Translations under genes and position numbers: made by a program | The notes under the pieces: generated by a model | Told to the model about the DNA's origin: nothing | Database searches by the model: none | What the model saw: only the letters and a program-made list of their open reading frames with translations | Assembly (NCBI GenBank): GCA_964433555.1 | Contig: CAYSRG010000005.1 | Coordinates: forward strand, 10,141 to 74,140 | Length of the DNA stretch: 64,000 nt | Direction of reading: 5' to 3' | Source of the DNA: an uncultured Atribacterota bacterium | GTDB lineage: Bacteria > Atribacterota > Phoenicimicrobiia > Phoenicimicrobiales > Stramentimicrobiaceae | Shown: positions 1-64,000 of the stretch, one piece after another | Numbering within the stretch: the stretch's first letter is position 1 | Layout of the letters: the number at the start of each line of letters is the position of its first letter

Positions 1-129
1 TTAGTATATAGTCGTTGGTAAAAATTTTTTAGGTATGTTTATATTTTTCCCAAAAATAACTTTTTATAAAAACAAATTTAAATTATTAGTATAATTTAGT
101 CAGGGGAAATCTCCCCTGAAACCCCTTTA

Positions 130-460
130 TTATTAGTATTGAGTATATAGTATCGAATATCGAGTCCAAGAGAAGAGAAGAAGAGAAAATTAATTTCTTG
201 AATCTTGTCTTTCACTAAATACAAATAACTAACTACTAACACATTATCGAGCTAAGAGTAAAAAACCAAAGATAACAAAATAATATAATACTTTAATCTA
301 ATTTTTTAATTAATCTGGAAGCCATTTTGCAAATATATTGAATTTTCTCTACCATTTCCCCTTTTAGCTCTTCTCTTATATAACCTAACTCATGGGAAAT
401 AATTATTTGTACAAAATTATTTATATTTACTATATACTACATACTCGATACTCAATACAG
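130..460. repeat. ~330-bp non-coding element bounded by imperfect inverted repeats
   Basis: Outer inverted repeats gtattgagtat...cgagt (135-167) and actcgatactcaatac (443-458). Inner inverted repeats aagagaagag (171-190) and ctcttctctt (~370-385). No ORF. Confidence 0.4.
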
Positions 461-463
461 ATT

Positions 464-1195
464 TTATAAGGCAAAACGTTCACCAAGATAATATTTTCGG
501 GTTATTTCTGAACTGGCTACTTCAGAAGGATCACCAGAAGCCAATATTTTTCCATCATGCATAATATAAGTACGATCAGTAATCTTCATGGTCTCCCTAA
601 CATTGTGGTCAGTAATTAGAATACCCAGTCCCTTTTCTTTTAAGTAGCCAATAATTTCCTGAATATCATAAACCGCAATAGGATCTATGCCAGTAAAAGG
701 TTCATCCAGCAGTATAAAGGATGGTGAACTGGCCAGAGTACGTGCAATTTCTACTCTTCGTCTCTCACCACCGGAAAGCATATAGCCCTTATAATCAGCT
801 AAGTGTTTAATTTCTAACTCCTGTAACATTTTAGAACATCTTTTTTCTCTTTCGGTACGTTCTATACCAAGGGCTTCCAGAATTAACAAAATGTTTTCCT
901 CAACAGTTAATTTCCGAAAAATAGAAGGTTCCTGAGCGAGATACCCTAATCCCATCCGTGACCGTTGAAACATTGGTATGTGAGTAATATCTTTGCCTCT
1001 AAAAAACACCTTTCCCTTATCCGGACGAATTAATCCAGTTATCATATAAAAGGTAGTTGTTTTCCCGGCTCCATTAGAACCGAGTAAACCAACTACCTCT
1101 CCTCTATTGATTTCTATATTAACTTCATCAACAACTTTGCGTCTGCGATAAATCTTAACCAGTTGTTCGGTCCATATTTTTTCCAAATTTTCCAA
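464..1195 (-). CDS. lptB: LPS export ABC transporter ATP-binding protein LptB
   Basis: 243 aa. Walker A GSNGAGKTT, ABC signature LSGGERRRVEIAR. LptB-type GLGYLAQEPSIFRKLTVEEN motif. Confidence 0.85.
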   Translation of the reverse strand: MENLEKIWTEQLVKIYRRRKVVDEVNIEINRGEVVGLLGSNGAGKTTTFYMITGLIRPDKGKVFFRGKDITHIPMFQRSRMGLGYLAQEPSIFRKLTVEENILLILEALGIERTEREKRCSKMLQELEIKHLADYKGYMLSGGERRRVEIARTLASSPSFILLDEPFTGIDPIAVYDIQEIIGYLKEKGLGILITDHNVRETMKITDRTYIMHDGKILASGDPSEVASSEITRKYYLGERFAL

Positions 1196-1266
1196 ATGCT
1201 TCTCCCGAAAATTGATTGATAACTAACTGCAAGCTAATTAAATAAACCTTTATCTAAAATAATGAT

Positions 1267-1797
1267 TTATTTGCTGGAGGTAATCCTCTGAATTTCAGCA
1301 ATTACATCCTGCGTCAGATGCTCACCACCATATAAAATGACTGGGTATTCATTGAGGTCATTTCCGGTAAATACTGGAACTTCACTATTAATAATTACTT
1401 GATACTTACCTTTTTCCCCAACAGCCTTTATTGCTTGCAGGATATCTGAATTCCTTTCTGCCTGTAAAGCTTGCATCTGTGCTAATATCTTCTGTTTTAC
1501 CGGTTCCCATTCTGCATTAAATTTCTCCTCCAATTTTTTAAGTTCTGTCTCTTCCAGTCCTTTTCCTTCTTGATTGAGTTTTTCCTGCCTGGTCTGTAAT
1601 TCTGTTCTTAATTCTTGGTTTAACTGATTTATTTTTTCGGTATTAGGATGACTGGCAGTTACTTTAGCCAAACTAACATAACCAACATTCTGAGCTAAAG
1701 CACCTATGGTGAAAAAAGTTAATAAAAAAGCAATTGCTGTTAATAAAAAAGCTACTTTGTATCTGCCCACTATTCTTGCCTTCAAGTTAAAAGTCAT
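1267..1797 (-). CDS. skp: Skp/OmpH-family periplasmic chaperone
   Basis: 176 aa. N-terminal signal/TM segment, then Lys/Glu/Gln-rich coiled-coil typical of OmpH. Lies between bamA and lptB. Confidence 0.7.
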   Translation of the reverse strand: MTFNLKARIVGRYKVAFLLTAIAFLLTFFTIGALAQNVGYVSLAKVTASHPNTEKINQLNQELRTELQTRQEKLNQEGKGLEETELKKLEEKFNAEWEPVKQKILAQMQALQAERNSDILQAIKAVGEKGKYQVIINSEVPVFTGNDLNEYPVILYGGEHLTQDVIAEIQRITSSK

Positions 1798-1966
1798 ATG
1801 CTATCTTCCTCCTTAATTTATATGTTAAATACCATAGAATTTTTCAAATATAATTATTAATCAAGTATTTATACTAATACGGTTACGGTTTCTTAAAATA
1901 ACAAATAAAAACAAAAATAATTTATACTAGGTTATTCCTTAAAATTAAATATATACACATTATAAA

Positions 1967-3739
1967 TTAGAAAGTGTGACCAATGCTGAAATAAGCCTTA
2001 CCCTCCTCATCTTCTCCAAAACCATAATCAATACTGATTGGTCCCAGGAAGGTATCAAAGCGTATTCCCACTCCTTTACCAAACTTCAAATCACCTATAG
2101 TAATAGATTCACCAAAATCCCAGGCATTACCCCAATCAGCAAAGATAACTGCTTGTAAATTCTCCGCTAGAGGAAAACGATATTCAATGTTAAAAATAAG
2201 AGAAGTATCTCCTGAGAATTCTTTATAATCATAGCCCCTTATAGTGCCTAATCCTCCGACTTCGTATTTAGCAAAAGAGGGTAAAGAAGTATCACCAACG
2301 CCGACTACCATTCTCATCGCCAGTACACCCTGATTGATGGTACCGGTGATAGTGGTGTCATCTGCTCGGTCTTCTTCAAATATGTCAGTAGAAAGATAAG
2401 TACGCAAATCTAAATCATATTTACGGTAGTCATAATCTCCTCCCAGTATCCCACCAGCACTTTGAATAGAAGCAGTACCATACCATCCTTCTGTTGGATT
2501 AAATCTGTCATCTCGGGTATCGTAAATCAATATCGGTCGGAAACTATTGGTTAGTCCTTCCTGAATATTATCAGGTAACTTACCGGATATTAATTGATAA
2601 CTAGCATCCTCAGTCTTTAACTCCAAGCCAACTTTAAAGTGTTCTTTAAACTCTCGTCCAAAAGTGAGCTTACCGCCTATTCGTTCCATTTCATATTTTG
2701 AATCAATATCATCAATTTTTTTATTCACTTCCATGAAGGAATCATAAACATCTAAACCAAAAAAAGTAGGGGTATTTCCCAACCAGGGTTCATAGAAGGA
2801 AAAGCTATAAGTAGTCCTGGTACCCACTTCCAGCTTTGCCTCAATGCTCTGACCTCGTCCAAAAAGATTAGATTCTTTAATACTGGCATAGGCAAATAAT
2901 CCCTCACCTGTGCTATAACCTCCTCCACCTCCAAATAGACCGGTACTTTTTTCTTTCACCTCTATTACTACTACAATCAAGTGTTCCTGGCTGCCCGGCT
3001 CTAACCTCATGGCAACATCTTCAAAAAATCCAAGATTATAAACTTCCTGTAATGATTCTTTTACTTTACTAAAATCAAATAACTCTCCGGATTCAATATT
3101 TATTTCTCTCCTTATGACCTTATCAACTGTCTTCTCATTGCCGCTAATCTTTATTTCTTCTATTACCCCTTCAGCCAGTTTAATTAAAAGCACGCCAGTA
3201 TTCTGATTAAAATCAATTTCTTCCAGCTGAGCTAATATTAATCCTCTCTCTTTATATAATTGAGAAATTCTATCCAGGTCATTCTGTAATATCTTTTGAG
3301 AAAATACCTGTCCCTTGCTTAAGACCATAACATCTTTAATTTCCTGAACTGCTAAAATAGTACTTCCTTCAATGACAATATCATCTATAATTGCATTTTC
3401 CTTAACTTGAAAGACGACTCGATAACCATCTCGAAACGGTTCTAACTTAACCTGGACATCCTGGAAATAACCCAAATCAAAGATTGCTTTCATATCAGCC
3501 TGAACTTTATCTTTAGAAAACAGATCTCCAATATCGGAAGAAATTAGAGACACTATAAATTTGGTATCGATATGTTCATTATCGCGTACAACGATGGCAG
3601 TAATTTTCCCATTATTCTGAGCTAGTGCTATATTAAAAAATAGGAAAGGTAATAAAAAAGATATGATAAAAAATAAAAAACATTTATTTATTGTTCTATT
3701 TCTCAACTCTTTTTCCTCCTGGATATTTATTCCTCTCAA
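1967..3739 (-). CDS. bamA: outer membrane protein assembly factor BamA (Omp85)
   Basis: 590 aa. Signal peptide, POTRA-like N-terminus, C-terminal beta-barrel ending in aromatic HTF. Conserved bamA-skp arrangement. Confidence 0.8.
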   Translation of the reverse strand: MRGINIQEEKELRNRTINKCFLFFIISFLLPFLFFNIALAQNNGKITAIVVRDNEHIDTKFIVSLISSDIGDLFSKDKVQADMKAIFDLGYFQDVQVKLEPFRDGYRVVFQVKENAIIDDIVIEGSTILAVQEIKDVMVLSKGQVFSQKILQNDLDRISQLYKERGLILAQLEEIDFNQNTGVLLIKLAEGVIEEIKISGNEKTVDKVIRREINIESGELFDFSKVKESLQEVYNLGFFEDVAMRLEPGSQEHLIVVVIEVKEKSTGLFGGGGGYSTGEGLFAYASIKESNLFGRGQSIEAKLEVGTRTTYSFSFYEPWLGNTPTFFGLDVYDSFMEVNKKIDDIDSKYEMERIGGKLTFGREFKEHFKVGLELKTEDASYQLISGKLPDNIQEGLTNSFRPILIYDTRDDRFNPTEGWYGTASIQSAGGILGGDYDYRKYDLDLRTYLSTDIFEEDRADDTTITGTINQGVLAMRMVVGVGDTSLPSFAKYEVGGLGTIRGYDYKEFSGDTSLIFNIEYRFPLAENLQAVIFADWGNAWDFGESITIGDLKFGKGVGIRFDTFLGPISIDYGFGEDEEGKAYFSIGHTF

Positions 3740-3945
3740 TCATTCCTTTAATAAAAAGTTTTCACTTTTTCTATTATATAACATATCTTAAAATATCTAA
3801 ACCAATTCTAAGAAAATTATTTCAGAAAAATTATTAATTTTACCAAAATGAGATTCAGAATGGTCTATAAATATTTAAAATAGGTGGCAAGGTACCATAT
3901 AGCTTATGGCTTATGCTGCTAATTAGAATAATTCCCTCTGGTAAA

Positions 3946-6900
3946 CTAAAATTGAATATGTAATTTTTTTGCTAAATCATCAAGATAAGTATAAAAAATT
4001 GGTACCACAATAAGGGTTAAGAAAGTTGAAGATGTTAATCCTCCAATAATTGTTACAGCCATAGGGGCTCTCATTTCAGCGCCTTCCCCTGCAGCAATAG
4101 CCATCGGCAACATAGCTAAGACCGTTGTTAAAGTAGTCATTAATATTGGTCTTAAACGTATTTTTCCACCCTGAATAACCGCTTCATTACGTTCTAATCC
4201 TTTTTTCCTTAACTGATTGATATAATCTATTAGTACAATTGCATTATTTACCACAATACCAGCTAACATAATCAAACCGAGAAATGAAAGGACATTAAAG
4301 CTGATATCAGTAATTAATAGCGCCAAAATAACCCCAATCAGTGAAAAAGGAATAGAAAGAATGACTGCAAATGGAAATAATAATGATTCAAATTGGGCAG
4401 CAATAATCATATAAACTAAAAATATAGAAAGAATTAAGGCAAAGAAAAGGCTTTGGAATGACTCTATCATCTCCTCATTTTCACCCGCAAAAGTATAATT
4501 ATAACCTTCTGGTAACACAATTGCCTCCAATTTTTTCTGGGCATCCGGAATAACATGTCCCAGGAAACGACCGCTTATATTGCCTGTGACGGTAACCATT
4601 CTTTGCTGATTTTCTCTGTTTATTACCTGAGGACCGATTCCGGAGACTACTTTAGCAATTTCCTTTAGAGGAATCTGCAATCCATATCCTGAGCTTATAT
4701 ATAAATTTTCTAATTGCTGAATATTTTCTAAATCGCTTTTGTCCAAATTTACCCTGATATCAAACTGGTCTCCGCCTTCCTGATAATAACTAGCAACTTT
4801 TCCTAAAACGGCATCCTGGATATTAGTAGCAATTTGTCCAGCGCTTAAACCATATAAATTAGCCTTTTCTCTATCAATATTAATATGGAGTTCGGGTCGA
4901 ACCTCCTCAACACTACTTTTCAAATCATATATTCCCTCTACTTCACTTAATATGTCTATAATTATCTTTGCAGTATAATCTAACTCTTCAATTGAATCAC
5001 CAGTAATCTTTATAGAAAGAGGGGAGCTGGTAGAAAAAGACATTCCTTGTTCACCGATATTAATTTTTGTATCGGGATAATCACTTATTCGGCTGCGTAA
5101 ATCAGCAATAATTTCTTTGATTCCTCTTTCTCTTTCAGACTGGTCAGTTAAGCTAACCATTAGGGACCCGGAATTGTTACCACCTCCGCCCATACCCATT
5201 CCCATTCCTTCTCCACCAATACCAGTGAAGATATTTTTAACTTCAGGAATGCTCTGGGTAATTCTTTCAATATCTTCTACAACTTCCCTGGTAACCTCAA
5301 GATTCGTACCCACCGGTAAGGATATATTAATATTGAAAGAACCCTGGTCTACAGAAGGAAAAAATTCTGTCCCAATTATTGGCACGAGAAGAAAAGATAT
5401 TATTAATATTATAAAGGCAAATATGGTTACCATGCCACGATGACGTAAAGAACCTCGAATAAGATTTCCATAAATTCTATTTATAAAATTAAATAATCGG
5501 CCTCTCCCTTCAATATACTCGGTACCAACTGCACTATCAGCTTCATGATTATCATTAGCTGGATTATTATTCTTTTCCATAGACGAAGATAAAGATTTTG
5601 TCGGCTTCAGTGTTCTTCTTATCAATTTTGAAGAAAGCATGGGGATTAAAGTCAGTGCAACAAATAAAGACATAAGCAGTGAAAAGGTTATTGTTAAACC
5701 CATTGATTTAAACAATTCTCCGGCTATTCCAGAAACATAAGCTACTGGCAAAAAAACCGCGATGGTAGTCAGAGTGGAAGCTGTAATGGCTTGACTAACC
5801 TCGTTAGCACCTTCCTGAGATGCTAGTAACGCATTTTTCCCCATCTCCCGTTGTCGATAAATATTTTCCGAAACAACTATGCCATTATCAACCAGCATTC
5901 CTATTCCTAATGCCAGTCCACCGAGTGTCATCATGTTTAGCGTTAAATTGGAAAAATATAGTAGGGTAAAAGTAGAAATTACTGAAATAGGTATAGCTAA
6001 TCCGATAATAATTGTGCCACTTATGCTGCGTAAAAATAGATATAATACCAGAATAGCCAGAACAGCTCCAAAAAGGAGAGTATTGGTCACTTCAGAAATA
6101 GTTTTTTTAATGAAATCAGAAGAATCATATATATTTATAATCTGAATATCGCCCGGAAGCAGCTCTTCTATTCGTTTCAATTCATGGTTAATCCTGTTGG
6201 CAACAATTACCGTGTTTGCTCCAGATTCTTTCTGAATACTGAAGGCCACACTGGGCAATCCATTAATATAATTTATTGAATTTTTTTCTTTGAAGGTATC
6301 TGTTATTTGAGCAATATCCTTTAAATAGACTTGATTTCCCTGCAAATTAGTAATCACTACATTGCGAATATCTTCAATGCTTTCAAATCGTCCCAGGGTT
6401 CTAATTAACAAATCAATAGTACCATCACGAACAGTTCCAGCCGGTAAATTGATATTTTCACTTCTTAAAGACATAACAATTTGATCTAATGTCAACTGAT
6501 TCGCACGGATTTTTTCACTATTTAAGGAAACTAATATTTCTCTTTCTAATCCTCCACTTACTGAAGCCTGGGCTATTCCTTCCAATCTTTCCAGTCTTGG
6601 TTTAACAATATCCTGAGCAAATTTTTCCAATTCATTAAGTTCATATTGCTCTGAACCCATACCCAATATCATCATCGGCATCATAGACGGATCTGCTTTG
6701 AATATAATGGGATCACTAGCATCACTGGGGAGCATACTTTTTACCATATCTATTTTTTCTCTTATTTCCAAAGATGCAATGTCCATATCAGTTCCCCATT
6801 GAAAAGAAAGCAGTATTATTGAGCTCCCCTCCTGCGAATAGGAATTAACCGTATCAACCTGATTCATAGTACTTACGGCTTCTTCTAAGGGAATAGTAAT

Positions 6901-7086
6901 AAGCGTTTCTATTTCTTCCGGGGCAACACCTGGATAAGAAACTATAACTGCTGAAACAGGAAAGGATAAATCAGGAAGCAAATCAAGACCTAATCCCTGA
7001 TAAGAAATAATGCCAATCACAATGAGGGTAATAAACAACATTAATATAGTAACTGGTCTATTAACTGAAATTTTTGGCAAGTTCAC
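3946..7086 (-). CDS. RND (HAE1/AcrB-family) efflux transporter
   Basis: 1046 aa, 12-TM AcrB-like architecture with large periplasmic loops. Overlaps the MFP gene by 4 bp. Carries a Gly/Met-rich insertion GGEGMGMGMGGGGNNSGS. Confidence 0.85.
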   Translation of the reverse strand: MNLPKISVNRPVTILMLFITLIVIGIISYQGLGLDLLPDLSFPVSAVIVSYPGVAPEEIETLITIPLEEAVSTMNQVDTVNSYSQEGSSIILLSFQWGTDMDIASLEIREKIDMVKSMLPSDASDPIIFKADPSMMPMMILGMGSEQYELNELEKFAQDIVKPRLERLEGIAQASVSGGLEREILVSLNSEKIRANQLTLDQIVMSLRSENINLPAGTVRDGTIDLLIRTLGRFESIEDIRNVVITNLQGNQVYLKDIAQITDTFKEKNSINYINGLPSVAFSIQKESGANTVIVANRINHELKRIEELLPGDIQIINIYDSSDFIKKTISEVTNTLLFGAVLAILVLYLFLRSISGTIIIGLAIPISVISTFTLLYFSNLTLNMMTLGGLALGIGMLVDNGIVVSENIYRQREMGKNALLASQEGANEVSQAITASTLTTIAVFLPVAYVSGIAGELFKSMGLTITFSLLMSLFVALTLIPMLSSKLIRRTLKPTKSLSSSMEKNNNPANDNHEADSAVGTEYIEGRGRLFNFINRIYGNLIRGSLRHRGMVTIFAFIILIISFLLVPIIGTEFFPSVDQGSFNINISLPVGTNLEVTREVVEDIERITQSIPEVKNIFTGIGGEGMGMGMGGGGNNSGSLMVSLTDQSERERGIKEIIADLRSRISDYPDTKINIGEQGMSFSTSSPLSIKITGDSIEELDYTAKIIIDILSEVEGIYDLKSSVEEVRPELHINIDREKANLYGLSAGQIATNIQDAVLGKVASYYQEGGDQFDIRVNLDKSDLENIQQLENLYISSGYGLQIPLKEIAKVVSGIGPQVINRENQQRMVTVTGNISGRFLGHVIPDAQKKLEAIVLPEGYNYTFAGENEEMIESFQSLFFALILSIFLVYMIIAAQFESLLFPFAVILSIPFSLIGVILALLITDISFNVLSFLGLIMLAGIVVNNAIVLIDYINQLRKKGLERNEAVIQGGKIRLRPILMTTLTTVLAMLPMAIAAGEGAEMRAPMAVTIIGGLTSSTFLTLIVVPIFYTYLDDLAKKLHIQF

Positions 7087-8369
7087 TGCTGCATATCCTC
7101 CCGGTTGATAACCCTGATTTTCTCCCCACCTTGAAGTGTTATATTTCCGGAAATAACAATTTCTTCATCCTTATGCAGACCTTGTAGAATCTCAACCTGA
7201 TTACCCTGGCTAATTCCGGTAACAACTTCTCTTTGTTCAACAATATCTCCATTTAAGACAAATACATAAATCCCATCTTTTTTCCTAGTTAAAGCGGTAT
7301 CCGGAATAATAAGGGTATCCTTAATTTCCCTGATTGCTATATTAGCCCTGGCAAAAACGCCAGGTGGTATCTCTGTATCAGGGTTATTTAGTTTTATTTT
7401 AACTTCCATCGTTTTACTAGCAGGATCAACCATCACCCCTTTACTAGTAATTTCTCCGGAAAACACTTTTTGTGAGAAAGCATCAATAAATATTTCAGCT
7501 TTTTGTCCTAATTGTATGGAAGCAATATCTTTTTCAGATATTCCCGTTGTTACATACAATTCGCTGGTATCCACAATAGCTAAAAGAGGTATTGCGGAGG
7601 AAACCAGTTCTCCAATTTTGGCATTAATTGATGTCACTTTTCCACTGATGGGAGCTTTAACCACAGTATTATTTAGTTGAGATTGAGTCATTTCTAAAGC
7701 AGATTGAGCCTGTCTAACCTGTGCCTCTACCGATCTGAGATCCTGTTCAGAGGCACCTTCCATAACCAGCTTGTAACTCTCATTTGCTACCTGATACTGA
7801 GCTTCAGCAATCTCGAATTGATTTTTAGCCTGGTCATGCTGCTGTTCTGAAACAGCACCTTCAGAAAAAAGTTTTTGCATACGTAAATAATTTTCTTCTG
7901 CGCTATCTCTACTTATCTTGGCTTGACGAACTGCTGCTTCTGCTTGACTTATTTCCTGAGGCCTGGCACCGGTTTTGACCTTTTCTAAAGAAGCCTGAGC
8001 CGCATCAAGAGTAGCTTTGGCCTGAGCTACCTGTAATCTAATCTGTTCATCATCCAGACGCATTAATATATCATTTTTTTGTACAGTATCACCTTCCTTA
8101 ACCGATAATTCCTTTACCTGTCCAATACTCTTTGCGTATACTCTAACTATTTCTTTAGGTTCTACCAATCCACTTACAGTAAAGAATGATTTAATATCGC
8201 CCCCTTGAACCCTGGCAACCTGTACTGGCACTATCCTATCTGGTTGTGTCTGAGGGATTGTAGCTATTTCTTGCCTCTGCTGGTAAAAACGATTTGCTAT
8301 TGGTATGATAAGCAATCCCACAAATATGATAATAATTGCATAAAAAACTTTGCGTTTGGTAATTCTCAT
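7083..8369 (-). CDS. efflux RND periplasmic adaptor (membrane fusion protein, HlyD family)
   Basis: 428 aa. N-terminal TM, coiled-coil hairpin (AQAKATLDAAQASLEKVK...), beta-barrel/lipoyl-like segments. Operonic with the RND and TolC genes. Confidence 0.8.
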   Translation of the reverse strand: MRITKRKVFYAIIIIFVGLLIIPIANRFYQQRQEIATIPQTQPDRIVPVQVARVQGGDIKSFFTVSGLVEPKEIVRVYAKSIGQVKELSVKEGDTVQKNDILMRLDDEQIRLQVAQAKATLDAAQASLEKVKTGARPQEISQAEAAVRQAKISRDSAEENYLRMQKLFSEGAVSEQQHDQAKNQFEIAEAQYQVANESYKLVMEGASEQDLRSVEAQVRQAQSALEMTQSQLNNTVVKAPISGKVTSINAKIGELVSSAIPLLAIVDTSELYVTTGISEKDIASIQLGQKAEIFIDAFSQKVFSGEITSKGVMVDPASKTMEVKIKLNNPDTEIPPGVFARANIAIREIKDTLIIPDTALTRKKDGIYVFVLNGDIVEQREVVTGISQGNQVEILQGLHKDEEIVISGNITLQGGEKIRVINREDMQQ

Positions 8370-8666
8370 ATAATAAATTCCTCTCTTAGTCTTAATAGCA
8401 TAATTTTATTCAGTAAATTGTTACCACTTGCCATTATCTTTTAGTTATACAATGGAAATTCTTCCCCTTGAAAATCTCTAAAATTATTCTTCAGCTCGAT
8501 ATGAATTAATCCTTTTTTACTGAATATGTTTAAGCAATATAACTTCTTACTTTGCATATCTGTAAAATATTCAGTTATTATATCATAATCTTTCTGCTAA
8601 AACTATTTTGCTAGAGTATTAATAAATGCTAAATAAGTAATAAATATATAGTTAAACAATAATTTT

Positions 8667-10010
8667 TTAATAATTCCATAATCCCATAGCCTTTATCAAA
8701 GCTGCTCTGCTGGTATTATAATCATGCAAAGCGTTGAGATGGTTAGTTTCTGCTTCAATTAAAGCACTTTGAGCATCAATTACTTCGATATTGGTAGCAA
8801 TGCCCTCATTATATTTTACCTGGGCAATGCGAAAACTCTCCATAGAATCCTTAATACCCTGTTCGGTTACTTTAACTAATTTCTCTGCTTCCTTCATATT
8901 TAGAAAGGCAGAACGCGCTTCAAATTCTATTAACTGTTCAACCTGTTTTCTACTTTGCTCAACCTGGGATAAATTTATTTCAGCCTGTTTTATTTTTGAT
9001 TTATTTACTCCACCATCAAAGATAGGTACTTCTCCTATTACTGCTACCTGCCAGCCAGTTAATCCTGATTCCATATTCATAACTATCTGTGGTCTTCTAT
9101 TGCTTTTGGCTATATCTACCATTCCTTCCATTATAATTCTCTGTTGATTAATATTGTGTATTTCAGGTCGGCATTGCCAGGCTGTTTCCAATGCTTCCTC
9201 CAGGGTAATCTCGCAAGCTTCATAAGAAAGACTATCCTGTAATTGAATGATAGTCTCCAGGGCAATTCCCATAATGGAATTTAAATTATATACTGCCAGC
9301 ATATAACCATTTTCTGCTTTAATTAAATTATGTTCCAGGTGAGATAGCTGAGAATTAATCCGGTTTAAATCAATGGGAGCAATCATTCCTTCTGCCAGTA
9401 GTGACTGGGAGGTCTCCAGATGTGCCTTAATCTGGGTTAAAGCCTGCTCGCTTACTCTCTTTAGTCCTTCTGCCTGTAATACCCGATAATAAGCTTCGGT
9501 TACTCTATAAATAAGTTCCTGTTTATTTGCTTCCAGTTCATTAGCAGCAATAGATTGTTCCGCTTCAGCAAGTTCAACAAGAGTTTTTAGCTTACCACCA
9601 CTGTACAATACCTTGGAAACATTAACTGAGATAAGAGGAACTCCATAACCAGAGGAATAAAGATAACTAAAATCGCCTTCGGCAATACTTTCCATATCGG
9701 GAGCTTCATTCATTCTGATATAACCACCCTGAAATTTGGCACTTATTTTAGTAGCTCCTTTGGTTTCTTTTACCTGCTCCTCTTTTACTTCTACTTTACT
9801 CTGGGAAATACGATATCCCAGATTGTTCTCCAAAGCAATTCTAATACATTCTTCTATATCCAAGCTGAGACTTTCTGCCGAATGAGCCATTTCTAAAAAA
9901 ATTAAAAATATATATATTATTAATAAAATAAATATTGATAACCGGCATGATTTACCTCTTGTAAATGCTATTAACTTATTCATAAATAAACCTCCTTCAG
10001 AATTTAACAA
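8667..10010 (-). CDS. TolC-like outer membrane efflux protein
   Basis: 447 aa. Signal/TM N-terminus, two-repeat coiled-coil OEP architecture. First gene of the tolC-MFP-RND operon. Confidence 0.75.
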   Translation of the reverse strand: MLNSEGGLFMNKLIAFTRGKSCRLSIFILLIIYIFLIFLEMAHSAESLSLDIEECIRIALENNLGYRISQSKVEVKEEQVKETKGATKISAKFQGGYIRMNEAPDMESIAEGDFSYLYSSGYGVPLISVNVSKVLYSGGKLKTLVELAEAEQSIAANELEANKQELIYRVTEAYYRVLQAEGLKRVSEQALTQIKAHLETSQSLLAEGMIAPIDLNRINSQLSHLEHNLIKAENGYMLAVYNLNSIMGIALETIIQLQDSLSYEACEITLEEALETAWQCRPEIHNINQQRIIMEGMVDIAKSNRRPQIVMNMESGLTGWQVAVIGEVPIFDGGVNKSKIKQAEINLSQVEQSRKQVEQLIEFEARSAFLNMKEAEKLVKVTEQGIKDSMESFRIAQVKYNEGIATNIEVIDAQSALIEAETNHLNALHDYNTSRAALIKAMGLWNY

Positions 10011-10036
10011 TAAAAATGAAAGTGATCTTTTTTATA

Positions 10037-10435
10037 CTATTCATTGTTACTTTCTCTTTCCATCTGTTTCATCTTCTTCCAGACTGCAAGCGCCTCTTCA
10101 GCGCTATTAACTTGAACATTGCTAAAAACATGAGGGTGGCGACGGATAAATTTTTCTTTAGCACCATTTAATACCTGTTGATAATCAAATAGCCCTTCTT
10201 CTCTGGCTATCTGTATCTCCAGCAAAATATCCATTAACAAATCTCCCAGTTCCTCACATAAATTTTGAGAATTTTCATTCTCTACAGCTTCTTTTATTTC
10301 TTGCGCTTCCTCCAGGATATTAATCACCATGGAGCTCAGGGTTTGTTTTTTATCCCAGAGACAACCCTGGGGACCTCTGAGTTGAGTAACAATAGAAATT
10401 AATTCCGAAAATAATTCTTTCTCTTTCTGGAACAT
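10037..10435 (-). CDS. MazG-like nucleotide pyrophosphohydrolase (single domain)
   Basis: 132 aa. EEAQEIKEA...ELGDLLMDIL motifs of the MazG/NTP-PPase all-alpha family. Confidence 0.65.
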   Translation of the reverse strand: MFQKEKELFSELISIVTQLRGPQGCLWDKKQTLSSMVINILEEAQEIKEAVENENSQNLCEELGDLLMDILLEIQIAREEGLFDYQQVLNGAKEKFIRRHPHVFSNVQVNSAEEALAVWKKMKQMERESNNE

Positions 10436-10644
10436 TAAAAAAGGTTCTCCTTCCTGATCTGTCCAAACAGCCTTTTAATGTCTACCTATTATTTTATTTT
10501 AAGATAATTATAATTACATTATATTAAAAAAGTTTTAATAACATTTAAATTAAATATAAAATTTTTATAAAAATATTGGCAATATTCTCAATCATATTAT
10601 ATCAAGGATATTCAAGGGGAATCCTTCCCCTTGAGAACCCCGTT

Positions 10645-10760
10645 ACTCAGTATATAGTATATCGTAGTGAATTACTATAGATATAGTATACCGTACTAAG
10701 TATATTGTATATCGTCAATTTAGTCGTCAGTAGTTGGTAGTTAGCATTTGGTATCCAGTA
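10645..10760. repeat. three tandem imperfect ~20-bp AT-rich direct repeats (AGTATATAGTATAYCGTA) plus GTAGTT-rich tail
   Basis: Units at 10649-10666, 10676-10696 and 10699-10718. Same core recurs at 135-167, 428-458 (reverse complement), 19790-19830 and 63077-63100. Confidence 0.65.
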
Positions 10761-10814
10761 TTTAACTATTTAATTAACCAACATATAGGTAACACTTTTG
10801 ATTCAGGACATAGG

Positions 10815-13800
10815 TTACACTGTTTCAGGAATAACTGTCTTTAAAAAAGATAAATATTGATGGAGAATGCTATGGGAATGGACTAAATTATCAGTCTCCT
10901 GGAAAATCATTTTTAATTCATAATAACGACCTCTCTGAGAGTAGCTTATATTCTTTCTGGTTTCAATCTTTAGGGCATTTTTAATTTTACTCTCCAAAGG
11001 AAAACCTATTTGGTATTTAATAGAAACATAGCGATTAGTTATCCTGATGTTGGTCACTCCTTGATTTTTTAACTTTAATTTCAGTTGAACTAACAGTAAT
11101 AGATTTTCAACCTCTCCTGGATAAATGCCATAGACATCCTGTAGTTCCCTTCTTAAATCATTTAGTTCTTTCTCCGTTTTTATTTGACTTAGCCTTTGAT
11201 AATAACTTATTCTTAATTCAGGATTGGAAATATAATACTCTGGAATATAACTATCCAGCTTTGCTTCAATTTCTGGTTCTGGTTCCTGTTCTATAGTGCT
11301 GACAGTCTCAATCTGGCGAAGCTGATTAATACTCTCTTCCAGCAACTGGCAGTAATAATTGAAACCTACTTCACTTACAAAGCCATGCTGTTCTTTACCC
11401 AGTAAATTACCAGCTCCTCTTATCTCTAAATCACGCATTGCCAGTCGGAAACCTGAACCTAAATCACTAAATTCCTTAATAGCCTCTAACCGTTTTCTGG
11501 CATTATCGCTCAATATCTTTTGAGTGGGATAAAGCAGATAGGCATAAGCCCTTCGATTACTGCGACCAACTCTTCCTCTAAGTTGATATAGCTGGGATAA
11601 ACCAAACTGATGAGCATCATCAATAATGATAGTATTAACATTGGGTATATCCAGACCTATTTCAATAATTGTGGTACAGATTAAAACATCATAATATCGG
11701 TTTAGAAAATCTATCATTATATTTTCCAGTTTTTCTTCAGGCATTTGACCATGAGCAATGACTACTTTTGCCTCCGGGATGAGAAGATTTAACTTTTCAG
11801 CAATATAATCAATATCCTGAACCCGATTATAAACATAATATACCTGACCGCCTCTTTCTAGTTCTCGTCTAATTGCTTCTCTGATAGTGTCATCTGTCTT
11901 GGGTTTGAAAAAAGTAATTATTGGTAAACGCAACTCTGGTGGAGTATTAATAATACTCATCTCTCTAATTCCAGTTAATGATAAATATAGTGTTCTTGGA
12001 ATTGGGGTAGCTGTTAAAGTAAGAGAGTCAACCTGTTCTCTTATTTTTTTTATCCGTTCTTTATGAATTACCCCAAAACGTTGTTCTTCATCAACTACCA
12101 ATAAACCGAGATCTCTGAAGACTACATCTGGCTGAACAAGACGATGAGTTCCAATAATAATGTCAATATCACCTTTTTTTAAATCAACAACTATTTCTTG
12201 CTGTTCCTTTTTAGATTTAAATCTGGAAAGCATTTCGATTCTAACTGGGAAAGCCTTCATCCTTTCGGTAAAATTTTCCCAGTGTTGCTGTGCCAGAATA
12301 GTAGTAGGAGCCAGTACTGCCACCTGTTTGCTATCCATAACCGCTTTAAAAGCAGCCCTGATAGCTATTTCGGTTTTACCATAACCCACATCTCCACATA
12401 TCAGACGTTCCATAGGTTGAGCTGACTCCATATCCTTTTTGACATCCTGAAAGGCTTTTTCCTGATCAGGTGTCTCCTCAAAGGGGAAAGCCATCTCTAA
12501 TTCCTGTTGCCATACCGTATCGGAAGAAAAAGAGAAACCTTGAATACTCCTTCTCTTTCGGTATAACTCAAATAATTCTAGTGCCGCTTTTTGAATAGAC
12601 TCTCTCACTCTTCTTTTCGTTATTCTCCAGGTACTATCTCCCAAGCGATTAAGCCTGGGTGGATTTCCTCCCACCCCAATATATTTATGAACCATAGACA
12701 ATTGTTCAATTGGGACATAAAGTTCATCATCAGCAGCATATTTAATTAAAAGGTAATCCCGTCTGATACCATCTGTACTACGCGATTTAATTCCAGCATA
12801 TTGTCCAATGCCATGGTTTATATGAACTACAAAATCTCCTATTTTTAATTCATCTAATTGATAAAAAGGTTGGCCTTGAAATTTTCGTGGTTTATAGCTT
12901 TTATCTCTCTGCTTGCCAAAGATCTCCTGTTCAGTAATAACGGAAAGATTAAGAGCAGGGATGAAAAAACCATAATTAACCTGTCCATAACTCAAACATA
13001 CCTTTCCAGGATATAAATCTACTTCAGGCAAAGCCATTATTTGATAATCTCTAAATCCCCGGTCTTCAAATATTTCTACCAGCCGTAAAGCCCGGCCTTT
13101 ATTGCTGGCTAAAACCAGAATATTTTGCTTTTCCTCCTGACTTTTCTTTATATCTTTAAAAAAGAATTCCAGATTGCCAAAATAATTCTCAGCAGGTTTT
13201 GTTTCTATTGGAAAAAACGGATAATCCTTAAATATTTTTTGACCTGGAGTAGAATCCTTTTGCTCTAACCAAGATTCTATTGTTAACAATCTCTGTTTTT
13301 GATAAAGCAATTCATTGACCTGATTCCAGGTTAAGTAGTAATACTCCGGAGGTAATAGATCTTTACGATCATCCTTTTTAGCCAGAAAAGATTTCTCGCT
13401 TTCCTTTTCAAAATCCTGAACATTTTTTTCAAAATCCGAAAATTGATGAATAAAAATATCGGTTTGATGAGGTAAATAATCAAAAAAGGAATTCGTTTCT
13501 TTCTCTTTTTCATCTAATGCTGGACTTAGTTCTCTTTGGGGAAGCAGTAGAATTTCCTCAATCTTTTTAATAGATCGTTGTGATCCCGGATCAAAAAAAC
13601 GAAGGGAAGCAATTCTATCTCCGTCTAACTCTATTCTTAAAGGATTTTCCTCAGTAGGAGGGAATACATCAATAATTCCACCTCGTTGACTGAATTGCCC
13701 TTGTGTTTCAATCATACCTGAGGAGTGATAGCCCTGTTCTATAAGAAATTTTAGAAAGCATTCCACTTTTAGTTGACCTTCTCGCTGTAACTTAAGGTGC

Positions 13801-14264
13801 TGCTGGTAAAACTTGTTACAAGACATTATTTTAGGAAGAATAGCCCGATAAGTACTGATAATAATTAAGGGAAAGGGATAATTATCTTTTCCATCTTTAT
13901 TGGATTGGAATAGGTGCAGTAAGGTAGACAAAACCTTTATTCTCTGCTTTACAATCTGGAAATCATGAGACAGATCTTCATAAGGTAAAACCTCATGAGG
14001 TGGAAAGATAAAAACGGGATTATTCTCCTGCCAACCAGTAAAAGCTAACAAATCCTGATATAAACGCATTGCTTCAGTAATATTATCAGTTAAACAAAGT
14101 AATACGCGGTTTAACTCACCTTTTAAAGCCAGGGAAGAAATAAAGAAGGAAAGGGCACTACCATGCAATCCCTTGATACTTAAAGGTCTCTTATTCCTGG
14201 TTCGGAAATCTTCAAGAAATTGGCTATAGATAATATGTTGATCCCACAATTTGATTATTTTCAT
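10815..14264 (-). CDS. mfd: transcription-repair coupling factor Mfd
   Basis: 1149 aa. UvrB-homology N-terminus, RNAP-interacting domain, SF2 helicase motifs (GDVGYGKTE, DEEQRFGV, LTATPIPRTL), TRCF C-terminal domain. Confidence 0.95.
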   Translation of the reverse strand: MKIIKLWDQHIIYSQFLEDFRTRNKRPLSIKGLHGSALSFFISSLALKGELNRVLLCLTDNITEAMRLYQDLLAFTGWQENNPVFIFPPHEVLPYEDLSHDFQIVKQRIKVLSTLLHLFQSNKDGKDNYPFPLIIISTYRAILPKIMSCNKFYQQHLKLQREGQLKVECFLKFLIEQGYHSSGMIETQGQFSQRGGIIDVFPPTEENPLRIELDGDRIASLRFFDPGSQRSIKKIEEILLLPQRELSPALDEKEKETNSFFDYLPHQTDIFIHQFSDFEKNVQDFEKESEKSFLAKKDDRKDLLPPEYYYLTWNQVNELLYQKQRLLTIESWLEQKDSTPGQKIFKDYPFFPIETKPAENYFGNLEFFFKDIKKSQEEKQNILVLASNKGRALRLVEIFEDRGFRDYQIMALPEVDLYPGKVCLSYGQVNYGFFIPALNLSVITEQEIFGKQRDKSYKPRKFQGQPFYQLDELKIGDFVVHINHGIGQYAGIKSRSTDGIRRDYLLIKYAADDELYVPIEQLSMVHKYIGVGGNPPRLNRLGDSTWRITKRRVRESIQKAALELFELYRKRRSIQGFSFSSDTVWQQELEMAFPFEETPDQEKAFQDVKKDMESAQPMERLICGDVGYGKTEIAIRAAFKAVMDSKQVAVLAPTTILAQQHWENFTERMKAFPVRIEMLSRFKSKKEQQEIVVDLKKGDIDIIIGTHRLVQPDVVFRDLGLLVVDEEQRFGVIHKERIKKIREQVDSLTLTATPIPRTLYLSLTGIREMSIINTPPELRLPIITFFKPKTDDTIREAIRRELERGGQVYYVYNRVQDIDYIAEKLNLLIPEAKVVIAHGQMPEEKLENIMIDFLNRYYDVLICTTIIEIGLDIPNVNTIIIDDAHQFGLSQLYQLRGRVGRSNRRAYAYLLYPTQKILSDNARKRLEAIKEFSDLGSGFRLAMRDLEIRGAGNLLGKEQHGFVSEVGFNYYCQLLEESINQLRQIETVSTIEQEPEPEIEAKLDSYIPEYYISNPELRISYYQRLSQIKTEKELNDLRRELQDVYGIYPGEVENLLLLVQLKLKLKNQGVTNIRITNRYVSIKYQIGFPLESKIKNALKIETRKNISYSQRGRYYELKMIFQETDNLVHSHSILHQYLSFLKTVIPETV

Positions 14265-14275
14265 ATTATTTCACT

Positions 14276-14310
14276 CTGAAAAGAAAAGGCTTTGAACATA
14301 ATCAAAGCCT
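14276..14310 (-). terminator. putative intrinsic terminator downstream of pfkA
   Basis: 9-bp perfect stem aggctttga/tcaaagcct (14287-14310) with 6-nt loop. On the minus strand it is followed by TTTTCTTTTC. Confidence 0.5.
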
Positions 14311-14400
14311 AAATGGATTTTTCATTATATGGCTAATTTGTTAGAATAGCAACAAGAAAGAATTCCTAACTCACCTTTATTCTATTCAAATTGTTTAATA

Positions 14401-15396
14401 TTAGCGGGCTAAAACAGCAGCTAACTGGTATAGGGATTCGCGTAATTTCCTCTGGTTAGATAATACTTCTTCCAGAGCAATCACTCTAATATCATTGCCA
14501 GTTAAACCTACCATATGATGATACTGTTTTTTCAGTACTTGTTCTACTGCATCTGCTCCTAATCGGCTGCCTAAGATGCGGTCAAATGCTGAGGGAAAAC
14601 CACCTCTTTGTAAATAGCCAAGTACGGTTACTCTCATTTCAAAGCCAACCTTATCTTCCATGTATTTTCCGGTTTCATATGCGCTACCCGCTCCTTCAGC
14701 TACAATGACAATACAGTGAGTTTTACCTCTTTTATAACCCTGTCTTAACTTATTACTTATTTCCTCCAAATCAGCAGGAAATTCCGGAATAATTACTGCT
14801 TCAACACCACCAGCAATACCACCCATTAAAGCAAGGTATCCTGAATTTCTGCCCATCACCTCAATAATAAATGCCCGGCGATGAGATGAAGCGGTATCCT
14901 TTATTTTATCTATCGCAGAAATAACTGTATTTAATGCTGTATCAACACCAATAGACATATCAGTACCATAAAGGTCATTATCAATACTAGCCGGTATTCC
15001 AACTACAGCAATTCCCTCCTGTTGATATAGGTCCAGGGCACCAGCCAGTGAGCCATCACCACCGATAACTATCAGAGCATCTATCTTATTTTCTTTTAAA
15101 ATGCAGGCAGCTTTATTTACTCCGGATTCAGTTTTAAATTCTTCACTACGTGAAGTCATCAATAAAGTACCACCATGCTGCATAATGCCACCTACGCTTT
15201 TTAAGTTAAGGGGAAGAAATTTTTTATCTAATAATCCCTGATATCCGCATGGTATTCCCCAAACTTCCAATTCATAATATATTCCAGTGCGAACAACCGC
15301 CCGGATAGCTGCATTCATTCCTGGTGAATCTCCACCACTGGTTAAAACAGCGATCCTTTTAATCATCTCACCTACCTGTTTTATCTTTCTATTCAA
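14401..15396 (-). CDS. pfkA: ATP-dependent 6-phosphofructokinase
   Basis: 331 aa. N-terminal IAVLTSGGDSPGMNAAIRAVV and GGDGS motifs of PfkA. Confidence 0.9.
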   Translation of the reverse strand: MNRKIKQVGEMIKRIAVLTSGGDSPGMNAAIRAVVRTGIYYELEVWGIPCGYQGLLDKKFLPLNLKSVGGIMQHGGTLLMTSRSEEFKTESGVNKAACILKENKIDALIVIGGDGSLAGALDLYQQEGIAVVGIPASIDNDLYGTDMSIGVDTALNTVISAIDKIKDTASSHRRAFIIEVMGRNSGYLALMGGIAGGVEAVIIPEFPADLEEISNKLRQGYKRGKTHCIVIVAEGAGSAYETGKYMEDKVGFEMRVTVLGYLQRGGFPSAFDRILGSRLGADAVEQVLKKQYHHMVGLTGNDIRVIALEEVLSNQRKLRESLYQLAAVLAR

Positions 15397-15438
15397 GCAG
15401 ATTTAATTAGATTTTTTAAATCCTTGCTACTGAAGTTT

Positions 15439-16026
15439 TTAATTGTTTAAATCTGATCCGTTATATTCTCTCATAGCAAAATTATAACCTTTGTTCAAAA
15501 TATCTTCTACTGCCTGTACCGCATGGGTAATAGTATTCTCTACCAAATCTTTCTCTTCAGGTAAGAAATTAGATAATACAAAATCAGAATAATCTAAATT
15601 CTCTAACAGCTTATCATTTCTTATTCCAATTCTCAAACGCGGAATATCTTCTGATTCCAGACTATTTATTATAGAATCCATTCCGTTATGCCCACCTGAG
15701 CTTCCCCTTTTTCTAATCCTTATAATTCCCAGAGGAAGATGGAAATCATCATAGATAATTAGTAATTGATTATAGCTAATATTATAATAAGCTACAATTT
15801 CTCTTACCGATCTACCACTAAGATTCATAAAGGTTTGCGGTTTAACCAAAATAATTTCCTGCTCCAAAAATCTGTGATAGAGAATGTGTGCTAAAAATTT
15901 CTTTTTCCATTTCAGATTACGGTCAGTAAACCTAATGGCTAATCTTTTTAGAACTTGAAATCCAATATTATGTCTGGTGTTTTGATATTGAGTTCCTGGA
16001 TTACCCAAACCCACAATTATATTCAC
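15439..16026 (-). CDS. pth: peptidyl-tRNA hydrolase
   Basis: 195 aa. MNIIVGLGNPG...TRHNIGF signature. Confidence 0.9.
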   Translation of the reverse strand: MNIIVGLGNPGTQYQNTRHNIGFQVLKRLAIRFTDRNLKWKKKFLAHILYHRFLEQEIILVKPQTFMNLSGRSVREIVAYYNISYNQLLIIYDDFHLPLGIIRIRKRGSSGGHNGMDSIINSLESEDIPRLRIGIRNDKLLENLDYSDFVLSNFLPEEKDLVENTITHAVQAVEDILNKGYNFAMREYNGSDLNN

Positions 16027-16071
16027 GTCATTACAACCTTAGTTAAATTTTGTTTAAATCTGACAGTATAT

Positions 16072-16758
16072 CTATTCTTTTTCTTCCTTTTCTTCTTCTG
16101 CTTTTGCCTCTTTAGTTTTAATCTTTGCTTCAGGAGCTCCTTCTGTTACTTCTTCAGCCTCTTCTTCGGGTACTTTCTCCTCTACTTTACTGGGAGCAAC
16201 AACTGAGGCAATAGTCCGATTGATATCAGTTAACAGTTTAACACCTTTTGGTAAAACAACGTCTTGCAAAGTGATAACATCATTAAAACTCATTTCACTG
16301 ATATCAATAGTTATTGCTTCCGGTGCATCTACTGGCAGACATTCTACTTCTACCTCTCTCAAAGAGATATCCAGTATACCGCCTTCTTTAACTCCCTTAG
16401 GTTCTCCTTCCAGAATAATAGGAACTTCCAGGGTTACTTTTTCTTTCATGGTAACACCATAAAAATCAAAGTGATTGATTCTTTTCAGTAAAGAGTCATA
16501 CTGGAAATCCTTCATTAACGCTAAACGGGTTATTTCCTTCTCATCATCTGTTTTTATCTTTAAATCTATGATTCCATGTGCATGTTTTTTATCAGATAAA
16601 AATCGGAAAAGTTCTTTCTCTAGTATTTTTAATAAAATATTATTTTTATCATGAGGAGAATAAAAAATACCTGGAACATATCCTGTTTTTCTAAGTCTTT
16701 TACTATCCTCTTTTCCACTTTTCTTTCTGGTTTCTACTTGTAACTGAATTCGTTTCAT
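16072..16758 (-). CDS. ctc: 50S ribosomal protein L25 / general stress protein Ctc
   Basis: 228 aa. L25 N-domain and beta-barrel, acidic Glu/Lys-rich C-terminal tail. Position prs-ctc-pth as in Bacillus. Confidence 0.85.
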   Translation of the reverse strand: MKRIQLQVETRKKSGKEDSKRLRKTGYVPGIFYSPHDKNNILLKILEKELFRFLSDKKHAHGIIDLKIKTDDEKEITRLALMKDFQYDSLLKRINHFDFYGVTMKEKVTLEVPIILEGEPKGVKEGGILDISLREVEVECLPVDAPEAITIDISEMSFNDVITLQDVVLPKGVKLLTDINRTIASVVAPSKVEEKVPEEEAEEVTEGAPEAKIKTKEAKAEEEKEEKE

Positions 16759-16999
16759 AATCCGTTTACCTCCGCAGTAATTCTTTTTCTAAATTAATGA
16801 TTTTACTTAAGATTATCAGAGGAGTGAACTCCCCTGACTGCCTCTATCCCTTCTTTTGATACATATTGATTTTCTTTAAAATTAACATAATACCTGGTTA
16901 AAATATTTTTAAAATATTTATCTTAGAGAGCATCTGGTTTTTGTAATTCTGATACTCTAAAATATTATAAAATAATTATCCAGTTGACTTGTTCAGTTA

Positions 17000-17962
17000 T
17001 TATCTAAATAGTGCGCTTATAGATTGATTATAATGAATACGCTTAATTGCTTCTGAAAATAATTCTGAAACTGACAATACTTCGATACAGGGTAATTGTT
17101 TTTCGGGAGGGATAGGAATAGTATTGGTTACTACTACTTCCTTAAACAATTTTTCTTGCCAGTACTTTTCCAGACGTTCTCTGGCAGGATCAGCAAAAAT
17201 AGGATGAGTTGCACAAACAAAAATCTCTCTCGCTCCAGCATTTAGTACTGCCTGGCTTCCTTTAATAATAGAACCGGCAGTATCAATCATATCATCTACG
17301 ATAATTGCGGTCTTTCCCTGAACATTACCGACTATATGCATTATTTCAACATGAGTATCAGAAGCTCTGTATTTATCAATAATAGCAATCGGTTTATTTA
17401 AATAACCGGCAAAGTTTCTTGCTCTCGTTGTTCCCCCCACATCTGGAGAAACTACTACTGCATTAGACAAATCTTTCATTTTAAAATAATCTGCCAGAAT
17501 CGGGGCAGCCTCTAGGTGGTCAACTGGGATATCAAAAAATCCCTGAATCTGTCCGGCATGTAAATCCATAGTCAAAATACGATTGGCACCTGCTTCAACT
17601 AATAAATTAGCAACCAGCTTAGCAGTTATCGGTTCCCTTGGTCTGGTTTTTCTATCCTGTCTGGCATAGCTATAATATGGTATTACCGCTGTAATTCTTC
17701 CCGCAGAGGCTCGATGAAGTGCATCAATCATTACCAGAAGTTCCATCAGATGATCATGTACCGGATGACAGGTGGGTTGAATCACAAACACATCCTGTCC
17801 TCTGACATTTTCATCAATCTCCACATGTAATTCTCCATCGGGAAATCTTGACACTTCAGCTTTACCAAGTTGAGTTCCCAGATGAGCAACAATTTCTTTA
17901 GCTAATGCTGGATTAGCGTTTCCAGAAAATATCTGTAGTTCTCTATTATCACACGGAATCAC
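17000..17962 (-). CDS. prs: ribose-phosphate pyrophosphokinase
   Basis: 320 aa. PRPP synthase motifs (DLHAGQIQGFFDIPVDH, IVDDMIDTAGS). Confidence 0.95.
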   Translation of the reverse strand: MIPCDNRELQIFSGNANPALAKEIVAHLGTQLGKAEVSRFPDGELHVEIDENVRGQDVFVIQPTCHPVHDHLMELLVMIDALHRASAGRITAVIPYYSYARQDRKTRPREPITAKLVANLLVEAGANRILTMDLHAGQIQGFFDIPVDHLEAAPILADYFKMKDLSNAVVVSPDVGGTTRARNFAGYLNKPIAIIDKYRASDTHVEIMHIVGNVQGKTAIIVDDMIDTAGSIIKGSQAVLNAGAREIFVCATHPIFADPARERLEKYWQEKLFKEVVVTNTIPIPPEKQLPCIEVLSVSELFSEAIKRIHYNQSISALFR

Positions 17963-17985
17963 ATTATTGCCTCCTTATCTTTTCA

Positions 17986-19395
17986 TCATTTTTCTTTCTT
18001 CTTATTTTGCTTTTGCGCTGTTTTCTTTTTCTTATTAACCCAGCCAATAATATTTTTTTGCCTGGATCGGGCAATTCCTAAGCTTCGGGGAGGAACATTA
18101 CCGGTTATAGTAGAACCGGCAGCGGTATAGGAGCCTTTACTAATAATTACCGGGGCAACAAGGGAATTATTACTGCCAATAAAAACACCATCTTCAATAG
18201 TAGTGGGATTCTTTCTTATACCGTCAAAATTACAGGTTATAGTACCGGCACCGATGTTAACCTTTTTCCCCAAAGTGGCATCCCCCAGGTAAGTTAGATG
18301 TCCAACTTTACTACCTTTATCAATAAATGTTTTTTTAATCTCAACATAGTTACCAATTTTTACTTCATTTCCAATGATACTTTCCGGTCTAATATGGGCA
18401 TAAGGACCAATGTTAGTATTATTCCCAATTTGGCTTTCTTCAATTATAGAAGAAAAAACTCTGGTTTGGTCGCCAATGTAGCTTTGTACAACATGGGAAT
18501 AAGGACCGATATGACAGTTACTGCCTATCTGACTTCCAGCAGTTATAATAGTAAAAGGGTATATAATAGTTCCTTTACCTATTTTTACCTGGCTGTCAAT
18601 AAAAGTGTTACCAGGTGAAATAATAGTTACACCTTCTTCCATATGCTCCTTTGCATTCCTCTGATAAACTATTTGAGATGTATAGGCTAGGTCTTGTTGG
18701 GTATTTATTCCTGTTATTTCAATTGGATCCTCTACGGCAATACTTTCAATAGGACATCCCTTATCTTTCATTATTTTAACAACATCCGTTAAATAATATT
18801 CTTTTTGATAATTATTTTTTTTCACTACAGTTAAGGCTGTAAATAATTCTCTACTGTTAAAACAGTATATTCCCCCATTAATCTCCTTAATTTGCTTCTG
18901 CTCTTCATTTGCATCGCGTTGTTCTATAATCTTTATAACTTCTCCGGCTTCATTTCGTATTATTCTTCCATAACCTTCCGGATTTTTTAATTTTACCGTC
19001 AATAGAGTACAACAAGCTGAACTGTTGTGATGGAAAGTGATGATTTTCTGGATGGTAGTTTGCTTCAATAATGGAACATCAGCAGATAAAACTAAAATAA
19101 TACCACAAAAATCAGCTAAGTATGGTTCAACTTCCTGCAAAGCCTGAGCAGTACCTAATTGTTGTTTCTGGTGAACATAAATTGCCTCTTTATCAATATC
19201 TTTTACCGCTTCTTTGATTTTTTCCATCTGATGACCAAATACTATAATTCTCTTTTCAATTCCTAAAGACCTGGCTAGCTCTAAAGAATAAAATATCATA
19301 GGTTTTCCTGCTAAGGGATGCAAAACTTTGGGAAGTGTGGATTTCATTCTTTTTCCCTGACCAGCTGCCAATATAACCGATGTAATAGCTCTCAT
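17986..19395 (-). CDS. glmU: bifunctional UDP-GlcNAc pyrophosphorylase / GlcN-1-P acetyltransferase GlmU
   Basis: 469 aa. N-terminal nucleotidyltransferase (LAAGQGKRM), C-terminal left-handed beta-helix hexapeptide repeats, Lys-rich tail. Confidence 0.9.
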   Translation of the reverse strand: MRAITSVILAAGQGKRMKSTLPKVLHPLAGKPMIFYSLELARSLGIEKRIIVFGHQMEKIKEAVKDIDKEAIYVHQKQQLGTAQALQEVEPYLADFCGIILVLSADVPLLKQTTIQKIITFHHNSSACCTLLTVKLKNPEGYGRIIRNEAGEVIKIIEQRDANEEQKQIKEINGGIYCFNSRELFTALTVVKKNNYQKEYYLTDVVKIMKDKGCPIESIAVEDPIEITGINTQQDLAYTSQIVYQRNAKEHMEEGVTIISPGNTFIDSQVKIGKGTIIYPFTIITAGSQIGSNCHIGPYSHVVQSYIGDQTRVFSSIIEESQIGNNTNIGPYAHIRPESIIGNEVKIGNYVEIKKTFIDKGSKVGHLTYLGDATLGKKVNIGAGTITCNFDGIRKNPTTIEDGVFIGSNNSLVAPVIISKGSYTAAGSTITGNVPPRSLGIARSRQKNIIGWVNKKKKTAQKQNKKKEK

Positions 19396-19506
19396 AGCAT
19401 TATCCTGCCAAAATTTTTTTATGAAAATTCAGAAAAGAAATTATTTGGCTGAGGTAAAATAAATTTTTATATCAGAAAATTTGGATAAATAAAAATAGAC
19501 CATATC

Positions 19507-19580
19507 TGGCTGGGGTGGAAGGATTCGAACCTCCGATGAGGGAGCCAAAGTCCCTTGCCTTACCGCTTGGCTACACCCCA
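19507..19580 (-). tRNA. tRNA-Gln (anticodon TTG)
   Basis: Reverse complement folds as a 74-nt cloverleaf. Anticodon loop CUUUGGC gives UUG. Ends ACCCCAGCCA as in E. coli tRNA-Gln; CCA encoded. Confidence 0.85.
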
Positions 19581-19789
19581 TTCAATTAATGTTCAAAGGG
19601 AATGCTTCCCCTTGAGAATTTCTTAAATTAACCTCAAATTTAATATTGGTCAATCCTAAGACCTGTCTTTAATGTCTTTTCTTTGATAAATCTAATTTTT
19701 ACTTAAAGTGCAATAGTTATAACAATCACACTATCCTAAAATACAACGGAGCAACAGAGCATATATTATTTCTTGTTCAAAATATTTTT

Positions 19790-19830
19790 ATAGTAGTATC
19801 GAAATTAAAGAGTATTTCCGATACTACTAT
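19790..19830. repeat. long imperfect hairpin of the TATAGTA(G)TATCG repeat family
   Basis: atagtagtatcgaaat / atttccgatactactat inverted repeat with 8-nt loop. Shares the core with repeats at 135-167, 428-458, 10645-10718 and 63077-63100. Confidence 0.5.
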
Positions 19831-19972
19831 ATGCTCATTTCTTATTAGATTTTTTAGTCAGGAGAATCACTTATTGTTGCCCTTCTTATTCTCCTGACCA
19901 TTTTAAATTAAATTTAGCCTACTAATATTATAATAAACCAATCAATATTTTAAGCAAACTAAATCTAATTTC

Positions 19973-20320
19973 TTATTGTTCGGATGATTCAGAATCATCT
20001 GAAAGCTCAGCGCTACTGCTCTTTACTTCATCATCTTTTGGAGATTCACTGCTTGCCTTATCTTCCTGCTCAGTTGCTTCGTATTCTTTTAATACAGCGG
20101 TCTGAATCATTTCTCTGACTTCTGTATTTATAGGATGAGCTATATCCTTATGATTTCCATTAGGCAAGAGTTTACTGGGCATTGCAACAAACATTCCCTT
20201 TCTTCCATCAATAATTCTCAAATCATGAACTACAAAGGAGTCATCAAAAGTAATAGAAACATACGCTCTCAGTTTTCCATCAGTCTGTATTCTTCTAATT
20301 CTAACATCAGTAACTTGCAC
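19973..20320 (-). CDS. spoVG: septation/regulatory protein SpoVG
   Basis: 115 aa. [11 protein letters not shown]...[22 protein letters not shown]...DIAHPIN is near-identical in pattern to Bacillus SpoVG. Acidic C-terminal tail. Confidence 0.9.
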
Positions 20321-20619
20321 TTGCTTACACCGCCTTTTCGTTTTTTGTTTTTTCTGTTATCTAGTTACTATTTACAATACCACACTTTAAAATTCAGTTA
20401 ATATCTAAGCTGATTACAAATAATATTTATTATTTTCCAACTTTCAACAAAATAATCTCCCACTGCTACATATTTTCATTTACCTCCTGTTATATCGCAT
20501 TTTAGTATGTAATATATCATCAATCCTAAAGTTAATAGCGTTGGGTTTTCTTGTTCCTTCAGATTCCCAAGAAGAATTTTTCTCCTTGAGAAGTCCTAAA
20601 TAGATCAGGCCTTTCTGTT

Positions 20620-20768
20620 AAAAAATAAACACAGCAAAAAATAATTGCTGTGCTGAAATTAATTCATATAACCAGCTTAGGAACTCTCCTACTCTTATTG
20701 TTGCAATCAATAACCTTTGTGCCATCATAAACTTATTAACTTTTTAAAGTCATTCCTTTTTCAGAGCT
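20620..20768 (-). ncRNA. candidate small RNA (sigma-A promoter + intrinsic terminator) between ksgA and spoVG
   Basis: Minus-strand TTGACA (20799-20804), 18 bp, TG-n-TAAAAT (20775-20780). Hairpin cacagcaa/ttgctgtg (20630-20652) followed on the minus strand by TTTATTTTTT. No ORF of 60 aa or more. Confidence 0.3.
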
Positions 20769-20774
20769 TGTCAA

Positions 20775-20804
20775 ATTTTATCATGCAAAATAGTTATTTG
20801 TCAA
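20775..20804 (-). promoter_or_regulatory. sigma-70/sigma-A-like promoter (extended -10)
   Basis: Reverse complement reads TTGACA-aataactattttgca-TGaTAAAAT. A second TTGACA overlaps the -10. Confidence 0.35.
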
Positions 20805-21062
20805 AAACTTTTTATTTTTTACAAATATTTAACAATTATAACTGGATTAGTTGTCAGTCATTTGTATTCAGTCATCAGATAGTTATTTGGTTTCTGATAT
20901 TTCGTTATTGGTTTTTGGTTAAGAATAATGAAACTACATTTTAAATTGCCAATACTTACTATTTACTCATTATATAATTAAAGCCTGGCTAAAATAATTA
21001 AGCAAATGAGGTCTAATTTAAACTGCTTAACTATCATGCTTTATTGCAGATTTCAACAAAAA

Positions 21063-21956
21063 CTAATTTATAATGTTTTTTATAGCTTTGGTAAGTTCCG
21101 GATATTCTTCTAAAGATAGAGTTTCTCCTCTTTGATTTGGATTAATTCCTGCTTCTTCTAATATTTTTTCCAGCATATACTTTTCCAGGCTTTTTCCAAA
21201 ATATAATTTAAGAGCATTAGCAAGACTTTTTCTTCTATGCTGAAAAATAGCACGAACTATATCAAAAAATAGATCTTCGTCTATCACTTTAATATTCGGT
21301 TTCTGTAAAAAATGTATTTTAATCAGCAAGGATTCTACTTCTGGTTTGGGGAAAAAAACATTAGGCTTTACCAGATGTAATTTATCAATCCTGGTATAAT
21401 AATTTGACATCACTGATAGTAGACCATAATTCTTACTTCCAGGTTTTGCTAACATGCGCTCGGCTACTTCCTTCTGTACCATTACTACTGCAATTTTCAA
21501 TAGGCTCCTCATATCCATTATCTTTCTCAATAAAGGGAGGGAGATGGAATAAGGTAGGTTTCCAACTAATTTTTCGATGTGATAGCCTTCCTGTTTTTTT
21601 AGGCTCAGAAAGTGAGCTAAATCAAAAGTTAAAATATCCTGATATAATACCGTAACAGAATTACTATATGGAGAGAGTAGGTCATCTAATATTGGTTTAA
21701 GACGGGTGTCTTTTTCAAAGGAAAAAACGTGTTGCACGGCAGGAATTAAGGCTAAAGTTAACGCGCCTAAACCGGTACCAATTTCCAATACCGCTTCCTT
21801 TTTTTGTAAGCTTAAAGATTTAACAATAATAGTGGTAATATTATAATCTATAAGGAAATTTTGTCCAAACTTTTTTAGGGGTCGAAATTCATATTTTATC
21901 ATATATTCCCTTATTTTTTTAAGAGAAAGGAAGGAAGTAGGCGGCGATATGGACAT
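21063..21956 (-). CDS. rsmA: 16S rRNA (adenine1518/1519-N6)-dimethyltransferase RsmA/KsgA
   Basis: 297 aa. KKFGQNFL motif, SAM-binding EIGTGLGALT. True start probably the internal Met (MIKYEF...). Confidence 0.85.
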   Translation of the reverse strand: MSISPPTSFLSLKKIREYMIKYEFRPLKKFGQNFLIDYNITTIIVKSLSLQKKEAVLEIGTGLGALTLALIPAVQHVFSFEKDTRLKPILDDLLSPYSNSVTVLYQDILTFDLAHFLSLKKQEGYHIEKLVGNLPYSISLPLLRKIMDMRSLLKIAVVMVQKEVAERMLAKPGSKNYGLLSVMSNYYTRIDKLHLVKPNVFFPKPEVESLLIKIHFLQKPNIKVIDEDLFFDIVRAIFQHRRKSLANALKLYFGKSLEKYMLEKILEEAGINPNQRGETLSLEEYPELTKAIKNIIN

Positions 21957-22203
21957 GAACTTTTACCTCAAAATTATCAGGGGAGCAAGCTCCCTATAAA
22001 CCTCTCTATCTATTTCTTTCATCTATTTTTCCCTAATACTCTACCTGGAAATCTTGTATTTAATACTTTATCATAATCACAAATCTTTTGCCCTAAGGTA
22101 CAAAAAATTATAGTAAATATATACAATATCTTATAATCTAATCTAGCATATTTTGTTCCTTATCTAAAAACTTATGTTATAAATATCTTTGATGGAAAAT
22201 TAA

Positions 22204-22279
22204 TGGAGCCGGCGATCTGAGTCGAACAGACAACCTACGGATTACGATTCCGTTGCTCTGCCAATTGAGCTACGCCGGC
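22204..22279 (-). tRNA. tRNA-Thr (anticodon CGT)
   Basis: Reverse complement GCCGGCGTAGCTCAATTGGCAGAGCA...GATCGCCGGCTCCA. Anticodon loop AUCGUAA. CCA encoded. Confidence 0.8.
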
Positions 22280-22885
22280 TTAATAAGATTAGTTTTTATA
22301 TTAACAAATAAGACAGCCTTGCTCTTTTTCTAACACCATCTTACTACCAAAATATTATCCTGAAAACACCTAATCTCTTCCTTTCTTACTTAAGGAAAAT
22401 TTGCTTTATAGATAAGGTGATTCAGGAAATAGCCTGACCATATTTTTTCTCTACGGTATAATACTTTACCATAAAATCGCTTTTTCTTCCATCTCTTGTT
22501 TTTTGCTAATCCATAAAATCTTCCTTCTTTAATTTCACTAAACAAAATAAGTTAAGATTGAGGAATTGTTCTTCAAATTCACAAAATTCAAATCCTCCGA
22601 AAGGTGCAGCAAGTATATTATAACAATGAGCCAGACTATAACTTCTTATTTCATTTTTCTTAATTTTTCTTAGTTTAGCTATAGCAGAGAGGAAGATAGG
22701 CTGAACCAAAATTGACTTTATCTTTACTATGGTCTGAACATACGCTGTCATAAGCTATTATAAATAGCTAAGACAACTAAAACTTCTTATCACAATATTC
22801 GCAAAAAGAAAGCTTTTATTAGCTTCTCTTTTTAATTAGAGTATTTCTGATGTTATTATGGTAGAAATTCTGAAGAACAAAATAA

Positions 22886-22961
22886 TGGTAGGCGGAACAG
22901 GACTTGAACCTGTGACCCCCTACATGTGAAGCAGGTGCTCTGCCGACTGAGCTATCCGCCC
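22886..22961 (-). tRNA. tRNA-Val (anticodon CAC)
   Basis: Reverse complement GGGCGGATAGCTCAGTCGGCAGAGCACCTGCTTCACATGTAGGGGGTCACAGGTTCAAGTCCTGTTCCGCCTACCA. Resembles E. coli tRNA-Val. Confidence 0.8.
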
Positions 22962-22981
22962 ATTACTCTAAGATAAAAGGA

Positions 22982-23056
22982 GGTGCCTCCAAGGGGATTT
23001 GAACCCCTGTCGCCGCCGTGAAAGGGCGGTGTCCTGAACCCCTAGACGATGGAGGC
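22982..23056 (-). tRNA. tRNA-Glu (anticodon TTC)
   Basis: Reverse complement GCCTCCATCGTCTAGGGGTTCAGGACACCGCCCTTTCACGGCGG...TGGAGGCACC. Classic tRNA-Glu D-arm. Only CC of the CCA end is encoded. Confidence 0.85.
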
Positions 23057-23064
23057 ATAATACC

Positions 23065-23140
23065 TGGTAGGCCGTGCAGGCCTCGAACCTGCGACCCTCT
23101 GATTAAGAGTCAGATGCTCTACCAACTGAGCTAACGGCCC
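23065..23140 (-). tRNA. tRNA-Lys (anticodon CTT)
   Basis: Reverse complement GGGCCGTTAGCTCAGTTGGTAGAGCATCTGACTCTTAATCAGAGGGTCGCAGGTTCGAGGCCTGCACGGCCTACCA. Confidence 0.8.
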
Positions 23141-23257
23141 GCAAATAGGCTCCTTTATTACTTATTCTTTTTTATTGCTTTACAATGGTACTATATTTTA
23201 GAAAAAGTGTCAACGAAATTTCAAAAAATGCTTATTTCAAATACTAGTTCCTATTTC

Positions 23258-24595
23258 TTATTCAACTTCTTCTGGTATTCTGGCTAAGTTCTCAAAACGG
23301 GTATATTCTTTTAAGAAAGCTAATTCTACAGTCCCAGTAGGTCCATTTCTTTGCTTGCTGATAATCACCTCGGCAATTCCCTTTTTACTACTTTTTTGTT
23401 TATAATATTCTTCTCGATATATAAATGCTACAACATCAGCATCCTGTTCTAAAGCTCCGCTCTCCCTTAAATCCGAAAGACGGGGTCGTTGATTAGATCG
23501 TTGTTCTACAGCTCTTGATAATTGTGATACCGCTATTACCGGAACATTTAATTCCCGGGCAAGGCCTTTTAGAGATCGGGAAATTTGTGATATTTCTTGC
23601 TGACGGTTTTCAATTTTTAGTCCCGTCTGAATTAGCTGAAGATAATCAATAAGAATAAGACCCAATTCATGTTTAGCTTTTAATCTTCGGGCTTTTGCTT
23701 TAATTTCCAATGGTGATATTCCTGCAGTATCATCAACAAAGATAGGTGCAGCGGATAATCGGCCAGCAGCCAGAGATAATTTAGGCCAGTCTTCTTCCGG
23801 CATTATCCCCCTGCGCAAAGCATGGGTATCAATACGAGCCTCTGAGCATAACATTCTCTGTACTATTTGTGATTTAGACATTTCCAAACTAAAAATAGCC
23901 ACTGGAACCTTATGCTGCATAGCGGCAAATTGAGCAATATTCAGGCAAAAAGCTGTTTTTCCCATAGATGGTCTTCCGGCAACGATTATCAACTCTGAAG
24001 GTTGAAAACCAGTGGTTAATTCATCAAATTTTATAAAACCAGAAGGAACCCCGGTGATAAAATTTCCACTATGATATAAATCTTCAATCTTTTCAAAACT
24101 CTCTGTTAGCAAATCCTTAAGGGGGCTAAAAAAATTCTTAATTTTTTGTTGAGATACATCAAAAATAAGGTTTTCCGCCTTATCCAGTAATACCCGTGCC
24201 TCTTCCTGTTCTTCATAGCCCATAGTAACAATCTGGGTAGCATGATTAATTAATTTTCTTAAAATTGCCTTTTCTTCCACGATTTTGGCATAATAAACGA
24301 CATTGGCAGCAGTAGGGACACTGCTCATTAAAGTTGCCAGGTAAGAAGCGCCTCCCACTTCATCCAACTGCTTCATTTTTTTTAGCTCTTCCGTTAGAGT
24401 TACTAAATCTACTGCTTGGTTCTTTTCAAATAAATCAAGAGCACATTGATAAATTATTTGATGGGCGCTTTTATAAAAATCTTCCGGTTGTAAGATCTCA
24501 ATGCAATTTAATATGGAATCCTTTTCTAAAAGAATAGAGCCTAAAGTAGCTTGTTCCGCACTAATATTTTGGGGAACACTTCTGGTTAATTCCAT
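23258..24595 (-). CDS. dnaB: replicative DNA helicase DnaB
   Basis: 445 aa. N-terminal DnaG-interaction domain. RecA-like core with Walker A GRPSMGKT and Walker B LILIDYLQL. Confidence 0.95.
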   Translation of the reverse strand: MELTRSVPQNISAEQATLGSILLEKDSILNCIEILQPEDFYKSAHQIIYQCALDLFEKNQAVDLVTLTEELKKMKQLDEVGGASYLATLMSSVPTAANVVYYAKIVEEKAILRKLINHATQIVTMGYEEQEEARVLLDKAENLIFDVSQQKIKNFFSPLKDLLTESFEKIEDLYHSGNFITGVPSGFIKFDELTTGFQPSELIIVAGRPSMGKTAFCLNIAQFAAMQHKVPVAIFSLEMSKSQIVQRMLCSEARIDTHALRRGIMPEEDWPKLSLAAGRLSAAPIFVDDTAGISPLEIKAKARRLKAKHELGLILIDYLQLIQTGLKIENRQQEISQISRSLKGLARELNVPVIAVSQLSRAVEQRSNQRPRLSDLRESGALEQDADVVAFIYREEYYKQKSSKKGIAEVIISKQRNGPTGTVELAFLKEYTRFENLARIPEEVE

Positions 24596-24706
24596 CTTTT
24601 TTCTCCTATTTCTCTCTTATCTGTCTTATCTGTGTGGAAGTTTTTATTATTCCTTATCTTTCTGTTCTATTTTATCTTCCTCTTGTTTTTCCTCAGTGGG
24701 AACCTC

Positions 24707-25171
24707 TTATTCCTTCTTCATTTCCTCCTCAGGAATTATCTTAATACTTAACTGGGCATTTACTTCTTTATGTAAACGAACGCTCACCTGATAGTTTCCA
24801 ATTTTTTTCATAGGTTCATTATGCTCAATTTTTTTACGGTCAATCTCTATCTGACAATTATCTTCCAAATACTGGGCAATATCTTTATGGGTGATAGATC
24901 CAAATAATTTTCCATCTTTACCTGCTTTCACTGTAAAAACTATTTCCAGCTGATTAAGCTTCTCTGCTAATTCTTTTGCTTCCAATATTTCTCGATTTCT
25001 TTTTTCCCATTCTTTCTTCTTGAGATGTTCAATGGATTTCAAATTACCACTGGAATATTCAATGGCCAAACCTCTGGGAAATAAAAAATTTCGAGCATAC
25101 CCCCTATTAACCTCTACTACATCCCCAGTATACCCCAAATTATCAATATCTTCTTTTAATATAACCTTCAT
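24707..25171 (-). CDS. rplI: 50S ribosomal protein L9
   Basis: 154 aa. MKVILKEDIDNLGYTGDVVEVNRGYARNFL, the canonical L9 N-terminus. Confidence 0.9.
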   Translation of the reverse strand: MKVILKEDIDNLGYTGDVVEVNRGYARNFLFPRGLAIEYSSGNLKSIEHLKKKEWEKRNREILEAKELAEKLNQLEIVFTVKAGKDGKLFGSITHKDIAQYLEDNCQIEIDRKKIEHNEPMKKIGNYQVSVRLHKEVNAQLSIKIIPEEEMKKE

Positions 25172-25246
25172 AGACTGTACCTCCCTATGGTTCTCGGGAA
25201 AAATATTTCCCTAAACTTTTATTTTTCTTTCCTTATTATTTTTTCT

Positions 25247-26215
25247 TCAATCAGTTTTCTTCCCCGGAAATAATAATCTGCGAAAATCAAACCAAACATC
25301 GAGTATTCCTATCCAGGTAACCGCTAAAGATAGAAAGGGTAGAAAAAAGATCAAAAAACAGGTTACCCAGAAGAAAAAGGGTTTAATCTTGTAATAATAA
25401 AATATATAAGATACCAGGGCTAAACCAGTAATCAAAAAAATTATAGAGAATAATATTTGAATATTTACGCCCACCCTTTCCAATACAGGTAAATTATATC
25501 TAGCATTTATGATAAGCAGAAACATCCCCAGCATATAACTCCAAAAAAAGGAGTGCCCAACCCTCCATTGATGAAATGGGGTAAAGGGGTGGAGTAAATA
25601 TCCAAATCTCTTTAATATCTTCCCTGCTACCCAATAATTGATTATGGAATCAAACACTGATGCAAGTATTAGCATTGCTGGAAAAGCTATCTTTATCAAT
25701 TCTAATGACTGTAAAAGAGAATTTTTAAGAGTTTCTAACTGTTCAGGACTGATGTTAATATTTTGATAAAAAGATAGACTTTGATTGATGCTCTGATCGA
25801 GCTGTTCCACCCCAAGTAATAACGGATTAACTCCCACCAGCCATAATCCAATAAACATTAATAGTATTTTAGATATAAAAGAAGTAATACTCCCTATTAG
25901 AAGTATTTCAACTACTGAGAATTTTCTTTTTATAGCTATACCTAAAGCAATTCCCAGTATCCCAAAACCCAATACCGCAATCAAGCCCTGAAAGGGTCCA
26001 GCCATTAAAGTAACTAGAAAGAAAGAAATAAAAAGTGCAAGCAAAGCAACTTTTACATTATGTCGTAAACATAAAATAACTATCGGTAAAGGGCATAAGA
26101 AACTAATTAAAGTTCCCAGCAAAGGAATATAAAGGCTGGCTAAAAATAATAATGCTGTAATCGCTGAAAGAAAAGCACCTTCAACAATTGATTTAGTTGG
26201 CATATTATCTCTCAA
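25247..26215 (-). CDS. YybS-like multi-pass membrane protein (DUF2232)
   Basis: 322 aa, about 8 TM helices. Sits between rpsR and rplI as yybS does in Bacillus. No gdpP/yybT partner is present. Confidence 0.55.
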   Translation of the reverse strand: MRDNMPTKSIVEGAFLSAITALLFLASLYIPLLGTLISFLCPLPIVILCLRHNVKVALLALFISFFLVTLMAGPFQGLIAVLGFGILGIALGIAIKRKFSVVEILLIGSITSFISKILLMFIGLWLVGVNPLLLGVEQLDQSINQSLSFYQNINISPEQLETLKNSLLQSLELIKIAFPAMLILASVFDSIINYWVAGKILKRFGYLLHPFTPFHQWRVGHSFFWSYMLGMFLLIINARYNLPVLERVGVNIQILFSIIFLITGLALVSYIFYYYKIKPFFFWVTCFLIFFLPFLSLAVTWIGILDVWFDFRRLLFPGKKTD

Positions 26216-26267
26216 TAATCAAACAATCCCTTCTGTTTCTCCTCTACTGTCTGAATTAAAATGTTTT

Positions 26268-26504
26268 CTAACGATTAACAAAGGGGAGCAGGGCAACCTC
26301 TCTTGCTCTTTTTATTGCCGCAGCCAGGGTTCTCTGATGTTTAGCACAATTTCCAGTAACTCTACGTGGCAAAATCTTCCCCTGATCACTTATAAAACGA
26401 TTTAAAAGTTCGACATCTTTATAGTCTGCTTCTTTTTTTTCAGCACAAAAGTAGCAAATCTTTTTTCTTACTCGTAATCCTCTATAATTATTCCTTCTTA
26501 TCAT
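26268..26504 (-). CDS. rpsR: 30S ribosomal protein S18
   Basis: 78 aa. KKICYFC...[25 protein letters not shown]...KHQR signature. Confidence 0.9.
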
Positions 26505-26594
26505 TCACCATTTCCTTCCTGTTTTCCATATCTTGATATCTTAAATAATCTAAATGTTTACTATTAAAATTACCTTACTAAAGTAAATTAAGAC

Positions 26595-26924
26595 CTATTT
26601 TTCTACTTGCGGTTTTTCATTCTGGGGTTTAACCACTTTTTCTGAGCCAAGAACCAGAAGATACCTTAATATCTTTTCTTCAAATCTAATGCTGTTTTCA
26701 ATATTAGCTATAAGCTCTGGTTCCAATTCAAAATCAATGATTGCATAGAGGGCTTCCTGAAATTTTTTAATTTCATAAGCTAATTTTCTTTTGCCCCATT
26801 GATTTGTTTTGATTATTTTCCCTTGATTGGTAGTTATCGTTTGGCGGATTTTGTCAAGTAAAGCCTTTACGTCCTCTTCCTGCAGATTGGGATCAAATAA
26901 AATCATTAATTCGTAATTACGCAT
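26595..26924 (-). CDS. rpsF: 30S ribosomal protein S6
   Basis: 109 aa. MRNYELMILFDPNL... canonical S6 N-terminus. No ssb between rpsF and rpsR. Confidence 0.9.
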   Translation of the reverse strand: MRNYELMILFDPNLQEEDVKALLDKIRQTITTNQGKIIKTNQWGKRKLAYEIKKFQEALYAIIDFELEPELIANIENSIRFEEKILRYLLVLGSEKVVKPQNEKPQVEK

Positions 26925-27064
26925 TTACTCACCTCCTTCTGGTCATAATAGCCCCTCCCCGGTATTTCGGTTAGGAGCAAGGAAAAATGCTTTATCATTA
27001 TAACATTCAGTATTTTATATATCAAGATTTATATTACAATAAATTTTCTAAAATAATCTTTTAC

Positions 27065-27253
27065 TCAATCTCTTTTAATTATCAGTCTAATCCTTCTTTC
27101 AATCTTTGCTCTGGGAACCAATACCTTTCTACCACAACAAAGACATCTTAATCCAATATCAATTCCAGTCCTGGTTATCTCCCAATGATATCCTCCACAG
27201 GGATGTTTCTTTTTTAATTTAACTATATCTCCTACTCTTAAATCCAGCGGCAT
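27065..27253 (-). CDS. small CxxC zinc-ribbon protein (DUF951-like)
   Basis: 62 aa. Motif DIVKLKKKHPCGG...W.I.R.G.D....C..CGR. A DUF951 gene precedes rpsF in Bacillus. Confidence 0.5.
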   Translation of the reverse strand: MPLDLRVGDIVKLKKKHPCGGYHWEITRTGIDIGLRCLCCGRKVLVPRAKIERRIRLIIKRD

Positions 27254-27269
27254 TGATTGCTCCTACTTT

Positions 27270-28553
27270 TTATACTTTTAAGATGGCGAGCAAACTGTCC
27301 TTTCTGATTTTCATTTCACTGGGTGAAAAGATGACCAGTTTTATCTTATGGTTTTGAAATATATTTTCCGCTAATTTTCTGATATCCTCTGCCTGGACAC
27401 TTTCTATACGGTCAATGATCTCCTGGTAGTTATATTCTTTATCGTATAATAGAGCATAACTTCCCAAGCGAAAAGCAAAGCTTAATGTATTTTCCAGTCC
27501 CATCAAAATGCTTCCCTTATACATTTCCTGGGCTATTTTTAATTCAGTATGAGAAATATGCTTTTCTTTAATTTTTTTTAGCTCATCTAAGATTTTTTGA
27601 ATACTATGCGTTAATCCATCAGCAATTACTCCAGCGTAGATATTAAATGAACCTGTTTGATCAAAATATTGGGGATAGGAATGTATATCATAAGCAAGTC
27701 CTTCTTTAACACGAACCTCCTGAAATAACCTGGAACTCAAGCCAGCTCCCAAAATTATATTTAGCAAATCCATAGCAATTTTATCACGATGAAACCGGGA
27801 AATGCCTTCAAAACCAAAGCAGAGATGGGCTTGTTTGACCCTTTTGTTTATTAGTTTTAACTCAGGAATTTGAGATACTGCTCCACCAATGGTGGAAACT
27901 ATTCTGGGCATGCCTTTCCTGGCAAGAAAAGGAAATTTTTCTAGCATAATAGTAATTGCCTTTGGAGAAATATTGCCGGTAATACTAATTACCATATTTC
28001 GAGGCTGATACATTTCTTGAAAATATAGTAATAATAATTTACGGTTAAATCTTTTGATAGTCCCCTTCTCTCCTAAAACATTTTGTCCCAATGCTGTATC
28101 CTTCCACATTAAACTATTAATTAAAAATACGATCCAATCCTCTGGAATATCCTGATATTTATTAATCTCTTCAATGACTACTTTTTTTTCCTGGCGAATA
28201 TCCTCTGCTCTAAAAAGTGAATTATTCAATATGTCGACCAACACTTCAAAGGCATCAGCAAAATTCCTATGTAATACCTTACTGTAAATAAAGGTGCATT
28301 CCTCCGAAGTAGAAGCATTAATTTCTCCACCTAACTGCTCAATAGCCTGAGATATTTCTAAGGTATTCTTTCTCTTCTCAGTACCTTTAAAAAGCATATG
28401 TTCAATGAAATGAGAAATACCCTGTTGATGTTTTGTTTCATAGATAGAACCGGATTTAATCCCTACTACAATTGAGACAGACTGCATATGTGGCATCAAA
28501 CAGGAAATTATTTGAAGACCATTATCCATTTTTATTGACTCAACCATACCCAT
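27270..28553 (-). CDS. M16-family (pitrilysin/insulinase-like) zinc peptidase
   Basis: 427 aa. Inverted zinc motif HFIEHMLFKGT (HxxEH). Confidence 0.8.
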   Translation of the reverse strand: MGMVESIKMDNGLQIISCLMPHMQSVSIVVGIKSGSIYETKHQQGISHFIEHMLFKGTEKRKNTLEISQAIEQLGGEINASTSEECTFIYSKVLHRNFADAFEVLVDILNNSLFRAEDIRQEKKVVIEEINKYQDIPEDWIVFLINSLMWKDTALGQNVLGEKGTIKRFNRKLLLLYFQEMYQPRNMVISITGNISPKAITIMLEKFPFLARKGMPRIVSTIGGAVSQIPELKLINKRVKQAHLCFGFEGISRFHRDKIAMDLLNIILGAGLSSRLFQEVRVKEGLAYDIHSYPQYFDQTGSFNIYAGVIADGLTHSIQKILDELKKIKEKHISHTELKIAQEMYKGSILMGLENTLSFAFRLGSYALLYDKEYNYQEIIDRIESVQAEDIRKLAENIFQNHKIKLVIFSPSEMKIRKDSLLAILKV

Positions 28554-28578
28554 GCCTTATAAATTATCTCCACCTTTG

Positions 28579-29406
28579 TTATTCATATTCCGGAAGTTTT
28601 ACTATATAAACTTCTTCCAATTTATTAAAGTCAACTTCTGGTTTGATTAAAATTCTTTGAAAAAGGTCGTGTTTTTCCTTTCTCACAGCTACAATCCGAC
28701 CAATGATAATTCCCTTTGGCACTGAACTGCCCATACCAGAGGTAACTACAATATCATTAATCTGAACATCCGCATCGTGAGCAATATAATCAAGATAACA
28801 ATAGGCGCTTTCAGTCCCTCCTTTTATTACTCCAATTTCTCTGGTCCTTTGAATCAGAGCACCCATTGAACAACCTTGATCTATCAATAAAATTACCTCT
28901 GAGGTGTTGTGTCCTACCTGAATCACTTTACCTACCAAACCCCTATAGGTAGCAACTCCCATATCTATCTCAACTCCATCTTTACTCCCCATATCAATAA
29001 TTACACTGTGAAACCAGTTACTCGGTTCTCTGCCAATCACCTGAGCTGGAATCATTTCATAATTATAATATTCCTTAAATTGCACCATTTTTGCTATTTG
29101 CTCATAGGCAGCCAATTTTTCTTTCAAAATGGCGTTCTCATGTAAAATCTCCCGGTTTTCCTGCTGTAATTGCCAATTTTTTTGATGTATACTCTCAGTT
29201 TGAGTAAATATTTGAAAATACTTTTCGAATCGGTTTACTACATTCTGAACAGTATAATTAACTGGCTTCAGGACTAAAAATCCTATATCTTTTAATAATC
29301 CCAAAACCCCCTTACCATGATAGTCAACAGTGATAAGCAGAGCTGATAATAACGAAAGGCATAAAAACAAGATAAATGCCCTTCTCTCTTTAGAAAGCTT
29401 TCTCAA
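28579..29406 (-). CDS. mreC: rod shape-determining protein MreC
   Basis: 275 aa. N-terminal TM, coiled coil, C-terminal beta domain. Immediately downstream of mreB. Confidence 0.8.
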   Translation of the reverse strand: MRKLSKERRAFILFLCLSLLSALLITVDYHGKGVLGLLKDIGFLVLKPVNYTVQNVVNRFEKYFQIFTQTESIHQKNWQLQQENREILHENAILKEKLAAYEQIAKMVQFKEYYNYEMIPAQVIGREPSNWFHSVIIDMGSKDGVEIDMGVATYRGLVGKVIQVGHNTSEVILLIDQGCSMGALIQRTREIGVIKGGTESAYCYLDYIAHDADVQINDIVVTSGMGSSVPKGIIIGRIVAVRKEKHDLFQRILIKPEVDFNKLEEVYIVKLPEYE

Positions 29407-29505
29407 TGAAAAATACTCCTATTTATTCTACCCTTTTTATATGAAAGTGAATAGCACACCCTTTTTATAGGTGACTTTAAAAGCATAAACCATCTGATTT
29501 AGTAA

Positions 29506-30546
29506 TCATTTACTCCTGGAGGTTCTTATGAGAATCCTATTATATCTGTCAAAATTTTCTAACGCTTCTCCAGTTCCTTTTACCACACAATACAGTGGTT
29601 CCTTGGATATAAAAACGGGAATTTTTATTTGTTCCTGAAGGATTTTATCTAAATCAGATAATAAAGCTCCCCCTCCGGTCATAATTAATCCTTTATTTAT
29701 GATATCAGAAACAAGTTCTGGAGGTGTTTTTTCTAAAGCCATCTTCACTGTATTGGCTATTACTTCGACTGAATCATAGAGAGCCTCTCTTAATTCATCC
29801 TTGGTTAATCTGATTCTAATAGGTAAACCACTGAGACGATCTCTGCCTCTTACCTCAAAATAATCTTGTTCTTTCTGAGCGTTGTTTTTGGAAAGTGCAA
29901 TTTTTAAATCCTCAGCAGTTAAATCTCCTATGAAAAGCCCATGGTTATCTTTAATATACTTGATTATTTGTTGATTTAAATAATCGCCAGCAACTTTGGT
30001 TATTTCGTTTACCACAATCCCTCCCAAAGAAATTACCGCTACCTCTGAAGTACCACCACCCATATCAATAATTAAGTTACCCATGGGTTCAAAAATAGGT
30101 AATCCCGCACCAATAGCCGCGGCAATAGGCTCTTCAATTAAAAATACTCTTCGTGAACCACATTCATAAGCAACCTCCGACACTGCTCTTTTTTCAACTT
30201 CAGTAACACCAGAGGGAACACAGATAGTAATAGAAGGCTTGATAAATTGATAACGGGCGAATATTTTTTCAATGAAATAGCGCAGCATTTCAGCAGTTAC
30301 TTCAAAATTAGCAATCACGCCATGCTGTAAAGGGCGAATAGTATAAATACCTCTCGGTGTTCTCCCAATCATAGACTTCGCTTCTTTCCCCACTTTCAAA
30401 ATACGATTGCTATTTTTTTGATAAGCCACTACGGAAGGTTCTTCCAGAATAATCCCCTTTCCCTTTACATATACTAAGGTGGTACTGGTACCCAAATCAA
30501 TACCAATGTTTCGGGAAAGAGTAAGAGAAAGAGAAAGGTTGAACAT
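29506..30546 (-). CDS. mreB: rod shape-determining protein MreB (actin-like ATPase)
   Basis: 346 aa. Actin-fold motifs GIDLGTSTT, DMGGGTSEVA. Confidence 0.9.
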   Translation of the reverse strand: MFNLSLSLTLSRNIGIDLGTSTTLVYVKGKGIILEEPSVVAYQKNSNRILKVGKEAKSMIGRTPRGIYTIRPLQHGVIANFEVTAEMLRYFIEKIFARYQFIKPSITICVPSGVTEVEKRAVSEVAYECGSRRVFLIEEPIAAAIGAGLPIFEPMGNLIIDMGGGTSEVAVISLGGIVVNEITKVAGDYLNQQIIKYIKDNHGLFIGDLTAEDLKIALSKNNAQKEQDYFEVRGRDRLSGLPIRIRLTKDELREALYDSVEVIANTVKMALEKTPPELVSDIINKGLIMTGGGALLSDLDKILQEQIKIPVFISKEPLYCVVKGTGEALENFDRYNRILIRTSRSK

Positions 30547-30890
30547 GTATAGAGCCTCTTTTAGTTAAGATTTTATTATAATAATATATAATTAATTTTC
30601 TGCTTTTCAGGAATATAAATTAACAGACATTCACCTGTATAACAGGTGATTTAAGATACTTAAACCGTTTTATTTAGTCATGAACACCTTAAAAGAAGGT
30701 AATCTTCAATACTGAAATAAATTATTTCCTTTGAGGTGTATCAGGGGTACCTTCCCTGAATACCTTGTCTTAAAAATATTATATGATAAATTCCATTTAT
30801 ACCTGAGTTATAATAATTTTAGAAATTATATACCCTTAGAATCAAATATAGCATTATTGTACCTTATTTAGTTTATTTAAAAAAGATTAT

Positions 30891-30931
30891 TTCATAGTAG
30901 GGGAAATTCAAAAAATTTCCCCTACTATGAA
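30891..30931. repeat. perfect 18-bp-stem hairpin / palindrome with GGGGA core
   Basis: ttcatagtaggggaaatt-caaaa-aatttcccctactatgaa. Lies in the 730-bp divergent intergenic region between mreB and the permease gene. Confidence 0.7.
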
Positions 30932-31276
30932 ATAATGATAACATGTTTTCTAAAATACAAAAAAATAATATTTCTTTCTACCGTAAATGATTTTTTATGT
31001 TATTATATTTTTAGACTATATTTCAAAGCCTCAAATGGATCTGGCGTAATTATATAATACATTCCATTTGTTTAGCAATCCAACTTTGACAATTTCATGA
31101 TTTTTTCCAGGCAAAAAATACCAGAACCATTATTTGCCTGATATTTTTAGTAAATATTTATTTTGAAAATAATAGCTAATAAGGCAAACTTATTAATAAA
31201 AATTATCTCAGATCAAGAGAGCAAGGTAAGATTCTATGGTCGAACCACAATCGATTCTCAGGTGGTGTTCTGATTC

Positions 31277-32560
31277 ATGAATCAACTAATTTTAACCATT
31301 ATAATTATCAGTATAGTCTATTTCTTTATTTTTACCAATCGACGAATACGAACCACTTCATCTTTTTTTGGGGCAATTTTAGTAATTCTTGTCGGCCTCA
31401 TCTCTTTTGAAAAAGCCATTAGTTATATTGATTTTAATAAATTAGGTATTATTATTGGAGTAATAATTTTTACCAACATTGCTAAAGATAGCGGGATGTT
31501 TCAATTTTTAGCAATCAAAGTAATGCGACATAGTCATGGGAATCCCTGGCTATTGCTTATTTTATTATCCCTCTTAACTGGAATCCTGTCTTCCTTCTTT
31601 GATGAAATCACCACAGTCTTATTTATGGCTAATATTACTATAGCATTGACCTCTATCCTGGGAATATCTCCACTACCTTTCTTGATATCTGAAATTATTT
31701 CTGCCAATATAGGTGGTATGGCTACTTACTTAGGAACACCAACAAATATCATGATTGGCTCAGCAGCTCACTTTTCTTATCTTGATTTTATTTACCATGC
31801 TCTTCCGGTAGCAGTAATTCTCACCATAGTAAATATCTATTACTTCAAAATCATTTTTAGTAAAAAACTATTAGAAAGTAAAATACCGGAACATCTATTA
31901 TCTCGCTTAAATGAAGTTAAGGAGAGTGAATGTATTACCGATCATATTCTGTTCAAAAAAATCGTAATCCTGGTAATTATCGGTATTATTCTAATGCTTT
32001 TTTCTCATAGAATAGCAGCTGATCTGGCAGTTATTATTCTTTTTATTTCCCTTATACTATTCTTTTTAACACCTGAAAAATCTACTGATTTTATTCTCTC
32101 TCAGATAGATTGGGGAATTATATTTTTTCTGATTGGATTAAATGTATTGGCTGGTACCATGGAAGAACATGGAATAATAGATATATTAACAAATAAAATT
32201 ATTCAGTTAAGTAGAGCTGATTTTCAATACCTTCATTATTTATTTCTAATATCAACTACTTTTCTCTCTTCATTTCTAGATAATATACCTATTGTTAATA
32301 TTGCTATTCCTATCATTGAACATATCGTCAAAGAATTTCCTGCTACCGCTCCGGTTATCTGGATTACTATAGCCCTGGGTGCAAATATTGGCGCTAATGG
32401 CACCCTAATCGGGACAGCTTCAAATTTAATTGTGGCTAAAATTGCAGAGAAGAACAATCAACCTATTTACTTCTGGCATTTTTTTAAGATTTCCTTCCCT
32501 TTAGTCATTATTGACCTGTTTGTAGTTTCAATCTATTTCTACTTTAGATATCTTTACTGA
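31277..32560 (+). CDS. ArsB/NhaD-superfamily anion/cation permease
   Basis: 427 aa, about 11-12 TM helices with an internal hydrophilic loop. The only long plus-strand gene in the first half of the window. Confidence 0.6.
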   Translation: MNQLILTIIIISIVYFFIFTNRRIRTTSSFFGAILVILVGLISFEKAISYIDFNKLGIIIGVIIFTNIAKDSGMFQFLAIKVMRHSHGNPWLLLILLSLLTGILSSFFDEITTVLFMANITIALTSILGISPLPFLISEIISANIGGMATYLGTPTNIMIGSAAHFSYLDFIYHALPVAVILTIVNIYYFKIIFSKKLLESKIPEHLLSRLNEVKESECITDHILFKKIVILVIIGIILMLFSHRIAADLAVIILFISLILFFLTPEKSTDFILSQIDWGIIFFLIGLNVLAGTMEEHGIIDILTNKIIQLSRADFQYLHYLFLISTTFLSSFLDNIPIVNIAIPIIEHIVKEFPATAPVIWITIALGANIGANGTLIGTASNLIVAKIAEKNNQPIYFWHFFKISFPLVIIDLFVVSIYFYFRYLY

Positions 32561-32738
32561 TTCGCATCAGAAAGCAGGTTTTAAAAAAGGAATGCATAAT
32601 AATTCCAACATGAAAAAATAAGGAAATCTTCTAAAAGGTTAGTGTTATAACTCTTGTTTTACTTCTTATTTTTTAATTTATAAATGAATCTCATAAAATT
32701 GACTGAATAGTAATATAAGACTAAATGCAATTGGCAGT

Positions 32739-33263
32739 TTAATAGTATCTTTTTACCTCAAACCTTTCAATTGTAAAATCTTCACCCACATATATTCCTG
32801 CTTTTTGTCTGGCAATATCAATTTGCTGCTCTACAGTATCTACTCCTTCCAAATCTGGTAATAAAAGGCCTTTTTTAAATCCACAACTGACTATAACACC
32901 ATATTTTTTAGGATTTAGCTGTTTTATATCTTTTACTTCTTCTGGATTGGAAAGAATATCTACTGAAATTGATAATTTATCTACTTCATCTGGAGTGACA
33001 GGAGAAAATCTGGGATCATGCATAGCGGCACTTACTGCATTTTCAATAATCTCTAAAGCAATATTACTTTTTGTAGCAAGAAAAGTACCAATACAACCTC
33101 TTAACCTTTCCTCTTTTTTTAATGAAATAAAAACTCCTGCCTGCTTCTCCATTAGCTCTCGAGGCAGATCATCAGGTGAAATCATTTTTTTTCTGTTTTG
33201 CAAGTAATAAATAATGCTTTTCCTGGCTAATGCTACTGGGGCACTCTCATTTTTTTGGCCCAT
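32739..33263 (-). CDS. AMMECR1-domain protein
   Basis: 174 aa. LRGCIGTF motif characteristic of AMMECR1. Lies immediately downstream of hypE. Confidence 0.6.
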   Translation of the reverse strand: MGQKNESAPVALARKSIIYYLQNRKKMISPDDLPRELMEKQAGVFISLKKEERLRGCIGTFLATKSNIALEIIENAVSAAMHDPRFSPVTPDEVDKLSISVDILSNPEEVKDIKQLNPKKYGVIVSCGFKKGLLLPDLEGVDTVEQQIDIARQKAGIYVGEDFTIERFEVKRYY

Positions 33264-33374
33264 TATAGTTCAGCTCCTTTTTTATACTAGTAATTACTAA
33301 AAAATTATTAGTGAAAACATAATAGTCATATATGAAAATTTACCAAAACCTTTTTATCTTTGTTATATAAAGCT

Positions 33375-34385
33375 TTAGCAAATTCTGGGGAGTTGTTCTC
33401 CACTAAGCATCCCCACTATTCTTTTTCCACCAATATCAGTTTTTAGAGACACTTCTGATCTTCCCTGAGCAATTACTCTACCGATAATAGCCGATTGCTT
33501 TCCATGCCTGCTGGTCTTAATCTTCTGTACTACTTCTTCGGCAAATTGCTCTGGTAAAAAGGCAATTAACTTTCCCTCATTGGCTAAATAAAGAGGATCA
33601 TAACCCAGAATTTTACAGGTATCTTTTACTGTTTCCTCAATAGGAATTTGCTCTTCTTCAATTTCTATTTCCACCTGAGAAGATTGGGCAATTTCATTTA
33701 AAGCAGTAGCCAGTCCGCCTCTGGTAGGATCACGTAATACATGTATTTCCTTGGTTATAGATAGCATCTCTTGTACTAAATCAGCCAGGGGAGCTGTGTC
33801 GCTTATGATACTCTCTTCAAGCTGAAGGTTTTCTCGAGAAGCCAGAATGCTAATACCATGATTTCCGATAGGTCCATTGATAATAATTACATCATTAATC
33901 TGTGCTCTCCCGGGATGAATGTGAACATCTGAATCAATATAACCTATTCCTGTGGTATTTATAAATATACCATCAACATCTCCTTTATTGACAACCTTGG
34001 TATCTCCGGTAACTATCTGAATGCCTGTTTTTTTTGCCGATTCAGCCATGCTACGGGTTATTTGTTCCAGAATTTGCATTGAAATACCCTCTTCAATAAT
34101 AAAAGATACACTGAGGTATTTTGGGATAGCTCCACACATGGCTATATCATTTATGGTCCCATGTATTGCTAGATGTCCGATATTCCCACCTTTAAAAAAT
34201 ATGGGGCTCACAGTGTAAGAGTCTGTAGAAAAGGCTATTTTTTTATTGGTTGGTGGTAAAACTGCTCCATCGTGCAGTTTATTCAAGATTGGATTATTAA
34301 AATATTTTAAAAATAGAGAACGAATTAACTGGTTAGTTAATTTACCTCCACTACCATAATCCAGAGTTATTATTTGGTCGGTCAT
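33375..34385 (-). CDS. hypE: [NiFe]-hydrogenase maturation carbamoyl dehydratase HypE
   Basis: 336 aa. PurM-like fold, N-terminal DYGSGG, C-terminal ...PRIC ending in the catalytic Cys. Confidence 0.9.
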   Translation of the reverse strand: MTDQIITLDYGSGGKLTNQLIRSLFLKYFNNPILNKLHDGAVLPPTNKKIAFSTDSYTVSPIFFKGGNIGHLAIHGTINDIAMCGAIPKYLSVSFIIEEGISMQILEQITRSMAESAKKTGIQIVTGDTKVVNKGDVDGIFINTTGIGYIDSDVHIHPGRAQINDVIIINGPIGNHGISILASRENLQLEESIISDTAPLADLVQEMLSITKEIHVLRDPTRGGLATALNEIAQSSQVEIEIEEEQIPIEETVKDTCKILGYDPLYLANEGKLIAFLPEQFAEEVVQKIKTSRHGKQSAIIGRVIAQGRSEVSLKTDIGGKRIVGMLSGEQLPRIC

Positions 34386-34644
34386 CGTTTATCCTTTCTT
34401 TAGAGAACATGGCAAACTCTTTTAGTTTATCACTATATTTTACCGAATTGGTTTACAGTTTTTAGTTTTTAGTTTCAGAACCGGATAAATAAGCAAGAAA
34501 AATAATATTCCATATTTCACTATTTTTTATTATTGCCGCAGTGTTCTAATAAATTAGAAACACATCAGTGAATATTACTGGTATTGATTTATTTAAACTG
34601 ACTACTGTAATTAAACTTTTTTAATTATTCCTATATTTATAATA

Positions 34645-35727
34645 TTATACTGAACTATATTTGTAATATGCTGCACAAACTCCCTCACTGGAGACCATAC
34701 AGGCGCCCACCGGATGCTCAGGTGTACATAATTTCTGGAAAAGTGGGCATTGTAAGGGTGTAGCCACACCTCTCAAGACATCTCCACATCTACATTGATT
34801 ATTTTCTTTGGTTGTTTCTACTTTAACTAAAAAATTACGGGCATTTAGATCAGAATATTCGGATTTTAAATCTAAACCGCTGTCAGCTACAATTCCTATG
34901 CCTCTCCATTCACTATCGACAGTAGAAAAAACCTGAGTTATTAAATTAAGGGCAATCAGATTACCTTCTTCCCTCACCGCTCTCCGGTATTTATTTTCTA
35001 CCTGCGGTATACCTTTAATCTTCTGCAGGATGAGATGATAGATTGCTATTAAAATATCGATTGGTTCAAAGCCAGCAATTACACAGGCAATATGGTAACA
35101 GTCTGGAATAAATTGATAGGGTTTAGCCCCAATAATAGTGCTGACATGACCGGGACAGAGCATCCCATCAATTTTTACCTCCTGACTCTGTAAAAGTGCT
35201 CTTATAATAGGAGGCATAAGCTTGGTTAGACTTAGGAGATAAAAATTGGTAATCGCTTTCTTTTTTGCTTCCAGAACAATACTGGCTAGCAAAGGTATAG
35301 TTGTCTCAAATCCAATTCCAACTAAAATAATCTGTCTCTGTGGAAATTCCCGGGCAATTTCCAGTGCTTGGAGGGGTGAATAAATCACTCTGACATCAGC
35401 TCCGTCTGCTTTTTCCCTCTTCAAGCTGGAAGAACTACCAGGTACATTAATCATATCTCCAAAAGTTGCTATTATTGCTCGATCCATTCTAGCCAGAGCA
35501 ATCATATGATTGATATCAGATATGGGAGTGACACATACCGGACAACCAGGACCTGAAATTAAATGAATATTTTCCGGCAAAAGGTCTTTTATGCCAGAAC
35601 GAAAAATAGACATAGTATGAGTGCCGCAAACTTCCATTATATTAATATCTTCTGTTGTCAGTTCCTTCATTCTTTCTATTATTGATTGGCAAAGCCTTTT
35701 ATCCCTATATTCATCGAAATACTTCAA
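34645..35727 (-). CDS. hypD: [NiFe]-hydrogenase maturation factor HypD
   Basis: 360 aa. CGTHTM, GPGCPVCV and C-terminal CPVC-type Cys motifs. Overlaps hypC by 4 bp. Confidence 0.9.
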   Translation of the reverse strand: MKYFDEYRDKRLCQSIIERMKELTTEDINIMEVCGTHTMSIFRSGIKDLLPENIHLISGPGCPVCVTPISDINHMIALARMDRAIIATFGDMINVPGSSSSLKREKADGADVRVIYSPLQALEIAREFPQRQIILVGIGFETTIPLLASIVLEAKKKAITNFYLLSLTKLMPPIIRALLQSQEVKIDGMLCPGHVSTIIGAKPYQFIPDCYHIACVIAGFEPIDILIAIYHLILQKIKGIPQVENKYRRAVREEGNLIALNLITQVFSTVDSEWRGIGIVADSGLDLKSEYSDLNARNFLVKVETTKENNQCRCGDVLRGVATPLQCPLFQKLCTPEHPVGACMVSSEGVCAAYYKYSSV

Positions 35728-35939
35728 GACTGTATTTCCTCCCAGATTTGATTTATCTCATTTGCCTCCCGGGAGTTGATTTTAGTAATGGCATATCCAG
35801 CATGAATAAGCACATAATCTCCTTCTTCAATTTCAGGTAAAAGGTCAATCCTAACCGACTTTTTTATATTCCCTAACAGAACCTCTGCCTCTTCACAATT
35901 TATTTTTTTTATTATCTTACCAGGGATAGCCAGACACAT
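35724..35939 (-). CDS. hypC: [NiFe]-hydrogenase maturation chaperone HypC
   Basis: 71 aa beginning MCLAIPGKII (conserved Cys2). Confidence 0.9.
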   Translation of the reverse strand: MCLAIPGKIIKKINCEEAEVLLGNIKKSVRIDLLPEIEEGDYVLIHAGYAITKINSREANEINQIWEEIQS

Positions 35940-35969
35940 ACAAATACCTCTTTTACTTTCTCAAAGATC

Positions 35970-38285
35970 TCATTTACACTCTTGAAAACCACATATCATT
36001 TTACCAGACTTGATACGCGCATTAACGACTACCGCCTGCCCCAGGGCAATACAGGCATCGTTAGGCGGTAATTTTTTATGTATTAATACTTTAAAGTTTT
36101 CCTTTTTTAATTTTTTCATAGTTTGAGTTAAAAGAAAGCTATTCTGAAAAACTCCTCCGCTTAAAGCGACATAATTGATATTAAATTCCTTTTTTATTTT
36201 AACACATAAGGAAAGAATAATATCAGCAACTGTGTTATGGAACTGAGTGGCAATTCTGGGTAAAGGAATTTTTCTTTCTAAATCATTAATTATCTGTAGA
36301 AACATTTCTCCAGTATCTACCACCAAGCCGGTAATTTCTCTGGTAATTTTATAATTATAATTATCCTTGTATTTAGTCTGACATAAAGCTTCCAGCTCCA
36401 TAGCAGCTTGCCCTTCAAAATCCACCTCATCTCTTAGTCCAATTAGAGAGGCCACTGCATCAAACAACCTGCCGCAGCTGGAGGTAAGAGGTGAATTAAT
36501 CCTTTTATCTATCATCTGCTTCAGCAACTGAAATTCTTTTTTCTCTCTTCCTTCCCCTAATATTGAGTGAATAGAATCAGCCTCTTGTCCGAAAAGGGGG
36601 TAAAGATAACTAAAAGCCATCCTCCAGGGTTGATGTATAGCCTGCTCTCCCCCGGGCATAGCAATATATTTTAGATGACCCACTCTCAAGCAATCCTTCG
36701 GTGAAACCACCAGGAATTCACCTCCCCAGATAGCACCGTCCAGACCAAAACCGGTACCATCCAAGGCTACTCCAATCACCTTTTCAGATATATGGTTTTC
36801 AGCTGTACAGCTGGCAATATGGGCATGATGATGTTGAATCTTCAACAAAGGCACTCTGAATTGCTGAGATAACTCCTCAGCATAATGAGTAGAAAGATAA
36901 TCAGGATGTAAATCACAGGCAATAACCTTCGGTTTAAATTGAAATACCCGAATCAGACGTTTGATGGCTTCCTGATATGCCTGGAAGCTATCCCTGTTTT
37001 TCAAATCACCCAGATGCTGACTGGGAAAGGCATAACGATCACGAGTAAGACATACTGTATTCTTTTCTTCTGGACCTAAGGCCAGTATAGATTCGGTCTC
37101 CTCCGGGAGCACAATGGGGAATGGGGCATAACCTCTTGACCTTCTAATAAAGATAGAATGATGAGCAGTTATCTTTAAAACAGAATCATCACAGCGATTG
37201 TAAATCTGTCGATTATGAAGAAGTAAAAAGTCAACCTGCTGTACCAATTTCTGAAATGCTTCTTCATTTTGAATGATAATTGGTTCATCGCTGAAATTAG
37301 CACTGGTCATAACCAGGACCAGGCTACTCTTTTGTAATAATAAAATATGTAAGGGGGTATAAGGTAACATAAAGCCAAGATAGGCATTGCCAGGAGCAAT
37401 ATCTGGTGATAAATGGCAACTTCTTTTCTTTTTTAAAAGTACGATGGGCTTCTCCTTACTCTCTAAATATTTCCGAGCCAGCTCTGATACATAACAAAAA
37501 TTTGTTATTTTGGATATACTTTCAGCCATCAAAGCAAAAGGTTTTTGGTCTCTTTTCTTTATTTCTCTAATTCTGGATACGGCTTCCTTATTCTGAGCAT
37601 CACAGCTCAGATGAAACCCTCCTAGTCCTTTTATTACGCCCACTTCTCCTCCTCTCAATCTCTTTTGCGCCTCTTGGATAGGGTCCTGCGTAACAACTTT
37701 CTGGTTACCCGTATAAAGAGAAACTTGTGGGCCACAAACTGGACAGGCATTGGGTTGGGCATGATAGCGACGGTTTTCTAAATCATGATACTCGTTATAA
37801 CAATCAGTACACATAACAAAATTTTTCATAGTAGTCTTATCCCTATCGTAAGGCATATCTTCAATAATAGTAAAACGGGGACCACAATTGGTACAATTAA
37901 TAAAAGGGTAATGATAACGTCGGTTAGAAGGATCATTCAGTTCTGTTATACAATCCTCACAAATAGAAATATCGGGAGGCATAAGAATAACAGGATGTCT
38001 ATGGTTGGATTTGCTCTTCTTTATGACAAATTTGGAATATCCAATAGGGGATAACCTTTCAATTCTGATATCATCAATAAGGGCTAAGGGAGGGAGATGA
38101 TTTTTTAATTCTTTTAAAAATTTCCTACCATCAGATTCCTCTCCTTCAATTTCCATTTCTACTCCCTGATTGGAGTTACAAATCCATCCATATAAATTAT
38201 ATTTTTTTACCAATTTATGAATAAAGGGACGAAAACCTACTCCCTGAACAATGCCATATATAGTAAGCTTGTATCTTATTTTCAT
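35970..38285 (-). CDS. hypF: carbamoyltransferase HypF
   Basis: 771 aa. Acylphosphatase domain, two Cys4 zinc fingers (CxxC..CxxC x2), YrdC and Kae1/HypF carbamoyltransferase domains. Confidence 0.9.
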   Translation of the reverse strand: MKIRYKLTIYGIVQGVGFRPFIHKLVKKYNLYGWICNSNQGVEMEIEGEESDGRKFLKELKNHLPPLALIDDIRIERLSPIGYSKFVIKKSKSNHRHPVILMPPDISICEDCITELNDPSNRRYHYPFINCTNCGPRFTIIEDMPYDRDKTTMKNFVMCTDCYNEYHDLENRRYHAQPNACPVCGPQVSLYTGNQKVVTQDPIQEAQKRLRGGEVGVIKGLGGFHLSCDAQNKEAVSRIREIKKRDQKPFALMAESISKITNFCYVSELARKYLESKEKPIVLLKKKRSCHLSPDIAPGNAYLGFMLPYTPLHILLLQKSSLVLVMTSANFSDEPIIIQNEEAFQKLVQQVDFLLLHNRQIYNRCDDSVLKITAHHSIFIRRSRGYAPFPIVLPEETESILALGPEEKNTVCLTRDRYAFPSQHLGDLKNRDSFQAYQEAIKRLIRVFQFKPKVIACDLHPDYLSTHYAEELSQQFRVPLLKIQHHHAHIASCTAENHISEKVIGVALDGTGFGLDGAIWGGEFLVVSPKDCLRVGHLKYIAMPGGEQAIHQPWRMAFSYLYPLFGQEADSIHSILGEGREKKEFQLLKQMIDKRINSPLTSSCGRLFDAVASLIGLRDEVDFEGQAAMELEALCQTKYKDNYNYKITREITGLVVDTGEMFLQIINDLERKIPLPRIATQFHNTVADIILSLCVKIKKEFNINYVALSGGVFQNSFLLTQTMKKLKKENFKVLIHKKLPPNDACIALGQAVVVNARIKSGKMICGFQECK

Positions 38286-38477
38286 CTTTTCCCCGAAATA
38301 TATTTAAGTACAATGGTTTTTGGTTAAAGGTTTTTGGTTAAAATAGTTAGCATTTAATATTTTTTGTCTTTGATACCCATTATTACTTTTAGTTCTATTT
38401 TATTAAATATTAAAATCTGATACTATATTTTTCTTACACTATACATTATACGATATGAAGTTGATTAAAGAATGGCA

Positions 38478-38915
38478 TTAAGCCTTATTATTATGTTGAT
38501 AATCAGAGAAAAATCTTCTGGCAATTACATAGGCAGCAAAATCGTCATAAGGCCGAGGAGGTATGCGAAGAGAAATAGGAATAAGTTTTAACCAGCCGGT
38601 TGGCGGATTATATTCAAAGAAATATCTCCTTGCTAATCTGGTAGTATCTTCTTCTGTTATTACAGTGATAAATAACTCCGGAAAATTTTTCTTGATAACT
38701 GCAATAATATTTTCTGAATTTGTTCCACTTCCCACTACTATGCTTTTAATCTGGTATTTCCCTAAATAATTTTTTACCCGGCCCATCAATCCCTCATTGT
38801 TTACAACCTCACCTGCTACATATCTTAATTTGTAATCCACCAGTGCTATACCGCACTTTTTTCTACCTGGATCAATGGATAGTATGAATTTATTCACTTT
38901 TAATCCCTTTATCAA
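38478..38915 (-). CDS. RNase H-fold (YqgF/RuvC-like) nuclease-domain protein
   Basis: 145 aa. FILSIDPGRKKCGIALVD resembles the first catalytic-Asp motif of YqgF/RuvC resolvase-like proteins. Assignment is tentative. Confidence 0.35.
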   Translation of the reverse strand: MIKGLKVNKFILSIDPGRKKCGIALVDYKLRYVAGEVVNNEGLMGRVKNYLGKYQIKSIVVGSGTNSENIIAVIKKNFPELFITVITEEDTTRLARRYFFEYNPPTGWLKLIPISLRIPPRPYDDFAAYVIARRFFSDYQHNNKA

Positions 38916-38962
38916 TTCATTGTACTGTTTACCAACAGCATAGATAAATCTTCAAACTGACC

Positions 38963-39733
38963 TTAATTATTAATTCGTTCAGGATAGGTATAAATATTCA
39001 TTCTTTCCCCACGAGCAAATCCAATAAGAGTGACTCCTTGCTTATCCGCCAGTTGAATAGCATAATCAGTAGGAGCAGATCGGGAAATAACAATAGGAAT
39101 ATTTCCCTTTATAATTTTCTGCATAATTCCAGAAGTAATACGACAGGAAGTTAAAATTATCTTATCATCTGTATTAATATTCTTTAAGAGAGCCTCTCCT
39201 AAAATTCTGTCTATTGTATTATAACGGCTTATATCTTCGCAAAATAGAACAATACAACCATTATGATCAGCCAAACCACAACTATGTACGCCGCCACTTA
39301 ACTTAAAAAATTCAGCTTTTTCCTGCATAAGAGTGATGAGCAAATAAATAGTGCTGATATTGAGTTTGCTACTATTATCAACAGAAAGGGGTTCTCTTTT
39401 TCCTGATACTGTCTGCTTAATTTGATTAATAAGATTAGCACTGTATATTTTATCCGGCAAAAATAAAGAATTATTAATCTGGAAATATATTCCTTTCTTT
39501 CCTGTTTTAGTTGAAATTATTTCACGCTTATCCTTCACAATGCCTGCACTGTATAGAAATCCTGTTGCTAAATATTTCAAATTACCCGGACTGCAATTTA
39601 AGGTAACAATGTATTTCTGATTAACATAAACATTTAAAGTTTCCTCTTTAGCTACTAAATCAATAACCTTATTTCTCTCATATTTGTTAACCTGGATTAT
39701 TTCAGTTTCAGCACCCTTATTATTTGTTAACAT
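38963..39733 (-). CDS. fdhD: formate dehydrogenase accessory sulfurtransferase FdhD
   Basis: 256 aa. FdhD-like two-domain architecture with conserved Cys in the SCR..SGIM region. Overlaps mobA. Confidence 0.75.
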   Translation of the reverse strand: MLTNNKGAETEIIQVNKYERNKVIDLVAKEETLNVYVNQKYIVTLNCSPGNLKYLATGFLYSAGIVKDKREIISTKTGKKGIYFQINNSLFLPDKIYSANLINQIKQTVSGKREPLSVDNSSKLNISTIYLLITLMQEKAEFFKLSGGVHSCGLADHNGCIVLFCEDISRYNTIDRILGEALLKNINTDDKIILTSCRITSGIMQKIIKGNIPIVISRSAPTDYAIQLADKQGVTLIGFARGERMNIYTYPERINN

Positions 39734-40379
39734 TCTTTTTTCTCCGGTCTATTTCCAATTTCTCTGCTTCAATAAAATCACCTTGAAAGTTAATATTAAA
39801 AAAAGAATGTAATTCTGGATCACATCTTCTGATTTCCATTTCGGTAATCCGGCGAATTTTTAAAAAGGGAAAAATATCTCTTATCGCCAGTGTACCCTTT
39901 TTTAGATTCTGTTTAATTATTTTCAGGCAATTTTTACTATAAATGGCACATAAAGGTTCGAATAATTCCTTGCCATGAGTGGGAATTACTATATCATAAC
40001 CTTCCATATTTTCTATCATATATTCCACCAATCTTTTCTCAATAAAGGGCATATCATATCCTATAACTAGATTATAAAATGTTTTGGAATATTGTAAACC
40101 TGAAAAAATCCCTCCTAATGGCCCTTTTTGGGGGTAGATATCCTCTACAGTTAACTTATATTGGGGAAATCTATCTCTGGGTCCCACAATAATAATATCT
40201 TGCTCAGTAATTCCTTCTAGAGAAAGAATATTTAAAATAACTCGCTTTATAAGGATGGTACCCCTAAATTTTAGATAGCCTTTATCTTTACCTAAACCTA
40301 TTCTACTGCTTCTACCGCCTGCTAATACTATAACTGAAATAGCAGTATATTTTTTCTCTGTATCCATTATTATACTCAC
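39720..40379 (-). CDS. mobA: molybdenum cofactor guanylyltransferase MobA
   Basis: 219 aa. N-terminal VLAGGRSSRIG..DKG nucleotidyltransferase motif. Confidence 0.75.
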   Translation of the reverse strand: MSIIMDTEKKYTAISVIVLAGGRSSRIGLGKDKGYLKFRGTILIKRVILNILSLEGITEQDIIIVGPRDRFPQYKLTVEDIYPQKGPLGGIFSGLQYSKTFYNLVIGYDMPFIEKRLVEYMIENMEGYDIVIPTHGKELFEPLCAIYSKNCLKIIKQNLKKGTLAIRDIFPFLKIRRITEMEIRRCDPELHSFFNINFQGDFIEAEKLEIDRRKKNVNK

Positions 40380-40433
40380 TAATCTAAATCAATAATAAGG
40401 AATAAAATCAGCATGAGTGCATATTATAACTAA

Positions 40434-40474
40434 GTTAAAAAGGGCTATACCTATTCTTACCAGTATAGCCCTGA
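40434..40474 (-). terminator. intrinsic terminator downstream of focA
   Basis: 10-bp perfect stem agggctatac/gtatagccct (40441-40472) with 12-nt loop. On the minus strand it is followed by TTTTT. Confidence 0.6.
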
Positions 40475-40511
40475 ATTCATTTAATTATTTCTGTTCTATA
40501 TGTTTTATATG

Positions 40512-41384
40512 TTATTTATTCTCTCTTAAATAAACATACCAATATATAGTAGCTACAAAGAAAGCTCCGCCAATTATATTGCCTATAGTTACTGGTAATA
40601 AATTATTAAATAAAAAACTCCCCCAATTCAATCGGCTAAGCTGATCCGTTAATCCTGCTGCTGCTACTACTGAAGTATTGTTTTTTAGCATAATACCCAT
40701 AGGTACAAAATACATATTGGCAATACTATGCTCAAAACCACTGGCTACAAAAGCCATAATGGGGAAATAGATACCAAGAATTTTACCAGGAACATCCTTA
40801 GCTGCTACTGCCATCCATACTGCCAGACATACCAGCCAGTTACAGAGAATTCCTCGTGCTATGGCTGCACTCCAGGTTAGATTAACCTTACCATTGGCTA
40901 TGGCCAAAGCCTTTGCCCCTACAGCAAAATTTCCGGTCTGCCAGAGCTGAGCATTATACATTAGCCATACTACCAGAAGAGAACCAATAAAGTTTGCTAT
41001 ATATACCCAGACCCAGCTGTTTAACAATTTTCCTACTGAAACATTCTTGTTTAAAGTGCCCACCACTATTAAATTATTTCCGGTAAATAATTCTGCCCCG
41101 GCAATAACAACCAGCATAAGACCAACTGAAAAGACACTACCAAATAGAAATTTGGTAATCCCATCACCTACATATTTTACTGCATCATAAGTAACCATAG
41201 TAGCCAGTTGCGCACCAAAACTGATATAAGCACCAGCTAGAATACCCAAGATAATCATTTTACTCCATGATAGACCAGCCTTGTTCTTACCAATAGTGCA
41301 AAAAGCATTAGCAATTGCACCTGGTGGGTTACATGGTGTTGTTACATCTTGCACTGATTGAATTTTATCTTTCTCTGTACTCAA
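40512..41384 (-). CDS. focA: formate/nitrite transporter family protein (FocA-like)
   Basis: 290 aa, 6-TM FNT fold with conserved GAELFTGN and half-helix motifs. Immediately downstream of fdhA. Confidence 0.85.
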   Translation of the reverse strand: MSTEKDKIQSVQDVTTPCNPPGAIANAFCTIGKNKAGLSWSKMIILGILAGAYISFGAQLATMVTYDAVKYVGDGITKFLFGSVFSVGLMLVVIAGAELFTGNNLIVVGTLNKNVSVGKLLNSWVWVYIANFIGSLLVVWLMYNAQLWQTGNFAVGAKALAIANGKVNLTWSAAIARGILCNWLVCLAVWMAVAAKDVPGKILGIYFPIMAFVASGFEHSIANMYFVPMGIMLKNNTSVVAAAGLTDQLSRLNWGSFLFNNLLPVTIGNIIGGAFFVATIYWYVYLRENK

Positions 41385-41417
41385 CTTAGTATCCTCCTTT
41401 TTTGATAATATTTATTT

Positions 41418-44192
41418 TCAGGATATCTTTTTAATCTTAACAGCACACACTTTATATTCTGGTATCTTAGAAACTGGATCAAGGGCTGCAATGGTTAATA
41501 AATTAGCAGCAGCTTCATGGAAATGGAAACTCATGAATACTACACCATTATCAGATTTTTCAGTAACCTTAGCCTTTGCCTGAATCTTTCCTCTTCGAGA
41601 GGCAACTTCAACCATTTCACCATCTTTTATACTCAATTGGCTGGCATCCTGAGGACTAATCTCAACTAATGCTTCTTTATATACTTCGCTTAGACCCTTA
41701 GATTTTCGGGTAACTGTACCGGTATGGAAGTGATATAATACTCTTCCAGTAGTAAAGATTAAAGGATATTCTTCATCAGGAAGTTCGGCAGCCTCTCTAA
41801 ATTCAACTGGGAAGAATTTTCCCTTTCCTCTAGTAAACTTATCCTCATGCAGGAACCTTGTCCCAGGATGGTTGGCATCTGGACAAGGCCATTGTAAACT
41901 TCCCTTTTCCAATCTTGGGTAGAGTATCCCTCTATAAATTGGAGTGAGTTGAGCAATTTCTTCCATAATTTCAGCAGGGCTATTGTAGCTCATATTATTA
42001 TATCCCATTTTCTGGGCTAGTTCACAGATTATCTGCCATTCCGGTTTTGATTCCCCTATGGGTTCAATAGCTTTATGGAATCTTTGTACTCTTCTCTCAG
42101 TATTAGTAATAGTGCCATCTTTCTCAGCAAAACTAGCACCGGGTAATACTACATCAGCTATTTCAGCTGTTTCAGTCATAAACATATCTGATACGACTAA
42201 AAAATCAACTTTCTTTAAAGCTTCACGGGCATGGTTTAAATCAGGATCTGACATAGCTGGATTTTCTGCCATGACCAATATCCCTCTAACTTTGCCTTCA
42301 TAAGCAGCGTTGAGTATTTCAACAACTGTCAATCCAACCTTGTTAGATAAATCTGCCTGCCAGGCTTTAGAAAACTTCTCTTGAACTGCGGGATCCACTA
42401 CGGCCTGATAACCGGAATACACATTGGGCAAAGCTCCCATATCACAAGCACCCTGAACATTGCTTTGTCCCCTTAAGGGATTTACTCCTGAACTCTCCTT
42501 CCCTATATTACCAGTTAACATCGCTATATTGGCAGTTGAAAGAACATTATCAGTGCCGCTAGTATGTTGGGTAATCCCCATGGAATAAATTAAAGAAGTA
42601 TTAGGACCTTTAGCATAAATTCTTGCTGCTTTTCTAATATCTTCAGCAGGTACTCCGGTAATCTTCGCTACTATTTCTGGATTATACTTAAGAACCACTT
42701 CCTTCATTTTTTCATAATCTTCGGTTCTTTCTTTAATAAATTCCTTATCTTCCAATCCCTCAGTAATTATGACATTCATCAAACCATTAAATAGAGCTAC
42801 ATCTGTTCCTGGTCTATGCCTTAACCAGAGAGTAGCATATTTAGCTAATTCTATTTCTCTAGGATCAGCTAAAATTAATTTTGCTCCATTTTTAGTTACC
42901 GCTTTTTTTATTTCCAGAGCAATGATAGGATGGTTCTCAGTAGTGTTGGAACCAGTTAAATAGATAACCGAGGCATGGGCAATTTCCTTAATAGAATTAG
43001 TCATGGCACCACTGCCAAAGGATTGAGCCAAGCCAGCAACGGTGGCTGAATGGCAAAGTCGGGCACAATGGTCAACATTATTGGTTCCCAGGACTGCCCT
43101 GGCAAATTTCATTAGTAGATAGTTTTCTTCATTAGTACATTTGGCTGAAGAAAGAACCGCTAAGCTATCTTGTCCGCTTTCTTTTTTAATCTCTTGAAAT
43201 TTATCACTGATTAACTGCAGTGCTTCATCCCAGGAAGCTGGTTCTAATTTACCATTTTTCCTGATTAAGGGAGTTTTTAAGCGATCTTCTCTATGAATAT
43301 AATCATTTCCAAAACGCCCTTTCACACAGAGATTAATGCCATTTACAACACTATCAGGATTGGAAGTAACCTTAACTACCTTGCCATCTTTAATATTCAG
43401 GTCAAATCCGCATCCGCATCCGCAGTAATTACAGGTAGTATGAACTTTTTCAAATTCCCAGGCTCTTCCTTTTCCTATAGCTGCCTTATCAGTTAATGCT
43501 CCAACAGGGCATACAGCAACGCACTGTCCACAAGAAACACAATTAGAATAATCGGGATTTTCTTCTGAACCAATAGTAATTTTTGTTTCATGTCCTAATT
43601 TATTGCCCAATCCGGCAATGACTTCTGTTTTTGTACCACGATATCCAAATCCAATAGCTCTTGATTGCTGAATCTCGTTACATATCTCTACACATCTTCG
43701 ACAAAGAATGCATTTATTCAAATCTCTTAAAATAAAAGGATTGCTTTCATCGATAGGAAGATTTCTTTCACTTCTGCCAAAACCGGATTCTTTAATCCCC
43801 ATTTCATAAGCTAAGTCCTGCAAATCACATTCACCATTCTTCTCACAGGTCATGCAATCCAGGGGATGCGTAGTTAATAATAATTCTAATACAGCTCGGC
43901 GAGCGTTTATTACTCTTTCACTATGAGTATATACAACCATACCTTCCTGTACCGGATATACGCATGAGGCAACCAGACAGGGATGACCTTTAACCTCTAC
44001 CACACATATACGACAGGAGCCTGGATAATGATTGATTTCTGGCATAGCACATAATGTGGGAATTATTATGCCTGCCTTAGTTGCTGCATCCAGGATTGTT
44101 GAATCAGGATCTGCCATAATTTTTTTGTCATTTATCGTTACCTGTACCAACGGCATCGCTATTTTTTCCTTTTTTACTCCTGTATCTTTCAT
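41418..44192 (-). CDS. fdhA: formate dehydrogenase catalytic subunit (Mo/W-bisPGD), FdsA/FdhA-like with NuoG-like N-terminus
   Basis: 924 aa. N-terminal 2Fe-2S ferredoxin plus His-ligated and two 4Fe-4S motifs. CNYCGCGCG cluster. MGD domain with active-site ...ARLCHSATVAGL..., Cys rather than Sec, and no in-frame stop. Confidence 0.9.
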   Translation of the reverse strand: MKDTGVKKEKIAMPLVQVTINDKKIMADPDSTILDAATKAGIIIPTLCAMPEINHYPGSCRICVVEVKGHPCLVASCVYPVQEGMVVYTHSERVINARRAVLELLLTTHPLDCMTCEKNGECDLQDLAYEMGIKESGFGRSERNLPIDESNPFILRDLNKCILCRRCVEICNEIQQSRAIGFGYRGTKTEVIAGLGNKLGHETKITIGSEENPDYSNCVSCGQCVAVCPVGALTDKAAIGKGRAWEFEKVHTTCNYCGCGCGFDLNIKDGKVVKVTSNPDSVVNGINLCVKGRFGNDYIHREDRLKTPLIRKNGKLEPASWDEALQLISDKFQEIKKESGQDSLAVLSSAKCTNEENYLLMKFARAVLGTNNVDHCARLCHSATVAGLAQSFGSGAMTNSIKEIAHASVIYLTGSNTTENHPIIALEIKKAVTKNGAKLILADPREIELAKYATLWLRHRPGTDVALFNGLMNVIITEGLEDKEFIKERTEDYEKMKEVVLKYNPEIVAKITGVPAEDIRKAARIYAKGPNTSLIYSMGITQHTSGTDNVLSTANIAMLTGNIGKESSGVNPLRGQSNVQGACDMGALPNVYSGYQAVVDPAVQEKFSKAWQADLSNKVGLTVVEILNAAYEGKVRGILVMAENPAMSDPDLNHAREALKKVDFLVVSDMFMTETAEIADVVLPGASFAEKDGTITNTERRVQRFHKAIEPIGESKPEWQIICELAQKMGYNNMSYNSPAEIMEEIAQLTPIYRGILYPRLEKGSLQWPCPDANHPGTRFLHEDKFTRGKGKFFPVEFREAAELPDEEYPLIFTTGRVLYHFHTGTVTRKSKGLSEVYKEALVEISPQDASQLSIKDGEMVEVASRRGKIQAKAKVTEKSDNGVVFMSFHFHEAAANLLTIAALDPVSKIPEYKVCAVKIKKIS

Positions 44193-44223
44193 TTTAATTT
44201 TATTTCAATCCTTTCTTTCAATA

Positions 44224-47200
44224 TTAGTCCTCTCGATATTCACAACGTAAGCACCTGCTGCTTTCTCGACAGGTTATCTCTTTATTCCATGTTTTCTCTA
44301 CCTCGTTATGAACTCCTCTATCTTGAATCGGAAGGAGATGGACTTGAGAACGTGCATAATCTACTGGATCTGCTTCGGGATCAAAATCTACGTTAATTGG
44401 ATCTTTTATTCTCCAGGGATAAGCTCTTTTCTTACCAGTTAAATAAAAATCAATAGCTTCAGCAGCATTCTGTGCTTCTCCTATTGCCTCAACTACAGTA
44501 GCAGGACCTAATGCCACATCACCACCGGCAAAAACATCTTGTATTTTGGTTACTCCTTTTTCAGTGGGAATAGTTTGATCGCGATTAATAATAATTTCTT
44601 CATTATGGAATAAATCTGAAATAGCAGGTTTTTGTCCAATAGATAAGATTAAACAATCGACTTTCTTGATAAAAGTAGATTCTTTAATTTCAATGGGTCT
44701 ACGCCGACCAGAAGCATCATAATTGCCTAATTTCATATTCACTAACTCTACTTCCAGGGAATCTTTGTTTGATTTCACTGACTTTATATTTTGTAGTAAA
44801 GAAATATTTATACCTTCTCTTTCAGCTTCATTAACTTCAGCTTCATCAGCAGGCATTTCTTCTCTGGTTCTTCGATAAACAATGGTAACCTTTGCTCCAA
44901 GCCTTTTAGCAGTTCTAGCGGCATCAATGGCAGAATTACCACCACCAATTACTATTACCTCTTTGCCAATATCAAGCTTTTCCTTTCTATTAAACTTAGA
45001 TAAGAATTCCAAACCGCTAAAAATCCTGGAATCGTCTAGGTTGTCCATCTCAGGCATAATGCAGTCCCAGGCACCAGCAGAAATATAGAATGCCTGGTAA
45101 CCTTCTTTTCTCAGCTGATCTAAAGTTATATCCTCTCCAATCCTGGTATTTGTTCGTATCTTAACTCCATAATCTACCAGGGCTTGGATCTCTTTTTCCA
45201 CAATATTCTTTGGTAAACGATAAGATGGGATAGCATAGGTTAACATTCCACCTGCTTTGGGCTGTGCTTCAAATACTGTTGTTTCATATCCTAACATAGT
45301 TAGAAAATAAGCATTGGAAAGTCCAGAAGGACCGCCACCGATAATGGCAACTTTTTTACCATTTTTATTATTTTTTTCTGGGAAACAATCCAGATAATTA
45401 TCAACCTGATCGGCCATAAATCGTTTAACAGCACGAATATTTATGGCATCATCGATATCCTTTCTTCGACATCTGGATTCACAGAAAGCAGGGCACACTC
45501 TTCCGCATACCGCTGGAAAAGGATTTGTTCTTAAGTGTGCCTGCATTGCTTTTTTATATTGACCCTCTTTGGTATAAGCCAGATATGCCGGTACATTAAC
45601 TGAAGCAGGACAGGAATTATTACAAGGTGCATATACTAATTCTGCACATACTCCTGCTCTACATTTCTTATCTCTAATATGCTCGATATACTCATGCCTG
45701 AAGTATCTTAATGTGGATAAAATCGGATTGGGGGCAGTTTGCCCTAATCCACAAAGAGCTGTATCTTTAATTCGATAAGATAATTCTTCCAGCGTATCTA
45801 AATCTTCCATCTTGCCTTTACCTTCACAAATCCTGGTCAATATCTCCAGCATCACCCTGGTACCTTCACGACAAGGAGTGCATTTACCACAAGATTCATC
45901 CTGAATAAACTCCATGAAATAACGGGCTATATCGACCATACAGGTATCTTCATCCATTACTATCAATCCACCTGAGCCCATAATGGCACCCAGTTCTTTT
46001 AATGTTTCATAATCAACTATGGTATTTAGATGTTGTGCCGGAATGCAACCACCAGACGGACCGCCAATTTGAACAGCTTTAAATTTTTTATTTCCCGGAA
46101 TCCCTCCACCGATATTATAAACAATTTCACCTAGGGTAATACCTATAGGAACTTCGATTAAACCGGTATTGTTAATATTTCCAGCCAGAGCAAATATCTT
46201 AGTTCCTTTACTCTTTTCAGTTCCAACAGAAGCAAAATTTTCAGCTCCATATAAAATTATATAAGGTATATTAGCCAATGTTTCTACATTATTTAAAACA
46301 GTAGGGGATTCAAATAATCCTTTATTAGCAGGGAAGGGGGGTCTTGGCCTGGGTTCTCCCCTCTTGCCTTCAATAGAGCGCATTAAAGCAGTTTCCTCAC
46401 CACAAACAAATGCTCCTGCACCCATTCTAATTTCTACATCAAAATCAAAACCAGTCCCCAGGATATTCTTGCCCAGTAGCTGATGGTTCCTCATCTCTTT
46501 GATGGCAATTTTTAGCCTTTCAATAGCTAAGGGATATTCAGCCCGCACATAAATATATCCCTGGTTAGCTCCAATAGCATAACCGCCAATCATCATAGCT
46601 TCTAATACACTATAGGAGTCTCCTTCCAGCATACTACGATCCATAAATGCACCGGGATCACCTTCGTCTGCATTACATAAAATATATTTTTGTTTACCAG
46701 AAGCTCTTGCCGCAAATTCCCACTTCAATCCAGTTGGAAAACCGGCACCGCCTCTACCTCTCAACCCGGATTTTTTAATCTCATCAATTACTTGCTGGGG
46801 AGTCATCTCTGTCAAAGCCTTCCCCAAAGCCATAAAACCATCGGCACCGATATAATCATCAATGGTATTAACATCAATAATTCCACAGTTTCGGCGAGCA
46901 ATTTTTCTCTGTAATTTAAAGAAATCAATATCTTCTATCATAGCTACTAATTCTTCTGTTTTTGGCTTTTTATAAAAAAGCCGCTGCACTACTCTGCCTT
47001 TTAAGATATGTTCCTGTACAATTTCCCGGGCATCCTCTGGTTTTAATTGTTGATAAAACACTCCATCAGGATAAACAACCATAATGGGTCCCAGTTCACA
47101 TATACCCATACATCCAGTGGTAATAATTTCTACCTCTTTTTCCAGATTAGCCTCTTTTAATGCCACTTCCAACGCTTCTCTAACCCTTACTGAACCATTA

Positions 47201-47253
47201 GACATACAAGAAGTACCATGACATAGAAGAAGCTGGATTCTTATATTATTCAT
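44224..47253 (-). CDS. fusion protein: Trx-like [2Fe-2S] domain + NuoF/HydB-like flavoprotein + GltD/NfnB-like NAD(P)H oxidoreductase
   Basis: 1009 aa. N-terminal Cx4C..Cx3C. NuoF motifs (GRGGAGFPTGLKWE, FMN/NADH site). Cys-rich 4Fe-4S region. C-terminal two Rossmann GxGxxG (IIGGGPSGL, VIGGGNSAID) as in glutamate synthase small subunit. Confidence 0.8.
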   Translation of the reverse strand: MNNIRIQLLLCHGTSCMSNGSVRVREALEVALKEANLEKEVEIITTGCMGICELGPIMVVYPDGVFYQQLKPEDAREIVQEHILKGRVVQRLFYKKPKTEELVAMIEDIDFFKLQRKIARRNCGIIDVNTIDDYIGADGFMALGKALTEMTPQQVIDEIKKSGLRGRGGAGFPTGLKWEFAARASGKQKYILCNADEGDPGAFMDRSMLEGDSYSVLEAMMIGGYAIGANQGYIYVRAEYPLAIERLKIAIKEMRNHQLLGKNILGTGFDFDVEIRMGAGAFVCGEETALMRSIEGKRGEPRPRPPFPANKGLFESPTVLNNVETLANIPYIILYGAENFASVGTEKSKGTKIFALAGNINNTGLIEVPIGITLGEIVYNIGGGIPGNKKFKAVQIGGPSGGCIPAQHLNTIVDYETLKELGAIMGSGGLIVMDEDTCMVDIARYFMEFIQDESCGKCTPCREGTRVMLEILTRICEGKGKMEDLDTLEELSYRIKDTALCGLGQTAPNPILSTLRYFRHEYIEHIRDKKCRAGVCAELVYAPCNNSCPASVNVPAYLAYTKEGQYKKAMQAHLRTNPFPAVCGRVCPAFCESRCRRKDIDDAINIRAVKRFMADQVDNYLDCFPEKNNKNGKKVAIIGGGPSGLSNAYFLTMLGYETTVFEAQPKAGGMLTYAIPSYRLPKNIVEKEIQALVDYGVKIRTNTRIGEDITLDQLRKEGYQAFYISAGAWDCIMPEMDNLDDSRIFSGLEFLSKFNRKEKLDIGKEVIVIGGGNSAIDAARTAKRLGAKVTIVYRRTREEMPADEAEVNEAEREGINISLLQNIKSVKSNKDSLEVELVNMKLGNYDASGRRRPIEIKESTFIKKVDCLILSIGQKPAISDLFHNEEIIINRDQTIPTEKGVTKIQDVFAGGDVALGPATVVEAIGEAQNAAEAIDFYLTGKKRAYPWRIKDPINVDFDPEADPVDYARSQVHLLPIQDRGVHNEVEKTWNKEITCRESSRCLRCEYRED

Positions 47254-47275
47254 AATTAATCTACTCCTTATTAAA

Positions 47276-47773
47276 CTATTTGTATCTCTCTAAAATTGCG
47301 TCTAATTTACTGGGAGTTAACCGACCATGAACTTCATTGTCAACCATAATAACTGGAGCCATTCCGCATGACCCAAAACAACGTTGTTCTCCTAAAGTAA
47401 ATCTCAGATCTTCTGTTGTTTCGCCTATCTTTATACCCAATTTATTTTCTAATGCCTCCAGAATCTTTTTAGCACCTCTGACATAACAAGCTGTTCCCAT
47501 ACAGATTGTAATAGTGTGCCGACCTACAGGCTGTGTTTTGAAATAAGAATAAAATGTAACTACTCCAAATACTTCACTAACAGAAATATTCATCTCCTCA
47601 GCAACGAATTCTTGGACTTCTGAAGGTAAATAACCAAACAAGGATTGTGCTTTATACAAGACTGGGATTAAATAGCCCTTTTTCTCTTTATTATCTCTAA
47701 TAAAACTCCCTAATTCCTGGTACTTTTCTTCAACAGTGCATTCATCATTTTTAATGATAGCTGTTTCACTCAT
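47276..47773 (-). CDS. NuoE/HydC-like thioredoxin-fold [2Fe-2S] subunit
   Basis: 165 aa. Cx4C (ICMGTAC) and Cx3C (CFGSC). Confidence 0.8.
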   Translation of the reverse strand: MSETAIIKNDECTVEEKYQELGSFIRDNKEKKGYLIPVLYKAQSLFGYLPSEVQEFVAEEMNISVSEVFGVVTFYSYFKTQPVGRHTITICMGTACYVRGAKKILEALENKLGIKIGETTEDLRFTLGEQRCFGSCGMAPVIMVDNEVHGRLTPSKLDAILERYK

Positions 47774-48141
47774 TATTTTTTCCCCTTTGAAAATAAATAT
47801 TTTTCTACTACTCTATTATTTAAAACATGTTCATTAAAAATTATCCTTGCTGCCTCTACATCAACATTGCGATAAGTTACCGGTCTATCTTCTTCTACAT
47901 ATACATGAATCATAGGTTCTTGGGCGCAAAAACCAAAACATCCTGAAGCAGTAATAATAATATCCGTTTTTTTGCTTTTTTCAATCAATTCCAAGAATTC
48001 ATTCATTGTTTCTCTAGCCCCAGCAGCTATTCCACAACTACCCATTCCTACTACTATCTTGACACGATGCTTTCCCGATCTAAGCTTTAAATCTTTCTTT
48101 ACCTTCTCCCGCATTATCTTTAGTTCTTCAAAATTTTTCAT
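47773..48141 (-). CDS. small thioredoxin-like ferredoxin-fold protein (HydD-like; only 3 Cys)
   Basis: 122 aa. GSCG ... GCFGFC. Resembles the N-terminal domain of HydB. Confidence 0.5.
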   Translation of the reverse strand: MKNFEELKIMREKVKKDLKLRSGKHRVKIVVGMGSCGIAAGARETMNEFLELIEKSKKTDIIITASGCFGFCAQEPMIHVYVEEDRPVTYRNVDVEAARIIFNEHVLNNRVVEKYLFSKGKK

Positions 48142-48199
48142 AGCTCCTCCTCTCCAAACATTAATTTATATTGAATAATATTAATACCTTAAAAATAAG

Positions 48200-48736
48200 T
48201 TACCTAATATCTATTTTTTTAAATTCTTTTTGTGATACCTCATAAATATGTTTTCTTATATTTATATAATTTTTTAATCCCTTAGCAATTTCATTTCGTA
48301 ATTCCAGGAAATCTAAAATCAGTTCCTCTCTATCCTCTTTGGTAATAAATAATTTAAGATTAATCTCCGGCCAGGCAAAAAATATATCTGTAAAAGTCCA
48401 GGCCAAATCACCAAAGGGTTTGGCATCAATATGAGACATGTCTATCTTAAATTGAAGAGCAGTCCCTCCTTTTTTATTTATCCTTCTTATCTTTAAATAT
48501 CCGCCGGTATCCTCTGCCGTTCTTTTTAATAAGGGGAGACCCAATCCAACCCTTCTGGTCTTCCTGGAAGTTATAAAAGGATCTAATACTTCCTGCCCAA
48601 TAATTCCTTTCCCATTATCGGAAATGCTACAAAAAAAAATACTTTTAGTATAAGTTATTTTCACAATAACTTCATTAGCCCCGGCATTAACTGAATTTTC
48701 TATAATATCAAAGAAATGGTCCGCTATATTTTTCAT
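48200..48736 (-). CDS. GHKL/histidine-kinase-like ATPase domain protein
   Basis: 178 aa. N-box ENSVNAG, G1 DNGKGI, G2 GLGLPL. Confidence 0.65.
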   Translation of the reverse strand: MKNIADHFFDIIENSVNAGANEVIVKITYTKSIFFCSISDNGKGIIGQEVLDPFITSRKTRRVGLGLPLLKRTAEDTGGYLKIRRINKKGGTALQFKIDMSHIDAKPFGDLAWTFTDIFFAWPEINLKLFITKEDREELILDFLELRNEIAKGLKNYINIRKHIYEVSQKEFKKIDIR

Positions 48737-49487
48737 TTCCGGTCTTCCTTAGAAAATCTTGCAATGAGCTAAAATCTATTATATGATTATCATCTTTTAC
48801 TTCCAAAAAAAATGTTCCAATATCTTCCAAAAAGTGGCTATCTGAACCGCTAATTACTGGGAATCCTTCCAGTAAGTCTCCAATTTCATATTTCTTATTT
48901 ATCCATTCAAATCTTGATACTTCTACTGCATCAAAATTACTAGTAGGATCTAAAAAACCTATCTGGCTCATTAAACTGCAATAATCTCTATTAATATGAG
49001 CCGGTATTGCTATTCCACCCAGAAAATGAATGTAGTCAATTAACTCATCTAAGCTGATTTGTAAAGCATTTTGCCTTAACATATAATCTATTTCAACTAT
49101 CTCTCCTTTTTCATCATAGATTAGCTGGTCACCAAAAAAAGAAGGTTTATTTTTCATTTTTGGCAGACAATCACTTATCTTCTTCTCCATCTCTCTCATA
49201 CTATATTCATCTGGGAAATAACCCAATATATGAATCTCTTCCCGGGTAGTCAGCTCAATCCCGAGAATAATATTAACTGAGCTTATTTTATTAATTTTTC
49301 TAATTAAAATCGAATGGGCAACCGCATTGTGATCAGTAATAGCAATTAAGTTTAGTCCGCTTTTTTCTGCCTTTTTCAATATGTTTTGTGGTGACATAAT
49401 ATTTTCCGCGCACGCTGAAAGAGAAGAGTGAATATGTAAATCAATCTTGATCAGATTTGCCTCCCAGCATCTGGTACAATAGACCAC
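48708..49487 (-). CDS. PHP-domain metal-dependent phosphoesterase
   Basis: 259 aa. IDLHIHSSLS...ITDHN His motifs of the PHP family. Confidence 0.75.
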   Translation of the reverse strand: MVYCTRCWEANLIKIDLHIHSSLSACAENIMSPQNILKKAEKSGLNLIAITDHNAVAHSILIRKINKISSVNIILGIELTTREEIHILGYFPDEYSMREMEKKISDCLPKMKNKPSFFGDQLIYDEKGEIVEIDYMLRQNALQISLDELIDYIHFLGGIAIPAHINRDYCSLMSQIGFLDPTSNFDAVEVSRFEWINKKYEIGDLLEGFPVISGSDSHFLEDIGTFFLEVKDDNHIIDFSSLQDFLRKTGNEKYSGPFL

Positions 49488-49785
49488 ATATTTGAAAAGA
49501 ATTTTTTTCAGTTCTCAATAGATTAATCTGTTCTTCCCTGGCTTTTTCTATCAATTCCTGGTTTATTTCTACATTATTGGTAAAGATAATTGCCCTTATA
49601 TCCTTGATCAGCGCTACAGCTATACTATTTTTATGTGCTTGGATAGTAATCCATACACTATCATTGCTGGCATGGGCAATAACATCTGACATTAAATCTC
49701 CACAATAACCTGTTTTGATTTCCTCATCTGAACAGAATACAATCTTCTCTAAGGAACATCTATTAATAATCTGGCTTAATTTCAT
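49441..49785 (-). CDS. DRTGG-domain protein
   Basis: 114 aa, DRTGG-like fold (GDLMSDV...). Paired with the CBS gene. Confidence 0.55.
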   Translation of the reverse strand: MKLSQIINRCSLEKIVFCSDEEIKTGYCGDLMSDVIAHASNDSVWITIQAHKNSIAVALIKDIRAIIFTNNVEINQELIEKAREEQINLLRTEKNSFQICGLLYQMLGGKSDQD

Positions 49786-49787
49786 CT

Positions 49788-50720
49788 CTATCCTCCTATA
49801 TGGATAACTGCTTTTAAAATAGTACCGGTTTCCATAGAAGATTCTAATTCTAGATGATCAGCGCATTTTTTTATATTGGGTAAACCCATGCCTGCACCAA
49901 ATCCTAAAGCCCTGATCTGTTCAGAAGCAGTTGTAAAACCCGGTTTCATTGCTTCTTCTATATCCGGAATACCTGGACCATAATCAACGGCAGTAATAAT
50001 AATACTATTCTGTTCCAATTCTACTGAAATATATCCCCCTAAGGAATGGATACTGATATTCATCTCTGCCTCATAGCAAATAATGGCAACTCTTCGCATA
50101 ATCTGTTTATCTATGGTCATTTTTTGTAAATAAGTTCTTATGATACTGGCTACTCTGCCAGCATTATCAAAGTCAGCTTTTTTGACTTCAAAACGAAGTG
50201 GCTTCTGTGGAGTATTCTTAATTAAGGTATCGGATAGCTGATAATTTCTGTTTTCTTTTTGTTCCACTTTCTCGGCAATGGTTTGAATAGTTAGCAGCAG
50301 TCTATTTAAAATATCTCCCATAGTTATGATACCAACTATTTTACGGGAATGGACATTCCCTGTTACCGGCAAACGACCAAATTTATATCTTTCAAACTTT
50401 TTTATAGCTGAAACCAAAGAATAATTTTGAGGAATGGTTATCACATCTTTAGTCATATAATCTTTTACCGTATCGTTCACATAATCTTCATCCAGAGCAG
50501 TAATTACATTATCAATACTGACAATACCAATAATATTTTTCTGTTCATCCAGGATGGGAACTCCTGAAATTCTATTTTGTTTCAAAGATAATTGAATCTC
50601 ACGAAAGGTAGCCTGCTCACCAAAAAATATTACCTTACTGGTCATAGCATCTTTCACTTTTAACTCATAAACCAGCTCATTGGCTAAAGTTAATTTTTCT
50701 CTGGAATGTAAAATTGTCAT
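49788..50720 (-). CDS. CBS-pair + GHKL ATPase domain protein
   Basis: 310 aa. Two CBS motifs, C-terminal HATPase-like G-boxes (GPGIPD, GFGAGMGL). Confidence 0.7.
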   Translation of the reverse strand: MTILHSREKLTLANELVYELKVKDAMTSKVIFFGEQATFREIQLSLKQNRISGVPILDEQKNIIGIVSIDNVITALDEDYVNDTVKDYMTKDVITIPQNYSLVSAIKKFERYKFGRLPVTGNVHSRKIVGIITMGDILNRLLLTIQTIAEKVEQKENRNYQLSDTLIKNTPQKPLRFEVKKADFDNAGRVASIIRTYLQKMTIDKQIMRRVAIICYEAEMNISIHSLGGYISVELEQNSIIITAVDYGPGIPDIEEAMKPGFTTASEQIRALGFGAGMGLPNIKKCADHLELESSMETGTILKAVIHIGG

Positions 50721-51064
50721 TTCTTCTCTTCACTAATAATTGCCTCAACAATTGCTCGACAGGCATCAAACATTGTTTTGGAGGTCATTAGAAGTGGGAT
50801 ACGGTGGGAACGGGCTAGACCAATTGCTTCCTGTTCAGGAGCTTTCCCCCTCACAAAAACCACACCTACCCCTCCGGCAATCTCAGCGGTTCTTACCACC
50901 TGCTGAGAGGTTAATCCAGTTAATAATAAAAAATCGTCCTTGCTTAAAGCAAGAACATCACTTAATAAATCACTGGCTGCAAATTCCTCAATATTCTGGT
51001 CTAGCAAGTTTTCTCCAGTCAAGACCTCAGCATCTAATATGTTGACAATATCTTTTATTTTCAT
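50717..51064 (-). CDS. DRTGG-domain protein
   Basis: 115 aa, second DRTGG paralog. First gene of the FDH operon. Confidence 0.55.
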   Translation of the reverse strand: MKIKDIVNILDAEVLTGENLLDQNIEEFAASDLLSDVLALSKDDFLLLTGLTSQQVVRTAEIAGGVGVVFVRGKAPEQEAIGLARSHRIPLLMTSKTMFDACRAIVEAIISEEKK

Positions 51065-51163
51065 AATATACTCTCATGAATATAAAGTTTAAATAAATAG
51101 AAAAGGTAATAACTAAAATAAATAAAAATTAATTCTTATATTACTTTCTACCAAAAGATAAAT

Positions 51164-51181
51164 TTGTGAAAAATATCACAA
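51164..51181. promoter_or_regulatory. Rex operator (Rex box)
   Basis: TTGTGAA-AAAT-ATCACAA, one mismatch to the Firmicutes Rex consensus TTGTGAAnnnnTTCACAA. Lies between rex and the first gene of the FDH operon. Confidence 0.6.
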
Positions 51182-51317
51182 AGCACACCAAGTCATTTTA
51201 TCACATGCCCTTAATATATGTCAAACTCGTCCTTAAATTTTTGGCCATAAATTATTTCGCCCTCTAGTTTTATTTTAAATACATCACTCCTGTTGGCAAA
51301 TAATAATTTTACAAAAT

Positions 51318-51911
51318 TTAAGATAAGTAATAGACCAGCTTTTCAAGTTCAATAGCAATATCAATATGTTTAATTGATATTCTCCGGGGATGTTTAATAC
51401 TAATGGGAGCAAAATTAAGTATTGACCTGACTCCTCCAGCTATCATCTGGTCAGCTACTTCCTGAGCCGATTGGGAAGGTACTGTAATAATACCAATTCG
51501 TATTTTCTGCTCTTTGAGAAATTTTTCCATGTCCTGGATATGTCTTATCCTGATATGGCCAATTTTTTTACCTACTTTAGCCATATCATTATCAAATACT
51601 GCTTTTATGATGAAGCCTCTTTTGGAGAATCCTTTATAACGAAGGAAGGCAGTCCCTAAATTGCCAGCACCAGCGAGCACTAAATTCCATTTTTGATTTG
51701 ATTTCAATATCTCCTTTAATTTATTAAATAATTCCAGGACAGGATAACCAATTCCCCTTTTCCCAAATTCACCAAAATAAGAAAAGTCTTTTCTAATTTG
51801 ATGGGGATTAATACCAGTTATATCTGACAGTCTGGACGAGGAAATTGTGGAAAACTCATTAACTCTCTTTGCTTCAATCAAAGATTCTAAGGTTCTATGA
51901 TAAATTGACAA
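51318..51911 (-). CDS. rex: redox-sensing transcriptional repressor Rex
   Basis: 197 aa. Winged-helix ISS..L....G....QIRKDFSYFGEFG, Rossmann GAGNLG NADH-binding domain. Confidence 0.85.
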   Translation of the reverse strand: MSIYHRTLESLIEAKRVNEFSTISSSRLSDITGINPHQIRKDFSYFGEFGKRGIGYPVLELFNKLKEILKSNQKWNLVLAGAGNLGTAFLRYKGFSKRGFIIKAVFDNDMAKVGKKIGHIRIRHIQDMEKFLKEQKIRIGIITVPSQSAQEVADQMIAGGVRSILNFAPISIKHPRRISIKHIDIAIELEKLVYYLS

Positions 51912-52014
51912 TCGATCGATAGTAGCTTGCGGAATGTACTTTTTACTAATCTTAATAAGACATTATCCTTTCTAAATGTTGTATCTCTGAAAGACTGTCT
52001 GAATACTCTTATTG

Positions 52015-52659
52015 TTATCTCTGGGTAATCCAGGTTTCATAACCCAATTTCTTTAATTGCTGAGAAGCTTCTTCAGCTTGTGCTCGCAAGGGGTAGGCAC
52101 CTATCTGCACTTTAAAAGCTTTATTATGTTCTATAACAAAGGTCTGAAATCCATGATTTTCGATTTCTCTGGCTAAACCCCTGGCATTGCTCTCAATGGA
52201 AAAGTAACCTACCTGAATGGTATAAACTGTACCTGATGGAGTTACTGTCTCAGTCTGACTGACAGAAACTTCTTGTTTTGGCGGTGTTGGTGTAGTCACA
52301 GTCTGTCGGGGTACTGAATTACTTTCCTTCTGAGCCATTTGCTCCGTTGTTTGGCTTGAAACTTCTCTTTCTACTGGCTTTTGTGCTATAGATGTGTCAG
52401 ATTCAGTCGGTCTTTCACCAGTAGGGATATCCTGAGTAATTAACTGATCAATTTCCCTTTGCTCTTCTTCACCAACTTTAACCATTTCCTCTCTAGAAAT
52501 AGTTTGCTGTTCTGATTCTAATTCCTCTGGAGGCAAGAAACTCTTTTCCCTTGCCATATAAAAGGCAACGGATAAGATAACTATCGCTCCAACTAAGATA
52601 ATGAGGGTTTCCAGATTACTCCTGGTTTTTCTTTTATAAATACGTCTGGTTCTTCTCAA
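52015..52659 (-). CDS. SPOR-domain protein (TTG start)
   Basis: 214 aa. N-terminal TM, low-complexity Pro/Thr/Gln linker, C-terminal SPOR domain. Confidence 0.6.
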   Translation of the reverse strand: MRRTRRIYKRKTRSNLETLIILVGAIVILSVAFYMAREKSFLPPEELESEQQTISREEMVKVGEEEQREIDQLITQDIPTGERPTESDTSIAQKPVEREVSSQTTEQMAQKESNSVPRQTVTTPTPPKQEVSVSQTETVTPSGTVYTIQVGYFSIESNARGLAREIENHGFQTFVIEHNKAFKVQIGAYPLRAQAEEASQQLKKLGYETWITQR

Positions 52660-53160
52660 AGATATGCCCCTCCTTTAATTAAAATAGTCAGGGAGTATTC
52701 CCCTACCATCCTTCTGTCTATTTTTTAAATCCATATTGATTTTTTGTCAAACTTTACCCGATAATCTTGTTAAAAATTCTGTTTTGAAAACATTCAGGAT
52801 AAATCATTCAAACAACAAAAGGAAATTATATCTTTATTATAATATAATATTACAATCCTTTGTACTTTACTGCAACTTTTTATAATCTTTGCTCCAATAG
52901 CAAATATTATTGTTTAATTCGACCCCAATATTATGTTATTTCAATATCCTATTTGAGTTATGTTCTATAAAACATTCTTCAATTACACCAATGATGTACT
53001 TTTTTACAGCTTTATTCATACAGGACTACATAGTACAATAACCATGATCTACATGCCCTTATTTTTATGATATTATATTAGCATAGACTCGATGATCATA
53101 TGAGTTAAGAACTTAATTATAAAATATTTAAATTTTTAAAGATTAAGGAATGCATTTTCA

Positions 53161-53607
53161 GTGTCCAAAAATTGTCTATTAGGGATAGGTAACTCTTTAA
53201 GGTCTGATGATGGTGCTGGTTCTTTTCTTGCCCAACATTTCAATCATCATAACTGGATGGTGATAGACGGAAAATCGGCTCCAGAAAACTACACTTCAGT
53301 TATTAAAAACATTCATCCTGAACTGTTGGTAATTATCGATGCTGTTGAAATGAATCTTATTGCAGGTAGTATTAGAATAATCCCCGTAGAAAAAATTATT
53401 TCCCTGCAACTTTCCACTCATTACCTGTCACTGTCCTATCTCATAGAATACTTGGCTCCTGATTGCCATAAAATCATACTTATTGGTATTCAACCTCTTT
53501 CCACTGAAATGAGTGAAAATTTAAGTAAACCAGTGCTAAAGGCTTGCTATCAACTTATAAACTTACTGAAAAAGAATCAACTTAAGGCTATTCCAATTTT
53601 CACCTAA
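53161..53607 (+). CDS. [NiFe]-hydrogenase maturation endopeptidase (HycI/HyaD family)
   Basis: 148 aa. LLGIGNSLRSDDGAGSFLAQHF...IDA motifs of hydrogenase maturation proteases. Convergent with the Mbh operon. Confidence 0.8.
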   Translation: MSKNCLLGIGNSLRSDDGAGSFLAQHFNHHNWMVIDGKSAPENYTSVIKNIHPELLVIIDAVEMNLIAGSIRIIPVEKIISLQLSTHYLSLSYLIEYLAPDCHKIILIGIQPLSTEMSENLSKPVLKACYQLINLLKKNQLKAIPIFT

Positions 53608-53932
53608 TCCTTTCTCCTTTTACTCTCCTATTGACTAGAAAGAATTATAAATCTCAAACTGACTTAATGTATAGGCAAGCACATACCTATATCACTGATT
53701 GCTTTAAGAACTACTATACTAGACTAAACTTTTATGAAATTGCTTTTTATTCTCCTCTTTTCTTTTTTTGCAATATTTTATTTAATCTTAATAATCTAAG
53801 TAACACAACTTACCACTTTGAACATAGAGTATAAAATAGTCAATTAATCTATACCAATTTTTGTGGTAAAGTCATTTCATCTAACCATAAGACAGTCTTT
53901 CAAGATGTTAGTAATGGCTATATAAAAATCAA

Positions 53933-53975
53933 ATACTAAGATACTTCATAAAAATGTAGCATCTTAGTATTTTAT
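53933..53975 (-). terminator. putative intrinsic terminator of the Mbh operon
   Basis: 12-bp stem aaatactaagat/atcttagtattt with 18-nt loop. On the minus strand it is followed by GATTTTTATAT. Confidence 0.45.
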
Positions 53976-54016
53976 AAAACAATCATTATACTTCATCTTA
54001 TCTTATTTAATTTAAA

Positions 54017-54424
54017 TTATTGGACAATCATCTCTGAATCAAAACGATCTTCATTTGCTAGAAGAAAATTTTCCGACATACTCAGACAATTGACCGGACA
54101 AACATCATTACACTGTGCACAAAATATACAGCGGTCAATTCTGATTTTAATCTTTTTTTCTTCCGGAAGAAATTCAATCGCCCTGGAAGGACATACTCTA
54201 ACACATAAGCGACATCCGATACATTTTTCCCTATCATATACTATTTTCCCTCTAAATTTCTCCGGTACTGTTACCGGTGAGTTTATTTTCACCTGGCCAT
54301 CCTGGACTTTTTTAATAAGATCAGTAACAGTTGTTTGGCTGGGATAATATTTCACCGGGAAACAATTTGTTGCAGGTCTATGAAAAAGTTGTTTGATTAA
54401 CTCAAACACTATTGGTGTCGGCAT
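54017..54424 (-). CDS. mbhN: Mbh subunit N: NuoI-like 2x[4Fe-4S] ferredoxin
   Basis: 135 aa. CIGCRLCVRVCP and CIFCAQCNDVCP motifs. Confidence 0.85.
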   Translation of the reverse strand: MPTPIVFELIKQLFHRPATNCFPVKYYPSQTTVTDLIKKVQDGQVKINSPVTVPEKFRGKIVYDREKCIGCRLCVRVCPSRAIEFLPEEKKIKIRIDRCIFCAQCNDVCPVNCLSMSENFLLANEDRFDSEMIVQ

Positions 54425-54638
54425 TCTTTTTCACCTCATTTCATTTATATTACCCGTAATCAGGGGAGATAGACCTTGAAACCACTTAAGTAAATATGTT
54501 TAAAAAAATTTCTTTCATCTTATAATCAGTATATCCAGGGAAATTATTCCCCTTAGGAATATCTGAACACTTCTTCTATATGGATTATGTAAATAAATTC
54601 GCTTTAGCAAATATCAAAACTTCAAAGAAATTTCGATA

Positions 54639-55646
54639 TTAGATAATATAATCAACGGCTATCAATAATAAACCCATCAGACCAACTATAGAAAGAAATA
54701 CTAAATAAGCAACTGAAGCTTGGTCAATTTTTAAACGTGCTATAGCAACTCTAATAAGGGTTGCTTCAAAAAATATGACAATGAATAATTTAAAGAAAAA
54801 GAATAACGTATCGACAATATAGGCAAAAAAACCACTTAATGAAAATAAATGGGCAATATTATATGGGAAAAATAAAACAACAGTCAAGGCTCCCATTATT
54901 ATCATTTTTACTGCATTAGCCAGTTCAAATAAGGCTAAGTTCCGACCAGAATACTCCACCAAGATGCCTCCTGCCAGTTCGGTTTCTGCCTCAGGAATAT
55001 CAAAAGGAACAATGGATAACTCTGCCGGGGTTACAATAGCTAAGGTAAAGAGCAACAATATGGCGCCGATGAAACCCAGCGGGCCAACTAAACTCCAGAT
55101 AGGATTAGCACTTAAAACTGCTAAGGAAAAAACCTTTAATCCGGGGTAGGCTAAATTTAATCTCCACCCTAAAACAACAATGGTAGTAACCAGAGGGAGT
55201 TCATAACTCATCATCAAAACCATCTCTCTTTGTGCTCCAATACTGGCATAAGTAGATCCTGAAGAAAAACCACCAGCTACCAGGGCAATTGCTGGAATAG
55301 CCAGCAGATAGGCAATTAATATCAAATCACCAGAATTTCCAAACAATGCTGGCAGGGAACCATAAGGAATATAAAATAAAATGGTAATTGTGGAAACCAG
55401 AGCCAGCATTGGCGCACCATTAAAAATCCAGGGAATAGCATTCTCGGGAACGATATTTTCCTTTATCATTAGCTTAAAAAAATCAAGAAAAGGCTGTCTA
55501 ACTGGGGGCCCTACCCGGGATTGCATCATAGCAGCTAATTTACGATCAATGCCCTTATAAAATAAACCTACCAATATACCAATTACGGCAATTATTAGAG
55601 CGCCAACAATTTTGAGAATAAAGATTAAAATACTGCTCCCACTCAT
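54639..55646 (-). CDS. mbhM: Mbh subunit M: NuoH/HycD-like membrane subunit
   Basis: 335 aa, 8 TM. Complex I subunit H-like. Overlaps mbhL by 4 bp. Confidence 0.85.
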   Translation of the reverse strand: MSGSSILIFILKIVGALIIAVIGILVGLFYKGIDRKLAAMMQSRVGPPVRQPFLDFFKLMIKENIVPENAIPWIFNGAPMLALVSTITILFYIPYGSLPALFGNSGDLILIAYLLAIPAIALVAGGFSSGSTYASIGAQREMVLMMSYELPLVTTIVVLGWRLNLAYPGLKVFSLAVLSANPIWSLVGPLGFIGAILLLFTLAIVTPAELSIVPFDIPEAETELAGGILVEYSGRNLALFELANAVKMIIMGALTVVLFFPYNIAHLFSLSGFFAYIVDTLFFFFKLFIVIFFEATLIRVAIARLKIDQASVAYLVFLSIVGLMGLLLIAVDYII

Positions 55647-56866
55647 CTTAACATCCTCCTGGTTTTTTCGATACTTAACTTTCTTAATTCTTCTCTAGTT
55701 AACACCTGTTTTTTATAGGTATTAGAATCAACCAGTGTTACTCTATCCATACAACCAATGCAGGGATCAATGGAAGCTATTACAATAGGAATATCTGCTA
55801 CTTCCTGCCTCTGTAACATTGGCATCCAGGACATTAGATTATTATAAGTCGGTGCCCTTGCTTTCCACACCTCTGGATTTTCCGATTCATTTAATTTTAC
55901 ATAGTGAATAACTTCACCACGTGGAGCTTCGTGTCTGCCCACACCTTCTCCCTTTGCTTTTTTCAAAACACCTAATAACTTGGCAATTTTTGGCTCTGAT
56001 AATATTTCTCCATCGGGTAAGTTGTTGATACAATATTCTATGATTTGAACAGACTGAAAAACCTCTAATATTCGAACAATAATACGGTCAAAAACATCTC
56101 CATTTACTTCACCGGAATAACTATCCGGTGTGATAGCTTGAACATCAAAATCAGCATAAGCCGAATATGGCTGATCCTGCCTGATATCTTTTTTTACTCC
56201 TGAAGCTCTGGTGGTAGGGCCAACACTGGCTAAATTGAGTGCTTCCTCATAGGTTAAAACACCAACATTCTTAGTCCTTAAGGCGATACTGGGATCTTTG
56301 AGAAAAACATCTTCTAGTTTCTGATAAACATCCTTATAATATTGTAAAGTTTTTCTAATCTGAGGAATTTGTTGCTCTGTAATGTCCCTTCTGACTCCAC
56401 CAATCATAAACATCCCATAATTTACCCGGTTACCAGTAAGCATTTCCAGTAGATCCATTACCTCTTCTCTCACTTTCCAGGAAAGGAATAAGACTGAATC
56501 AAAACCTAACTCATGTGCGGCTACTCCTGCCCATAAAATATGAGAATGAATTCTTTCTAACTCAGAAATAATAACCCTAATATATTCTGCTCTGGGCGGT
56601 ACCTCTATACCGGCAGCGTTTTCAACAGCACGACAAAAAGCAAAGGGATGAGAAGCTGAACATATCCCACAAATTCTTTCTGCTAGATATATTATTTGAA
56701 TAATATTTCTATTTCTACCCATAAATTCGATACCCCGATGATTATCACCCGGTGCTAAATCTACCGACTGAATTCTTTCGCCGGATATCTCAAAATTGAA
56801 GGTCATTGGTTCTTCCAATGACGGATGAATAGGCCCGATAGGTACCTTATAAGTAGATTTACTCAA
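55643..56866 (-). CDS. mbhL: group-4 [NiFe] hydrogenase large subunit (NuoD-like)
   Basis: 407 aa. N-terminal Ni-Fe ligands RICGICSASH. C-terminal DPCIGCMDR followed by a ~33-aa extension, a protease substrate. Confidence 0.9.
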   Translation of the reverse strand: MSKSTYKVPIGPIHPSLEEPMTFNFEISGERIQSVDLAPGDNHRGIEFMGRNRNIIQIIYLAERICGICSASHPFAFCRAVENAAGIEVPPRAEYIRVIISELERIHSHILWAGVAAHELGFDSVLFLSWKVREEVMDLLEMLTGNRVNYGMFMIGGVRRDITEQQIPQIRKTLQYYKDVYQKLEDVFLKDPSIALRTKNVGVLTYEEALNLASVGPTTRASGVKKDIRQDQPYSAYADFDVQAITPDSYSGEVNGDVFDRIIVRILEVFQSVQIIEYCINNLPDGEILSEPKIAKLLGVLKKAKGEGVGRHEAPRGEVIHYVKLNESENPEVWKARAPTYNNLMSWMPMLQRQEVADIPIVIASIDPCIGCMDRVTLVDSNTYKKQVLTREELRKLSIEKTRRMLR

Positions 56867-56877
56867 CTGTAGTCACC

Positions 56878-57393
56878 TCAACTTTCCTTTGGAACGAGTT
56901 CGTCCAAGCCTTTTTGATCTTTTCGGAAGGGAAAAACATTTTTAGGAAAATCGTATGGTAAAAAGATATTTCGCATATCCGGAAGTCCTATGAATTCTAC
57001 TCCCAGCATCTCTTTAATTTCCCTTTCGGTTGTTTGAGCTCCAGGAATTAGATCAGTTATACTCTCGATAGCTGGATTCTTTCTCTCTAATCTCACCTTG
57101 ATATTAATTGAAATTTCTTTAAATTTCTCTCCATAAAAGAGGGAAAAAAGATAAACCAGTTCAATGGTTTCACCGGTATCATGGCCGGAAATAATAGCAA
57201 TGTGAGGATATTGTAAGCTCATTAATAGCTTTACAGTATCCCTGAATTTTTCTCTTTTCACCTCTAACCAGATATTATGAAACTCTTCCTGCTTGATGCC
57301 TGCCTTTCTGGATTCAAGGCGAATTCCTAAAATGTTTTCTTTCAAATTTTCTTCTAAAAATGATAATAACTCTTGGGCATTATAATATTCCAT
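56878..57393 (-). CDS. mbhK: Mbh subunit K: NuoC-like
   Basis: 171 aa. Complex I 30-kDa subunit fold. Confidence 0.8.
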   Translation of the reverse strand: MEYYNAQELLSFLEENLKENILGIRLESRKAGIKQEEFHNIWLEVKREKFRDTVKLLMSLQYPHIAIISGHDTGETIELVYLFSLFYGEKFKEISINIKVRLERKNPAIESITDLIPGAQTTEREIKEMLGVEFIGLPDMRNIFLPYDFPKNVFPFRKDQKGLDELVPKES

Positions 57394-57421
57394 ATTATCA
57401 CCTGAACCTTCTCATTTTATT

Positions 57422-57892
57422 TTAAGCACTAACCTCTTCTATTTTCTTTTCAATCTCTGCACCAGAGGAGCCTCTTAATCTCTCTAATTTTAACCAGGCT
57501 TTCAAGACCCCATTAATTATTGCTTCTGGCCTTATTGGACATCCAGGTACATATACATCCACAGGAATATGCTTGTCCACTGGTCCCACTATATTATAAG
57601 AATCATAAAATACGCCGCCACTTGTACCACAGGTGCCAACTACAATAACAGCTTTGGGATCAGGAGTCTGTTCATATATCAGTTTCAACCTTGGTAGCAT
57701 CTTTCGATTGACAGGACCAGTCACTAATAGTATATCGGCATGCTTTGGGCTTCCCACTAGTTTTATACCAAATCTTTCCACATCATATCTTGGTGTTAAT
57801 AAGGCCACAATTTCAATATCACAACCATTACAAGAACCTGTATTTAAATGAAATACCCATAAAGAACGATCTAAATACTTATCTAATTTCAT
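57422..57892 (-). CDS. mbhJ: [NiFe] hydrogenase small subunit (NuoB-like)
   Basis: 156 aa. CNGCDIE ... GTCGTSGG ... PGCP proximal-cluster Cys. Confidence 0.85.
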   Translation of the reverse strand: MKLDKYLDRSLWVFHLNTGSCNGCDIEIVALLTPRYDVERFGIKLVGSPKHADILLVTGPVNRKMLPRLKLIYEQTPDPKAVIVVGTCGTSGGVFYDSYNIVGPVDKHIPVDVYVPGCPIRPEAIINGVLKAWLKLERLRGSSGAEIEKKIEEVSA

Positions 57893-57896
57893 TGTG

Positions 57897-58238
57897 CTAA
57901 CTCACCCCAACTATAATAAATATAATAGCCATTACTAAAACAATCCATCCACTATAATCATTAATGTCCCCGGTATGTAGTTTAATCAGGGGCTCATAAT
58001 AATTCTTTAAAGCCTCAGTGAATCCCCAGTAGATATGGCTTGCTCCGACATGAGAGTCTTCTTTACTTACTTCTGGATTGCCAGAAAGGAAAGGTTTTGT
58101 TTGATTGGTATCTTTTTTATAGCTTCCTTCACCTTTATTTCTTAGCCATAAAACACCAATTCCAACTATAATAGTAACTAAGACCCATATTATCGCATTC
58201 CAGTAACCACTTCCTGTTTCTAATAAACCAATATTCAT
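57897..58238 (-). CDS. mbhI: Mbh subunit I: small membrane protein
   Basis: 113 aa, 2 TM. At the Pyrococcus MbhI position. Confidence 0.5.
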   Translation of the reverse strand: MNIGLLETGSGYWNAIIWVLVTIIVGIGVLWLRNKGEGSYKKDTNQTKPFLSGNPEVSKEDSHVGASHIYWGFTEALKNYYEPLIKLHTGDINDYSGWIVLVMAIIFIIVGVS

Positions 58239-58239
58239 A

Positions 58240-59808
58240 CTATATTCCTCCCAATATTGTTGCGGTATAGTGAGTCTGATTAATCAAAGCCATTACTGCA
58301 GGATGAACAATATGTTTAACAATGAGATCGGGAAATAATCCAAAAAATACAATGATGCAGGCTAAGGTAGCCATTGCCACTACCATACTTTTAGGAACCT
58401 CCTGTACTGACTTATATTGTTCCAGTTTAGGACCTAAAAAGGCACTATGAAATACTTTCACAAAAGAAGCCAGGGTTAAAATACTAACCAGCATAGCAAT
58501 AATTGATAATAAAGGATTAAATTGATAGACTGACTCATAGATAATTAACTTGGAGGCAAAACCATTAAAGGGTGGTATTCCAGCAATAGCTGCTGCACCG
58601 ATTATAAAGAAGATAGTAGTGTACATCATGTTATTAGCTAAACCACCCATCTTATTTAAATCTCTGGTACCTGTCCTATAGAATAAGGCACCAGCAGTTA
58701 AAAATAATAAACCTTTATACATAGCATGGTTCATAATATGAAAGATTCCACCTTCCATTGCTTTTATTCCAAAATTTTCTAAAGCTACCGGATTTGCTAA
58801 AACAGCCAGGCCTACTCCCACTCCTAAAAGCATATAACCAGTCTGAGAAATGGCGTGATAAGCCATTAAACGCTTGATATCCTTCTGAATAATAGCCATA
58901 GTAACACCGATAAACATAGAAAGTATACCCAGAATAATAATAATCCAACCAACTGTTACCGTATTTAAAGTCACATTATAGAGAGAAAATGTGGTTCTAA
59001 AAAGAGCATAAAGGCTAGCTTGACTGGCAGCAACCAGAACCATAGTAATCGCTGCAGGGGCTTCCGAATAAGCATCTGGTGTCCACATATGCATGGGCAC
59101 TGAACCTGCCTTCATTGCCAAAACAGATACTAAAAGTACTAAAGCTATTTTATCAAGCTGGGTAAATTGCATAACACTGGCAATGGTTGCCATATTCAAA
59201 ACATCATATTGACCATAAAATAATCCAATAGCAAATAGTACCATTAAGGCAGATATGGAACTAACTACCATATATTTAAATCCTGCCTCAGCAGGTTCAC
59301 CTGCAAGAGTACTCCGAAAGGAAATCAGCGCTACTGAAGCAATAGAAGCGATCTCTAAAAAAACAAAAAAGTTGAAAATATCTCCGGTTAATTCCATACC
59401 AAACATCCCGGTTGCCAATAAGAGTAATAGTGTGTAATACTTTTCTAACCCACTATGTTGTTCCATAAAAGAAATTGAATAAATAGCAGCTAAAAAAGAT
59501 ACAACAGCGGTTATCAATCCCATAAATATTCCCATTCCGTCAATATGGAAAATAATTCTGATGGGTACCGTATATCCAGATGGTAATGTTAAACCTGCCT
59601 CAGTTCCCCCAAAAACATAAATCAAAGCGCCATTAGTTAAGACCTGATTAGCTATAAATATAATCAATAATAACGTTAGTCCTAATATAAAGGATACAAA
59701 CCAACTTATTGTTTTACGATTAAAACGACCTATAACAGGAGTAACAAAAGCTGTTAATAGAGGCAAGGCAATTACTAAAGCAGGTGCATGCATCAAAATG
59801 CTACTCAT
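58240..59808 (-). CDS. mbhH: Mbh subunit H: MrpD/NuoL-like antiporter subunit
   Basis: 522 aa, about 14 TM. Complex I L/M/N antiporter-family motifs. Confidence 0.85.
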   Translation of the reverse strand: MSSILMHAPALVIALPLLTAFVTPVIGRFNRKTISWFVSFILGLTLLLIIFIANQVLTNGALIYVFGGTEAGLTLPSGYTVPIRIIFHIDGMGIFMGLITAVVSFLAAIYSISFMEQHSGLEKYYTLLLLLATGMFGMELTGDIFNFFVFLEIASIASVALISFRSTLAGEPAEAGFKYMVVSSISALMVLFAIGLFYGQYDVLNMATIASVMQFTQLDKIALVLLVSVLAMKAGSVPMHMWTPDAYSEAPAAITMVLVAASQASLYALFRTTFSLYNVTLNTVTVGWIIIILGILSMFIGVTMAIIQKDIKRLMAYHAISQTGYMLLGVGVGLAVLANPVALENFGIKAMEGGIFHIMNHAMYKGLLFLTAGALFYRTGTRDLNKMGGLANNMMYTTIFFIIGAAAIAGIPPFNGFASKLIIYESVYQFNPLLSIIAMLVSILTLASFVKVFHSAFLGPKLEQYKSVQEVPKSMVVAMATLACIIVFFGLFPDLIVKHIVHPAVMALINQTHYTATILGGI

Positions 59809-60152
59809 CCTCTTAACCTCCTTATCTCATCTGTATTTAATGTGCCATATTTTTGGTAAAGAATCATGGCAATAGAAAGAATCAACGCAGTTGTAGCAAC
59901 TCCTATAACAATACTGGTCAAGGTTAAGGCTTGAGGTGTAGGAAGAACCATTTTGACTCCTTCTGGCGCCTGTGTATAAATTGGCGCTATGGCTCCCTTT
60001 CGGTATCCTAAAGTAATTAAAAATAAATTGGTACCATTTTCAATTAGTGTTATTCCGATAGCAATCTTAATTAGATTTTTCTTAAAAATCAGGGTATAAA
60101 TTCCTAATCCAATCAAAATTACCACTGCCACAAAGGGAAAATTTCCAATCAT
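59805..60152 (-). CDS. mbhG: Mbh subunit G: MrpC/NuoK-like
   Basis: About 115 aa from internal Met MIGNF. The ORF-track start at 60209 overlaps mbhF. Confidence 0.65.
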   Translation of the reverse strand: MIGNFPFVAVVILIGLGIYTLIFKKNLIKIAIGITLIENGTNLFLITLGYRKGAIAPIYTQAPEGVKMVLPTPQALTLTSIVIGVATTALILSIAMILYQKYGTLNTDEIRRLRG

Positions 60153-60153
60153 T

Positions 60154-60633
60154 TCACGGCTTCTCCTTCTTCTGTATAGTTTCAGCGGCAACAGACATGG
60201 TAAGAACAATTACTCCTAATGCTGCCAGCACTTCTAAACCCACTGCCATATTCATCAGCGTTATAGTACCACCTGTATTTAGATCACCTGGATTGACACC
60301 GATTGTAGCTGGTGAACCGAATAATCCGCCACTGTTGGAAAGAAAATTATAAAAAAAGGTTGCACCTAATCCAAAAAATGCAAACGTGATAAAAAGAACC
60401 AAACCGGTACTTTCCAGCAAAGAAAGAATATCTTTTGCTAAAAAGCTTTGAGTATTTTTATTGCCATAGGTTACTAACAATAAAGCAAAAGCTGATGCTA
60501 CTATCGCTCCTCCCTGAAAACCTCCTCCAGGAGTGAGATGGCCATGTATTATGACATAAAATCCATAAACAGCGATAAAACCATAAATCAATGTAGTTAT
60601 GGTTCTAACAATACGAGACATTTCTTCTATCAT
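60154..60633 (-). CDS. mbhF: Mbh subunit F: MrpB-like
   Basis: 159 aa, 4 TM. GGGFQGGAIVAS motif of MnhB. Confidence 0.7.
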   Translation of the reverse strand: MIEEMSRIVRTITTLIYGFIAVYGFYVIIHGHLTPGGGFQGGAIVASAFALLLVTYGNKNTQSFLAKDILSLLESTGLVLFITFAFFGLGATFFYNFLSNSGGLFGSPATIGVNPGDLNTGGTITLMNMAVGLEVLAALGVIVLTMSVAAETIQKKEKP

Positions 60634-60896
60634 TTTGCCACCTCCCTAAATAATGCCACAATACCTACCACTGCTGTAAATAAAACAGTTGCCTCTCCCA
60701 GGGTATCAAAACCACGGTAATCGAAAACTATGGTAGTTACTACATTATTAGCTCCTGTTTCAGCCTGAGCATTTTCTATATAATAGTCATCCATTTCACT
60801 AAAAGCTGGCTCCCCAAAAGGTCTCATACCAAAGGCTGCTAGAATCATAAAAGCCACAAATAATATAAAAGCAATACCAAATATTGATTTTTTCAT
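60630..60896 (-). CDS. mbhE: Mbh subunit E: small membrane protein
   Basis: 88 aa. Confidence 0.5.
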   Translation of the reverse strand: MKKSIFGIAFILFVAFMILAAFGMRPFGEPAFSEMDDYYIENAQAETGANNVVTTIVFDYRGFDTLGEATVLFTAVVGIVALFREVAK

Positions 60897-60907
60897 AATC
60901 TCACCTC

Positions 60908-61150
60908 TTACTTCTTTGTTGCCCTGATGGCAAAAATATAAATTGCCATAGTCAAAGCTGCCCCAATTCCTGCTTCTGCTATTGCTACATCAGGAGCATG
61001 CAGAAGATAAAATTCTAAGGACAAAAGCAAACTGGCTGCAGCCAGGGCAATAACTGAAGGTAATAAATCCCTTAGTACTACAGCTAAAATTGATGCAATA
61101 ATCATAACAACCAGTACGGCAATATGAGCAATACTTACTAATGGGCTCAT
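60908..61150 (-). CDS. mbhD: Mbh subunit D: small membrane protein
   Basis: 80 aa, 3 TM. Confidence 0.5.
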   Translation of the reverse strand: MSPLVSIAHIAVLVVMIIASILAVVLRDLLPSVIALAAASLLLSLEFYLLHAPDVAIAEAGIGAALTMAIYIFAIRATKK

Positions 61151-61509
61151 TTCAGCTTTGCCTCCTTTAATTGATCAATCACTGCCTGTTTAGGCATCAC
61201 TCCACTGCGGTAAGCTGCCCGAGCAATAGCATGAGCTCCAGTAGGATTGGTTATAATCAAACAAACCAAAGCTATTATGGTATGCAATGCCAGAACTCCG
61301 AATTTAGAATCACCGTTTACTTTCCAAAAATAAAAACCAAAAATGATAACAGACAATGATGTGAATATAGAACCAAACGTAGTGCATTTTGTAGCAGCAT
61401 GCAATCTGGTGTAAACATCAGGAAATCTCATTAAACCAATGGAACCCAATCCATTGAAAAATATTCCTATTAATAAAAATAAAAATAAAATAATCGATAA
61501 AATGGTCAC
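61147..61509 (-). CDS. mbhC: Mbh subunit C: MrpG-like
   Basis: 120 aa. MnhG-like N-terminal motif (GLMRFPDVYTRLHA). Confidence 0.7.
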   Translation of the reverse strand: MTILSIILFLFLLIGIFFNGLGSIGLMRFPDVYTRLHAATKCTTFGSIFTSLSVIIFGFYFWKVNGDSKFGVLALHTIIALVCLIITNPTGAHAIARAAYRSGVMPKQAVIDQLKEAKLK

Positions 61510-61781
61510 TTATCTTTTGCCCTCCTCTCAAGATATTTAGCAATATACAGAGTAGCAATATATGATAATAAGGCATATACTATTGCCACATCGATATAAA
61601 TAACTTCTTCAAAAGCTGCACCAAATAGAATCATTCCTGCTACAATTAAAGTATTAATGGTATCCATAGCCACAACACGATCAGGTACAGTGGGACCGGA
61701 AATCAAACGAAACAGAGATATTAGAATAAATACTGTTAACAATACTCCTGTAATTAAAAAATAGTTCAACAATTGAGTCAT
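61506..61781 (-). CDS. mbhB: Mbh subunit B: MrpF-like
   Basis: About 91 aa from MTQLL. ATGA overlap with the mbhA stop. The ORF-track start at 61820 is probably too long. Confidence 0.65.
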
Positions 61782-62287
61782 TCTGCTATCCTCCTCGCCC
61801 ATTCGGGAAAAGTACCGCAAATATCTTCAATAGAAGGTTTCAAATTAGTGACATTAATCCAATGGATATAAAGATCATTATTCTTTTCATCTATATCCAC
61901 ACTTAGTGTTCCAGGAGTAAGGGTAATAGAGTTTGCCAGTAAGGTTATGGCAGCATCGCTCTTTAATTTGGGAGATATTTTTACAATACCTGGGTTGATT
62001 TTACCTGTAATTACGCGGTAAGCAACATCAATATTTGCTTTGGCCATAGCATAAAAAAAGGGGCCGACCAGATAAAACAAAAAAATAACCCATTTTAATG
62101 GGTTTAAAAGGTGGTAACGTTTTTTCTGAAATAATACTCTGGCAGAGATAATAGTTACAATAAGACCAACAATTAGGGCGGCTATTATTTCATTTTGACT
62201 CCATAATCCCAAAACTTCTCCTTGACTGGCAGTTAAAAATAGATAAGCGAAAAAACTCAAAACAAAAGTGATAATAAAACTTATCAT
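61778..62287 (-). CDS. mbhA: Mbh subunit A: MrpE-like
   Basis: 169 aa. LTPGTLSVD motif typical of MnhE. Confidence 0.7.
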
Positions 62288-62727
62288 TACATCACCTCGC
62301 TATAGGTCTGTATTTATTGATTGACTATAATGGGTAAGGTTTACTAAAAAAAATCTTTGATTTATTGTTGTTTTACTATTTCTTATTATCAAAATAGATT
62401 TGTTAAAGAACTTACCAAAATATATCATTCTTACAATTTTATGATTCATTTCTATTTTACAAAACACTGGCAAAAGTATAGCACATTTTTACCGGATGAT
62501 GCAATTTCTTTAGCAAAATTTTTTATTCTCTTTTTCTCTAGATTCCTGTTTATCCTGTACCGCATCTCTCCACTCATTATTTTCTCTTTCTTCTTACTTA
62601 CAGTAAAAATTATGACCTTATCTATCTTAAATCTTTAATAGTAAAACAAAAAAATAAAAAGGGCACCAACGTCCCCTTCATAACTATCATTATAATAAAA
62701 TTTTAATTTCTCTTAAAATAGAATCTA

Positions 62728-62815
62728 TGGTGCCGGGAGGGGGATTTGAACCCCCACAAGCAATATGCCTACCAGCCCCTCAAGCTGGCGCGTCTACCTA
62801 TTCCGCCATCCCGGC
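62728..62815 (-). tRNA. tRNA-Leu (anticodon GAG)
   Basis: 88-nt class-II tRNA on the minus strand. Anticodon loop UUGAGGG, long variable arm, CCA encoded. Confidence 0.8.
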
Positions 62816-63095
62816 AATTAATTAAAAGATGGCATTGTGTATATTGTTTTTAAGCGAAACCATTAGTTTAAAATCATCAATATAAAACTGAGTACTAAAT
62901 ATCTAAAATAGCTTATAGATTTTTTGTGTTTTTACATATTCAATGTAACTTCTGATTTTGTAGTTTTATTCTATCATTACAGTCATGCTTACATTATTTA
63001 TTATCTCACGTTTTATGGTATACGATTTTTACTTAATACGCGATACTCACGACACACGACTATTTTATTTTATACCTCATACGGTATATGTTATA

Positions 63096-64000
63096 CTATA
63101 TTAATTTCACAAGTTTTTTATTTTCTATTTTGCCAGGTATCCGCCCTCTTTTGGCAATTGGCTTTCCTTCAACTTCCTTAATATCAAGAGTCATATCAAT
63201 GGGTGAGGCATCGCTAATGTAACTACCCACTCCAAAGGCATCAACAGCTTCCTTGCTTAATAAAACAATTCTCTCTGGTGTTACTCCTCCTGAAACAAAA
63301 ATCTTAACATGAGCATATCCTGCCTGATCTAATCGTGCTCGTACCTCTTTAACCAAATCAGGGGATACTCCTCCTCTTTCACTTGGAGTGTCAAGACGGA
63401 CACCCAGAAGGTTCTTGCCCAACGCATTAGCAACCCTAATTGATTCTTCAGCCTCATCCTTGAAAGTATCTATCAAAATTACTCTGGGTATATCCGGAGA
63501 AAAACAGTCATGATAAGTTTTTGCTGCTTTCACTGTATCCCCGGTAATTATTATTACAGTATGTGGAATAGTACCTTGAGGTTCTTGCCCCATCAATTTT
63601 GCTCCCAGTACACAACTTGCTCCATCCACTCCTCCAATAAGTGCTGCTCTTTCCATAACAGGAGCAACAGCTGGATGAATATGCCGCGAGCCAAAACAGA
63701 TAATTTTTTTACCATTGGCGACCTCACGGCATTCCCATGCTGCAGTTGCCCAGGCAGAACTACTGGCTAATATCCCTAATATAATTGTTTCATACACTCC
63801 AAATTCATTATAGGGACCCTGGATTCTCATTACTGTCTCTTTGGATTGAAATGAATCTCCTTCTTGTAGTGACCAAAGTTTGATCTTTTTATCTTTGAGC
63901 AAATTATATACTTCCTGTACACCAGCAAAAATTCCTGCTCGCCTGGCAAATATTTCTGCAGTAACCTCTTTATCATCCAGTTTCAAGAAATTAAGGAGCT
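63096..64000 (-). CDS. nicotinate phosphoribosyltransferase-family protein (PncB/NadC-like), N-terminally truncated by the window edge
   Basis: GVRLDTPSERGG resembles the NAPRTase GVRLDSGD motif. The ORF stays open upstream of the TTG at 63986 to the window end. Confidence 0.55.
   Translation of the reverse strand, partial: LLNFLKLDDKEVTAEIFARRAGIFAGVQEVYNLLKDKKIKLWSLQEGDSFQSKETVMRIQGPYNEFGVYETIILGILASSSAWATAAWECREVANGKKIICFGSRHIHPAVAPVMERAALIGGVDGASCVLGAKLMGQEPQGTIPHTVIIITGDTVKAAKTYHDCFSPDIPRVILIDTFKDEAEESIRVANALGKNLLGVRLDTPSERGGVSPDLVKEVRARLDQAGYAHVKIFVSGGVTPERIVLLSKEAVDAFGVGSYISDASPIDMTLDIKEVEGKPIAKRGRIPGKIENKKLVKLI

What the first reader, a model, noticed from the sequence alone, without database searches (positions are those of the whole stretch)
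40512..51064. Formate dehydrogenase operon built on the blueprint of electron-bifurcating [FeFe]-hydrogenase operons
The operon is DRTGG, CBS-GHKL, DRTGG, PHP, GHKL-ATPase, Trx-like Fd, NuoE-like, NuoF-like fusion, FdhA, FocA. The sensory module and the HydD/HydC/HydB-like trio mirror the regulatory and diaphorase part of bifurcating hydrogenase operons. The catalytic subunit is a Mo/W formate dehydrogenase with a NuoG-like FeS N-terminus instead of HydA. This suggests a formate dehydrogenase coupled to NAD(P)H, possibly flavin-based electron-bifurcating, whose reduced ferredoxin could feed the adjacent Mbh hydrogenase. That would be a two-module formate hydrogenlyase with energy conservation.
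Basis: inference. Interest (0 to 1): 0.85.

Follow-up and report, generated by a model that had tools for sequence, protein, structure and literature searches.

The report
Formate dehydrogenase with NADPH-module swap
An Atribacterota operon encodes a formate dehydrogenase built like the electron-bifurcating hydrogenases, but the small domain that normally hands electrons to ferredoxin is replaced by an NADPH-binding flavin module, so the enzyme probably links formate to NADH and NADPH rather than feeding ferredoxin to the neighbouring hydrogenase.

Summary
On the minus strand, 51064-40512 holds a tightly packed ten-gene operon: DRTGG, CBS-GHKL, DRTGG, PHP, GHKL, a small Trx-like protein, NuoE-like BfuC, a 1009-aa NuoF-like fusion, FdhA and FocA. 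It is syntenic in other Atribacterota MAGs.

The "hydrogenase blueprint" reading is right but already known. It is the Bfu (HydABC-like) family, and JS1 Atribacteria papers already annotate an "electron-bifurcating FDH" next to Mbh.

Residues 1-540 are a complete BfuB core with the FMN site and the B1, B2 and B5 ligands. The C-terminal ferredoxin-like domain carrying clusters B3/B4 is the ferredoxin docking site and is essential for bifurcation in HydABC. Here it is replaced by a GltD/Nfn-type module with 2x[4Fe-4S], FAD and an NADPH site.

The same BfuC plus BfuB-GltD core pairs with [FeFe]-HydA in Firmicutes, with FdhA in Poribacteria, and with no adjacent catalytic subunit in Lentisphaerae.

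A conserved Rex operator overlaps the operon promoter.

Best reading: a ferredoxin-independent FDH/CO2 reductase linked to both NAD(H) and NADP(H), induced at high NADH, with formate exported by FocA. The ferredoxin-to-Mbh formate hydrogenlyase idea is not excluded but loses its main structural support. This is a new variant of a known kind.

The parts
51318..51911 (-). rex, redox-sensing (NADH/NAD+) transcriptional repressor
   Evidence: NCBIfam NF003995 245 bits (cut-off 126) and NF003993 233 bits (cut-off 217). Pfam Put_DNA-bind_N + CoA_binding. Same position in L001 and L003.
51195..51224 (-). Best sigma-70-like promoter of the region (TTGACA-18-TAAAAT with TG extension)
   Evidence: 11 of 12 matches, the top hit of the scan of 38000-54000. 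A consensus match only. The overall number of promoter-like sites equals the chance expectation.
51164..51181 (.). Rex operator, TTGTGAAAAATATCACAA (perfect TTGTGA-N6-TCACAA palindrome), immediately downstream of the -10 box
   Evidence: It is the only site in 64 kb within 1 mismatch of TTGTGAANNNNTTCACAA (0.02 expected). The exact palindrome is conserved upstream of the first operon gene in L001, L002 and L003 and absent from the 22 other loci held when one search was run. Consensus from PMC6391272.
50717..51064 (-). DRTGG-domain protein (115 aa), first gene of the sensory/regulatory module
   Evidence: PF07085 25.6 bits (cut-off 25.2). 80-85% identical orthologues in L001-L003.
49788..50720 (-). 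CBS-CBS-GHKL protein (310 aa), SpoIIAB-like Ser-kinase-type ATPase with CBS ligand-binding pair
   Evidence: CBS 89 bits, HATPase_c 27.8, HATPase_c_2 26.6. TIGR01925 anti-sigma F 49 bits, below cut-off.
49441..49785 (-). Second DRTGG-domain protein (114 aa)
   Evidence: PF07085 29 bits; Hpr_kinase_N 28.9 bits.
48708..49487 (-). PHP-family phosphoesterase (259 aa)
   Evidence: PHP 34.5 bits, PHP_C 23.1 bits.
48200..48736 (-). Stand-alone GHKL ATPase (178 aa)
   Evidence: HATPase_c 36.8 bits. The same gene type lies inside the canonical hyd operons L011/L014/L020.
47773..48141 (-). HydD-like thioredoxin-like protein (122 aa), only three Cys (C36, C68, C72)
   Evidence: Best PDB matches are the N-terminal Trx-like domains of StnB 8oh5_B (2.8e-15) and T. 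sibiricus NfnB 9n5u_B (1.1e-14). Sequence.
47276..47773 (-). BfuC/HydC (NuoE-like, 165 aa), [2Fe-2S] cluster C1
   Evidence: PF01257 177 bits. HoxE/NuoE NCBIfam hits. Cys91/96/132/136 present.
45634..47253 (-). BfuB core (residues 1-540 of the fusion): Trx-like [2Fe-2S] B5, FMN/NAD(H) site, SLBB, [4Fe-4S] B1, B2/Zn site
   Evidence: Gap-free alignment 5-540 to A. mobile NiFe-HydB 7t2r_B (802 bits). Ligands C11/16/48/52, C455/458/461/501, and C438/C476/H525/C531/C536 are conserved in 14 fusions. The glycine-rich FMN loop 162-175 is invariant.
44224..45633 (-). GltD/Nfn-type module (residues 541-1009): 2x[4Fe-4S] (Fer4_20), FAD, NADP(H) site, invariant C-terminal CxxC. It replaces the B3/B4 ferredoxin-like domain
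   Evidence: Fer4_20 70 bits, Pyr_redox_2 109 bits. Best PDB matches are the NADPH/FAD modules of Nfn-Bfu A subunits 9n5u_A (371 bits), 9bov_A and 8oh5_C, then NfnL 5jca_L. No Fer4-type hit even at E<=10, whereas the canonical BfuB C-terminus of L029 hits more than 10 Fer4 families. GGGNSA (GxGxxA) and YRRTR are invariant.
41418..44192 (-). FdhA = BfuA with pterin: cytoplasmic Cys-type Mo/W-bisPGD formate dehydrogenase with NuoG-like N-terminus (1x[2Fe-2S], 4x[4Fe-4S])
   Evidence: TIGR01591 907 bits (cut-off 666). Full-length match to FdsA 6tg9_A (712 bits). The catalytic domain matches 9t1s_L (774 bits), with Cys380 aligned to its Sec. Cluster ligands listed. No twin-arginine motif in the N-terminus.
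40512..41384 (-). FNT-family channel, FocA-like (290 aa)
   Evidence: PF01226 281 bits. TIGR00790 253 bits (cut-off 232). TIGR04060 FocA 243 bits is below its cut-off of 290.
39720..40379 (-). MobA-like molybdenum cofactor guanylyltransferase
   Evidence: NTP_transf_3 99.8 bits. MobA NCBIfam hits are below cut-off. Syntenic in L001-L003.
38963..39733 (-). FdhD sulfurtransferase (FDH maturation)
   Evidence: TIGR00129 174 bits (cut-off 141). PF02634 198 bits.
54017..62287 (-). Neighbour, not part of the operon: Mbh-type group 4 [NiFe] hydrogenase with Mrp-like module (MbhA-N)
   Evidence: Pfam hits MNHE, PhaG_MnhG, MbhD, MbhE, MnhB, Oxidored_q2, Proton_antipo_M, Oxidored_q6, Complex1_30kDa, Complex1_49kDa/NiFeSe_Hases, NADHdh, Fer4. 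MbhL has both NiFe CxxC motifs.
33375..38285 (-). Neighbour: hypF, hypD, hypE [NiFe] maturation genes on the other side of the FDH operon
   Evidence: HypF domains. HypD 487 bits and AIRS/AIRS_C (HypE-like).

Best explanation
The locus encodes a soluble, cytoplasmic, cysteine-type Mo- or W-bisPGD formate dehydrogenase/CO2 reductase with the three-subunit architecture of the Bfu (HydABC-like) family. FdhA is the BfuA subunit carrying the pterin. Its partners are the NuoE-like BfuC and a BfuB.

The BfuB core keeps the FMN/NAD(H) site and the B1, B2 and B5 metal sites. Its C-terminal ferredoxin-like domain (clusters B3/B4, the ferredoxin docking site) has been replaced in situ. The replacement is a GltD/Nfn-type module with two [4Fe-4S] clusters, FAD and an NADP(H) site.

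The complex therefore has three two-electron sites: formate/CO2, NAD(H) and NADP(H). It has no recognisable ferredoxin site.

Most likely reaction: it connects formate/CO2 to both pyridine-nucleotide pools, with NADP(H) taking the place of ferredoxin at the end of the low-potential branch. The overall reaction would be 2 HCOO- + NAD+ + NADP+ <-> 2 CO2 + NADH + NADPH.

Regulation and direction: transcription starts at a promoter overlapped by a Rex operator, so the operon is derepressed when NADH/NAD+ is high. In the cell the enzyme would then run mainly as a CO2 reductase. Formate would leave through FocA as an electron sink (interspecies formate transfer). This would work in parallel with Mbh, which disposes of reduced ferredoxin as H2.

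The DRTGG / CBS-GHKL / PHP / GHKL genes are a regulatory module shared with bifurcating hydrogenase operons. It is possibly a phosphorylation switch responding to adenylate ligands.

Shown: gene content, domain architecture, ligand conservation, replacement of the B3/B4 domain, portability of the fused core, and the conserved Rex site. Inferred: the electron path, NADP specificity, absence of ferredoxin coupling, and the physiological direction.
For: 1. Architecture. Residues 5-540 align gap-free with bifurcating HydB/BfuB structures. Residues 542-1005 align with the NADPH/FAD module of Nfn-Bfu A subunits. A canonical BfuB that accompanies a 59%-identical FdhA (L029) aligns to residues 14-540 and then diverges into a Fer4 dicluster domain. 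The replacing segment hits only Fer4_20. The first GltD cluster ligand (C544) lies 8 residues after the last B2 ligand (C536).

2. All ligands, the FMN loop, GxGxxA and YRRTR are invariant in fusions from Atribacterota, Verrucomicrobiota/Lentisphaerae and Firmicutes. GxGxxA is the motif taken as NADP(H)-specific in StnC (PMC7483475).

3. Role of B3/B4. Ferredoxin binds between the BfuC C-terminal domain and the BfuB ferredoxin-like domain, and electrons run C1 -> B3/B4 -> Fd (PMC12018979). Deleting B3/B4 abolishes bifurcation (PMC11829005).

4. The BfuC + BfuB-GltD core is portable. It pairs with [FeFe]-HydA in Peptococcaceae/Desulfitobacteriia and with FdhA in Poribacteria. In L011/L014/L020 it sits in tandem with a canonical HydABC operon. 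That implies a function different from the ferredoxin-dependent enzyme.

5. Rex. rex sits directly upstream. The only near-consensus operator in 64 kb lies between the best promoter-like site and the first gene. It is conserved in three related MAGs.

6. Energetics, using values in Table 1 of PMC9304861. In-cell E' is about -280 mV for NAD and about -380 mV for NADP, mean -330 mV. My calculation: the formate/CO2 couple (-420 mV standard) reaches -330 mV at a CO2:formate ratio of about 1000:1. That is the range expected for syntrophic formate transfer, the lifestyle proposed for JS1 (PMC6776118).
Against: - No biochemistry exists for any BfuB-GltD protein.
- The GltD-type cluster pair could still dock ferredoxin, as the distal cluster of NfnL does in NfnSL.
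- Distant variants (P0143, P0183) carry a Fer4 dicluster after the GltD module. This shows that ferredoxin-like domains and GltD modules can coexist.
- The operon lies between the mbh structural genes and the hyp maturation genes in the window and in L001/L003. That placement fits a functional link to the ferredoxin-dependent hydrogenase.
- Using NADPH as a co-reductant for a catabolic electron sink is unusual.
- In Lentisphaerae the fused core has no adjacent BfuA. The core may therefore have a function of its own, for example a transhydrogenase.
- The AlphaFold2 model was too poor to test cluster geometry (mean pLDDT 69, junction below 50).
- Rex control fixes neither the reaction direction nor the acceptors.
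Confidence: 0.45

Rival explanations
1. This is a ferredoxin- and NAD+-dependent electron-bifurcating FDH (2 formate + NAD+ + 2 Fd_ox -> 2 CO2 + NADH + 2 Fd_red). Its reduced ferredoxin is oxidised by the neighbouring ion-translocating Mbh, so together they form a two-module, energy-conserving formate hydrogenlyase. The GltD module is an accessory NADPH entry or exit.
For: - The BfuBC core with the FMN, B1, B2, B5 and C1 sites is intact and very close to proven bifurcating enzymes.
- The operon lies between mbh and hypFDE, and this arrangement is conserved in L001/L003.
- FocA could import formate.
- JS1 literature assumes a bifurcating FDH and Mbh-dependent ferredoxin oxidation (PMC6776118, PMC6281690).
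- The homologous cluster pair of NfnL does reduce ferredoxin in NfnSL (from general knowledge of that enzyme).
Against: - The B3/B4 ferredoxin-like domain is the only experimentally defined ferredoxin docking site in the family and is essential in HydABC. It is missing.
- mbh and the FDH operon are separate transcription units, with an opposite-strand gene, a SPOR gene and rex between them.
- Rex repression relieved by NADH fits poorly with a reaction that makes more NADH.
- The synteny evidence comes from close relatives only (89-94% identity).
- The same fused core occurs in Firmicutes and Poribacteria loci with no mbh-like genes detected among those probed (MbhH/L/M) within about 10 kb.
Confidence: 0.2
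2. A four-substrate redox hub. The complex retains ferredoxin coupling through the GltD-type clusters and adds NADP(H). It would combine an Nfn-type transhydrogenase reaction (NADPH + NAD+ + Fd) with formate/CO2 conversion, equilibrating the formate, NADH, NADPH and ferredoxin pools in one enzyme.
For: - The GltD module and the HydD-like protein are both most similar to parts of Nfn-Bfu/Stn enzymes.
- In Lentisphaerae the fused core, BfuC and the HydD-like protein occur without any adjacent catalytic BfuA. This suggests the core alone performs a pyridine-nucleotide reaction.
- Distant variants add a Fer4 dicluster after GltD.
Against: - No ferredoxin-like domain or ferredoxin gene is in the operon.
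- Nothing comparable has been characterised.
- A hub with four freely exchanging couples would dissipate the energy that bifurcation is meant to conserve, unless it is tightly gated.
Confidence: 0.2
3. An ordinary, non-bifurcating NAD(P)H-dependent FDH. Electrons from formate reach either the FMN/NAD+ site or the FAD/NADP+ site independently, giving dual cofactor specificity through two separate sites with no energetic coupling. The bifurcation-type features of BfuB are evolutionary leftovers.
For: - FdhA aligns over its full length with the alpha subunits of the non-bifurcating NAD-dependent FDHs of R. capsulatus and M. extorquens (712-720 bits).
- Formate at standard potential can reduce both NAD+ and NADP+ without coupling (Table 1 of PMC9304861).
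Against: - The B2 His/Cys site and the B5 cluster are absent from the non-bifurcating FdsB, Nqo1 and HoxF homologues (PMC9304861; PMC11829005). Here they are strictly conserved across phyla.
- The core scores 800 bits against bifurcating HydB but only about 390 bits against FdsB.
- The elaborate regulatory module is typical of bifurcating hydrogenase operons.
Confidence: 0.12

Closest known systems
Type 1 Fdh-Bfu, e.g. the predicted Carboxydothermus hydrogenoformans enzyme (Bfu family of Schut et al. 2022, PMC9304861)
   Same: It has a three-subunit BfuABC plan in which BfuA itself carries the Mo/W-pterin site behind a NuoG-like FeS chain. It has a NuoE-like BfuC. Its BfuB has FMN, B1, the B2 His/Cys site and the N-terminal Trx-like B5. 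The BfuB core here is closest to the A. mobile NiFe-HydB / A. woodii HydB group. A 59%-identical FdhA with a canonical BfuB exists (L029).
   Different: The BfuB C-terminal ferredoxin-like domain (B3/B4, InterPro IPR017896 in the family definition) is replaced by Fer4_20 + FAD + NADP(H). The predicted low-potential partner is therefore NADP(H), not ferredoxin.
Nfn-Bfu / StnABC transhydrogenases (S. ovata 8oh5, C. saccharolyticus 9bov, T. sibiricus 9n5u)
   Same: They share the same kind of GltD-like NADPH/FAD/2x[4Fe-4S] module (371 bits to Tsi NfnA), the same BfuBC core, and a Trx-like domain with an incomplete Cys set like the HydD-like protein. The C-terminal CxxC of the fusion aligns with the start of the cysteine motif that follows the module in NfnA/StnC.
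   Different: In Nfn-Bfu the module is inserted in the A subunit and feeds the mid-potential path (FAD-A7-A6-A3-A2-A1-B1). BfuB keeps B3/B4 and reduces ferredoxin, and the pterin site is degenerate. Here the module sits on BfuB in place of B3/B4, and the A subunit is a true FDH.
NAD+-dependent FdsABG formate dehydrogenases (R. capsulatus 6tg9/6tga, C. necator 6vw7)
   Same: They are cytoplasmic Cys-type FDHs with a NuoG-like alpha subunit (712 bits full length) plus NuoF-like beta and NuoE-like gamma subunits. They use an FdhD/FdsC-type sulfurtransferase and MobA for maturation.
   Different: FdsB lacks B2-B5 and any GltD module. The fusion's core scores about 390 bits to FdsB against 800 bits to bifurcating HydB. 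No FdsD is present. The sensory gene module is absent from fds operons (the last point is from general knowledge).
HylABC-FdhF2 of Gottschalkia (Clostridium) acidurici, the one biochemically proven ferredoxin/NAD+-bifurcating FDH (Wang et al. 2013, cited in PMC9304861)
   Same: A formate dehydrogenase is coupled to a HydBC-like flavoprotein core.
   Different: It is a Type 3 enzyme with a separate selenocysteine, tungsten FdhF2 and a HydA-like HylA, and it has a canonical BfuB with B3/B4. Here there is a single Cys-type FdhA = BfuA and no B3/B4.
Formate hydrogenlyases (E. coli FHL-1; Thermococcus onnurineus Fdh-Mfh-Mnh)
   Same: An FDH gene, a formate channel gene and a group 4 membrane-bound [NiFe] hydrogenase with hyp/hycI maturation genes lie in one chromosomal neighbourhood.
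   Different: In true FHLs the FDH is wired directly to the hydrogenase by FeS subunits within one complex and one operon. Here the FDH has its own NuoEF-type flavoprotein module and its own promoter and regulator, with other genes between it and mbh. Any link would need a diffusible carrier that the enzyme is not visibly equipped to reduce.
NfnSL (NfnAB) NADH-dependent ferredoxin:NADP+ oxidoreductase
   Same: It has a GltD-like large subunit with FAD, an NADPH site and two [4Fe-4S] clusters (288 bits to 5jca_L, 260 bits to 4ylf_B).
   Different: No PyrK-like small subunit with [2Fe-2S]/FAD is present. The NAD(H) site here is a NuoF-type FMN. The module is closer to the non-bifurcating entry module of Nfn-Bfu than to NfnL.

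Membership tests
Bfu family (BfuABC; Schut et al. 2022) | BfuB with NuoF-type FMN/NADH domain, SLBB and N3-type [4Fe-4S] (B1) | tested here: met
   Complex1_51K 156 bits and NADH_4Fe-4S 123.5 bits. SLBB scores 26.6 bits, just under its cut-off of 27. B1 ligands C455/458/461/501 are invariant.
Bfu family (BfuABC; Schut et al. 2022) | B2 site with conserved His plus Cys ligands spanning the B1 motif (absent from non-bifurcating homologues) | tested here: met
   C438, C476, H525, C531 and C536 coincide with the A. mobile ligands in a gap-free alignment. C476 becomes Thr only in the HydA-linked Firmicutes fusions, as described for FeFe-type BfuB.
Bfu family (BfuABC; Schut et al. 2022) | N-terminal thioredoxin-like [2Fe-2S] (B5) on BfuB | tested here: met
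   2Fe-2S_thioredx hit at residues 6-81. C11/C16/C48/C52 are invariant.
Bfu family (BfuABC; Schut et al. 2022) | C-terminal ferredoxin-type 2x[4Fe-4S] domain on BfuB (B3/B4, IPR017896), the ferredoxin docking site | tested here: not met
   No Fer4-family hit in the fusion, nor in residues 520-640 at E<=10. The positive control, the canonical BfuB C-terminus of L029, hits more than 10 Fer4 families. Alignments to canonical BfuBs stop at residue 540. Two clusters of another fold (Fer4_20) occupy the position.
Bfu family (BfuABC; Schut et al. 2022) | BfuC: NuoE-like subunit with [2Fe-2S] C1 | tested here: met
   PF01257 177 bits. Cys91/96/132/136 present.
Bfu family (BfuABC; Schut et al. 2022) | Catalysis: simultaneous, coupled reduction of NAD+ and ferredoxin by a third substrate | not testable with these tools
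   This needs enzyme assays. No BfuB-GltD enzyme has been characterised in the literature searched.
Type 1 Fdh-Bfu | BfuA subunit itself contains the Mo/W-bisPGD formate-oxidising site behind a NuoG-like FeS chain | tested here: met
   Fer2_4, NADH-G_4Fe-4S_3, 2x Fer4, Molybdop_Fe4S4, Molybdopterin and Molydop_binding domains. TIGR01591 907 bits. Active-site Cys380-His381 and the PLRGQSNVQG arginine motif are present.
Nfn-Bfu / Stn transhydrogenase | GltD-like FAD/NADPH module inserted in the A subunit, degenerate pterin site, BfuB with B3/B4 | tested here: not met
   The module is present but sits on BfuB. The A subunit is a bona fide FDH. B3/B4 are absent.
Non-bifurcating NAD-dependent FDH (FdsABG) | NuoF-like beta subunit lacking B2-B5; NuoE-like gamma; FdsA alpha | tested here: not met
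   The alpha and gamma equivalents are present. The beta equivalent retains B2 and B5 and adds the GltD module.
Formate hydrogenlyase (FHL) | FDH and group 4 [NiFe] hydrogenase form one complex or operon linked by dedicated FeS subunits | tested here: not met
   They are separate transcription units, with hycI (opposite strand), a SPOR gene and rex in between. There is no HycB/HycF-like connector in the FDH operon.
Rex regulon | Rex operator (TTGTGAANNNNTTCACAA) in the promoter region of the regulated operon | tested here: met
   There is one site within 1 mismatch in 64 kb (0.02 expected), at 51164-51181 just downstream of the best -10 box. It is conserved in L001-L003. Binding and NADH response were not tested.

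The most novel reading that the evidence does not exclude
BfuB-GltD plus BfuC is a portable, previously unrecognised bifurcation core in which NADP(H) replaces ferredoxin as the low-potential partner. Enzymes built on it would perform ferredoxin-independent electron bifurcation/confurcation between the NAD and NADP pools. The mid-potential couple would be formate/CO2 (Atribacterota, Poribacteria) or H2/H+ (Peptococcaceae, Desulfitobacteriia). The reaction is 2 formate (or 2 H2) + NAD+ + NADP+ <-> NADH + NADPH. It would be poised near -330 mV, which matches formate or H2 at syntrophic concentrations. This would be a new reaction class for the Bfu family, and a way to make NADPH from dilute H2/formate or to dump NADH as formate with the help of NADPH.
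Probability: 0.3. Interest if true: 0.85.

Novelty: new variant of a known kind. Interest (0 to 1): 0.55.

Why it matters
JS1 Atribacterota are among the most abundant bacteria in subseafloor and hydrocarbon-rich sediments. Their energy metabolism is known almost entirely from genome inference. Current models assume a ferredoxin/NADH-confurcating FDH.

If the enzyme actually couples NAD(H) and NADP(H) to formate, the predicted redox balance, the thermodynamic window for formate-based syntrophy, and the supposed formate-to-H2 link to Mbh all change.

For enzymology, a natural swap of the ferredoxin arm of a Bfu core for an NADPH-flavin module is useful material. It recurs with FdhA, with HydA, or alone in at least five phyla. 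It gives a ready-made test of where the low-potential branch of these still poorly understood bifurcating enzymes ends, and a possible route to ferredoxin-free, NAD(P)H-driven CO2 reduction or H2 production.

Public databases label these proteins simply as 'NuoF', so they are invisible to the current census of the family.

Tried and rejected
1. AlphaFold2 of the 1009-aa fusion with an 18-sequence alignment gave mean pLDDT 69 and pTM 0.52. The NuoF half and the junction (539-546) were below 50, while the GltD half was about 90. The model is too poor for conclusions on domain packing. No coordinates are returned, so cluster distances cannot be measured, and I did not run fold searches on it.

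3. Eight full-text literature searches (a ninth query was rejected on syntax), covering the Bfu family, Atribacteria and Rex, and including queries for a NuoF/HydB-GltD fusion, NADPH-linked Bfu FDH, and Atribacterota FDH with NADPH, found no description of this architecture. The key Atribacteria paper (Nobu et al. 2016, PMC4737943) is not held and could not be read. An earlier remark there cannot be excluded.

4. Rex-box search with 3 mismatches is at chance level (5 found, 6.2 expected). Only the site with at most 1 mismatch is meaningful. A 2-mismatch site inside mbhL (55902-55919) is treated as chance. No Rex site was found upstream of mbh.

5. Promoter and terminator scans are at or near chance overall (64 promoter-like sites against 64.1 expected; 15 terminator-like against 9.8 +/- 3.0 expected). 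I used only the top promoter hit, which sits next to the Rex site. No convincing terminator closes the operon.

6. Selenocysteine FDH is rejected. The ORF is uninterrupted, and Cys380 aligns with the Sec of 9t1s_L.

7. A periplasmic FDH is rejected. There is no Tat motif, and the partners are NuoEF-type.

8. The fusion as an assembly or frameshift artefact is rejected. More than 100 clusters at 90% identity have the same length and domain set. About ten 50%-identity representatives span the full length.

9. The single-origin idea for the fusion is not supported by a rough NJ tree of the shared core. The tree has no support values, so I treat repeated swapping only as likely.

10. Mo versus W could not be decided. 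No mod/tup transporter genes are in the window.

Full report
**Observation**

The window is low-GC (about 35%) with almost all genes on the minus strand.
- DRTGG (115 aa)
- CBS-CBS-GHKL (310 aa)
- DRTGG (114 aa)
- PHP phosphoesterase (259 aa)
- GHKL ATPase (178 aa)
- a 122-aa thioredoxin-like protein
- a NuoE/HoxE-like protein (165 aa, PF01257 177 bits)
- a 1009-aa NuoF-like fusion
- a 924-aa formate dehydrogenase alpha subunit with a NuoG-like iron-sulfur N-terminus (TIGR01591 907 bits against a cut-off of 666)
- a 290-aa formate/nitrite-transporter-family channel

Gaps between these genes range from -47 to +58 bp.

The functional unit is somewhat larger than stated:
- Downstream are mobA and fdhD, the FDH cofactor maturation genes (FdhD TIGR00129 174 bits, cut-off 141).
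- Upstream is rex (NF003995 245 bits, cut-off 126).
- Further upstream are a SPOR-domain gene, hycI on the opposite strand, and a complete mbhA-N cluster. Its large subunit has both [NiFe] CxxC motifs.
- On the other side of the operon are hypF, hypD and hypE.
- The rest of the window is housekeeping.

**Source and conservation**

The fusion protein is present as an exact sequence in public data. Its near relatives are annotated 'NADH-quinone oxidoreductase subunit NuoF' from Atribacterota/Caldatribacteriota MAGs.

Three Atribacterota contigs (L001-L003, fusion 89-94% identical) keep the complete order: rex, DRTGG, CBS-GHKL, DRTGG, PHP, GHKL, HydD-like, BfuC, fusion, FdhA, FocA, MobA, FdhD, then HypF. 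Mbh lies upstream in the two contigs that reach that far.

**The 'hydrogenase blueprint'**

- Canonical [FeFe]-hydrogenase operons recovered in the same search (L011, L014, L020) have DRTGG, (CBS-)GHKL, PHP, HydC, GHKL, HydD and HydB in front of HydA.
- Residues 5-540 of the fusion align without a single gap to the B subunit of the structurally characterised bifurcating NiFe-hydrogenase of Acetomicrobium mobile (7t2r_B, 802 bits). They align nearly as well to A. woodii HydB (7q4v_B, 791 bits).
- The non-bifurcating homologues FdsB and Nqo1 reach only about 390 bits.

The idea is not new, however.
- Schut et al. 2022 (PMC9304861) generalised HydABC to the 'Bfu' family. They catalogued 82 Fdh-Bfu enzymes, including a Type 1 form in which BfuA carries the pterin, exactly as here.
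- For JS1 Atribacteria, Liu et al. 2019 (PMC6776118) already list an 'electron-bifurcating formate dehydrogenase' plus Mbh for ferredoxin re-oxidation.
- Lee et al. 2018 (PMC6281690) already suggest Fdh plus Mbh as a formate-to-H2 route.

**What the fusion really is**

The 1009-aa protein has these parts:
- an N-terminal thioredoxin-like [2Fe-2S] domain (residues 6-81)
- the NuoF FMN domain (159-330)
- SLBB
- the N3-type [4Fe-4S] domain (441-525)
- Fer4_20 (532-618)
- a two-dinucleotide-binding-domain flavoprotein region (633-927)

Residues 542-1005 match best the NADPH/FAD/2x[4Fe-4S] module of the A subunits of the Nfn-Bfu transhydrogenases: T. sibiricus 9n5u_A (371 bits), C. saccharolyticus 9bov_A and S. 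ovata 8oh5_C. Next come NfnL, NfnB and GltD.

The BfuB core keeps every ligand that distinguishes bifurcating from non-bifurcating homologues:
- B5: C11/16/48/52
- B1: C455/458/461/501
- the B2 His/Cys site: C438, C476, H525, C531, C536
- the glycine-rich FMN loop

The C-terminal ferredoxin-like domain that carries clusters B3 and B4 is missing.
- Alignments to all canonical BfuBs end at residue 540.
- The following segment matches only Fer4_20 even at E<=10. The C-terminus of a canonical BfuB, used as a positive control, matches more than ten Fer4 families.
- The first cysteine of the GltD-type cluster domain (C544) lies eight residues after the last B2 ligand (C536). This is therefore a replacement in situ, not an addition.

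This matters for function.
- In the T. sibiricus Nfn-Bfu structures, ferredoxin binds between the C-terminal domain of the C subunit and this ferredoxin-like domain. The low-potential path is C1 -> B3/B4 -> Fd (PMC12018979).
- Deletion of B3/B4 abolished bifurcation in T. kivui HydABC (cited in PMC11829005).
- The Bfu family was defined with the ferredoxin-type domain (IPR017896) as a required BfuB feature, and its census excluded metagenomic data. That explains why these proteins were not catalogued.

**The other subunits**
- FdhA has ligands for one [2Fe-2S] and four [4Fe-4S] clusters. One of the latter is His-ligated.
- FdhA has the Cys-His active-site pair, with Cys380 aligned to the selenocysteine of the closest solved FDH. 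It has the conserved arginine motif and no Tat signal. It is a cytoplasmic Cys-type enzyme. Mo versus W cannot be decided.
- BfuC has the four C1 ligands.
- The 122-aa 'Trx-like Fd' has only three cysteines. It resembles most the N-terminal domain of StnB/NfnB. In T. sibiricus that domain binds zinc, not a cluster. Its role is open.

**A portable core**

The fusion is not an Atribacterota oddity.
- More than 100 clusters at 90% identity have the same length and domain set.
- An exhaustive HMMER scan of 1.84 billion representatives finds about ten 50%-identity clusters that span the full length, down to 34-38% identity. This compares with 8502 NuoF/HydB-like hits at E<1e-30.

Its gene contexts differ:
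- In Peptococcaceae, Desulfitobacteriia, Gracilibacter and Ca. Dichloromethanomonas the order is BfuC, BfuB-GltD, then a true [FeFe]-HydA. In three loci this sits directly behind a canonical HydABC operon.
- In a Poribacteria contig a 52%-identical fusion precedes a 61%-identical FdhA.
- In Lentisphaerae the sensory genes, the HydD-like gene, BfuC and the fusion are present, but no catalytic BfuA follows.
- Another FdhA homologue of similar distance (59%, L029) is paired with a canonical, Fer4-bearing BfuB.

All cofactor ligands are invariant across fusions from these contexts. So are the GxGxxA and YRRTR motifs of the NADP(H) site and a C-terminal CxxC pair. The one exception is C476->Thr in the HydA-linked proteins, the variation known for FeFe-type BfuB.

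On the shared core, canonical HydBs are as similar to the window's protein (63%) as fusions from other phyla are (59-62%). In a rough NJ tree the two kinds are interleaved (no support values). The C-terminal module seems to have been exchanged more than once. Some distant variants carry a Fer4 dicluster after the GltD module.

**Regulation**
- The only site in the 64-kb window within one mismatch of the Rex operator consensus is TTGTGAAAAATATCACAA at 51164-51181. The consensus TTGTGAANNNNTTCACAA is quoted in PMC6391272, and 0.02 such sites are expected by chance.
- The site lies in the 253-bp gap between rex and the first operon gene. It is immediately downstream of the best promoter-like element of the region (51224-51195, 11 of 12 matches with a TG extension).
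- The exact palindrome is found at the equivalent place in all three Atribacterota loci that include this region, and in none of the 22 other loci held at that point.
- Rex repressors release DNA when NADH/NAD+ rises and typically control NADH-consuming fermentative enzymes (PMC6391272, PMC2883068).
- This is indirect evidence, but it fits an NADH-oxidising, formate-producing role with FocA as exporter. It fits formate oxidation less well, because that would add NADH.

**Mechanistic reading**

Shown:
- The complex has a formate/CO2 site, a NuoF-type FMN/NAD(H) site and a GltD-type FAD/NADP(H) site.
- The NADP(H) module occupies the topological position of the ferredoxin arm.
- No ferredoxin-like domain or ferredoxin gene is in the operon.

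Inferred:
- Electrons that would leave a Bfu core through C1 (or B2) to B3/B4 and ferredoxin go instead through the two GltD-type clusters to FAD and NADP+.
- The overall reaction would be 2 formate + NAD+ + NADP+ <-> 2 CO2 + NADH + NADPH.
- Using the in-cell potentials tabulated by Schut et al. (NAD about -280 mV, NADP about -380 mV, formate -420 mV standard), the reaction is balanced at about -330 mV. By my calculation the formate couple reaches this at a CO2:formate ratio of roughly 1000:1, which is typical of syntrophic formate transfer.
- Whether the two nucleotide sites are obligatorily coupled (true bifurcation/confurcation) or independent cannot be decided from sequence.

**Rivals**
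1. It keeps some support from the mbh-fdh-hyp neighbourhood, and from the fact that the homologous clusters of NfnL do reduce ferredoxin. It loses its main structural basis, however, and the units are separately transcribed.
2. A four-substrate hub combining Nfn-like and FDH reactions. The Lentisphaerae 'orphan' cores and the Nfn-like affinities of the module and of the HydD-like protein suggest it.
3. A plain dual-site NAD(P)H FDH without coupling. The strict conservation of the B2 and B5 sites disfavours it.

**Limits**
- Structure prediction of the fusion was poor and uninformative.
- Complex modelling and assays are outside these tools.
- One key Atribacteria paper could not be read.

**Verdict**

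The general interpretation (a Bfu-type FDH) is correct but already known for this lineage. The specific claim of ferredoxin production for Mbh is weakened by the sequence. The apparently undescribed feature is the replacement of the ferredoxin arm by an NADPH-flavin module on a core that is shared with hydrogenases in other phyla. This is a new variant of a known kind.

Noticed in passing
L026 and L027 (Lentisphaerae), 2149-11036; L028 7038-17651: The sensory genes (DRTGG, CBS-GHKL, PHP, GHKL), a 118-aa HydD-like gene, BfuC and a 59%-identical BfuB-GltD fusion occur with no FdhA or HydA directly downstream. A canonical BfuB/BfuC pair lies divergently upstream (L026). In L028 a NuoE/NuoF-like pair and a HydA lie about 5 kb away, behind a VapBC pair. 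The fused core may work alone, for example as a transhydrogenase, or borrow a catalytic subunit.
   Followed up: partly
L011 607-13671, L014 596-13671, L020 4-7975 (Clostridia MAGs): Two hydrogenase gene sets sit in tandem. The first is a canonical operon with sensory genes, HydC, GHKL, HydD and a HydB of about 598 aa with a Fer4 domain, plus HydA. The second, immediately after, is BfuC, BfuB-GltD and a second HydA-like gene (confirmed as a true [FeFe] HydA only in the homologous locus L013). This is a natural side-by-side pair of the ferredoxin-type and NADPH-type enzymes.
   Followed up: partly
window 47773-48141 (-): The HydD-like protein lacks the first Cys of the thioredoxin-like [2Fe-2S] motif, leaving only C36, C68 and C72. 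It resembles the N-terminal domain of StnB/NfnB, which binds Zn in T. sibiricus Nfn-Bfu. It accompanies the fusion in Atribacterota and Lentisphaerae but not in the Firmicutes HydA-linked clusters.
   Followed up: partly
window 44227-44250 (-), residues 1001-1004 of the fusion: An invariant CxxC pair sits at the extreme C-terminus of all 14 fusions compared. It aligns with the start of the cysteine motif that follows the GltD module in NfnA/StnC. It probably supplies two ligands to one of the GltD-type clusters, and it hints that the module derives from an Nfn-Bfu A subunit.
   Followed up: partly
P0143 (1110 aa) and P0183 (1130 aa), distant representatives: A further architecture exists: NuoF core + Fer4_20 + FAD/NAD(P)H domain + a C-terminal Fer4 dicluster domain. 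Here a ferredoxin-like domain follows the GltD module instead of being replaced by it.
   Followed up: partly
L030 3590-9700 (Ca. Poribacteria contig): A BfuB-GltD fusion (1044 aa) and FdhA are separated by a DUF2283 gene, with no NuoE-like BfuC gene adjacent.
   Followed up: no
window 50935-50957 (-): The strongest terminator-like hairpin of the region (10-bp stem followed by ATTTTTTATT) lies inside the first gene of the operon (DRTGG). It could be chance or an attenuator.
   Followed up: no
window 38478-38915 (-): A 145-aa ORF between fdhD and hypF has only a sub-threshold RuvX-like Pfam match and no NCBIfam family.
   Followed up: no
window 55902-55919: A Rex-like sequence with two mismatches (TAGTGAATAACTTCACCA) lies inside mbhL. 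It is not in a promoter region and is within the chance expectation. No Rex box was found upstream of mbh.
   Followed up: partly
window 33375-38285 and 53161-53607: The [NiFe] maturation genes are split around the FDH operon. hycI lies on the opposite strand between mbh and rex, and hypF/hypD/hypE lie downstream of fdhD. The FDH operon therefore looks inserted into an mbh-hyp region.
   Followed up: partly
public records of P0001/P0391 and relatives: All named members of the fusion family are annotated 'NADH-quinone oxidoreductase subunit NuoF', 'FAD-dependent oxidoreductase' or 'hydrogenase'. The GltD half is not reflected in the names.
   Followed up: yes

What the first reader, a model, noticed from the sequence alone, without database searches (positions are those of the whole stretch)
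44224..47253. Unusual 1009-aa three-part fusion: Trx-like [2Fe-2S] + NuoF flavoprotein + GltD-like NAD(P)H oxidoreductase
A single ORF joins an N-terminal Cx4C/Cx3C thioredoxin-like [2Fe-2S] domain to a NuoF/HydB 51-kDa core. The C-terminus adds a ~450-aa module with two GxGxxG Rossmann folds and a Cys cluster, typical of glutamate synthase small subunit, NfnB and SudA. The protein therefore carries two separate nicotinamide sites, plausibly NADH at NuoF and NADPH at GltD. This points to confurcation or transhydrogenase-like chemistry linked to formate oxidation.
Basis: seen in the sequence. Interest (0 to 1): 0.7.

Follow-up and report, generated by a model that had tools for sequence, protein, structure and literature searches.

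The report
Formate dehydrogenase flavoprotein with added NADPH module
This gene encodes the flavoprotein subunit of a soluble formate dehydrogenase whose usual ferredoxin-docking end has been swapped for an NADPH-binding module; the swap is real and widespread in uncultured anaerobes, has never been studied biochemically, and may let cells link formate to both NADH and NADPH without ferredoxin.

Summary
An intact 1009-aa ORF lies at 44224-47253, on the minus strand. It carries a thioredoxin-like [2Fe-2S] domain, a NuoF FMN/NAD(H) core and a GltD-like 2x[4Fe-4S]/FAD/NADPH module.

It is not an artefact. The identical protein occurs on 19 independently assembled contigs. At least 119 species genomes from many anaerobic phyla encode the same junction with no indels.

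Residues 1-541 form a canonical bifurcating-type BfuB/HydB, 61-68% identical to solved HydB subunits and including the Bfu-specific Cys/His hinge. Directly after the hinge, the ferredoxin-like 2x[4Fe-4S] domain, where ferredoxin docks, is replaced. In its place sits the NADPH module otherwise found on subunit A of Nfn-Bfu/Stn transhydrogenases. This module is the non-bifurcating Lys-ligand type.

The gene sits in a putatively Rex-controlled operon: NuoE, the fusion, a Cys-type FdhA, FocA, MobA and FdhD. In related genomes the partner is FdhA or [FeFe] HydA.

Most likely reaction (inferred): 2 formate + NAD+ + NADP+ <-> 2 CO2 + NADH + NADPH, with NADP(H) taking ferredoxin's branch.

I found the architecture noted only once, in a 2018 genome paper on a hydrogenase, and never characterised. 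I rate it a new variant of a known kind, of moderate to high interest.

The parts
44224..47253 (-). Fusion ORF, 1009 aa plus stop: a BfuB/HydB-type flavoprotein with a C-terminal NADPH module
46969..47241 (-). Residues about 5-95: N-terminal thioredoxin-like [2Fe-2S] domain (Bfu cluster B5), with ligands C11, C16, C48, C52
   Evidence: Pfam PF01257. Aligns with the HydB N-terminal domain. The four Cys are 84-99% conserved in the family.
45676..46869 (-). Residues 129-526: NuoF core. Contains the FMN loop G163-W178, the NAD(H) site C193-R206, the SLBB domain, and the [4Fe-4S] B1 cluster (C455, C458, C461, C501)
   Evidence: Motifs are 96-100% conserved.
45646..45681 (-). Residues 525-536: Bfu-specific B2 hinge ligands H525, C531, C536, acting together with C438 and C476. 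The fusion point lies immediately after this stretch.
   Evidence: Ligand set defined in Tsi NfnB and NiFe-HydB (PMC12018979). C438, H525, C531 and C536 are invariant in 73 fusions; C476 is 81% conserved.
45400..45630 (-). Residues 542-618: GltD-type 2x[4Fe-4S] region. Likely ligands are C544, C548, C583, C587, C591, C595, with K610 equivalent to the StnC K170 ligand
   Evidence: Pfam Fer4_20. Alignments to 9n5u_A, 9bov_A, 8oh5_C and 5jca_L. 100% conserved.
44434..45357 (-). Residues 633-940: FAD domain (G639xGxxG) and NADPH domain (G770xGxxA, then Y793-R794-R795)
   Evidence: Pfam Pyr_redox_2. About 40-50% identical to the NADPH modules of Nfn-Bfu subunit A. Motif conservation.
44227..44433 (-). 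Residues 941-1009: C-terminal tail ending in the conserved E997-x2-R-C1001-L-R-C1004. This is homologous to the RCLEC linker of NfnA/StnC and probably supplies two further cluster ligands
47276..47773 (-). NuoE/HoxE-like [2Fe-2S] subunit (BfuC/HydC equivalent), 165 aa. Its stop is 22 nt upstream of the fusion start.
   Evidence: Pfam PF01257, E 2e-52. NCBIfam HoxE/NuoE. Present upstream of the fusion in 63 of 72 loci.
47773..48141 (-). Small thioredoxin-like ferredoxin-type protein, 122 aa, HydD-like, with only 3 Cys (C36, C68, C72)
   Evidence: Conserved next to the fusion in 55 of 72 loci.
41418..44192 (-). FdhA, 924 aa. A NuoG-like N-terminus ([2Fe-2S] plus [4Fe-4S] clusters) joined to a molybdopterin/tungstopterin formate dehydrogenase. 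The active site carries Cys (ARLCHSATV). Its start is 31 nt downstream of the fusion stop.
   Evidence: TIGR01591, E 5e-273. Pfam. Full-length match to FdsA 6tg9_A; Cys aligns with Sec of 9t1s_L.
40512..41384 (-). FocA-type formate channel
39720..40379 (-). MobA, molybdenum cofactor guanylyltransferase
38963..39733 (-). FdhD, formate dehydrogenase sulfurtransferase
48200..51064 (-). Upstream operon genes of unknown, regulatory-like role, typical of HydABC clusters: DRTGG (50717-51064), CBS-HATPase (49788-50720), DRTGG (49441-49785), PHP (48708-49487), HATPase_c (48200-48736)
   Evidence: The same set appears in related loci.
51164..51224 (-). Best sigma-70-like promoter of the region (TTGACA-18-TAAAAT with TG, 51224..51195), followed by a palindromic Rex box TTGTGATATTTTTCACAA (51164-51181)
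51318..51911 (-). Rex-type redox-sensing repressor (Put_DNA-bind_N plus CoA_binding)

Best explanation
SHOWN AT SEQUENCE LEVEL
- The ORF encodes the flavoprotein (B) subunit of a HydABC/Bfu-type soluble formate dehydrogenase.
- Residues 1-541 are a canonical bifurcating-type BfuB. They hold the N-terminal [2Fe-2S] B5 domain, the FMN/NAD(H) site, the [4Fe-4S] B1 cluster, and the Bfu-specific Cys/His B2 hinge.
- Directly after the hinge, canonical BfuB carries the ferredoxin-like 2x[4Fe-4S] B3/B4 domain, which is the low-potential exit and ferredoxin docking site. This protein carries instead the 2x[4Fe-4S]/FAD/NADPH module found on subunit A of Nfn-Bfu/Stn transhydrogenases. The module is the non-bifurcating, Lys-ligand type.

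INFERRED FROM TIGHT OPERON STRUCTURE AND CONSERVED SYNTENY
- The protein assembles with the NuoE-like BfuC, a small Trx-like protein and the NuoG-type FdhA.

INFERRED MECHANISM
- Electrons exchanged with CO2/formate at FdhA travel through the NuoG-like cluster chain to B1/FMN.
- One branch exchanges a hydride with NAD(H) at FMN.
- The other branch runs C1 (BfuC) -> B2 -> the two module clusters -> FAD and exchanges a hydride with NADP(H).
- The overall reaction would be 2 HCOO- + NAD+ + NADP+ <-> 2 CO2 + NADH + NADPH. NADP(H) would occupy the branch that ferredoxin occupies in known Bfu enzymes.

INFERRED PHYSIOLOGY
- In vivo the enzyme most likely runs towards CO2 reduction and acts as an electron sink. 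It would jointly re-oxidise NADH and NADPH, with FocA exporting the formate.
- This is suggested by the putative Rex box in front of the operon.
For: - Domain calls and E-values.
- Residues 5-541 align with bifurcating HydB/BfuB at E 1e-239 (7t2r_B) and E 4e-236 (7q4v_B). Identity is 61-68% by Foldseek. The alignments end at 541-549, exactly where the Fd-like domain of those proteins begins.
- The non-bifurcating FdsB and NuoF score far lower, around E 1e-115.
- B2 hinge ligands C438, H525, C531 and C536 are invariant in 73 family members. This His is a Bfu hallmark that is absent from non-bifurcating homologues (PMC12018979).
- Residues 542-1005 match best the NADPH module of Tsi NfnA, Csac NfnA and S. 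ovata StnC (E 5e-110 to 3e-91). NfnL (8e-85) and GltD (1e-59) score lower.
- K610 aligns with StnC K170, whereas bifurcating NfnL has Glu at that position.
- The Y-R-R motif is invariant.
- No Fd-type Fer4 domain is detected.
- In known Bfu enzymes the low-potential path runs C1 -> (B2) -> B3/B4 -> Fd, and Fd docks on the B3/B4 domain.
- Operon and synteny. In 83 related loci the first downstream gene is FdhA (23), HydA (15) or a second NuoE-NuoF-HydA/FdhA set (24).
- Putative Rex box and promoter.
- Thermodynamics: E'(CO2/formate) is -300 to -370 mV at 10 uM to 1 mM formate. That lies between the physiological NADH (-280 mV) and NADPH (-380 mV) potentials listed in PMC9304861.
- The AlphaFold2 model is rigid and confident across the junction.
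- A separate Mbh-type hydrogenase in the window offers a route for ferredoxin re-oxidation.
Against: - There is no biochemical or structural data for any member of this family.
- I could not obtain model coordinates. It is therefore untested whether the module's clusters sit within electron-transfer distance of C1/B2, or instead of the FdhA NuoG-like clusters as in Stn.
- Ferredoxin could still bind elsewhere.
- Both NAD+ and NADP+ lie above the standard potential of formate. Coupling is therefore only needed at low formate concentrations.
- In about 15 of 83 loci no A-type partner gene follows the fusion. In 24 loci a second NuoE-NuoF pair intervenes. The subunit composition is therefore not uniform.
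- NADPH specificity is inferred from homology and motifs only.
- Rex control rests on a single consensus-like site.
Confidence: 0.45

Rival explanations
1. Stn-like wiring with ferredoxin retained. The NADPH module is an additional mid-potential input or output that feeds the BfuBC core, as StnC/NfnA does. Reduced ferredoxin still takes part by docking elsewhere, for instance on the BfuC C-terminal domain, the small Trx-like protein or the module's distal cluster. The enzyme would then be a hybrid Fdh-Bfu/Nfn-Bfu handling formate, NAD(H), NADP(H) and Fd.
For: - The module is most similar to Nfn-Bfu subunit A modules. It keeps their C-terminal RCLxC linker motif, which in those proteins leads into the NuoG-like domain.
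- All Bfu core hallmarks are retained.
- JS1 Atribacteria papers annotate this type of enzyme as an electron-bifurcating FDH (PMC6776118).
Against: - The only experimentally mapped Fd docking element, the B3/B4 Fd-like domain, is missing. No Fd-type Fer4 domain is detected in the fusion, NuoE or the small protein.
- The module is attached at the B2 hinge on subunit B, not inserted in subunit A.
Confidence: 0.25
2. Uncoupled dual-coenzyme formate dehydrogenase. Electrons from formate reach either FMN/NAD+ or FAD/NADP+ independently. The enzyme simply lets one FDH serve both nucleotide pools, with incidental NADH:NADP+ transhydrogenase activity and no energetic coupling.
For: - Both NAD+ and NADP+ reduction by formate are exergonic under standard conditions.
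- The Moorella thermoacetica NADP-dependent FDH uses a GltD-like beta subunit without bifurcation (PMC5736913).
- The module's FAD is of the non-bifurcating type.
Against: - The family strictly conserves the features that distinguish bifurcating BfuB from non-bifurcating NuoF/FdsB. These are the B5 domain, the B2 His/Cys hinge and the BfuC partner.
- Its NuoF core is far closer to bifurcating HydB (E 1e-240) than to FdsB (E 1e-115).
Confidence: 0.17
3. Stand-alone transhydrogenase module. The small protein, NuoE and the fusion together form an autonomous NADH:NADP+ oxidoreductase. It is merely co-transcribed with, and not bound to, FdhA or HydA.
For: - The trio is the invariant core across loci.
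- In L004, L034, L052 and about 15 of 83 loci no FdhA or HydA follows.
- In many PVC and Atribacterota loci a complete second NuoE-NuoF-HydA set follows.
Against: - In this window FdhA has a NuoG-type N-terminus that needs a NuoEF-type partner. The fusion and NuoE are the only such genes in the operon.
- The intergenic gaps are 22 and 31 nt.
- FdhA or HydA directly follows the fusion in 38 loci. These include the isolates Thermanaeromonas toyohensis and Desulfitibacter alkalitolerans.
Confidence: 0.08
4. Artefact. A frameshift, misassembly or read-through has joined separate nuoF-like and gltD-like genes.
For: None found.
Against: - The identical ORF occurs on 19 contigs from independent assemblies.
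- At least 119 species genomes carry the same junction at fixed spacing.
- Complete, isolate-derived genomes carry it too.
- The junction aligns without indels and the model is confident across it.
Confidence: 0.01

Closest known systems
BfuB/HydB of electron-bifurcating HydABC-type (Bfu) enzymes: A. mobile NiFe-HydABCSL 7t2r, A. woodii and T. kivui HydABC 7q4v/8a6t, T. maritima HydABC 7p5h
   Same: Residues 1-541 share 61-68% identity. They have the same N-terminal [2Fe-2S] domain, FMN/NAD(H) site, B1 cluster and B2 Cys/His hinge, the same NuoE-like partner, and a NuoG-type catalytic partner.
   Different: The C-terminal Fd-like domain with two CX2CX2CX3CP clusters (B3/B4) is absent. That domain is the ferredoxin docking site. 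A 470-aa NADPH/FAD/2x[4Fe-4S] module takes its place.
Nfn-Bfu / Stn transhydrogenases: S. ovata StnABC 8oh5, C. saccharolyticus NfnABC 9bov, T. sibiricus NfnABC 9n5u
   Same: The NADPH module is the same, at about 40-50% identity. It shares the Lys ligand (K610 = StnC K170), R679 = R239, the Y-R-R motif and the C-terminal RCLxC motif. The BfuBC core is also the same.
   Different: In those enzymes the module is inserted in subunit A, between the [2Fe-2S] domain and the NuoG-like part. Their subunit B keeps its Fd-like domain, and the FdhF-like part of subunit A is catalytically dead. Here the module is on subunit B, the Fd-like domain is gone, and subunit A looks like an active FDH: it has an active-site Cys and FdhD, MobA and FocA accessory genes.
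Fdh-Bfu enzymes: G. acidurici HylABC-FdhF2; C. autoethanogenum NADP-specific Hyt/Fdh complex
   Same: Formate dehydrogenase coupled to a NuoEF-type bifurcating core, with formate as the mid-potential substrate (PMC9304861; PMC5736913).
   Different: Those enzymes use ferredoxin as the low-potential partner and have a single nicotinamide site. None has a GltD-type module on subunit B.
Enlarged HydB with GltD domain in the second trimeric [FeFe] hydrogenase of Vallitalea guaymasensis L81 (peg.3894-3896), noted in a genome paper
   Same: [quoted passage not shown] I did not compare its sequence.
   Different: The partner is a hydrogenase, not an FDH. It is a genomic remark only, with no analysis of the module's origin, distribution or mechanism. 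The authors speculated on a link to glutamate metabolism.
Moorella thermoacetica NADP-dependent formate dehydrogenase FdhAB (Moth_2312-2314)
   Same: An FDH that draws on NADPH through a beta subunit described as having 4Fe-4S, ferredoxin-type and NADP-binding domains. From background knowledge I take this to be GltD-like.
   Different: It has no NuoF/NuoE core and no second nicotinamide site, and its FdhA is a selenocysteine type.
NfnAB / NfnSL (T. maritima 4ylf, P. furiosus 5jca)
   Same: A GltD-fold NADPH/FAD subunit with two [4Fe-4S] clusters that links the NADH and NADPH pools.
   Different: NfnL bifurcates at its own FAD, has a Glu-ligated proximal cluster, and pairs with a PyrK-like NfnS. 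Here the ligand is Lys, there is no NfnS, and the partner is a NuoF core.

Membership tests
Bfu (HydABC-type) family, subunit B | NuoF-type FMN and NAD(H) binding motifs | tested here: met
   GLRGRGGAGFPTGLKW, CNADEGDPGAFMDR and GAGAFVCGEETAL are present and 96-100% conserved in 73 homologues.
Bfu (HydABC-type) family, subunit B | B1 [4Fe-4S] cluster with four Cys | tested here: met
   C455, C458, C461 and C501 are 99-100% conserved.
Bfu (HydABC-type) family, subunit B | N-terminal thioredoxin-like [2Fe-2S] domain (B5) | tested here: met
   PF01257 over residues 6-81. C11, C16, C48 and C52 are 84-99% conserved.
Bfu (HydABC-type) family, subunit B | B2 hinge site with the Bfu-specific His plus Cys ligands (Tsi NfnB C437, H524, C529, C534; extra C476 in NiFe-HydB) | tested here: met
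   C438, H525, C531 and C536 are invariant; C476 is present here and in 81% of the family.
Bfu (HydABC-type) family, subunit B | C-terminal ferredoxin-like domain with two CX2CX2CX3CP [4Fe-4S] clusters (B3/B4), the Fd docking site. IPR017896 was required in the Bfu census. | tested here: not met
   There is no Fd-type Fer4 hit. Alignments to all solved BfuB chains stop at residues 539-549. A Fer4_20/GltD module occupies this position.
Bfu (HydABC-type) family, complex | NuoE-like BfuC and NuoG-like BfuA partners encoded alongside | tested here: met
   NuoE/HoxE at 47276-47773. FdhA carries Fer2_4, NADH-G_4Fe-4S_3 and Fer4 domains at its N-terminus.
Bfu (HydABC-type) family, complex | Tightly coupled reduction of NAD+ and ferredoxin by a third substrate | not testable with these tools
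   This needs enzyme assays.
Nfn-Bfu / Stn transhydrogenase | GltD-fold NADPH/FAD module with two [4Fe-4S] clusters and a Lys (not Glu) at the proximal cluster | tested here: met
   The best PDB sequence matches for residues 542-1005 are 9n5u_A, 9bov_A and 8oh5_C. K610 = StnC K170 and R679 = StnC R239.
Nfn-Bfu / Stn transhydrogenase | The module is inserted in subunit A (the NuoG-like subunit), and subunit B keeps its Fd-like domain | tested here: not met
   The module is fused to subunit B. FdhA has no GltD insertion.
Nfn-Bfu / Stn transhydrogenase | The FdhF-like part of subunit A is catalytically inactive, so NADPH is the only third substrate | tested here: not met
   FdhA matches the equivalog TIGR01591 at 907 bits (cut-off 666). 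It has the ARLCHSATV active-site Cys and is followed by FocA, MobA and FdhD.
NfnAB / NfnSL | Glu ligand on the proximal [4Fe-4S] of the bifurcating GltD-like subunit | tested here: not met
   Lys is at the aligned position; 5jca_L has Glu (PMC10482914).
NfnAB / NfnSL | PyrK-like NfnA/NfnS partner with FAD and [2Fe-2S] | tested here: not met
   No such gene is in the operon or within 10 kb either side.
NAD-dependent FdsABG-type formate dehydrogenase (non-bifurcating) | An FdsB-type NuoF subunit, which lacks the Bfu hinge His | tested here: not met
   H525 and the hinge Cys are present. FdsB chains score E 1e-115 against 1e-240 for HydB. The absence of the His in non-bifurcating homologues is taken from PMC12018979; I did not inspect the aligned FdsB residue. 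FdhA itself does resemble FdsA over its full length.
Glutamate synthase small subunit (GltD) | Partner GltB large subunit and an equivalog-level score | tested here: not met
   The GltD/GOGAT models score far below their cut-offs: 257 against 483 and 197 against 448. No GltB is in the operon or the flanking regions annotated here.

The most novel reading that the evidence does not exclude
This family is a ferredoxin-independent kind of electron bifurcation or confurcation. A Bfu core would split electrons from a mid-potential donor, formate here and H2 in sister operons, between the two pyridine-nucleotide pools: NAD+ on the high branch and NADP+ on the low branch. In reverse it would pool NADH and NADPH to make formate or H2. 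That would be a new class of redox-balancing enzyme, widespread in syntrophic and subsurface anaerobes. It would also be a natural experiment on how the Bfu low-potential branch works.
Probability: 0.35. Interest if true: 0.8.

Novelty: new variant of a known kind. Interest (0 to 1): 0.55.

Why it matters
The bifurcation mechanism of Bfu/HydABC enzymes is still debated. In every characterised member the low-potential branch ends in ferredoxin, docked on the B3/B4 domain.

In this subfamily, found in at least 119 species genomes, that domain is replaced by an NADP(H)/FAD module. Three things follow.

1. It offers a direct test of whether the Bfu core can drive a hydride carrier instead of ferredoxin.
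2. It would change how formate and H2 metabolism is modelled in Atribacterota, Lentisphaerota, Anaerolineae, Syntrophales and similar groups. These genes are currently annotated only as 'NuoF' or 'electron-bifurcating FDH (NADH + Fd)'.
3. It points to a possible link between the NADH and NADPH pools and interspecies formate or H2 transfer.

Cultured carriers exist: Thermanaeromonas toyohensis, Desulfitibacter alkalitolerans and Vallitalea guaymasensis. The question is therefore open to experiment.

Tried and rejected
- The search for related loci with a 13-sequence alignment of diverse fusions failed because no conserved stretch was found. I replaced it with a junction-spanning DNA pattern.
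- My first Rex-box search used the wrong spacing and found nothing relevant. The correct 18-bp consensus found the site.
- Literature searches for named fusions (NuoF-GltD, HydB-GltD and similar) returned nothing.
- The Bfu census, the Hydrogenedentota Bfu paper, the non-bifurcating HydB paper and the GltD-module review do not mention this architecture.
- A crude neighbour-joining tree of the NuoF core shows several pure-fusion clades (39, 20 and 12 members) interleaved with ordinary HydB. It cannot decide between one fusion event and several. It does show FdhA and HydA partners mixed within clades.
- The AlphaFold2 model is confident, but coordinates are not exposed, so I could not measure distances between clusters.
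- The artefact or frameshift idea is rejected.
- I considered a formate-hydrogenlyase link to the neighbouring Mbh-type hydrogenase and did not adopt it. FdhA here is NuoG-type and pairs with NuoEF genes, and the two clusters are separated by hycI on the opposite strand, a SPOR gene and rex.

Full report
**1. The observation**

The ORF is real and sits at the stated coordinates, 44224..47253, but on the minus strand. It starts with ATG and encodes 1009 aa. An AAGGAG ribosome-binding site lies just upstream.

Pfam finds 2Fe-2S_thioredx (6-81), Complex1_51K (159-330, E 7e-46), SLBB (354-402), NADH_4Fe-4S (441-525, E 3e-36), Fer4_20 (532-618, E 2e-19) and Pyr_redox_2 (633-927, E 3.5e-31). NCBIfam gives nuoF_fam over 129-526 (E 7e-150) and an NAD(P)-binding GltD-like model over 496-1004 (E 1e-138).

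**2. Not an artefact**

- The identical protein is encoded on 19 contigs from independent ENA and JGI assemblies, always in the same gene context.
- Full-length homologues of about 1010 aa are abundant. They share 70-91% identity in Atribacterota/Caldatribacteriota and about 60% in Lentisphaerota, Victivallales and Verrucomicrobiota.
- I scanned one genome per species (GTDB) with a DNA pattern that demands the NuoF motif CGLGQ exactly 231 nt upstream of the GltD motif CGRVCP.
- Together with the six loci fetched earlier, 120 loci carry an ORF that spans the junction. Of these ORFs, 81 are complete at 907-1132 aa.
- In 73 full-length sequences the junction aligns without indels.
- An AlphaFold2 model has mean pLDDT 89.6 and pTM 0.86, with pLDDT of at least 90 across residues 520-560.

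**3. Anatomy**

*Residues 5-541: a bifurcating-type BfuB.* This stretch aligns end to end with the B subunits of structurally solved electron-bifurcating enzymes:
- A. mobile NiFe-HydB, 7t2r_B, E 1e-239
- A. woodii HydB, 7q4v_B, E 4e-236
- Csac NfnB, StnB, Tsi NfnB and T. maritima HydB

Identity is 61-68%. Non-bifurcating NuoF and FdsB score only about E 1e-115.

*The alignments stop at 539-549.* That is where those proteins begin their ferredoxin-like 2x[4Fe-4S] domain (B3/B4).

*The B2 hinge just before this point is intact.* In T. sibiricus NfnB the B2 ligands are C437, H524, C529 and C534, and the NiFe enzyme adds C476. That paper states the His is conserved in Bfu B subunits but absent from non-bifurcating homologues (PMC12018979). 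The window protein has C438, C476, H525, C531 and C536. The first, third, fourth and fifth are invariant in 73 family members, and C476 is present in 81%.

*Residues 542-1005: the NADPH module.* They match best the NADPH-binding module of subunit A of the Nfn-Bfu/Stn transhydrogenases:
- Tsi NfnA, 9n5u_A residues 105-507, E 5e-110
- Csac NfnA, 9bov_A, E 7e-105
- S. ovata StnC, 8oh5_C, E 3e-91

These beat bifurcating NfnL (8e-85), T. maritima NfnB (4e-76) and true GltD (about 1e-59).

*The module is the non-bifurcating type.* The Stn structure paper identifies K170 as the distinctive ligand of the proximal cluster in the non-bifurcating StnC module, where NfnB has Glu (PMC10482914). The window protein has K610 at that position and P. 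furiosus NfnL has Glu. K610 is invariant in the family.

*Cluster ligands and coenzyme motif.* The likely ligands of the two module clusters are C544, C548, C583, C587, C591, C595, K610 and the C-terminal C1001xxC1004. All are 97-100% conserved. The VTIVYRRTREEMPA motif matches that of the experimentally NADPH-specific Nfn-Bfu enzymes, and Y793-R794-R795 is invariant.

*No solved structure has this combination.* No PDB chain covers both halves; the highest TM-score normalised to the query is 0.52.

**4. Context in the window**

All the genes below are on the minus strand and tightly spaced. The order is:
- rex (51318-51911)
- the best sigma-70-like promoter of the region (51224..51195, 11 of 12 matches with an extended -10)
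- a palindromic Rex box, TTGTGATATTTTTCACAA (51164-51181). It has one mismatch to TTGTGAANNNNTTCACAA, the Rex operator consensus I recalled from background knowledge. About 0.6 sites with up to two mismatches are expected by chance in the window.
- DRTGG, CBS-HATPase, DRTGG, PHP and HATPase_c genes
- a 122-aa Trx-like protein with only three Cys
- NuoE/HoxE-like protein, 165 aa
- the fusion
- FdhA, 924 aa
- FocA, MobA and FdhD

FdhA has the NuoG-type N-terminus and resembles FdsA over its full length (6tg9_A). Its active site carries Cys (ARLCHSATV), which aligns with the selenocysteine position of 9t1s_L. The fusion and NuoE are the only NuoEF-type genes in the operon.

Upstream lies an Mrp/Mbh-type membrane-bound [NiFe] hydrogenase with HycI. 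Downstream lie HypF, HypC, HypD and HypE. This fits published descriptions of JS1 Atribacteria, which are credited with an 'electron-bifurcating formate dehydrogenase' and with Mbh for ferredoxin re-oxidation (PMC6776118).

**5. The family**

*Taxa.* The loci come from Atribacterota, Lentisphaerota/Victivallales, Kiritimatiellae, Verrucomicrobiota, Chloroflexota (Anaerolineae, Caldilineaceae, Dehalococcoidia), Desulfobacterota (Syntrophales, Desulfomonilia), Acidobacteriota, Aminicenantes, Syntrophomonadaceae and others.

*Upstream.* NuoE and the small protein both precede the fusion in 51 of 72 loci. NuoE alone precedes it in 12 more.

*Downstream.* The first downstream gene is:
- FdhA in 23 loci, often split in two ORFs, which suggests selenocysteine
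- [FeFe] HydA in 15 loci
- a second NuoE plus a 547-aa NuoF, followed by HydA or FdhA, in 24 loci
- nothing recognisable in 15 loci
- a further fragment of a split fusion ORF in 6 loci

*Isolates.* Thermanaeromonas toyohensis ToBE and Desulfitibacter alkalitolerans carry NuoE, HATPase, the small protein, the fusion and HydA.

*Phylogeny.* A crude neighbour-joining tree mixes FdhA- and HydA-linked fusions within clades. The fused B subunit therefore looks like a module that exchanges catalytic partners.

*Conservation.* Both nucleotide sites and all cluster ligands are 96-100% conserved. Both sites are therefore under selection.

**6. What is known**

- In every characterised Bfu enzyme the low-potential branch runs FMN/C1 -> (B2) -> B3/B4 -> ferredoxin. 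Ferredoxin docks between the BfuC C-terminal domain and the B3/B4 domain (PMC12018979; PMC10482914; PMC9304861).
- In Nfn-Bfu/Stn the NADPH module is an insertion in subunit A and acts as the mid-potential input.
- The Bfu census required the Fd-type 4Fe-4S InterPro domain (IPR017896) and excluded metagenomic data. The fusion shows no Fd-type Fer4 Pfam hit, so this subfamily was probably excluded by construction. The census paper does not mention any such fusion.
- I found one prior remark. [quoted passage not shown]
- The HydDB classification rule 'GltD but not NuoF' hints that such proteins had been seen.
- I found no biochemical or structural study. I also found no description of the FDH-linked form.

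**7. Most likely mechanism**

*Shown.* The protein is a Bfu-type B subunit that keeps every core hallmark. It lacks the ferredoxin-docking domain and carries an NADPH/FAD/2x[4Fe-4S] module of the non-bifurcating Stn type at that exact position. It is encoded with BfuC and an apparently active NuoG-type FdhA.

*Inferred.* The complex couples CO2/formate to both nicotinamide pools. NAD(H) reacts at FMN, and NADP(H) reacts at the end of the former ferredoxin branch (C1 -> B2 -> module clusters -> FAD). The net reaction would be 2 HCOO- + NAD+ + NADP+ <-> 2 CO2 + NADH + NADPH.

*Energetics.* The calculation takes E0' = -430 mV and 0.1-0.3 atm CO2. The formate couple then sits at about -300 to -370 mV for 10 uM to 1 mM formate. 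That lies between the physiological NADH (-280 mV) and NADPH (-380 mV) potentials used in PMC9304861. NADH alone could sustain only about 2 uM formate, whereas NADH plus NADPH could sustain about 80 uM.

*Direction.* The putative Rex box and FocA suggest that the enzyme works as a CO2-reducing electron sink when NADH/NAD+ is high. This rests on background knowledge of Rex regulons and was not tested here.

**8. Rivals**

- Ferredoxin still takes part through another site, giving a hybrid Fdh-/Nfn-Bfu.
- The two nucleotide sites work independently, giving an uncoupled dual-coenzyme FDH.
- The small protein, NuoE and the fusion form a stand-alone transhydrogenase.

Retention of the bifurcation hallmarks argues against the second rival. 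FdhA's need for a NuoEF partner, and the synteny, argue against the third. Loss of the only mapped Fd-docking domain argues against the first, though not decisively.

**9. Verdict**

It overstates rarity, misidentifies the nearest relatives of the module, and leaves out the key point that the ferredoxin domain is replaced.

I rate this a new variant of a known kind, the Bfu/HydABC family. The variant is widespread and uncharacterised, and isolates are available for testing.

Noticed in passing
window 54017-62287 (- strand) and 53161-53607 (+): An Mrp/Mbh-type membrane-bound [NiFe] hydrogenase cluster with the HycI maturation protease. It includes MnhE/F/G/B-like proteins, a NuoK-like protein, an antiporter-like M subunit, 20-kDa and 30-kDa subunits, the NiFe large subunit, a NuoH-like protein and a 2x[4Fe-4S] subunit. 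It is a likely route for ferredoxin re-oxidation, separate from the FDH operon.
   Followed up: partly
window 33375-38285 (- strand): Hydrogenase maturation genes HypF (35970-38285), HypC (about 35.7-35.97 kb), HypD (34645-35727) and HypE (33375-34385), directly downstream of the FDH operon.
   Followed up: partly
window 51164-51224 and 51318-51911: A rex gene, then a strong sigma-70-like promoter, then a near-consensus palindromic Rex operator about 100 bp upstream of the first operon gene. This suggests NADH/NAD+-responsive control of the whole FDH operon.
   Followed up: partly
window 47773-48141 (- strand): A 122-aa thioredoxin-like ferredoxin-type protein that keeps only three of the four canonical [2Fe-2S] Cys (C36, C68, C72). 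A homologue sits next to the fusion in 55 of 72 related loci. Its role is unknown; it may be a HydD-like extra subunit.
   Followed up: partly
window 48200-51064 (- strand): DRTGG, CBS-HATPase, DRTGG, PHP and HATPase_c genes are co-transcribed with the enzyme genes. The same set recurs in related hydrogenase and FDH loci, including isolates. Their function is unknown.
   Followed up: no
L005:10054-13975, L006, and 24 of 83 related loci: In sister lineages the fusion is followed by a second NuoE and a 547-aa NuoF, and then by HydA or FdhA. That NuoF has no Pfam hit for either the N-terminal [2Fe-2S] domain or a C-terminal Fe-S domain. This implies larger complexes with two NuoEF pairs and perhaps three nucleotide sites.
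   Followed up: partly
P0129, P0137, P0143, P0146, P0183, P0151, P0193 (alignment A1): Distant NuoF-GltD fusions at 33-38% identity have degenerate FMN/NADH and B1-cluster motifs but an intact GltD module. Four of them (P0143, P0151, P0183, P0193) carry a further Cys-rich C-terminal extension after RCLRCD. This looks like a separate family with a decayed NuoF domain.
   Followed up: no
related loci, e.g. L025, L086, L089-L091: FdhA partners are often split into two ORFs of about 351 and 539 aa. This is consistent with an in-frame UGA selenocysteine. The window's FdhA has Cys instead.
   Followed up: no
window 22204-23140 and 19507-19580: A tRNA cluster (Thr, Val, Glu, Lys) and a tRNA-Gln. The rest of the annotated window is ordinary housekeeping: BamA/Omp85, an AcrB-type efflux system, Mfd, PFK, DnaB, MreB/MreC and ribosomal proteins.
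   Followed up: no

What the first reader, a model, noticed from the sequence alone, without database searches (positions are those of the whole stretch)
51164..51911. Rex repressor gene followed by a near-consensus Rex box upstream of the FDH operon
TTGTGAAAAATATCACAA at 51164-51181 sits 83 bp downstream of rex and 83 bp upstream of the first operon gene. This implies NADH/NAD+-responsive control of the formate-oxidising module. No comparable box was seen upstream of the Mbh or hyp operons, so the two modules may be regulated differently.
Basis: partly seen in the sequence, partly recalled or inferred. Interest (0 to 1): 0.5.

Follow-up and report, generated by a model that had tools for sequence, protein, structure and literature searches.

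The report
Rex operator gating formate dehydrogenase operon
A gene for the NADH-sensing repressor Rex is followed by a Rex-type binding site just after the promoter of an NADH-linked formate dehydrogenase operon, and at least 12 lineages of the largely uncultured phylum Atribacterota keep this layout; it is a standard redox switch that I found no description of in this phylum.

Summary
The 18-bp palindrome TTGTGAAAAATATCACAA is at window 51164-51181 as reported. It is the only match within one mismatch of the Rex consensus TTGTGAANNNNTTCACAA in 64 kb, where 0.02 are expected. The gene upstream is a true rex.

The box sits 13 nt downstream of the best sigma-70-like promoter in the region, at about +8 to +25. 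The window comes from an Atribacterota genome. In 12 distinct lineages (Rex identity 56-95 %), the -35, the extended -10 and both box arms are invariant or nearly so, while flanking columns have decayed to about 40 % identity.

The operon encodes six small regulatory-type proteins, NuoE, a NuoF-GltD fusion, a Cys-type FdhA and FocA. The best reading is a classical Rex operator that derepresses an NADH-reoxidising, probably formate-producing, enzyme when NADH/NAD+ rises.

No comparable box lies upstream of Mbh, either here or in five other lineages. The hyp genes may be co-transcribed with the FDH operon, so their independence cannot be judged. This is a new member of a known kind and of modest interest.

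The parts
51318..51956 (-). rex, the redox-sensing repressor, 212 aa. It has an N-terminal winged helix (IRKDFSYFGEFGKRGIGY), a Rossmann fold with GAGNLG, and an FDND motif.
   Evidence: Pfam PF06971 plus PF02629. NCBIfam Rex NF003995 scores 260.7 bits against a cut-off of 126. phmmer against PDB Rex entries 2VT2, 5ZZ5, 3WG9 and 3IKT gives E = 1e-40 to 1e-44. The GxGxxG motif was located.
51954..51969 (-). Probable rex translation start: Shine-Dalgarno AGGA (51969-51966), 9 nt, then ATT (51956-51954). There is no in-frame ATG, GTG or TTG between the in-frame TAA (51965-51963) and the conserved N-terminus.
   Evidence: The same SD-to-ATT/ATC spacing of 8-9 nt is seen in L007-L010, L173 and L174. 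The N-terminal residues are conserved at protein level (alignment A2).
51219..51224 (-). -35 hexamer TTGACA of the operon promoter.
   Evidence: Best promoter-like match (11 of 12) in 32500-51400. It is invariant in 10 of 10 aligned lineages (alignment A4).
51195..51203 (-). Extended -10 element, TGATAAAAT.
   Evidence: Pairwise identity is 0.84 across 10 lineages.
51164..51181 (-). Rex operator. It reads TTGTGATATTTTTCACAA on the transcribed strand. It starts 13 nt after the -10, so it covers about +8 to +25 of the predicted transcript.
   Evidence: The arms TTGTGA and TCACAA are 100 % identical in all aligned lineages and the spacer varies.
51065..51188 (-). Predicted 5' untranslated leader of about 124 nt, with the RBS GAGAG at 51075-51071.
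   Evidence: Read from the sequence. The start site is inferred from the -10 position and was not measured.
47773..51064 (-). Six small accessory genes at the head of the operon: DRTGG (50717-51064), CBS-CBS-HATPase (49788-50720), DRTGG (49441-49785), PHP (48708-49487), HATPase (48200-48736) and a 2Fe-2S ferredoxin-like protein (47773-48141).
   Evidence: Pfam and NCBIfam scans. The same gene order appears in L167, L169, L171, L172, L173 and L174.
47276..47773 (-). NuoE/HydC-like 2Fe-2S subunit.
   Evidence: PF01257, E = 2e-52. NCBIfam NuoE and HoxE models also match.
44224..47253 (-). NuoF/HydB-like FMN/NADH subunit fused to a GltD/NfnB-like FAD/NAD(P)H domain, 1009 aa.
   Evidence: PF01512, PF10589, PF14691 and PF07992. 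Motifs GRGGAGFPTG, GGGPSG and GGGNSA were located.
41418..44192 (-). FdhA, the formate dehydrogenase catalytic subunit. It has a NuoG-like Fe-S N-terminus and a Cys at the active-site position (RLCHS).
   Evidence: TIGR01591 scores 907 bits against a cut-off of 666. Pfam hits are and the motif.
38963..41384 (-). FocA formate channel (40512-41384), MobA (39720-40379) and FdhD (38963-39733).
   Evidence: PF01226, PF12804 and PF02634.

Best explanation
The palindrome is a functional Rex operator. A Rex dimer, made from the gene immediately upstream, binds it when the NADH/NAD+ ratio is low. The site lies 13 nt downstream of the -10 element, at about +8 to +25. Bound Rex would therefore block open-complex formation or promoter escape at the operon promoter, and would also block any read-through from rex. 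When NADH accumulates it binds the Rossmann domains, the dimer closes and leaves the DNA, and the operon is transcribed.

The operon encodes an NADH- and ferredoxin-linked (Bfu/HydABC-type) formate dehydrogenase plus the formate channel FocA. This most likely re-oxidises NADH by reducing CO2 to formate for export, which would close a homeostatic loop.

Shown here by computation: the identity of rex, the box, the conserved promoter-operator geometry, and the operon content. Inferred: binding, the NADH response, the position of the transcription start, and the direction of catalysis.
For: (1) The box is the only match with <=1 mismatch to the Rex consensus in 64 kb, against 0.02 expected. Its PWM score is 27.6 bits against 7.1 for the runner-up.
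(2) rex is a true family member with an intact recognition helix and GxGxxG motif.
(3) The best sigma-70-like promoter in 19 kb (TTGACA, 18 nt, TGnTAAAAT) ends 13 nt upstream of the box.
(4) A box with 0-1 mismatch lies between rex and the next operon in 12 distinct Atribacterota lineages: window, L008, L009, L010/L168, L088, L089/L167, L169, L170, L171, L172, L173 and L174.
(5) Pairwise identity is 1.0 for the -35, 1.0 for the box arms, 0.84 for the extended -10 and 0.74 for the spacer. It is 0.40 for all other columns.
(6) The -10-to-box distance is 12-16 nt, and 13 nt in 9 of 12 lineages. The box-to-start-codon distance varies from 88 to 460 nt.
(7) In L170 the downstream operon is different (a second NiFe hydrogenase with an FAD/NAD module), yet the rex-box pair is retained. 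This ties the box to rex.
(8) As a control, 1.69 Mb of rex loci from other phyla hold only one box with <=1 mismatch.
(9) Precedents exist. C. bescii Rex binds sites upstream of the hyd and ech operons in gel-shift assays (PMC6391272). Rex motifs have been predicted upstream of fdh in Calderihabitans (PMC7306483). C. kluyveri and C. autoethanogenum have rex adjacent to its target operons (PMC6405883).
Against: There is no binding, expression or transcription-start data for any Atribacterota Rex. The core TGTGA-N6-TCACA also matches the CRP/FNR-type motif. One lineage (L007/L087) shows no box in the ~230 nt (L007) or ~200 nt (L087) before its contigs end. Only about 64 kb of this genome could be scanned, so the rest of the regulon, and hence the organism's own motif, is unknown. 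The direction of FDH catalysis rests on regulatory logic and on a genomic inference in the literature.
Confidence: 0.8

Rival explanations
1. The palindrome is the operator of a CRP/FNR-family or other dimeric regulator that recognises TGTGA-N6-TCACA, and its position next to rex is incidental.
For: The core TGTGAnnnnnnTCACA is also the classical CRP half-site pair (established knowledge). Sequence alone cannot assign a binding protein. The exact core pattern occurs once in the window.
Against: The outermost T and A (TTGTGA...TCACAA) extend the match to the 18-bp Rex consensus, and they are invariant in all 12 lineages. The box stays next to rex even where the downstream operon has been replaced, as in L170. 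No CRP/FNR-type regulator was found among the 50 window ORFs scanned against Pfam or in the Mbh-to-rex genes annotated. A few ORFs of 90 aa or more and all shorter ones were not scanned.
Confidence: 0.07
2. The inverted repeat acts at the RNA level, either as a weak intrinsic terminator for rex or as a leader hairpin that affects mRNA stability or translation.
For: The repeat can form a 7-bp hairpin followed by a U-rich tract (AUUUAUCUUUU). No other terminator-like site lies between rex and the operon.
Against: The fold is weak. The minimum free energy is -9.6 kcal/mol for 56 nt, with z = -1.18, and 27 of 200 shuffles fold at least as well. The stem has only 2 G-C pairs and fails the terminator scan. 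The arms never vary, so there is no covariation, whereas the loop does vary. That is the pattern of a protein-DNA operator. The element lies downstream of a conserved promoter. Its distance to the start codon varies from 88 to 460 nt.
Confidence: 0.04
3. It is a chance AT-rich palindrome with no function.
For: The genome is 35 % G+C. Roughly 0.5 sites with <=1 mismatch per Mb are expected from base composition (own calculation).
Against: Only 0.02 are expected in this window. The site is conserved at the same place in 12 lineages while the flanks have decayed to about 40 % identity.
Confidence: 0.01

Closest known systems
Caldicellulosiruptor bescii Rex and its operators upstream of the bifurcating [FeFe] hydrogenase (hyd) and Ech [NiFe] hydrogenase operons (PMC6391272)
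   Same: The repressor family is the same and so is the consensus, TTGTGAANNNNTTCACAA. The target is again a HydABC/Bfu-type NADH- and ferredoxin-linked enzyme that disposes of reductant.
   Different: Here the catalytic subunit is a molybdopterin FdhA rather than an [FeFe] hydrogenase. The membrane NiFe hydrogenase (Mbh) next door has no box, whereas C. bescii Ech does. rex lies directly upstream of its target. The phylum is different (Atribacterota). Nothing has been tested experimentally.
Operons adjacent to rex in clostridia: C. kluyveri rex-crt1-bcd1-etfB1A1-hbd1-nfn, and C. autoethanogenum rex upstream of nfn and a multimeric [FeFe] hydrogenase (PMC6405883)
   Same: The regulator gene sits immediately upstream of the redox operon it controls.
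   Different: In C. kluyveri, rex is described as part of the transcription unit. Here a separate, conserved promoter and operator lie between rex and the operon.
Predicted Rex motifs upstream of the fdh, hyd and ech clusters in Calderihabitans maritimus (PMC7306483), and of hnd in Solidesulfovibrio fructosivorans (PMC10084766)
   Same: A TTGTGA-N6-TCACAA motif lies upstream of a formate dehydrogenase or bifurcating hydrogenase cluster, and was read as NADH-dependent derepression.
   Different: Those are single-genome predictions. Here the site is backed by a 12-lineage phylogenetic footprint and a fixed promoter-operator geometry.
Electron-bifurcating formate dehydrogenase of Gottschalkia (Clostridium) acidurici (HylABC-FdhF2) and the Fdh branch of the Bfu family (PMC9304861; cited in PMC6776118)
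   Same: A NuoE-like subunit, a NuoF-like subunit and an FdhA with a NuoG-like Fe-S N-terminus.
   Different: In the window and in L008 the NuoF-like subunit carries a C-terminal GltD/NfnB-like FAD/NAD(P)H domain. That domain is absent from L167, L169 and L172. Bifurcation was not tested.
E. coli CRP site (TGTGA-N6-TCACA)
   Same: The 16-bp palindromic core is identical (established knowledge).
   Different: The outer TT and AA positions fit the Rex consensus and are invariant. The site travels with rex rather than with a cNMP-domain regulator.

Membership tests
Rex (redox-sensing transcriptional repressor) | N-terminal winged-helix DNA-binding domain (PF06971) with the recognition segment IRKD(L/F)SxFG | tested here: met
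   PF06971, E = 1.5e-14. IRKDFSYFGEFGKRGIGY aligns with B-Rex, T. maritima Rex and T. ethanolicus Rex. It is invariant in five Atribacterota sequences.
Rex (redox-sensing transcriptional repressor) | C-terminal Rossmann NAD(H)-binding domain with GxGxxG and an acidic residue after beta-2 | tested here: met
   PF02629, E = 7e-21. GAGNLG at residues 97-102 and FDND are present.
Rex (redox-sensing transcriptional repressor) | Full-length match to curated Rex family models and to solved Rex structures | tested here: met
   NCBIfam NF003995 scores 260.7 bits (cut-off 126) and NF003993 scores 251.8 bits (cut-off 217). PDB entries 2VT2, 5ZZ5, 3WG9 and 3IKT match at E = 1e-40 to 1e-44 over about 200 residues.
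Rex (redox-sensing transcriptional repressor) | DNA binding that is relieved by NADH | not testable with these tools
   This needs gel shifts or in vitro transcription with purified protein.
Rex operator (ROP / Rex box) | 18-bp palindrome matching TTGTGAANNNNTTCACAA | tested here: met
   13 of 14 specified positions match and the site is unique in the window. The consensus is as quoted in PMC6391272.
Rex operator (ROP / Rex box) | Position overlapping or just downstream of the promoter of a redox or fermentation operon | tested here: met
   The box starts 13 nt downstream of the conserved extended -10. The promoter is predicted, not mapped.
Rex operator (ROP / Rex box) | Conservation upstream of orthologous operons in related genomes | tested here: met
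   Found in 12 lineages with 100 % arm identity, against 40 % in flanking columns.
Rex operator (ROP / Rex box) | The same motif upstream of other Rex-regulon genes in the same genome | not testable with these tools
   Only the 64-kb window and loci of about 20 kb were available, and no second site was found in them. Complete genomes are needed.
Bfu/HydABC-type (electron-bifurcating) formate dehydrogenase | NuoE-like subunit, NuoF-like subunit and a catalytic subunit with a NuoG-like Fe-S N-terminus, all in one operon | tested here: met
   PF01257; PF01512 plus PF10589; PF13510 plus PF10588 plus PF00384 plus PF01568; and TIGR01591.
Bfu/HydABC-type (electron-bifurcating) formate dehydrogenase | Ferredoxin- and NAD-coupled bifurcating or confurcating activity | not testable with these tools
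   This needs biochemistry. The literature assignment for JS1 Atribacteria is itself a genomic inference.
CRP/FNR-type operator (considered as a rival) | A cognate cNMP-binding/HTH_Crp regulator encoded nearby or in the genome | tested here: inconclusive
   None was found among the 50 window ORFs scanned against Pfam or in the genes annotated. The rest of the genome was not available.

The most novel reading that the evidence does not exclude
The rex-operator cassette may be a phylum-wide switch that decides how Atribacterota dispose of electrons during syntrophy. On this reading, ferredoxin-driven H2 production by Mbh escapes Rex, while NADH-dependent CO2 reduction to formate is switched on only when NADH/NAD+ rises. 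In the window's lineage the gated enzyme would also be a so far uncharacterised variant: a Bfu-type FDH whose NuoF subunit is fused to a GltD/NfnB-like NADPH/FAD domain. That would link NADH, NADPH, ferredoxin and formate in one complex. rex itself would be kept at low level by a conserved AUU/AUC start codon.
Probability: 0.25. Interest if true: 0.5.

Novelty: new member of a known kind. Interest (0 to 1): 0.3.

Why it matters
Atribacterota are abundant in subsurface sediments, oil reservoirs and digesters but are barely cultivated. I found no paper that links Rex to them, so their gene regulation looks largely unexplored. A near-invariant promoter-operator pair next to rex gives a concrete, testable regulatory rule for the phylum: NADH/NAD+ gates the NADH-linked formate dehydrogenase, but apparently not the membrane hydrogenase. 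It also supplies a ready-made probe sequence for gel shifts and a PWM for regulon scans of complete genomes. For Rex biology it only extends a well-known mechanism to another phylum.

Tried and rejected
(1) Second Rex sites. Consensus-mismatch and PWM scans of the whole window found nothing above background. The 2-mismatch site at 55902-55919 lies inside the NiFe large-subunit gene and scores 7.1 bits, below the mean null maximum of 9.8. The 3-mismatch site at 52782-52799, upstream of the SPOR-rex genes, scores about 0 bits. So there is no evidence for rex autoregulation or for Mbh or hyp control.

(2) Terminator or RNA-hairpin reading. This was rejected because of the weak fold and the lack of covariation.

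(3) Rfam scan of the window. It returned only tRNAs and nothing in the leader.

(4) Genome-wide regulon definition. This was not possible because no complete genome of this organism could be fetched.

(5) Programmed +1 frameshift from the overlapping mini-ORF (ATG TCT TAT TAA) as the origin of the Rex N-terminus. I considered this and set it aside. The codons at the would-be shift site do not allow re-pairing. The mini-ORF is absent in L173. The Shine-Dalgarno spacing of 8-9 nt fits the ATT/ATC codon rather than the ATG.

(6) The primary Rex comparative-genomics papers (PMC3294762 and PMC4248821) are not held in the library. The consensus is therefore cited through PMC6391272.

(7) L007/L087, the one lineage without a box. 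Its contigs end about 230 nt (L007) and about 200 nt (L087) after rex, and no longer contig of that lineage was recovered.

Full report
**Observation**

The sequence TTGTGAAAAATATCACAA is at window 51164-51181 exactly as reported. All genes in this part of the window are on the minus strand, where the site reads TTGTGATATTTTTCACAA. It differs at one of the 14 specified positions from the general Rex consensus TTGTGAANNNNTTCACAA, quoted from Ravcheev et al. 2012 in PMC6391272. It is the only site in the 64-kb window within one mismatch of that consensus. Dinucleotide-preserving shuffles give 0.02 such sites on average.

The rex stop codon is at 51320-51318, which puts 136 nt between rex and the box. 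The first operon ATG is at 51064-51062, which puts 99 nt between the box and the first gene. The upper coordinate of the finding, 51911, is only an internal TTG of rex.

**The regulator**

The ORF upstream has the Rex architecture, Pfam PF06971 plus PF02629. It passes the curated NCBIfam Rex models, with NF003995 at 260.7 bits against a cut-off of 126. It aligns over about 200 residues with the solved Rex proteins of B. subtilis, T. maritima, T. ethanolicus and Thermus at E = 1e-40 to 1e-44. The recognition segment IRKDFSYFGEFGKRGIGY and the dinucleotide motif GAGNLG are both intact.

The family models start matching 15-17 codons upstream of the TTG that ORF callers choose. That stretch is conserved at protein level among relatives.

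**Promoter geometry**

The best sigma-70-like promoter in 19 kb lies on the minus strand. It is TTGACA (51224-51219), an 18-nt spacer, then TGATAAAAT ending at 51195, which matches 11 of 12 positions and has an extended -10 TG. The box begins 13 nt after the -10. With a start site about 7 nt after the -10, the box covers roughly +8 to +25. That is a classical repressor position.

No terminator-like site separates rex from this promoter.

**Origin and comparative evidence**

Identical proteins occur on 110-kb metagenome contigs. The closest genomes are Atribacterota, including Ca. Stramentimicrobium fermentans. I collected rex loci without reference to the box, using three routes:
- a genome-collection scan;
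- a metagenome scan;
- a protein search followed by contig look-ups.

The gene order Mbh, hycI, SPOR gene, rex, then an operon is kept throughout.

A box with 0 or 1 mismatch lies between rex and the next operon in 12 distinct lineages. These span Rex identities from 95 % down to 56 %: window, L008, L009, L010/L168, L088, L089/L167, L169, L170, L171, L172, L173 and L174. L169 and L174 carry the perfect consensus.

In a 10-lineage alignment (A4), pairwise identity by feature is as follows:

| Feature | Pairwise identity |
|---|---|
| -35 hexamer | 1.00 |
| Two 6-bp box arms | 1.00 |
| Extended -10 | 0.84 |
| 6-bp centre of the box | 0.74 |
| All other columns | 0.40 |

The -10-to-box distance is 12-16 nt, and 13 nt in most lineages. 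The box-to-start-codon distance ranges from 88 to 460 nt. What is conserved is therefore the geometry between promoter and operator, not a feature of the mRNA leader.

Only the L007/L087 lineage shows no box, and its contigs end about 230 nt (L007) and about 200 nt (L087) after rex. As a control, 153 rex loci from other phyla (1.69 Mb) contain just one box with <=1 mismatch, and it lies directly upstream of that locus's own rex.

**What is regulated**

The operon contains, in order:
- six small genes: DRTGG, CBS-CBS-HATPase, DRTGG, PHP, HATPase and a 2Fe-2S ferredoxin-like protein;
- a NuoE-like subunit;
- a 1009-aa NuoF-like subunit fused to a GltD/NfnB-like FAD/NAD(P)H domain;
- a 924-aa FdhA (TIGR01591, 907 bits) with a NuoG-like Fe-S N-terminus and Cys at the active-site position;
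- FocA, MobA and FdhD.

This is the Bfu/HydABC-type electron-bifurcating FDH layout (PMC9304861). Liu et al. reported such an enzyme in JS1 Atribacteria. They proposed that it re-oxidises NADH and reduced ferredoxin, with Mbh disposing of excess reduced ferredoxin as H2 (PMC6776118).

**Mechanism**

I conclude that this is a standard Rex operator. At low NADH/NAD+ the Rex dimer occupies +8 to +25 and blocks the promoter. NADH binding releases it.

Rex regulons are derepressed by NADH. The coherent reading is therefore that the enzyme consumes NADH, reducing CO2 to formate for export through FocA. If the enzyme instead produced NADH by oxidising formate, derepression would become a positive feedback loop.

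In L170 the operon after the rex-box pair is different. It encodes an Fe-S/FAD-NAD module and a second group-4 NiFe hydrogenase. This shows that the box travels with rex and that its targets are NAD(P)H-linked routes for disposing of reductant.

**Rival explanations**

- **CRP/FNR-type operator.** It shares the TGTGA-N6-TCACA core. However, the invariant outer TT and AA positions, the linkage to rex, and the absence of such a regulator among the window ORFs scanned all argue against it. A few ORFs were not scanned.
- **RNA hairpin or terminator.** The fold is weak (z = -1.18) and shows no covariation.
- **Chance.** The conservation data exclude it.

**Mbh and hyp**

A PWM built from the Atribacterota sites scores the box at 27.6 bits and nothing else in the window above 7.1 bits. 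The mean best score in shuffled windows is 9.8 bits.

There is no site with <=2 mismatches anywhere in L167, L168, L170, L172 or L174. These loci hold the first Mbh gene with 10-448 nt of upstream sequence.

The hyp genes (HypF 35970-38285, HypD, HypE) follow FdhD on the same strand, with no intergenic terminator-like site between them. Whether they are regulated independently cannot be decided.

**Comparison with what is known, and novelty**

Several precedents exist:
- Rex repression of bifurcating hydrogenase operons has been shown in C. bescii.
- Rex motifs have been predicted upstream of fdh and hnd clusters.
- Target operons adjacent to rex are known in clostridia.

No paper in the library links Rex with Atribacteria. 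The finding is real and well supported, but it is a new member of a known kind.

Its modest added value lies in three things. The promoter-operator conservation is phylum-wide and almost invariant. There is a contrast between a Rex-gated FDH and a box-free Mbh. And two side observations deserve follow-up: the likely AUU/AUC start of rex, and the NuoF-GltD fusion.

Noticed in passing
window 51954-51969 (minus strand); also L007 ~7990-8003, L008 ~4000-4015, L009 ~536-551, L010 ~7988-8003, and L173 and L174 just upstream of position 10001: rex has no in-frame ATG, GTG or TTG before its conserved N-terminus; an in-frame stop lies 2 codons upstream. A Shine-Dalgarno sequence (AGGA or AAGG) sits 8-9 nt before a conserved ATT or ATC codon in at least 7 lineages of this clade, which points to AUU/AUC initiation. 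Gene callers therefore truncate the protein to 170-197 aa. More distant Atribacterota (L170, L171) use TTG or ATG. A 3-5 codon mini-ORF (ATG TCT TAT TAA) overlaps the start in five loci but is absent in L173.
   Followed up: partly
window 44224-47253 (minus strand); L008 9121-12171: The NuoF/HydB-like subunit is fused to a GltD/NfnB-like domain that has two dinucleotide motifs (GGGPSG and GGGNSA), giving 1009 aa here and 1016 aa in L008. Sister lineages L167, L169 and L172 have an unfused subunit of 597-598 aa in front of FdhA. The fusion would add an NADPH/FAD site to a Bfu-type FDH. I did not check how widespread or how well characterised this architecture is.
   Followed up: partly
L010 8640-16140 and L168 10514-18014 (Ca. 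Stramentimicrobium fermentans lineage): The Rex box, promoter, NuoE, NuoF, MobA and FdhD are retained, but the FdhA and FocA genes are missing and the first accessory genes are shortened. This looks like operon decay with the regulatory region intact.
   Followed up: no
L170 10634-20633: In this lineage (Rex 58 % identical) the rex-box pair is followed by a different operon. It encodes an Fe-S protein, an FAD/NAD-binding protein (PF00175 plus PF10418) and a second group-4 membrane NiFe hydrogenase. The -35 element lies inside the 3' end of rex.
   Followed up: partly
L008 4790-5229: About 370 nt of extra sequence lies between the Rex box and the first operon gene. It contains two copies of a G+C-rich element (…CTCCCTAATCCTC…TTAGAAGGGAGAGGTAAGGTGAGGGTGAT…) and looks like a small repeat or MITE-type insertion into the leader.
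   Followed up: no
window 47773-51064 (minus strand): Six small regulatory-type genes head the operon: DRTGG, CBS-CBS-HATPase (anti-sigma-F-like), DRTGG, PHP phosphoesterase, HATPase and a 2Fe-2S ferredoxin-like protein. They keep the same order in most Atribacterota loci. Their role is unknown, and they suggest a second, post-transcriptional layer of control.
   Followed up: no
window 55902-55919: TAGTGAATAACTTCACCA has 2 mismatches to the Rex consensus and lies inside the NiFe hydrogenase large-subunit gene. Its PWM score of 7.1 bits is below the mean best score of shuffled windows (9.8), so it is most likely a chance match.
   Followed up: yes
window 41418-44192 (minus strand), motif near residue 380: FdhA has Cys (ARLCHSATV) where selenocysteine-type formate dehydrogenases have Sec, so this is a Cys-type enzyme. 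The ORF is uninterrupted.
   Followed up: yes
window 32739-41384 (minus strand): FocA, MobA, FdhD, a 145-aa ORF with no Pfam hit (38478-38915), HypF, HypD, HypE and an AMMECR1 protein follow FdhA on the same strand, with no intergenic terminator-like site. The hyp maturation genes may be partly co-transcribed with the Rex-gated operon.
   Followed up: partly
window 52015-52659 (minus strand) and the equivalent position in all related loci: A SPOR-domain (peptidoglycan-binding) gene always sits immediately upstream of rex, 18 to about 130 nt away in the related loci and 58 nt here, and is probably co-transcribed with it. hycI is always divergent from this pair. The reason for linking a SPOR gene to rex is unclear.
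   Followed up: no
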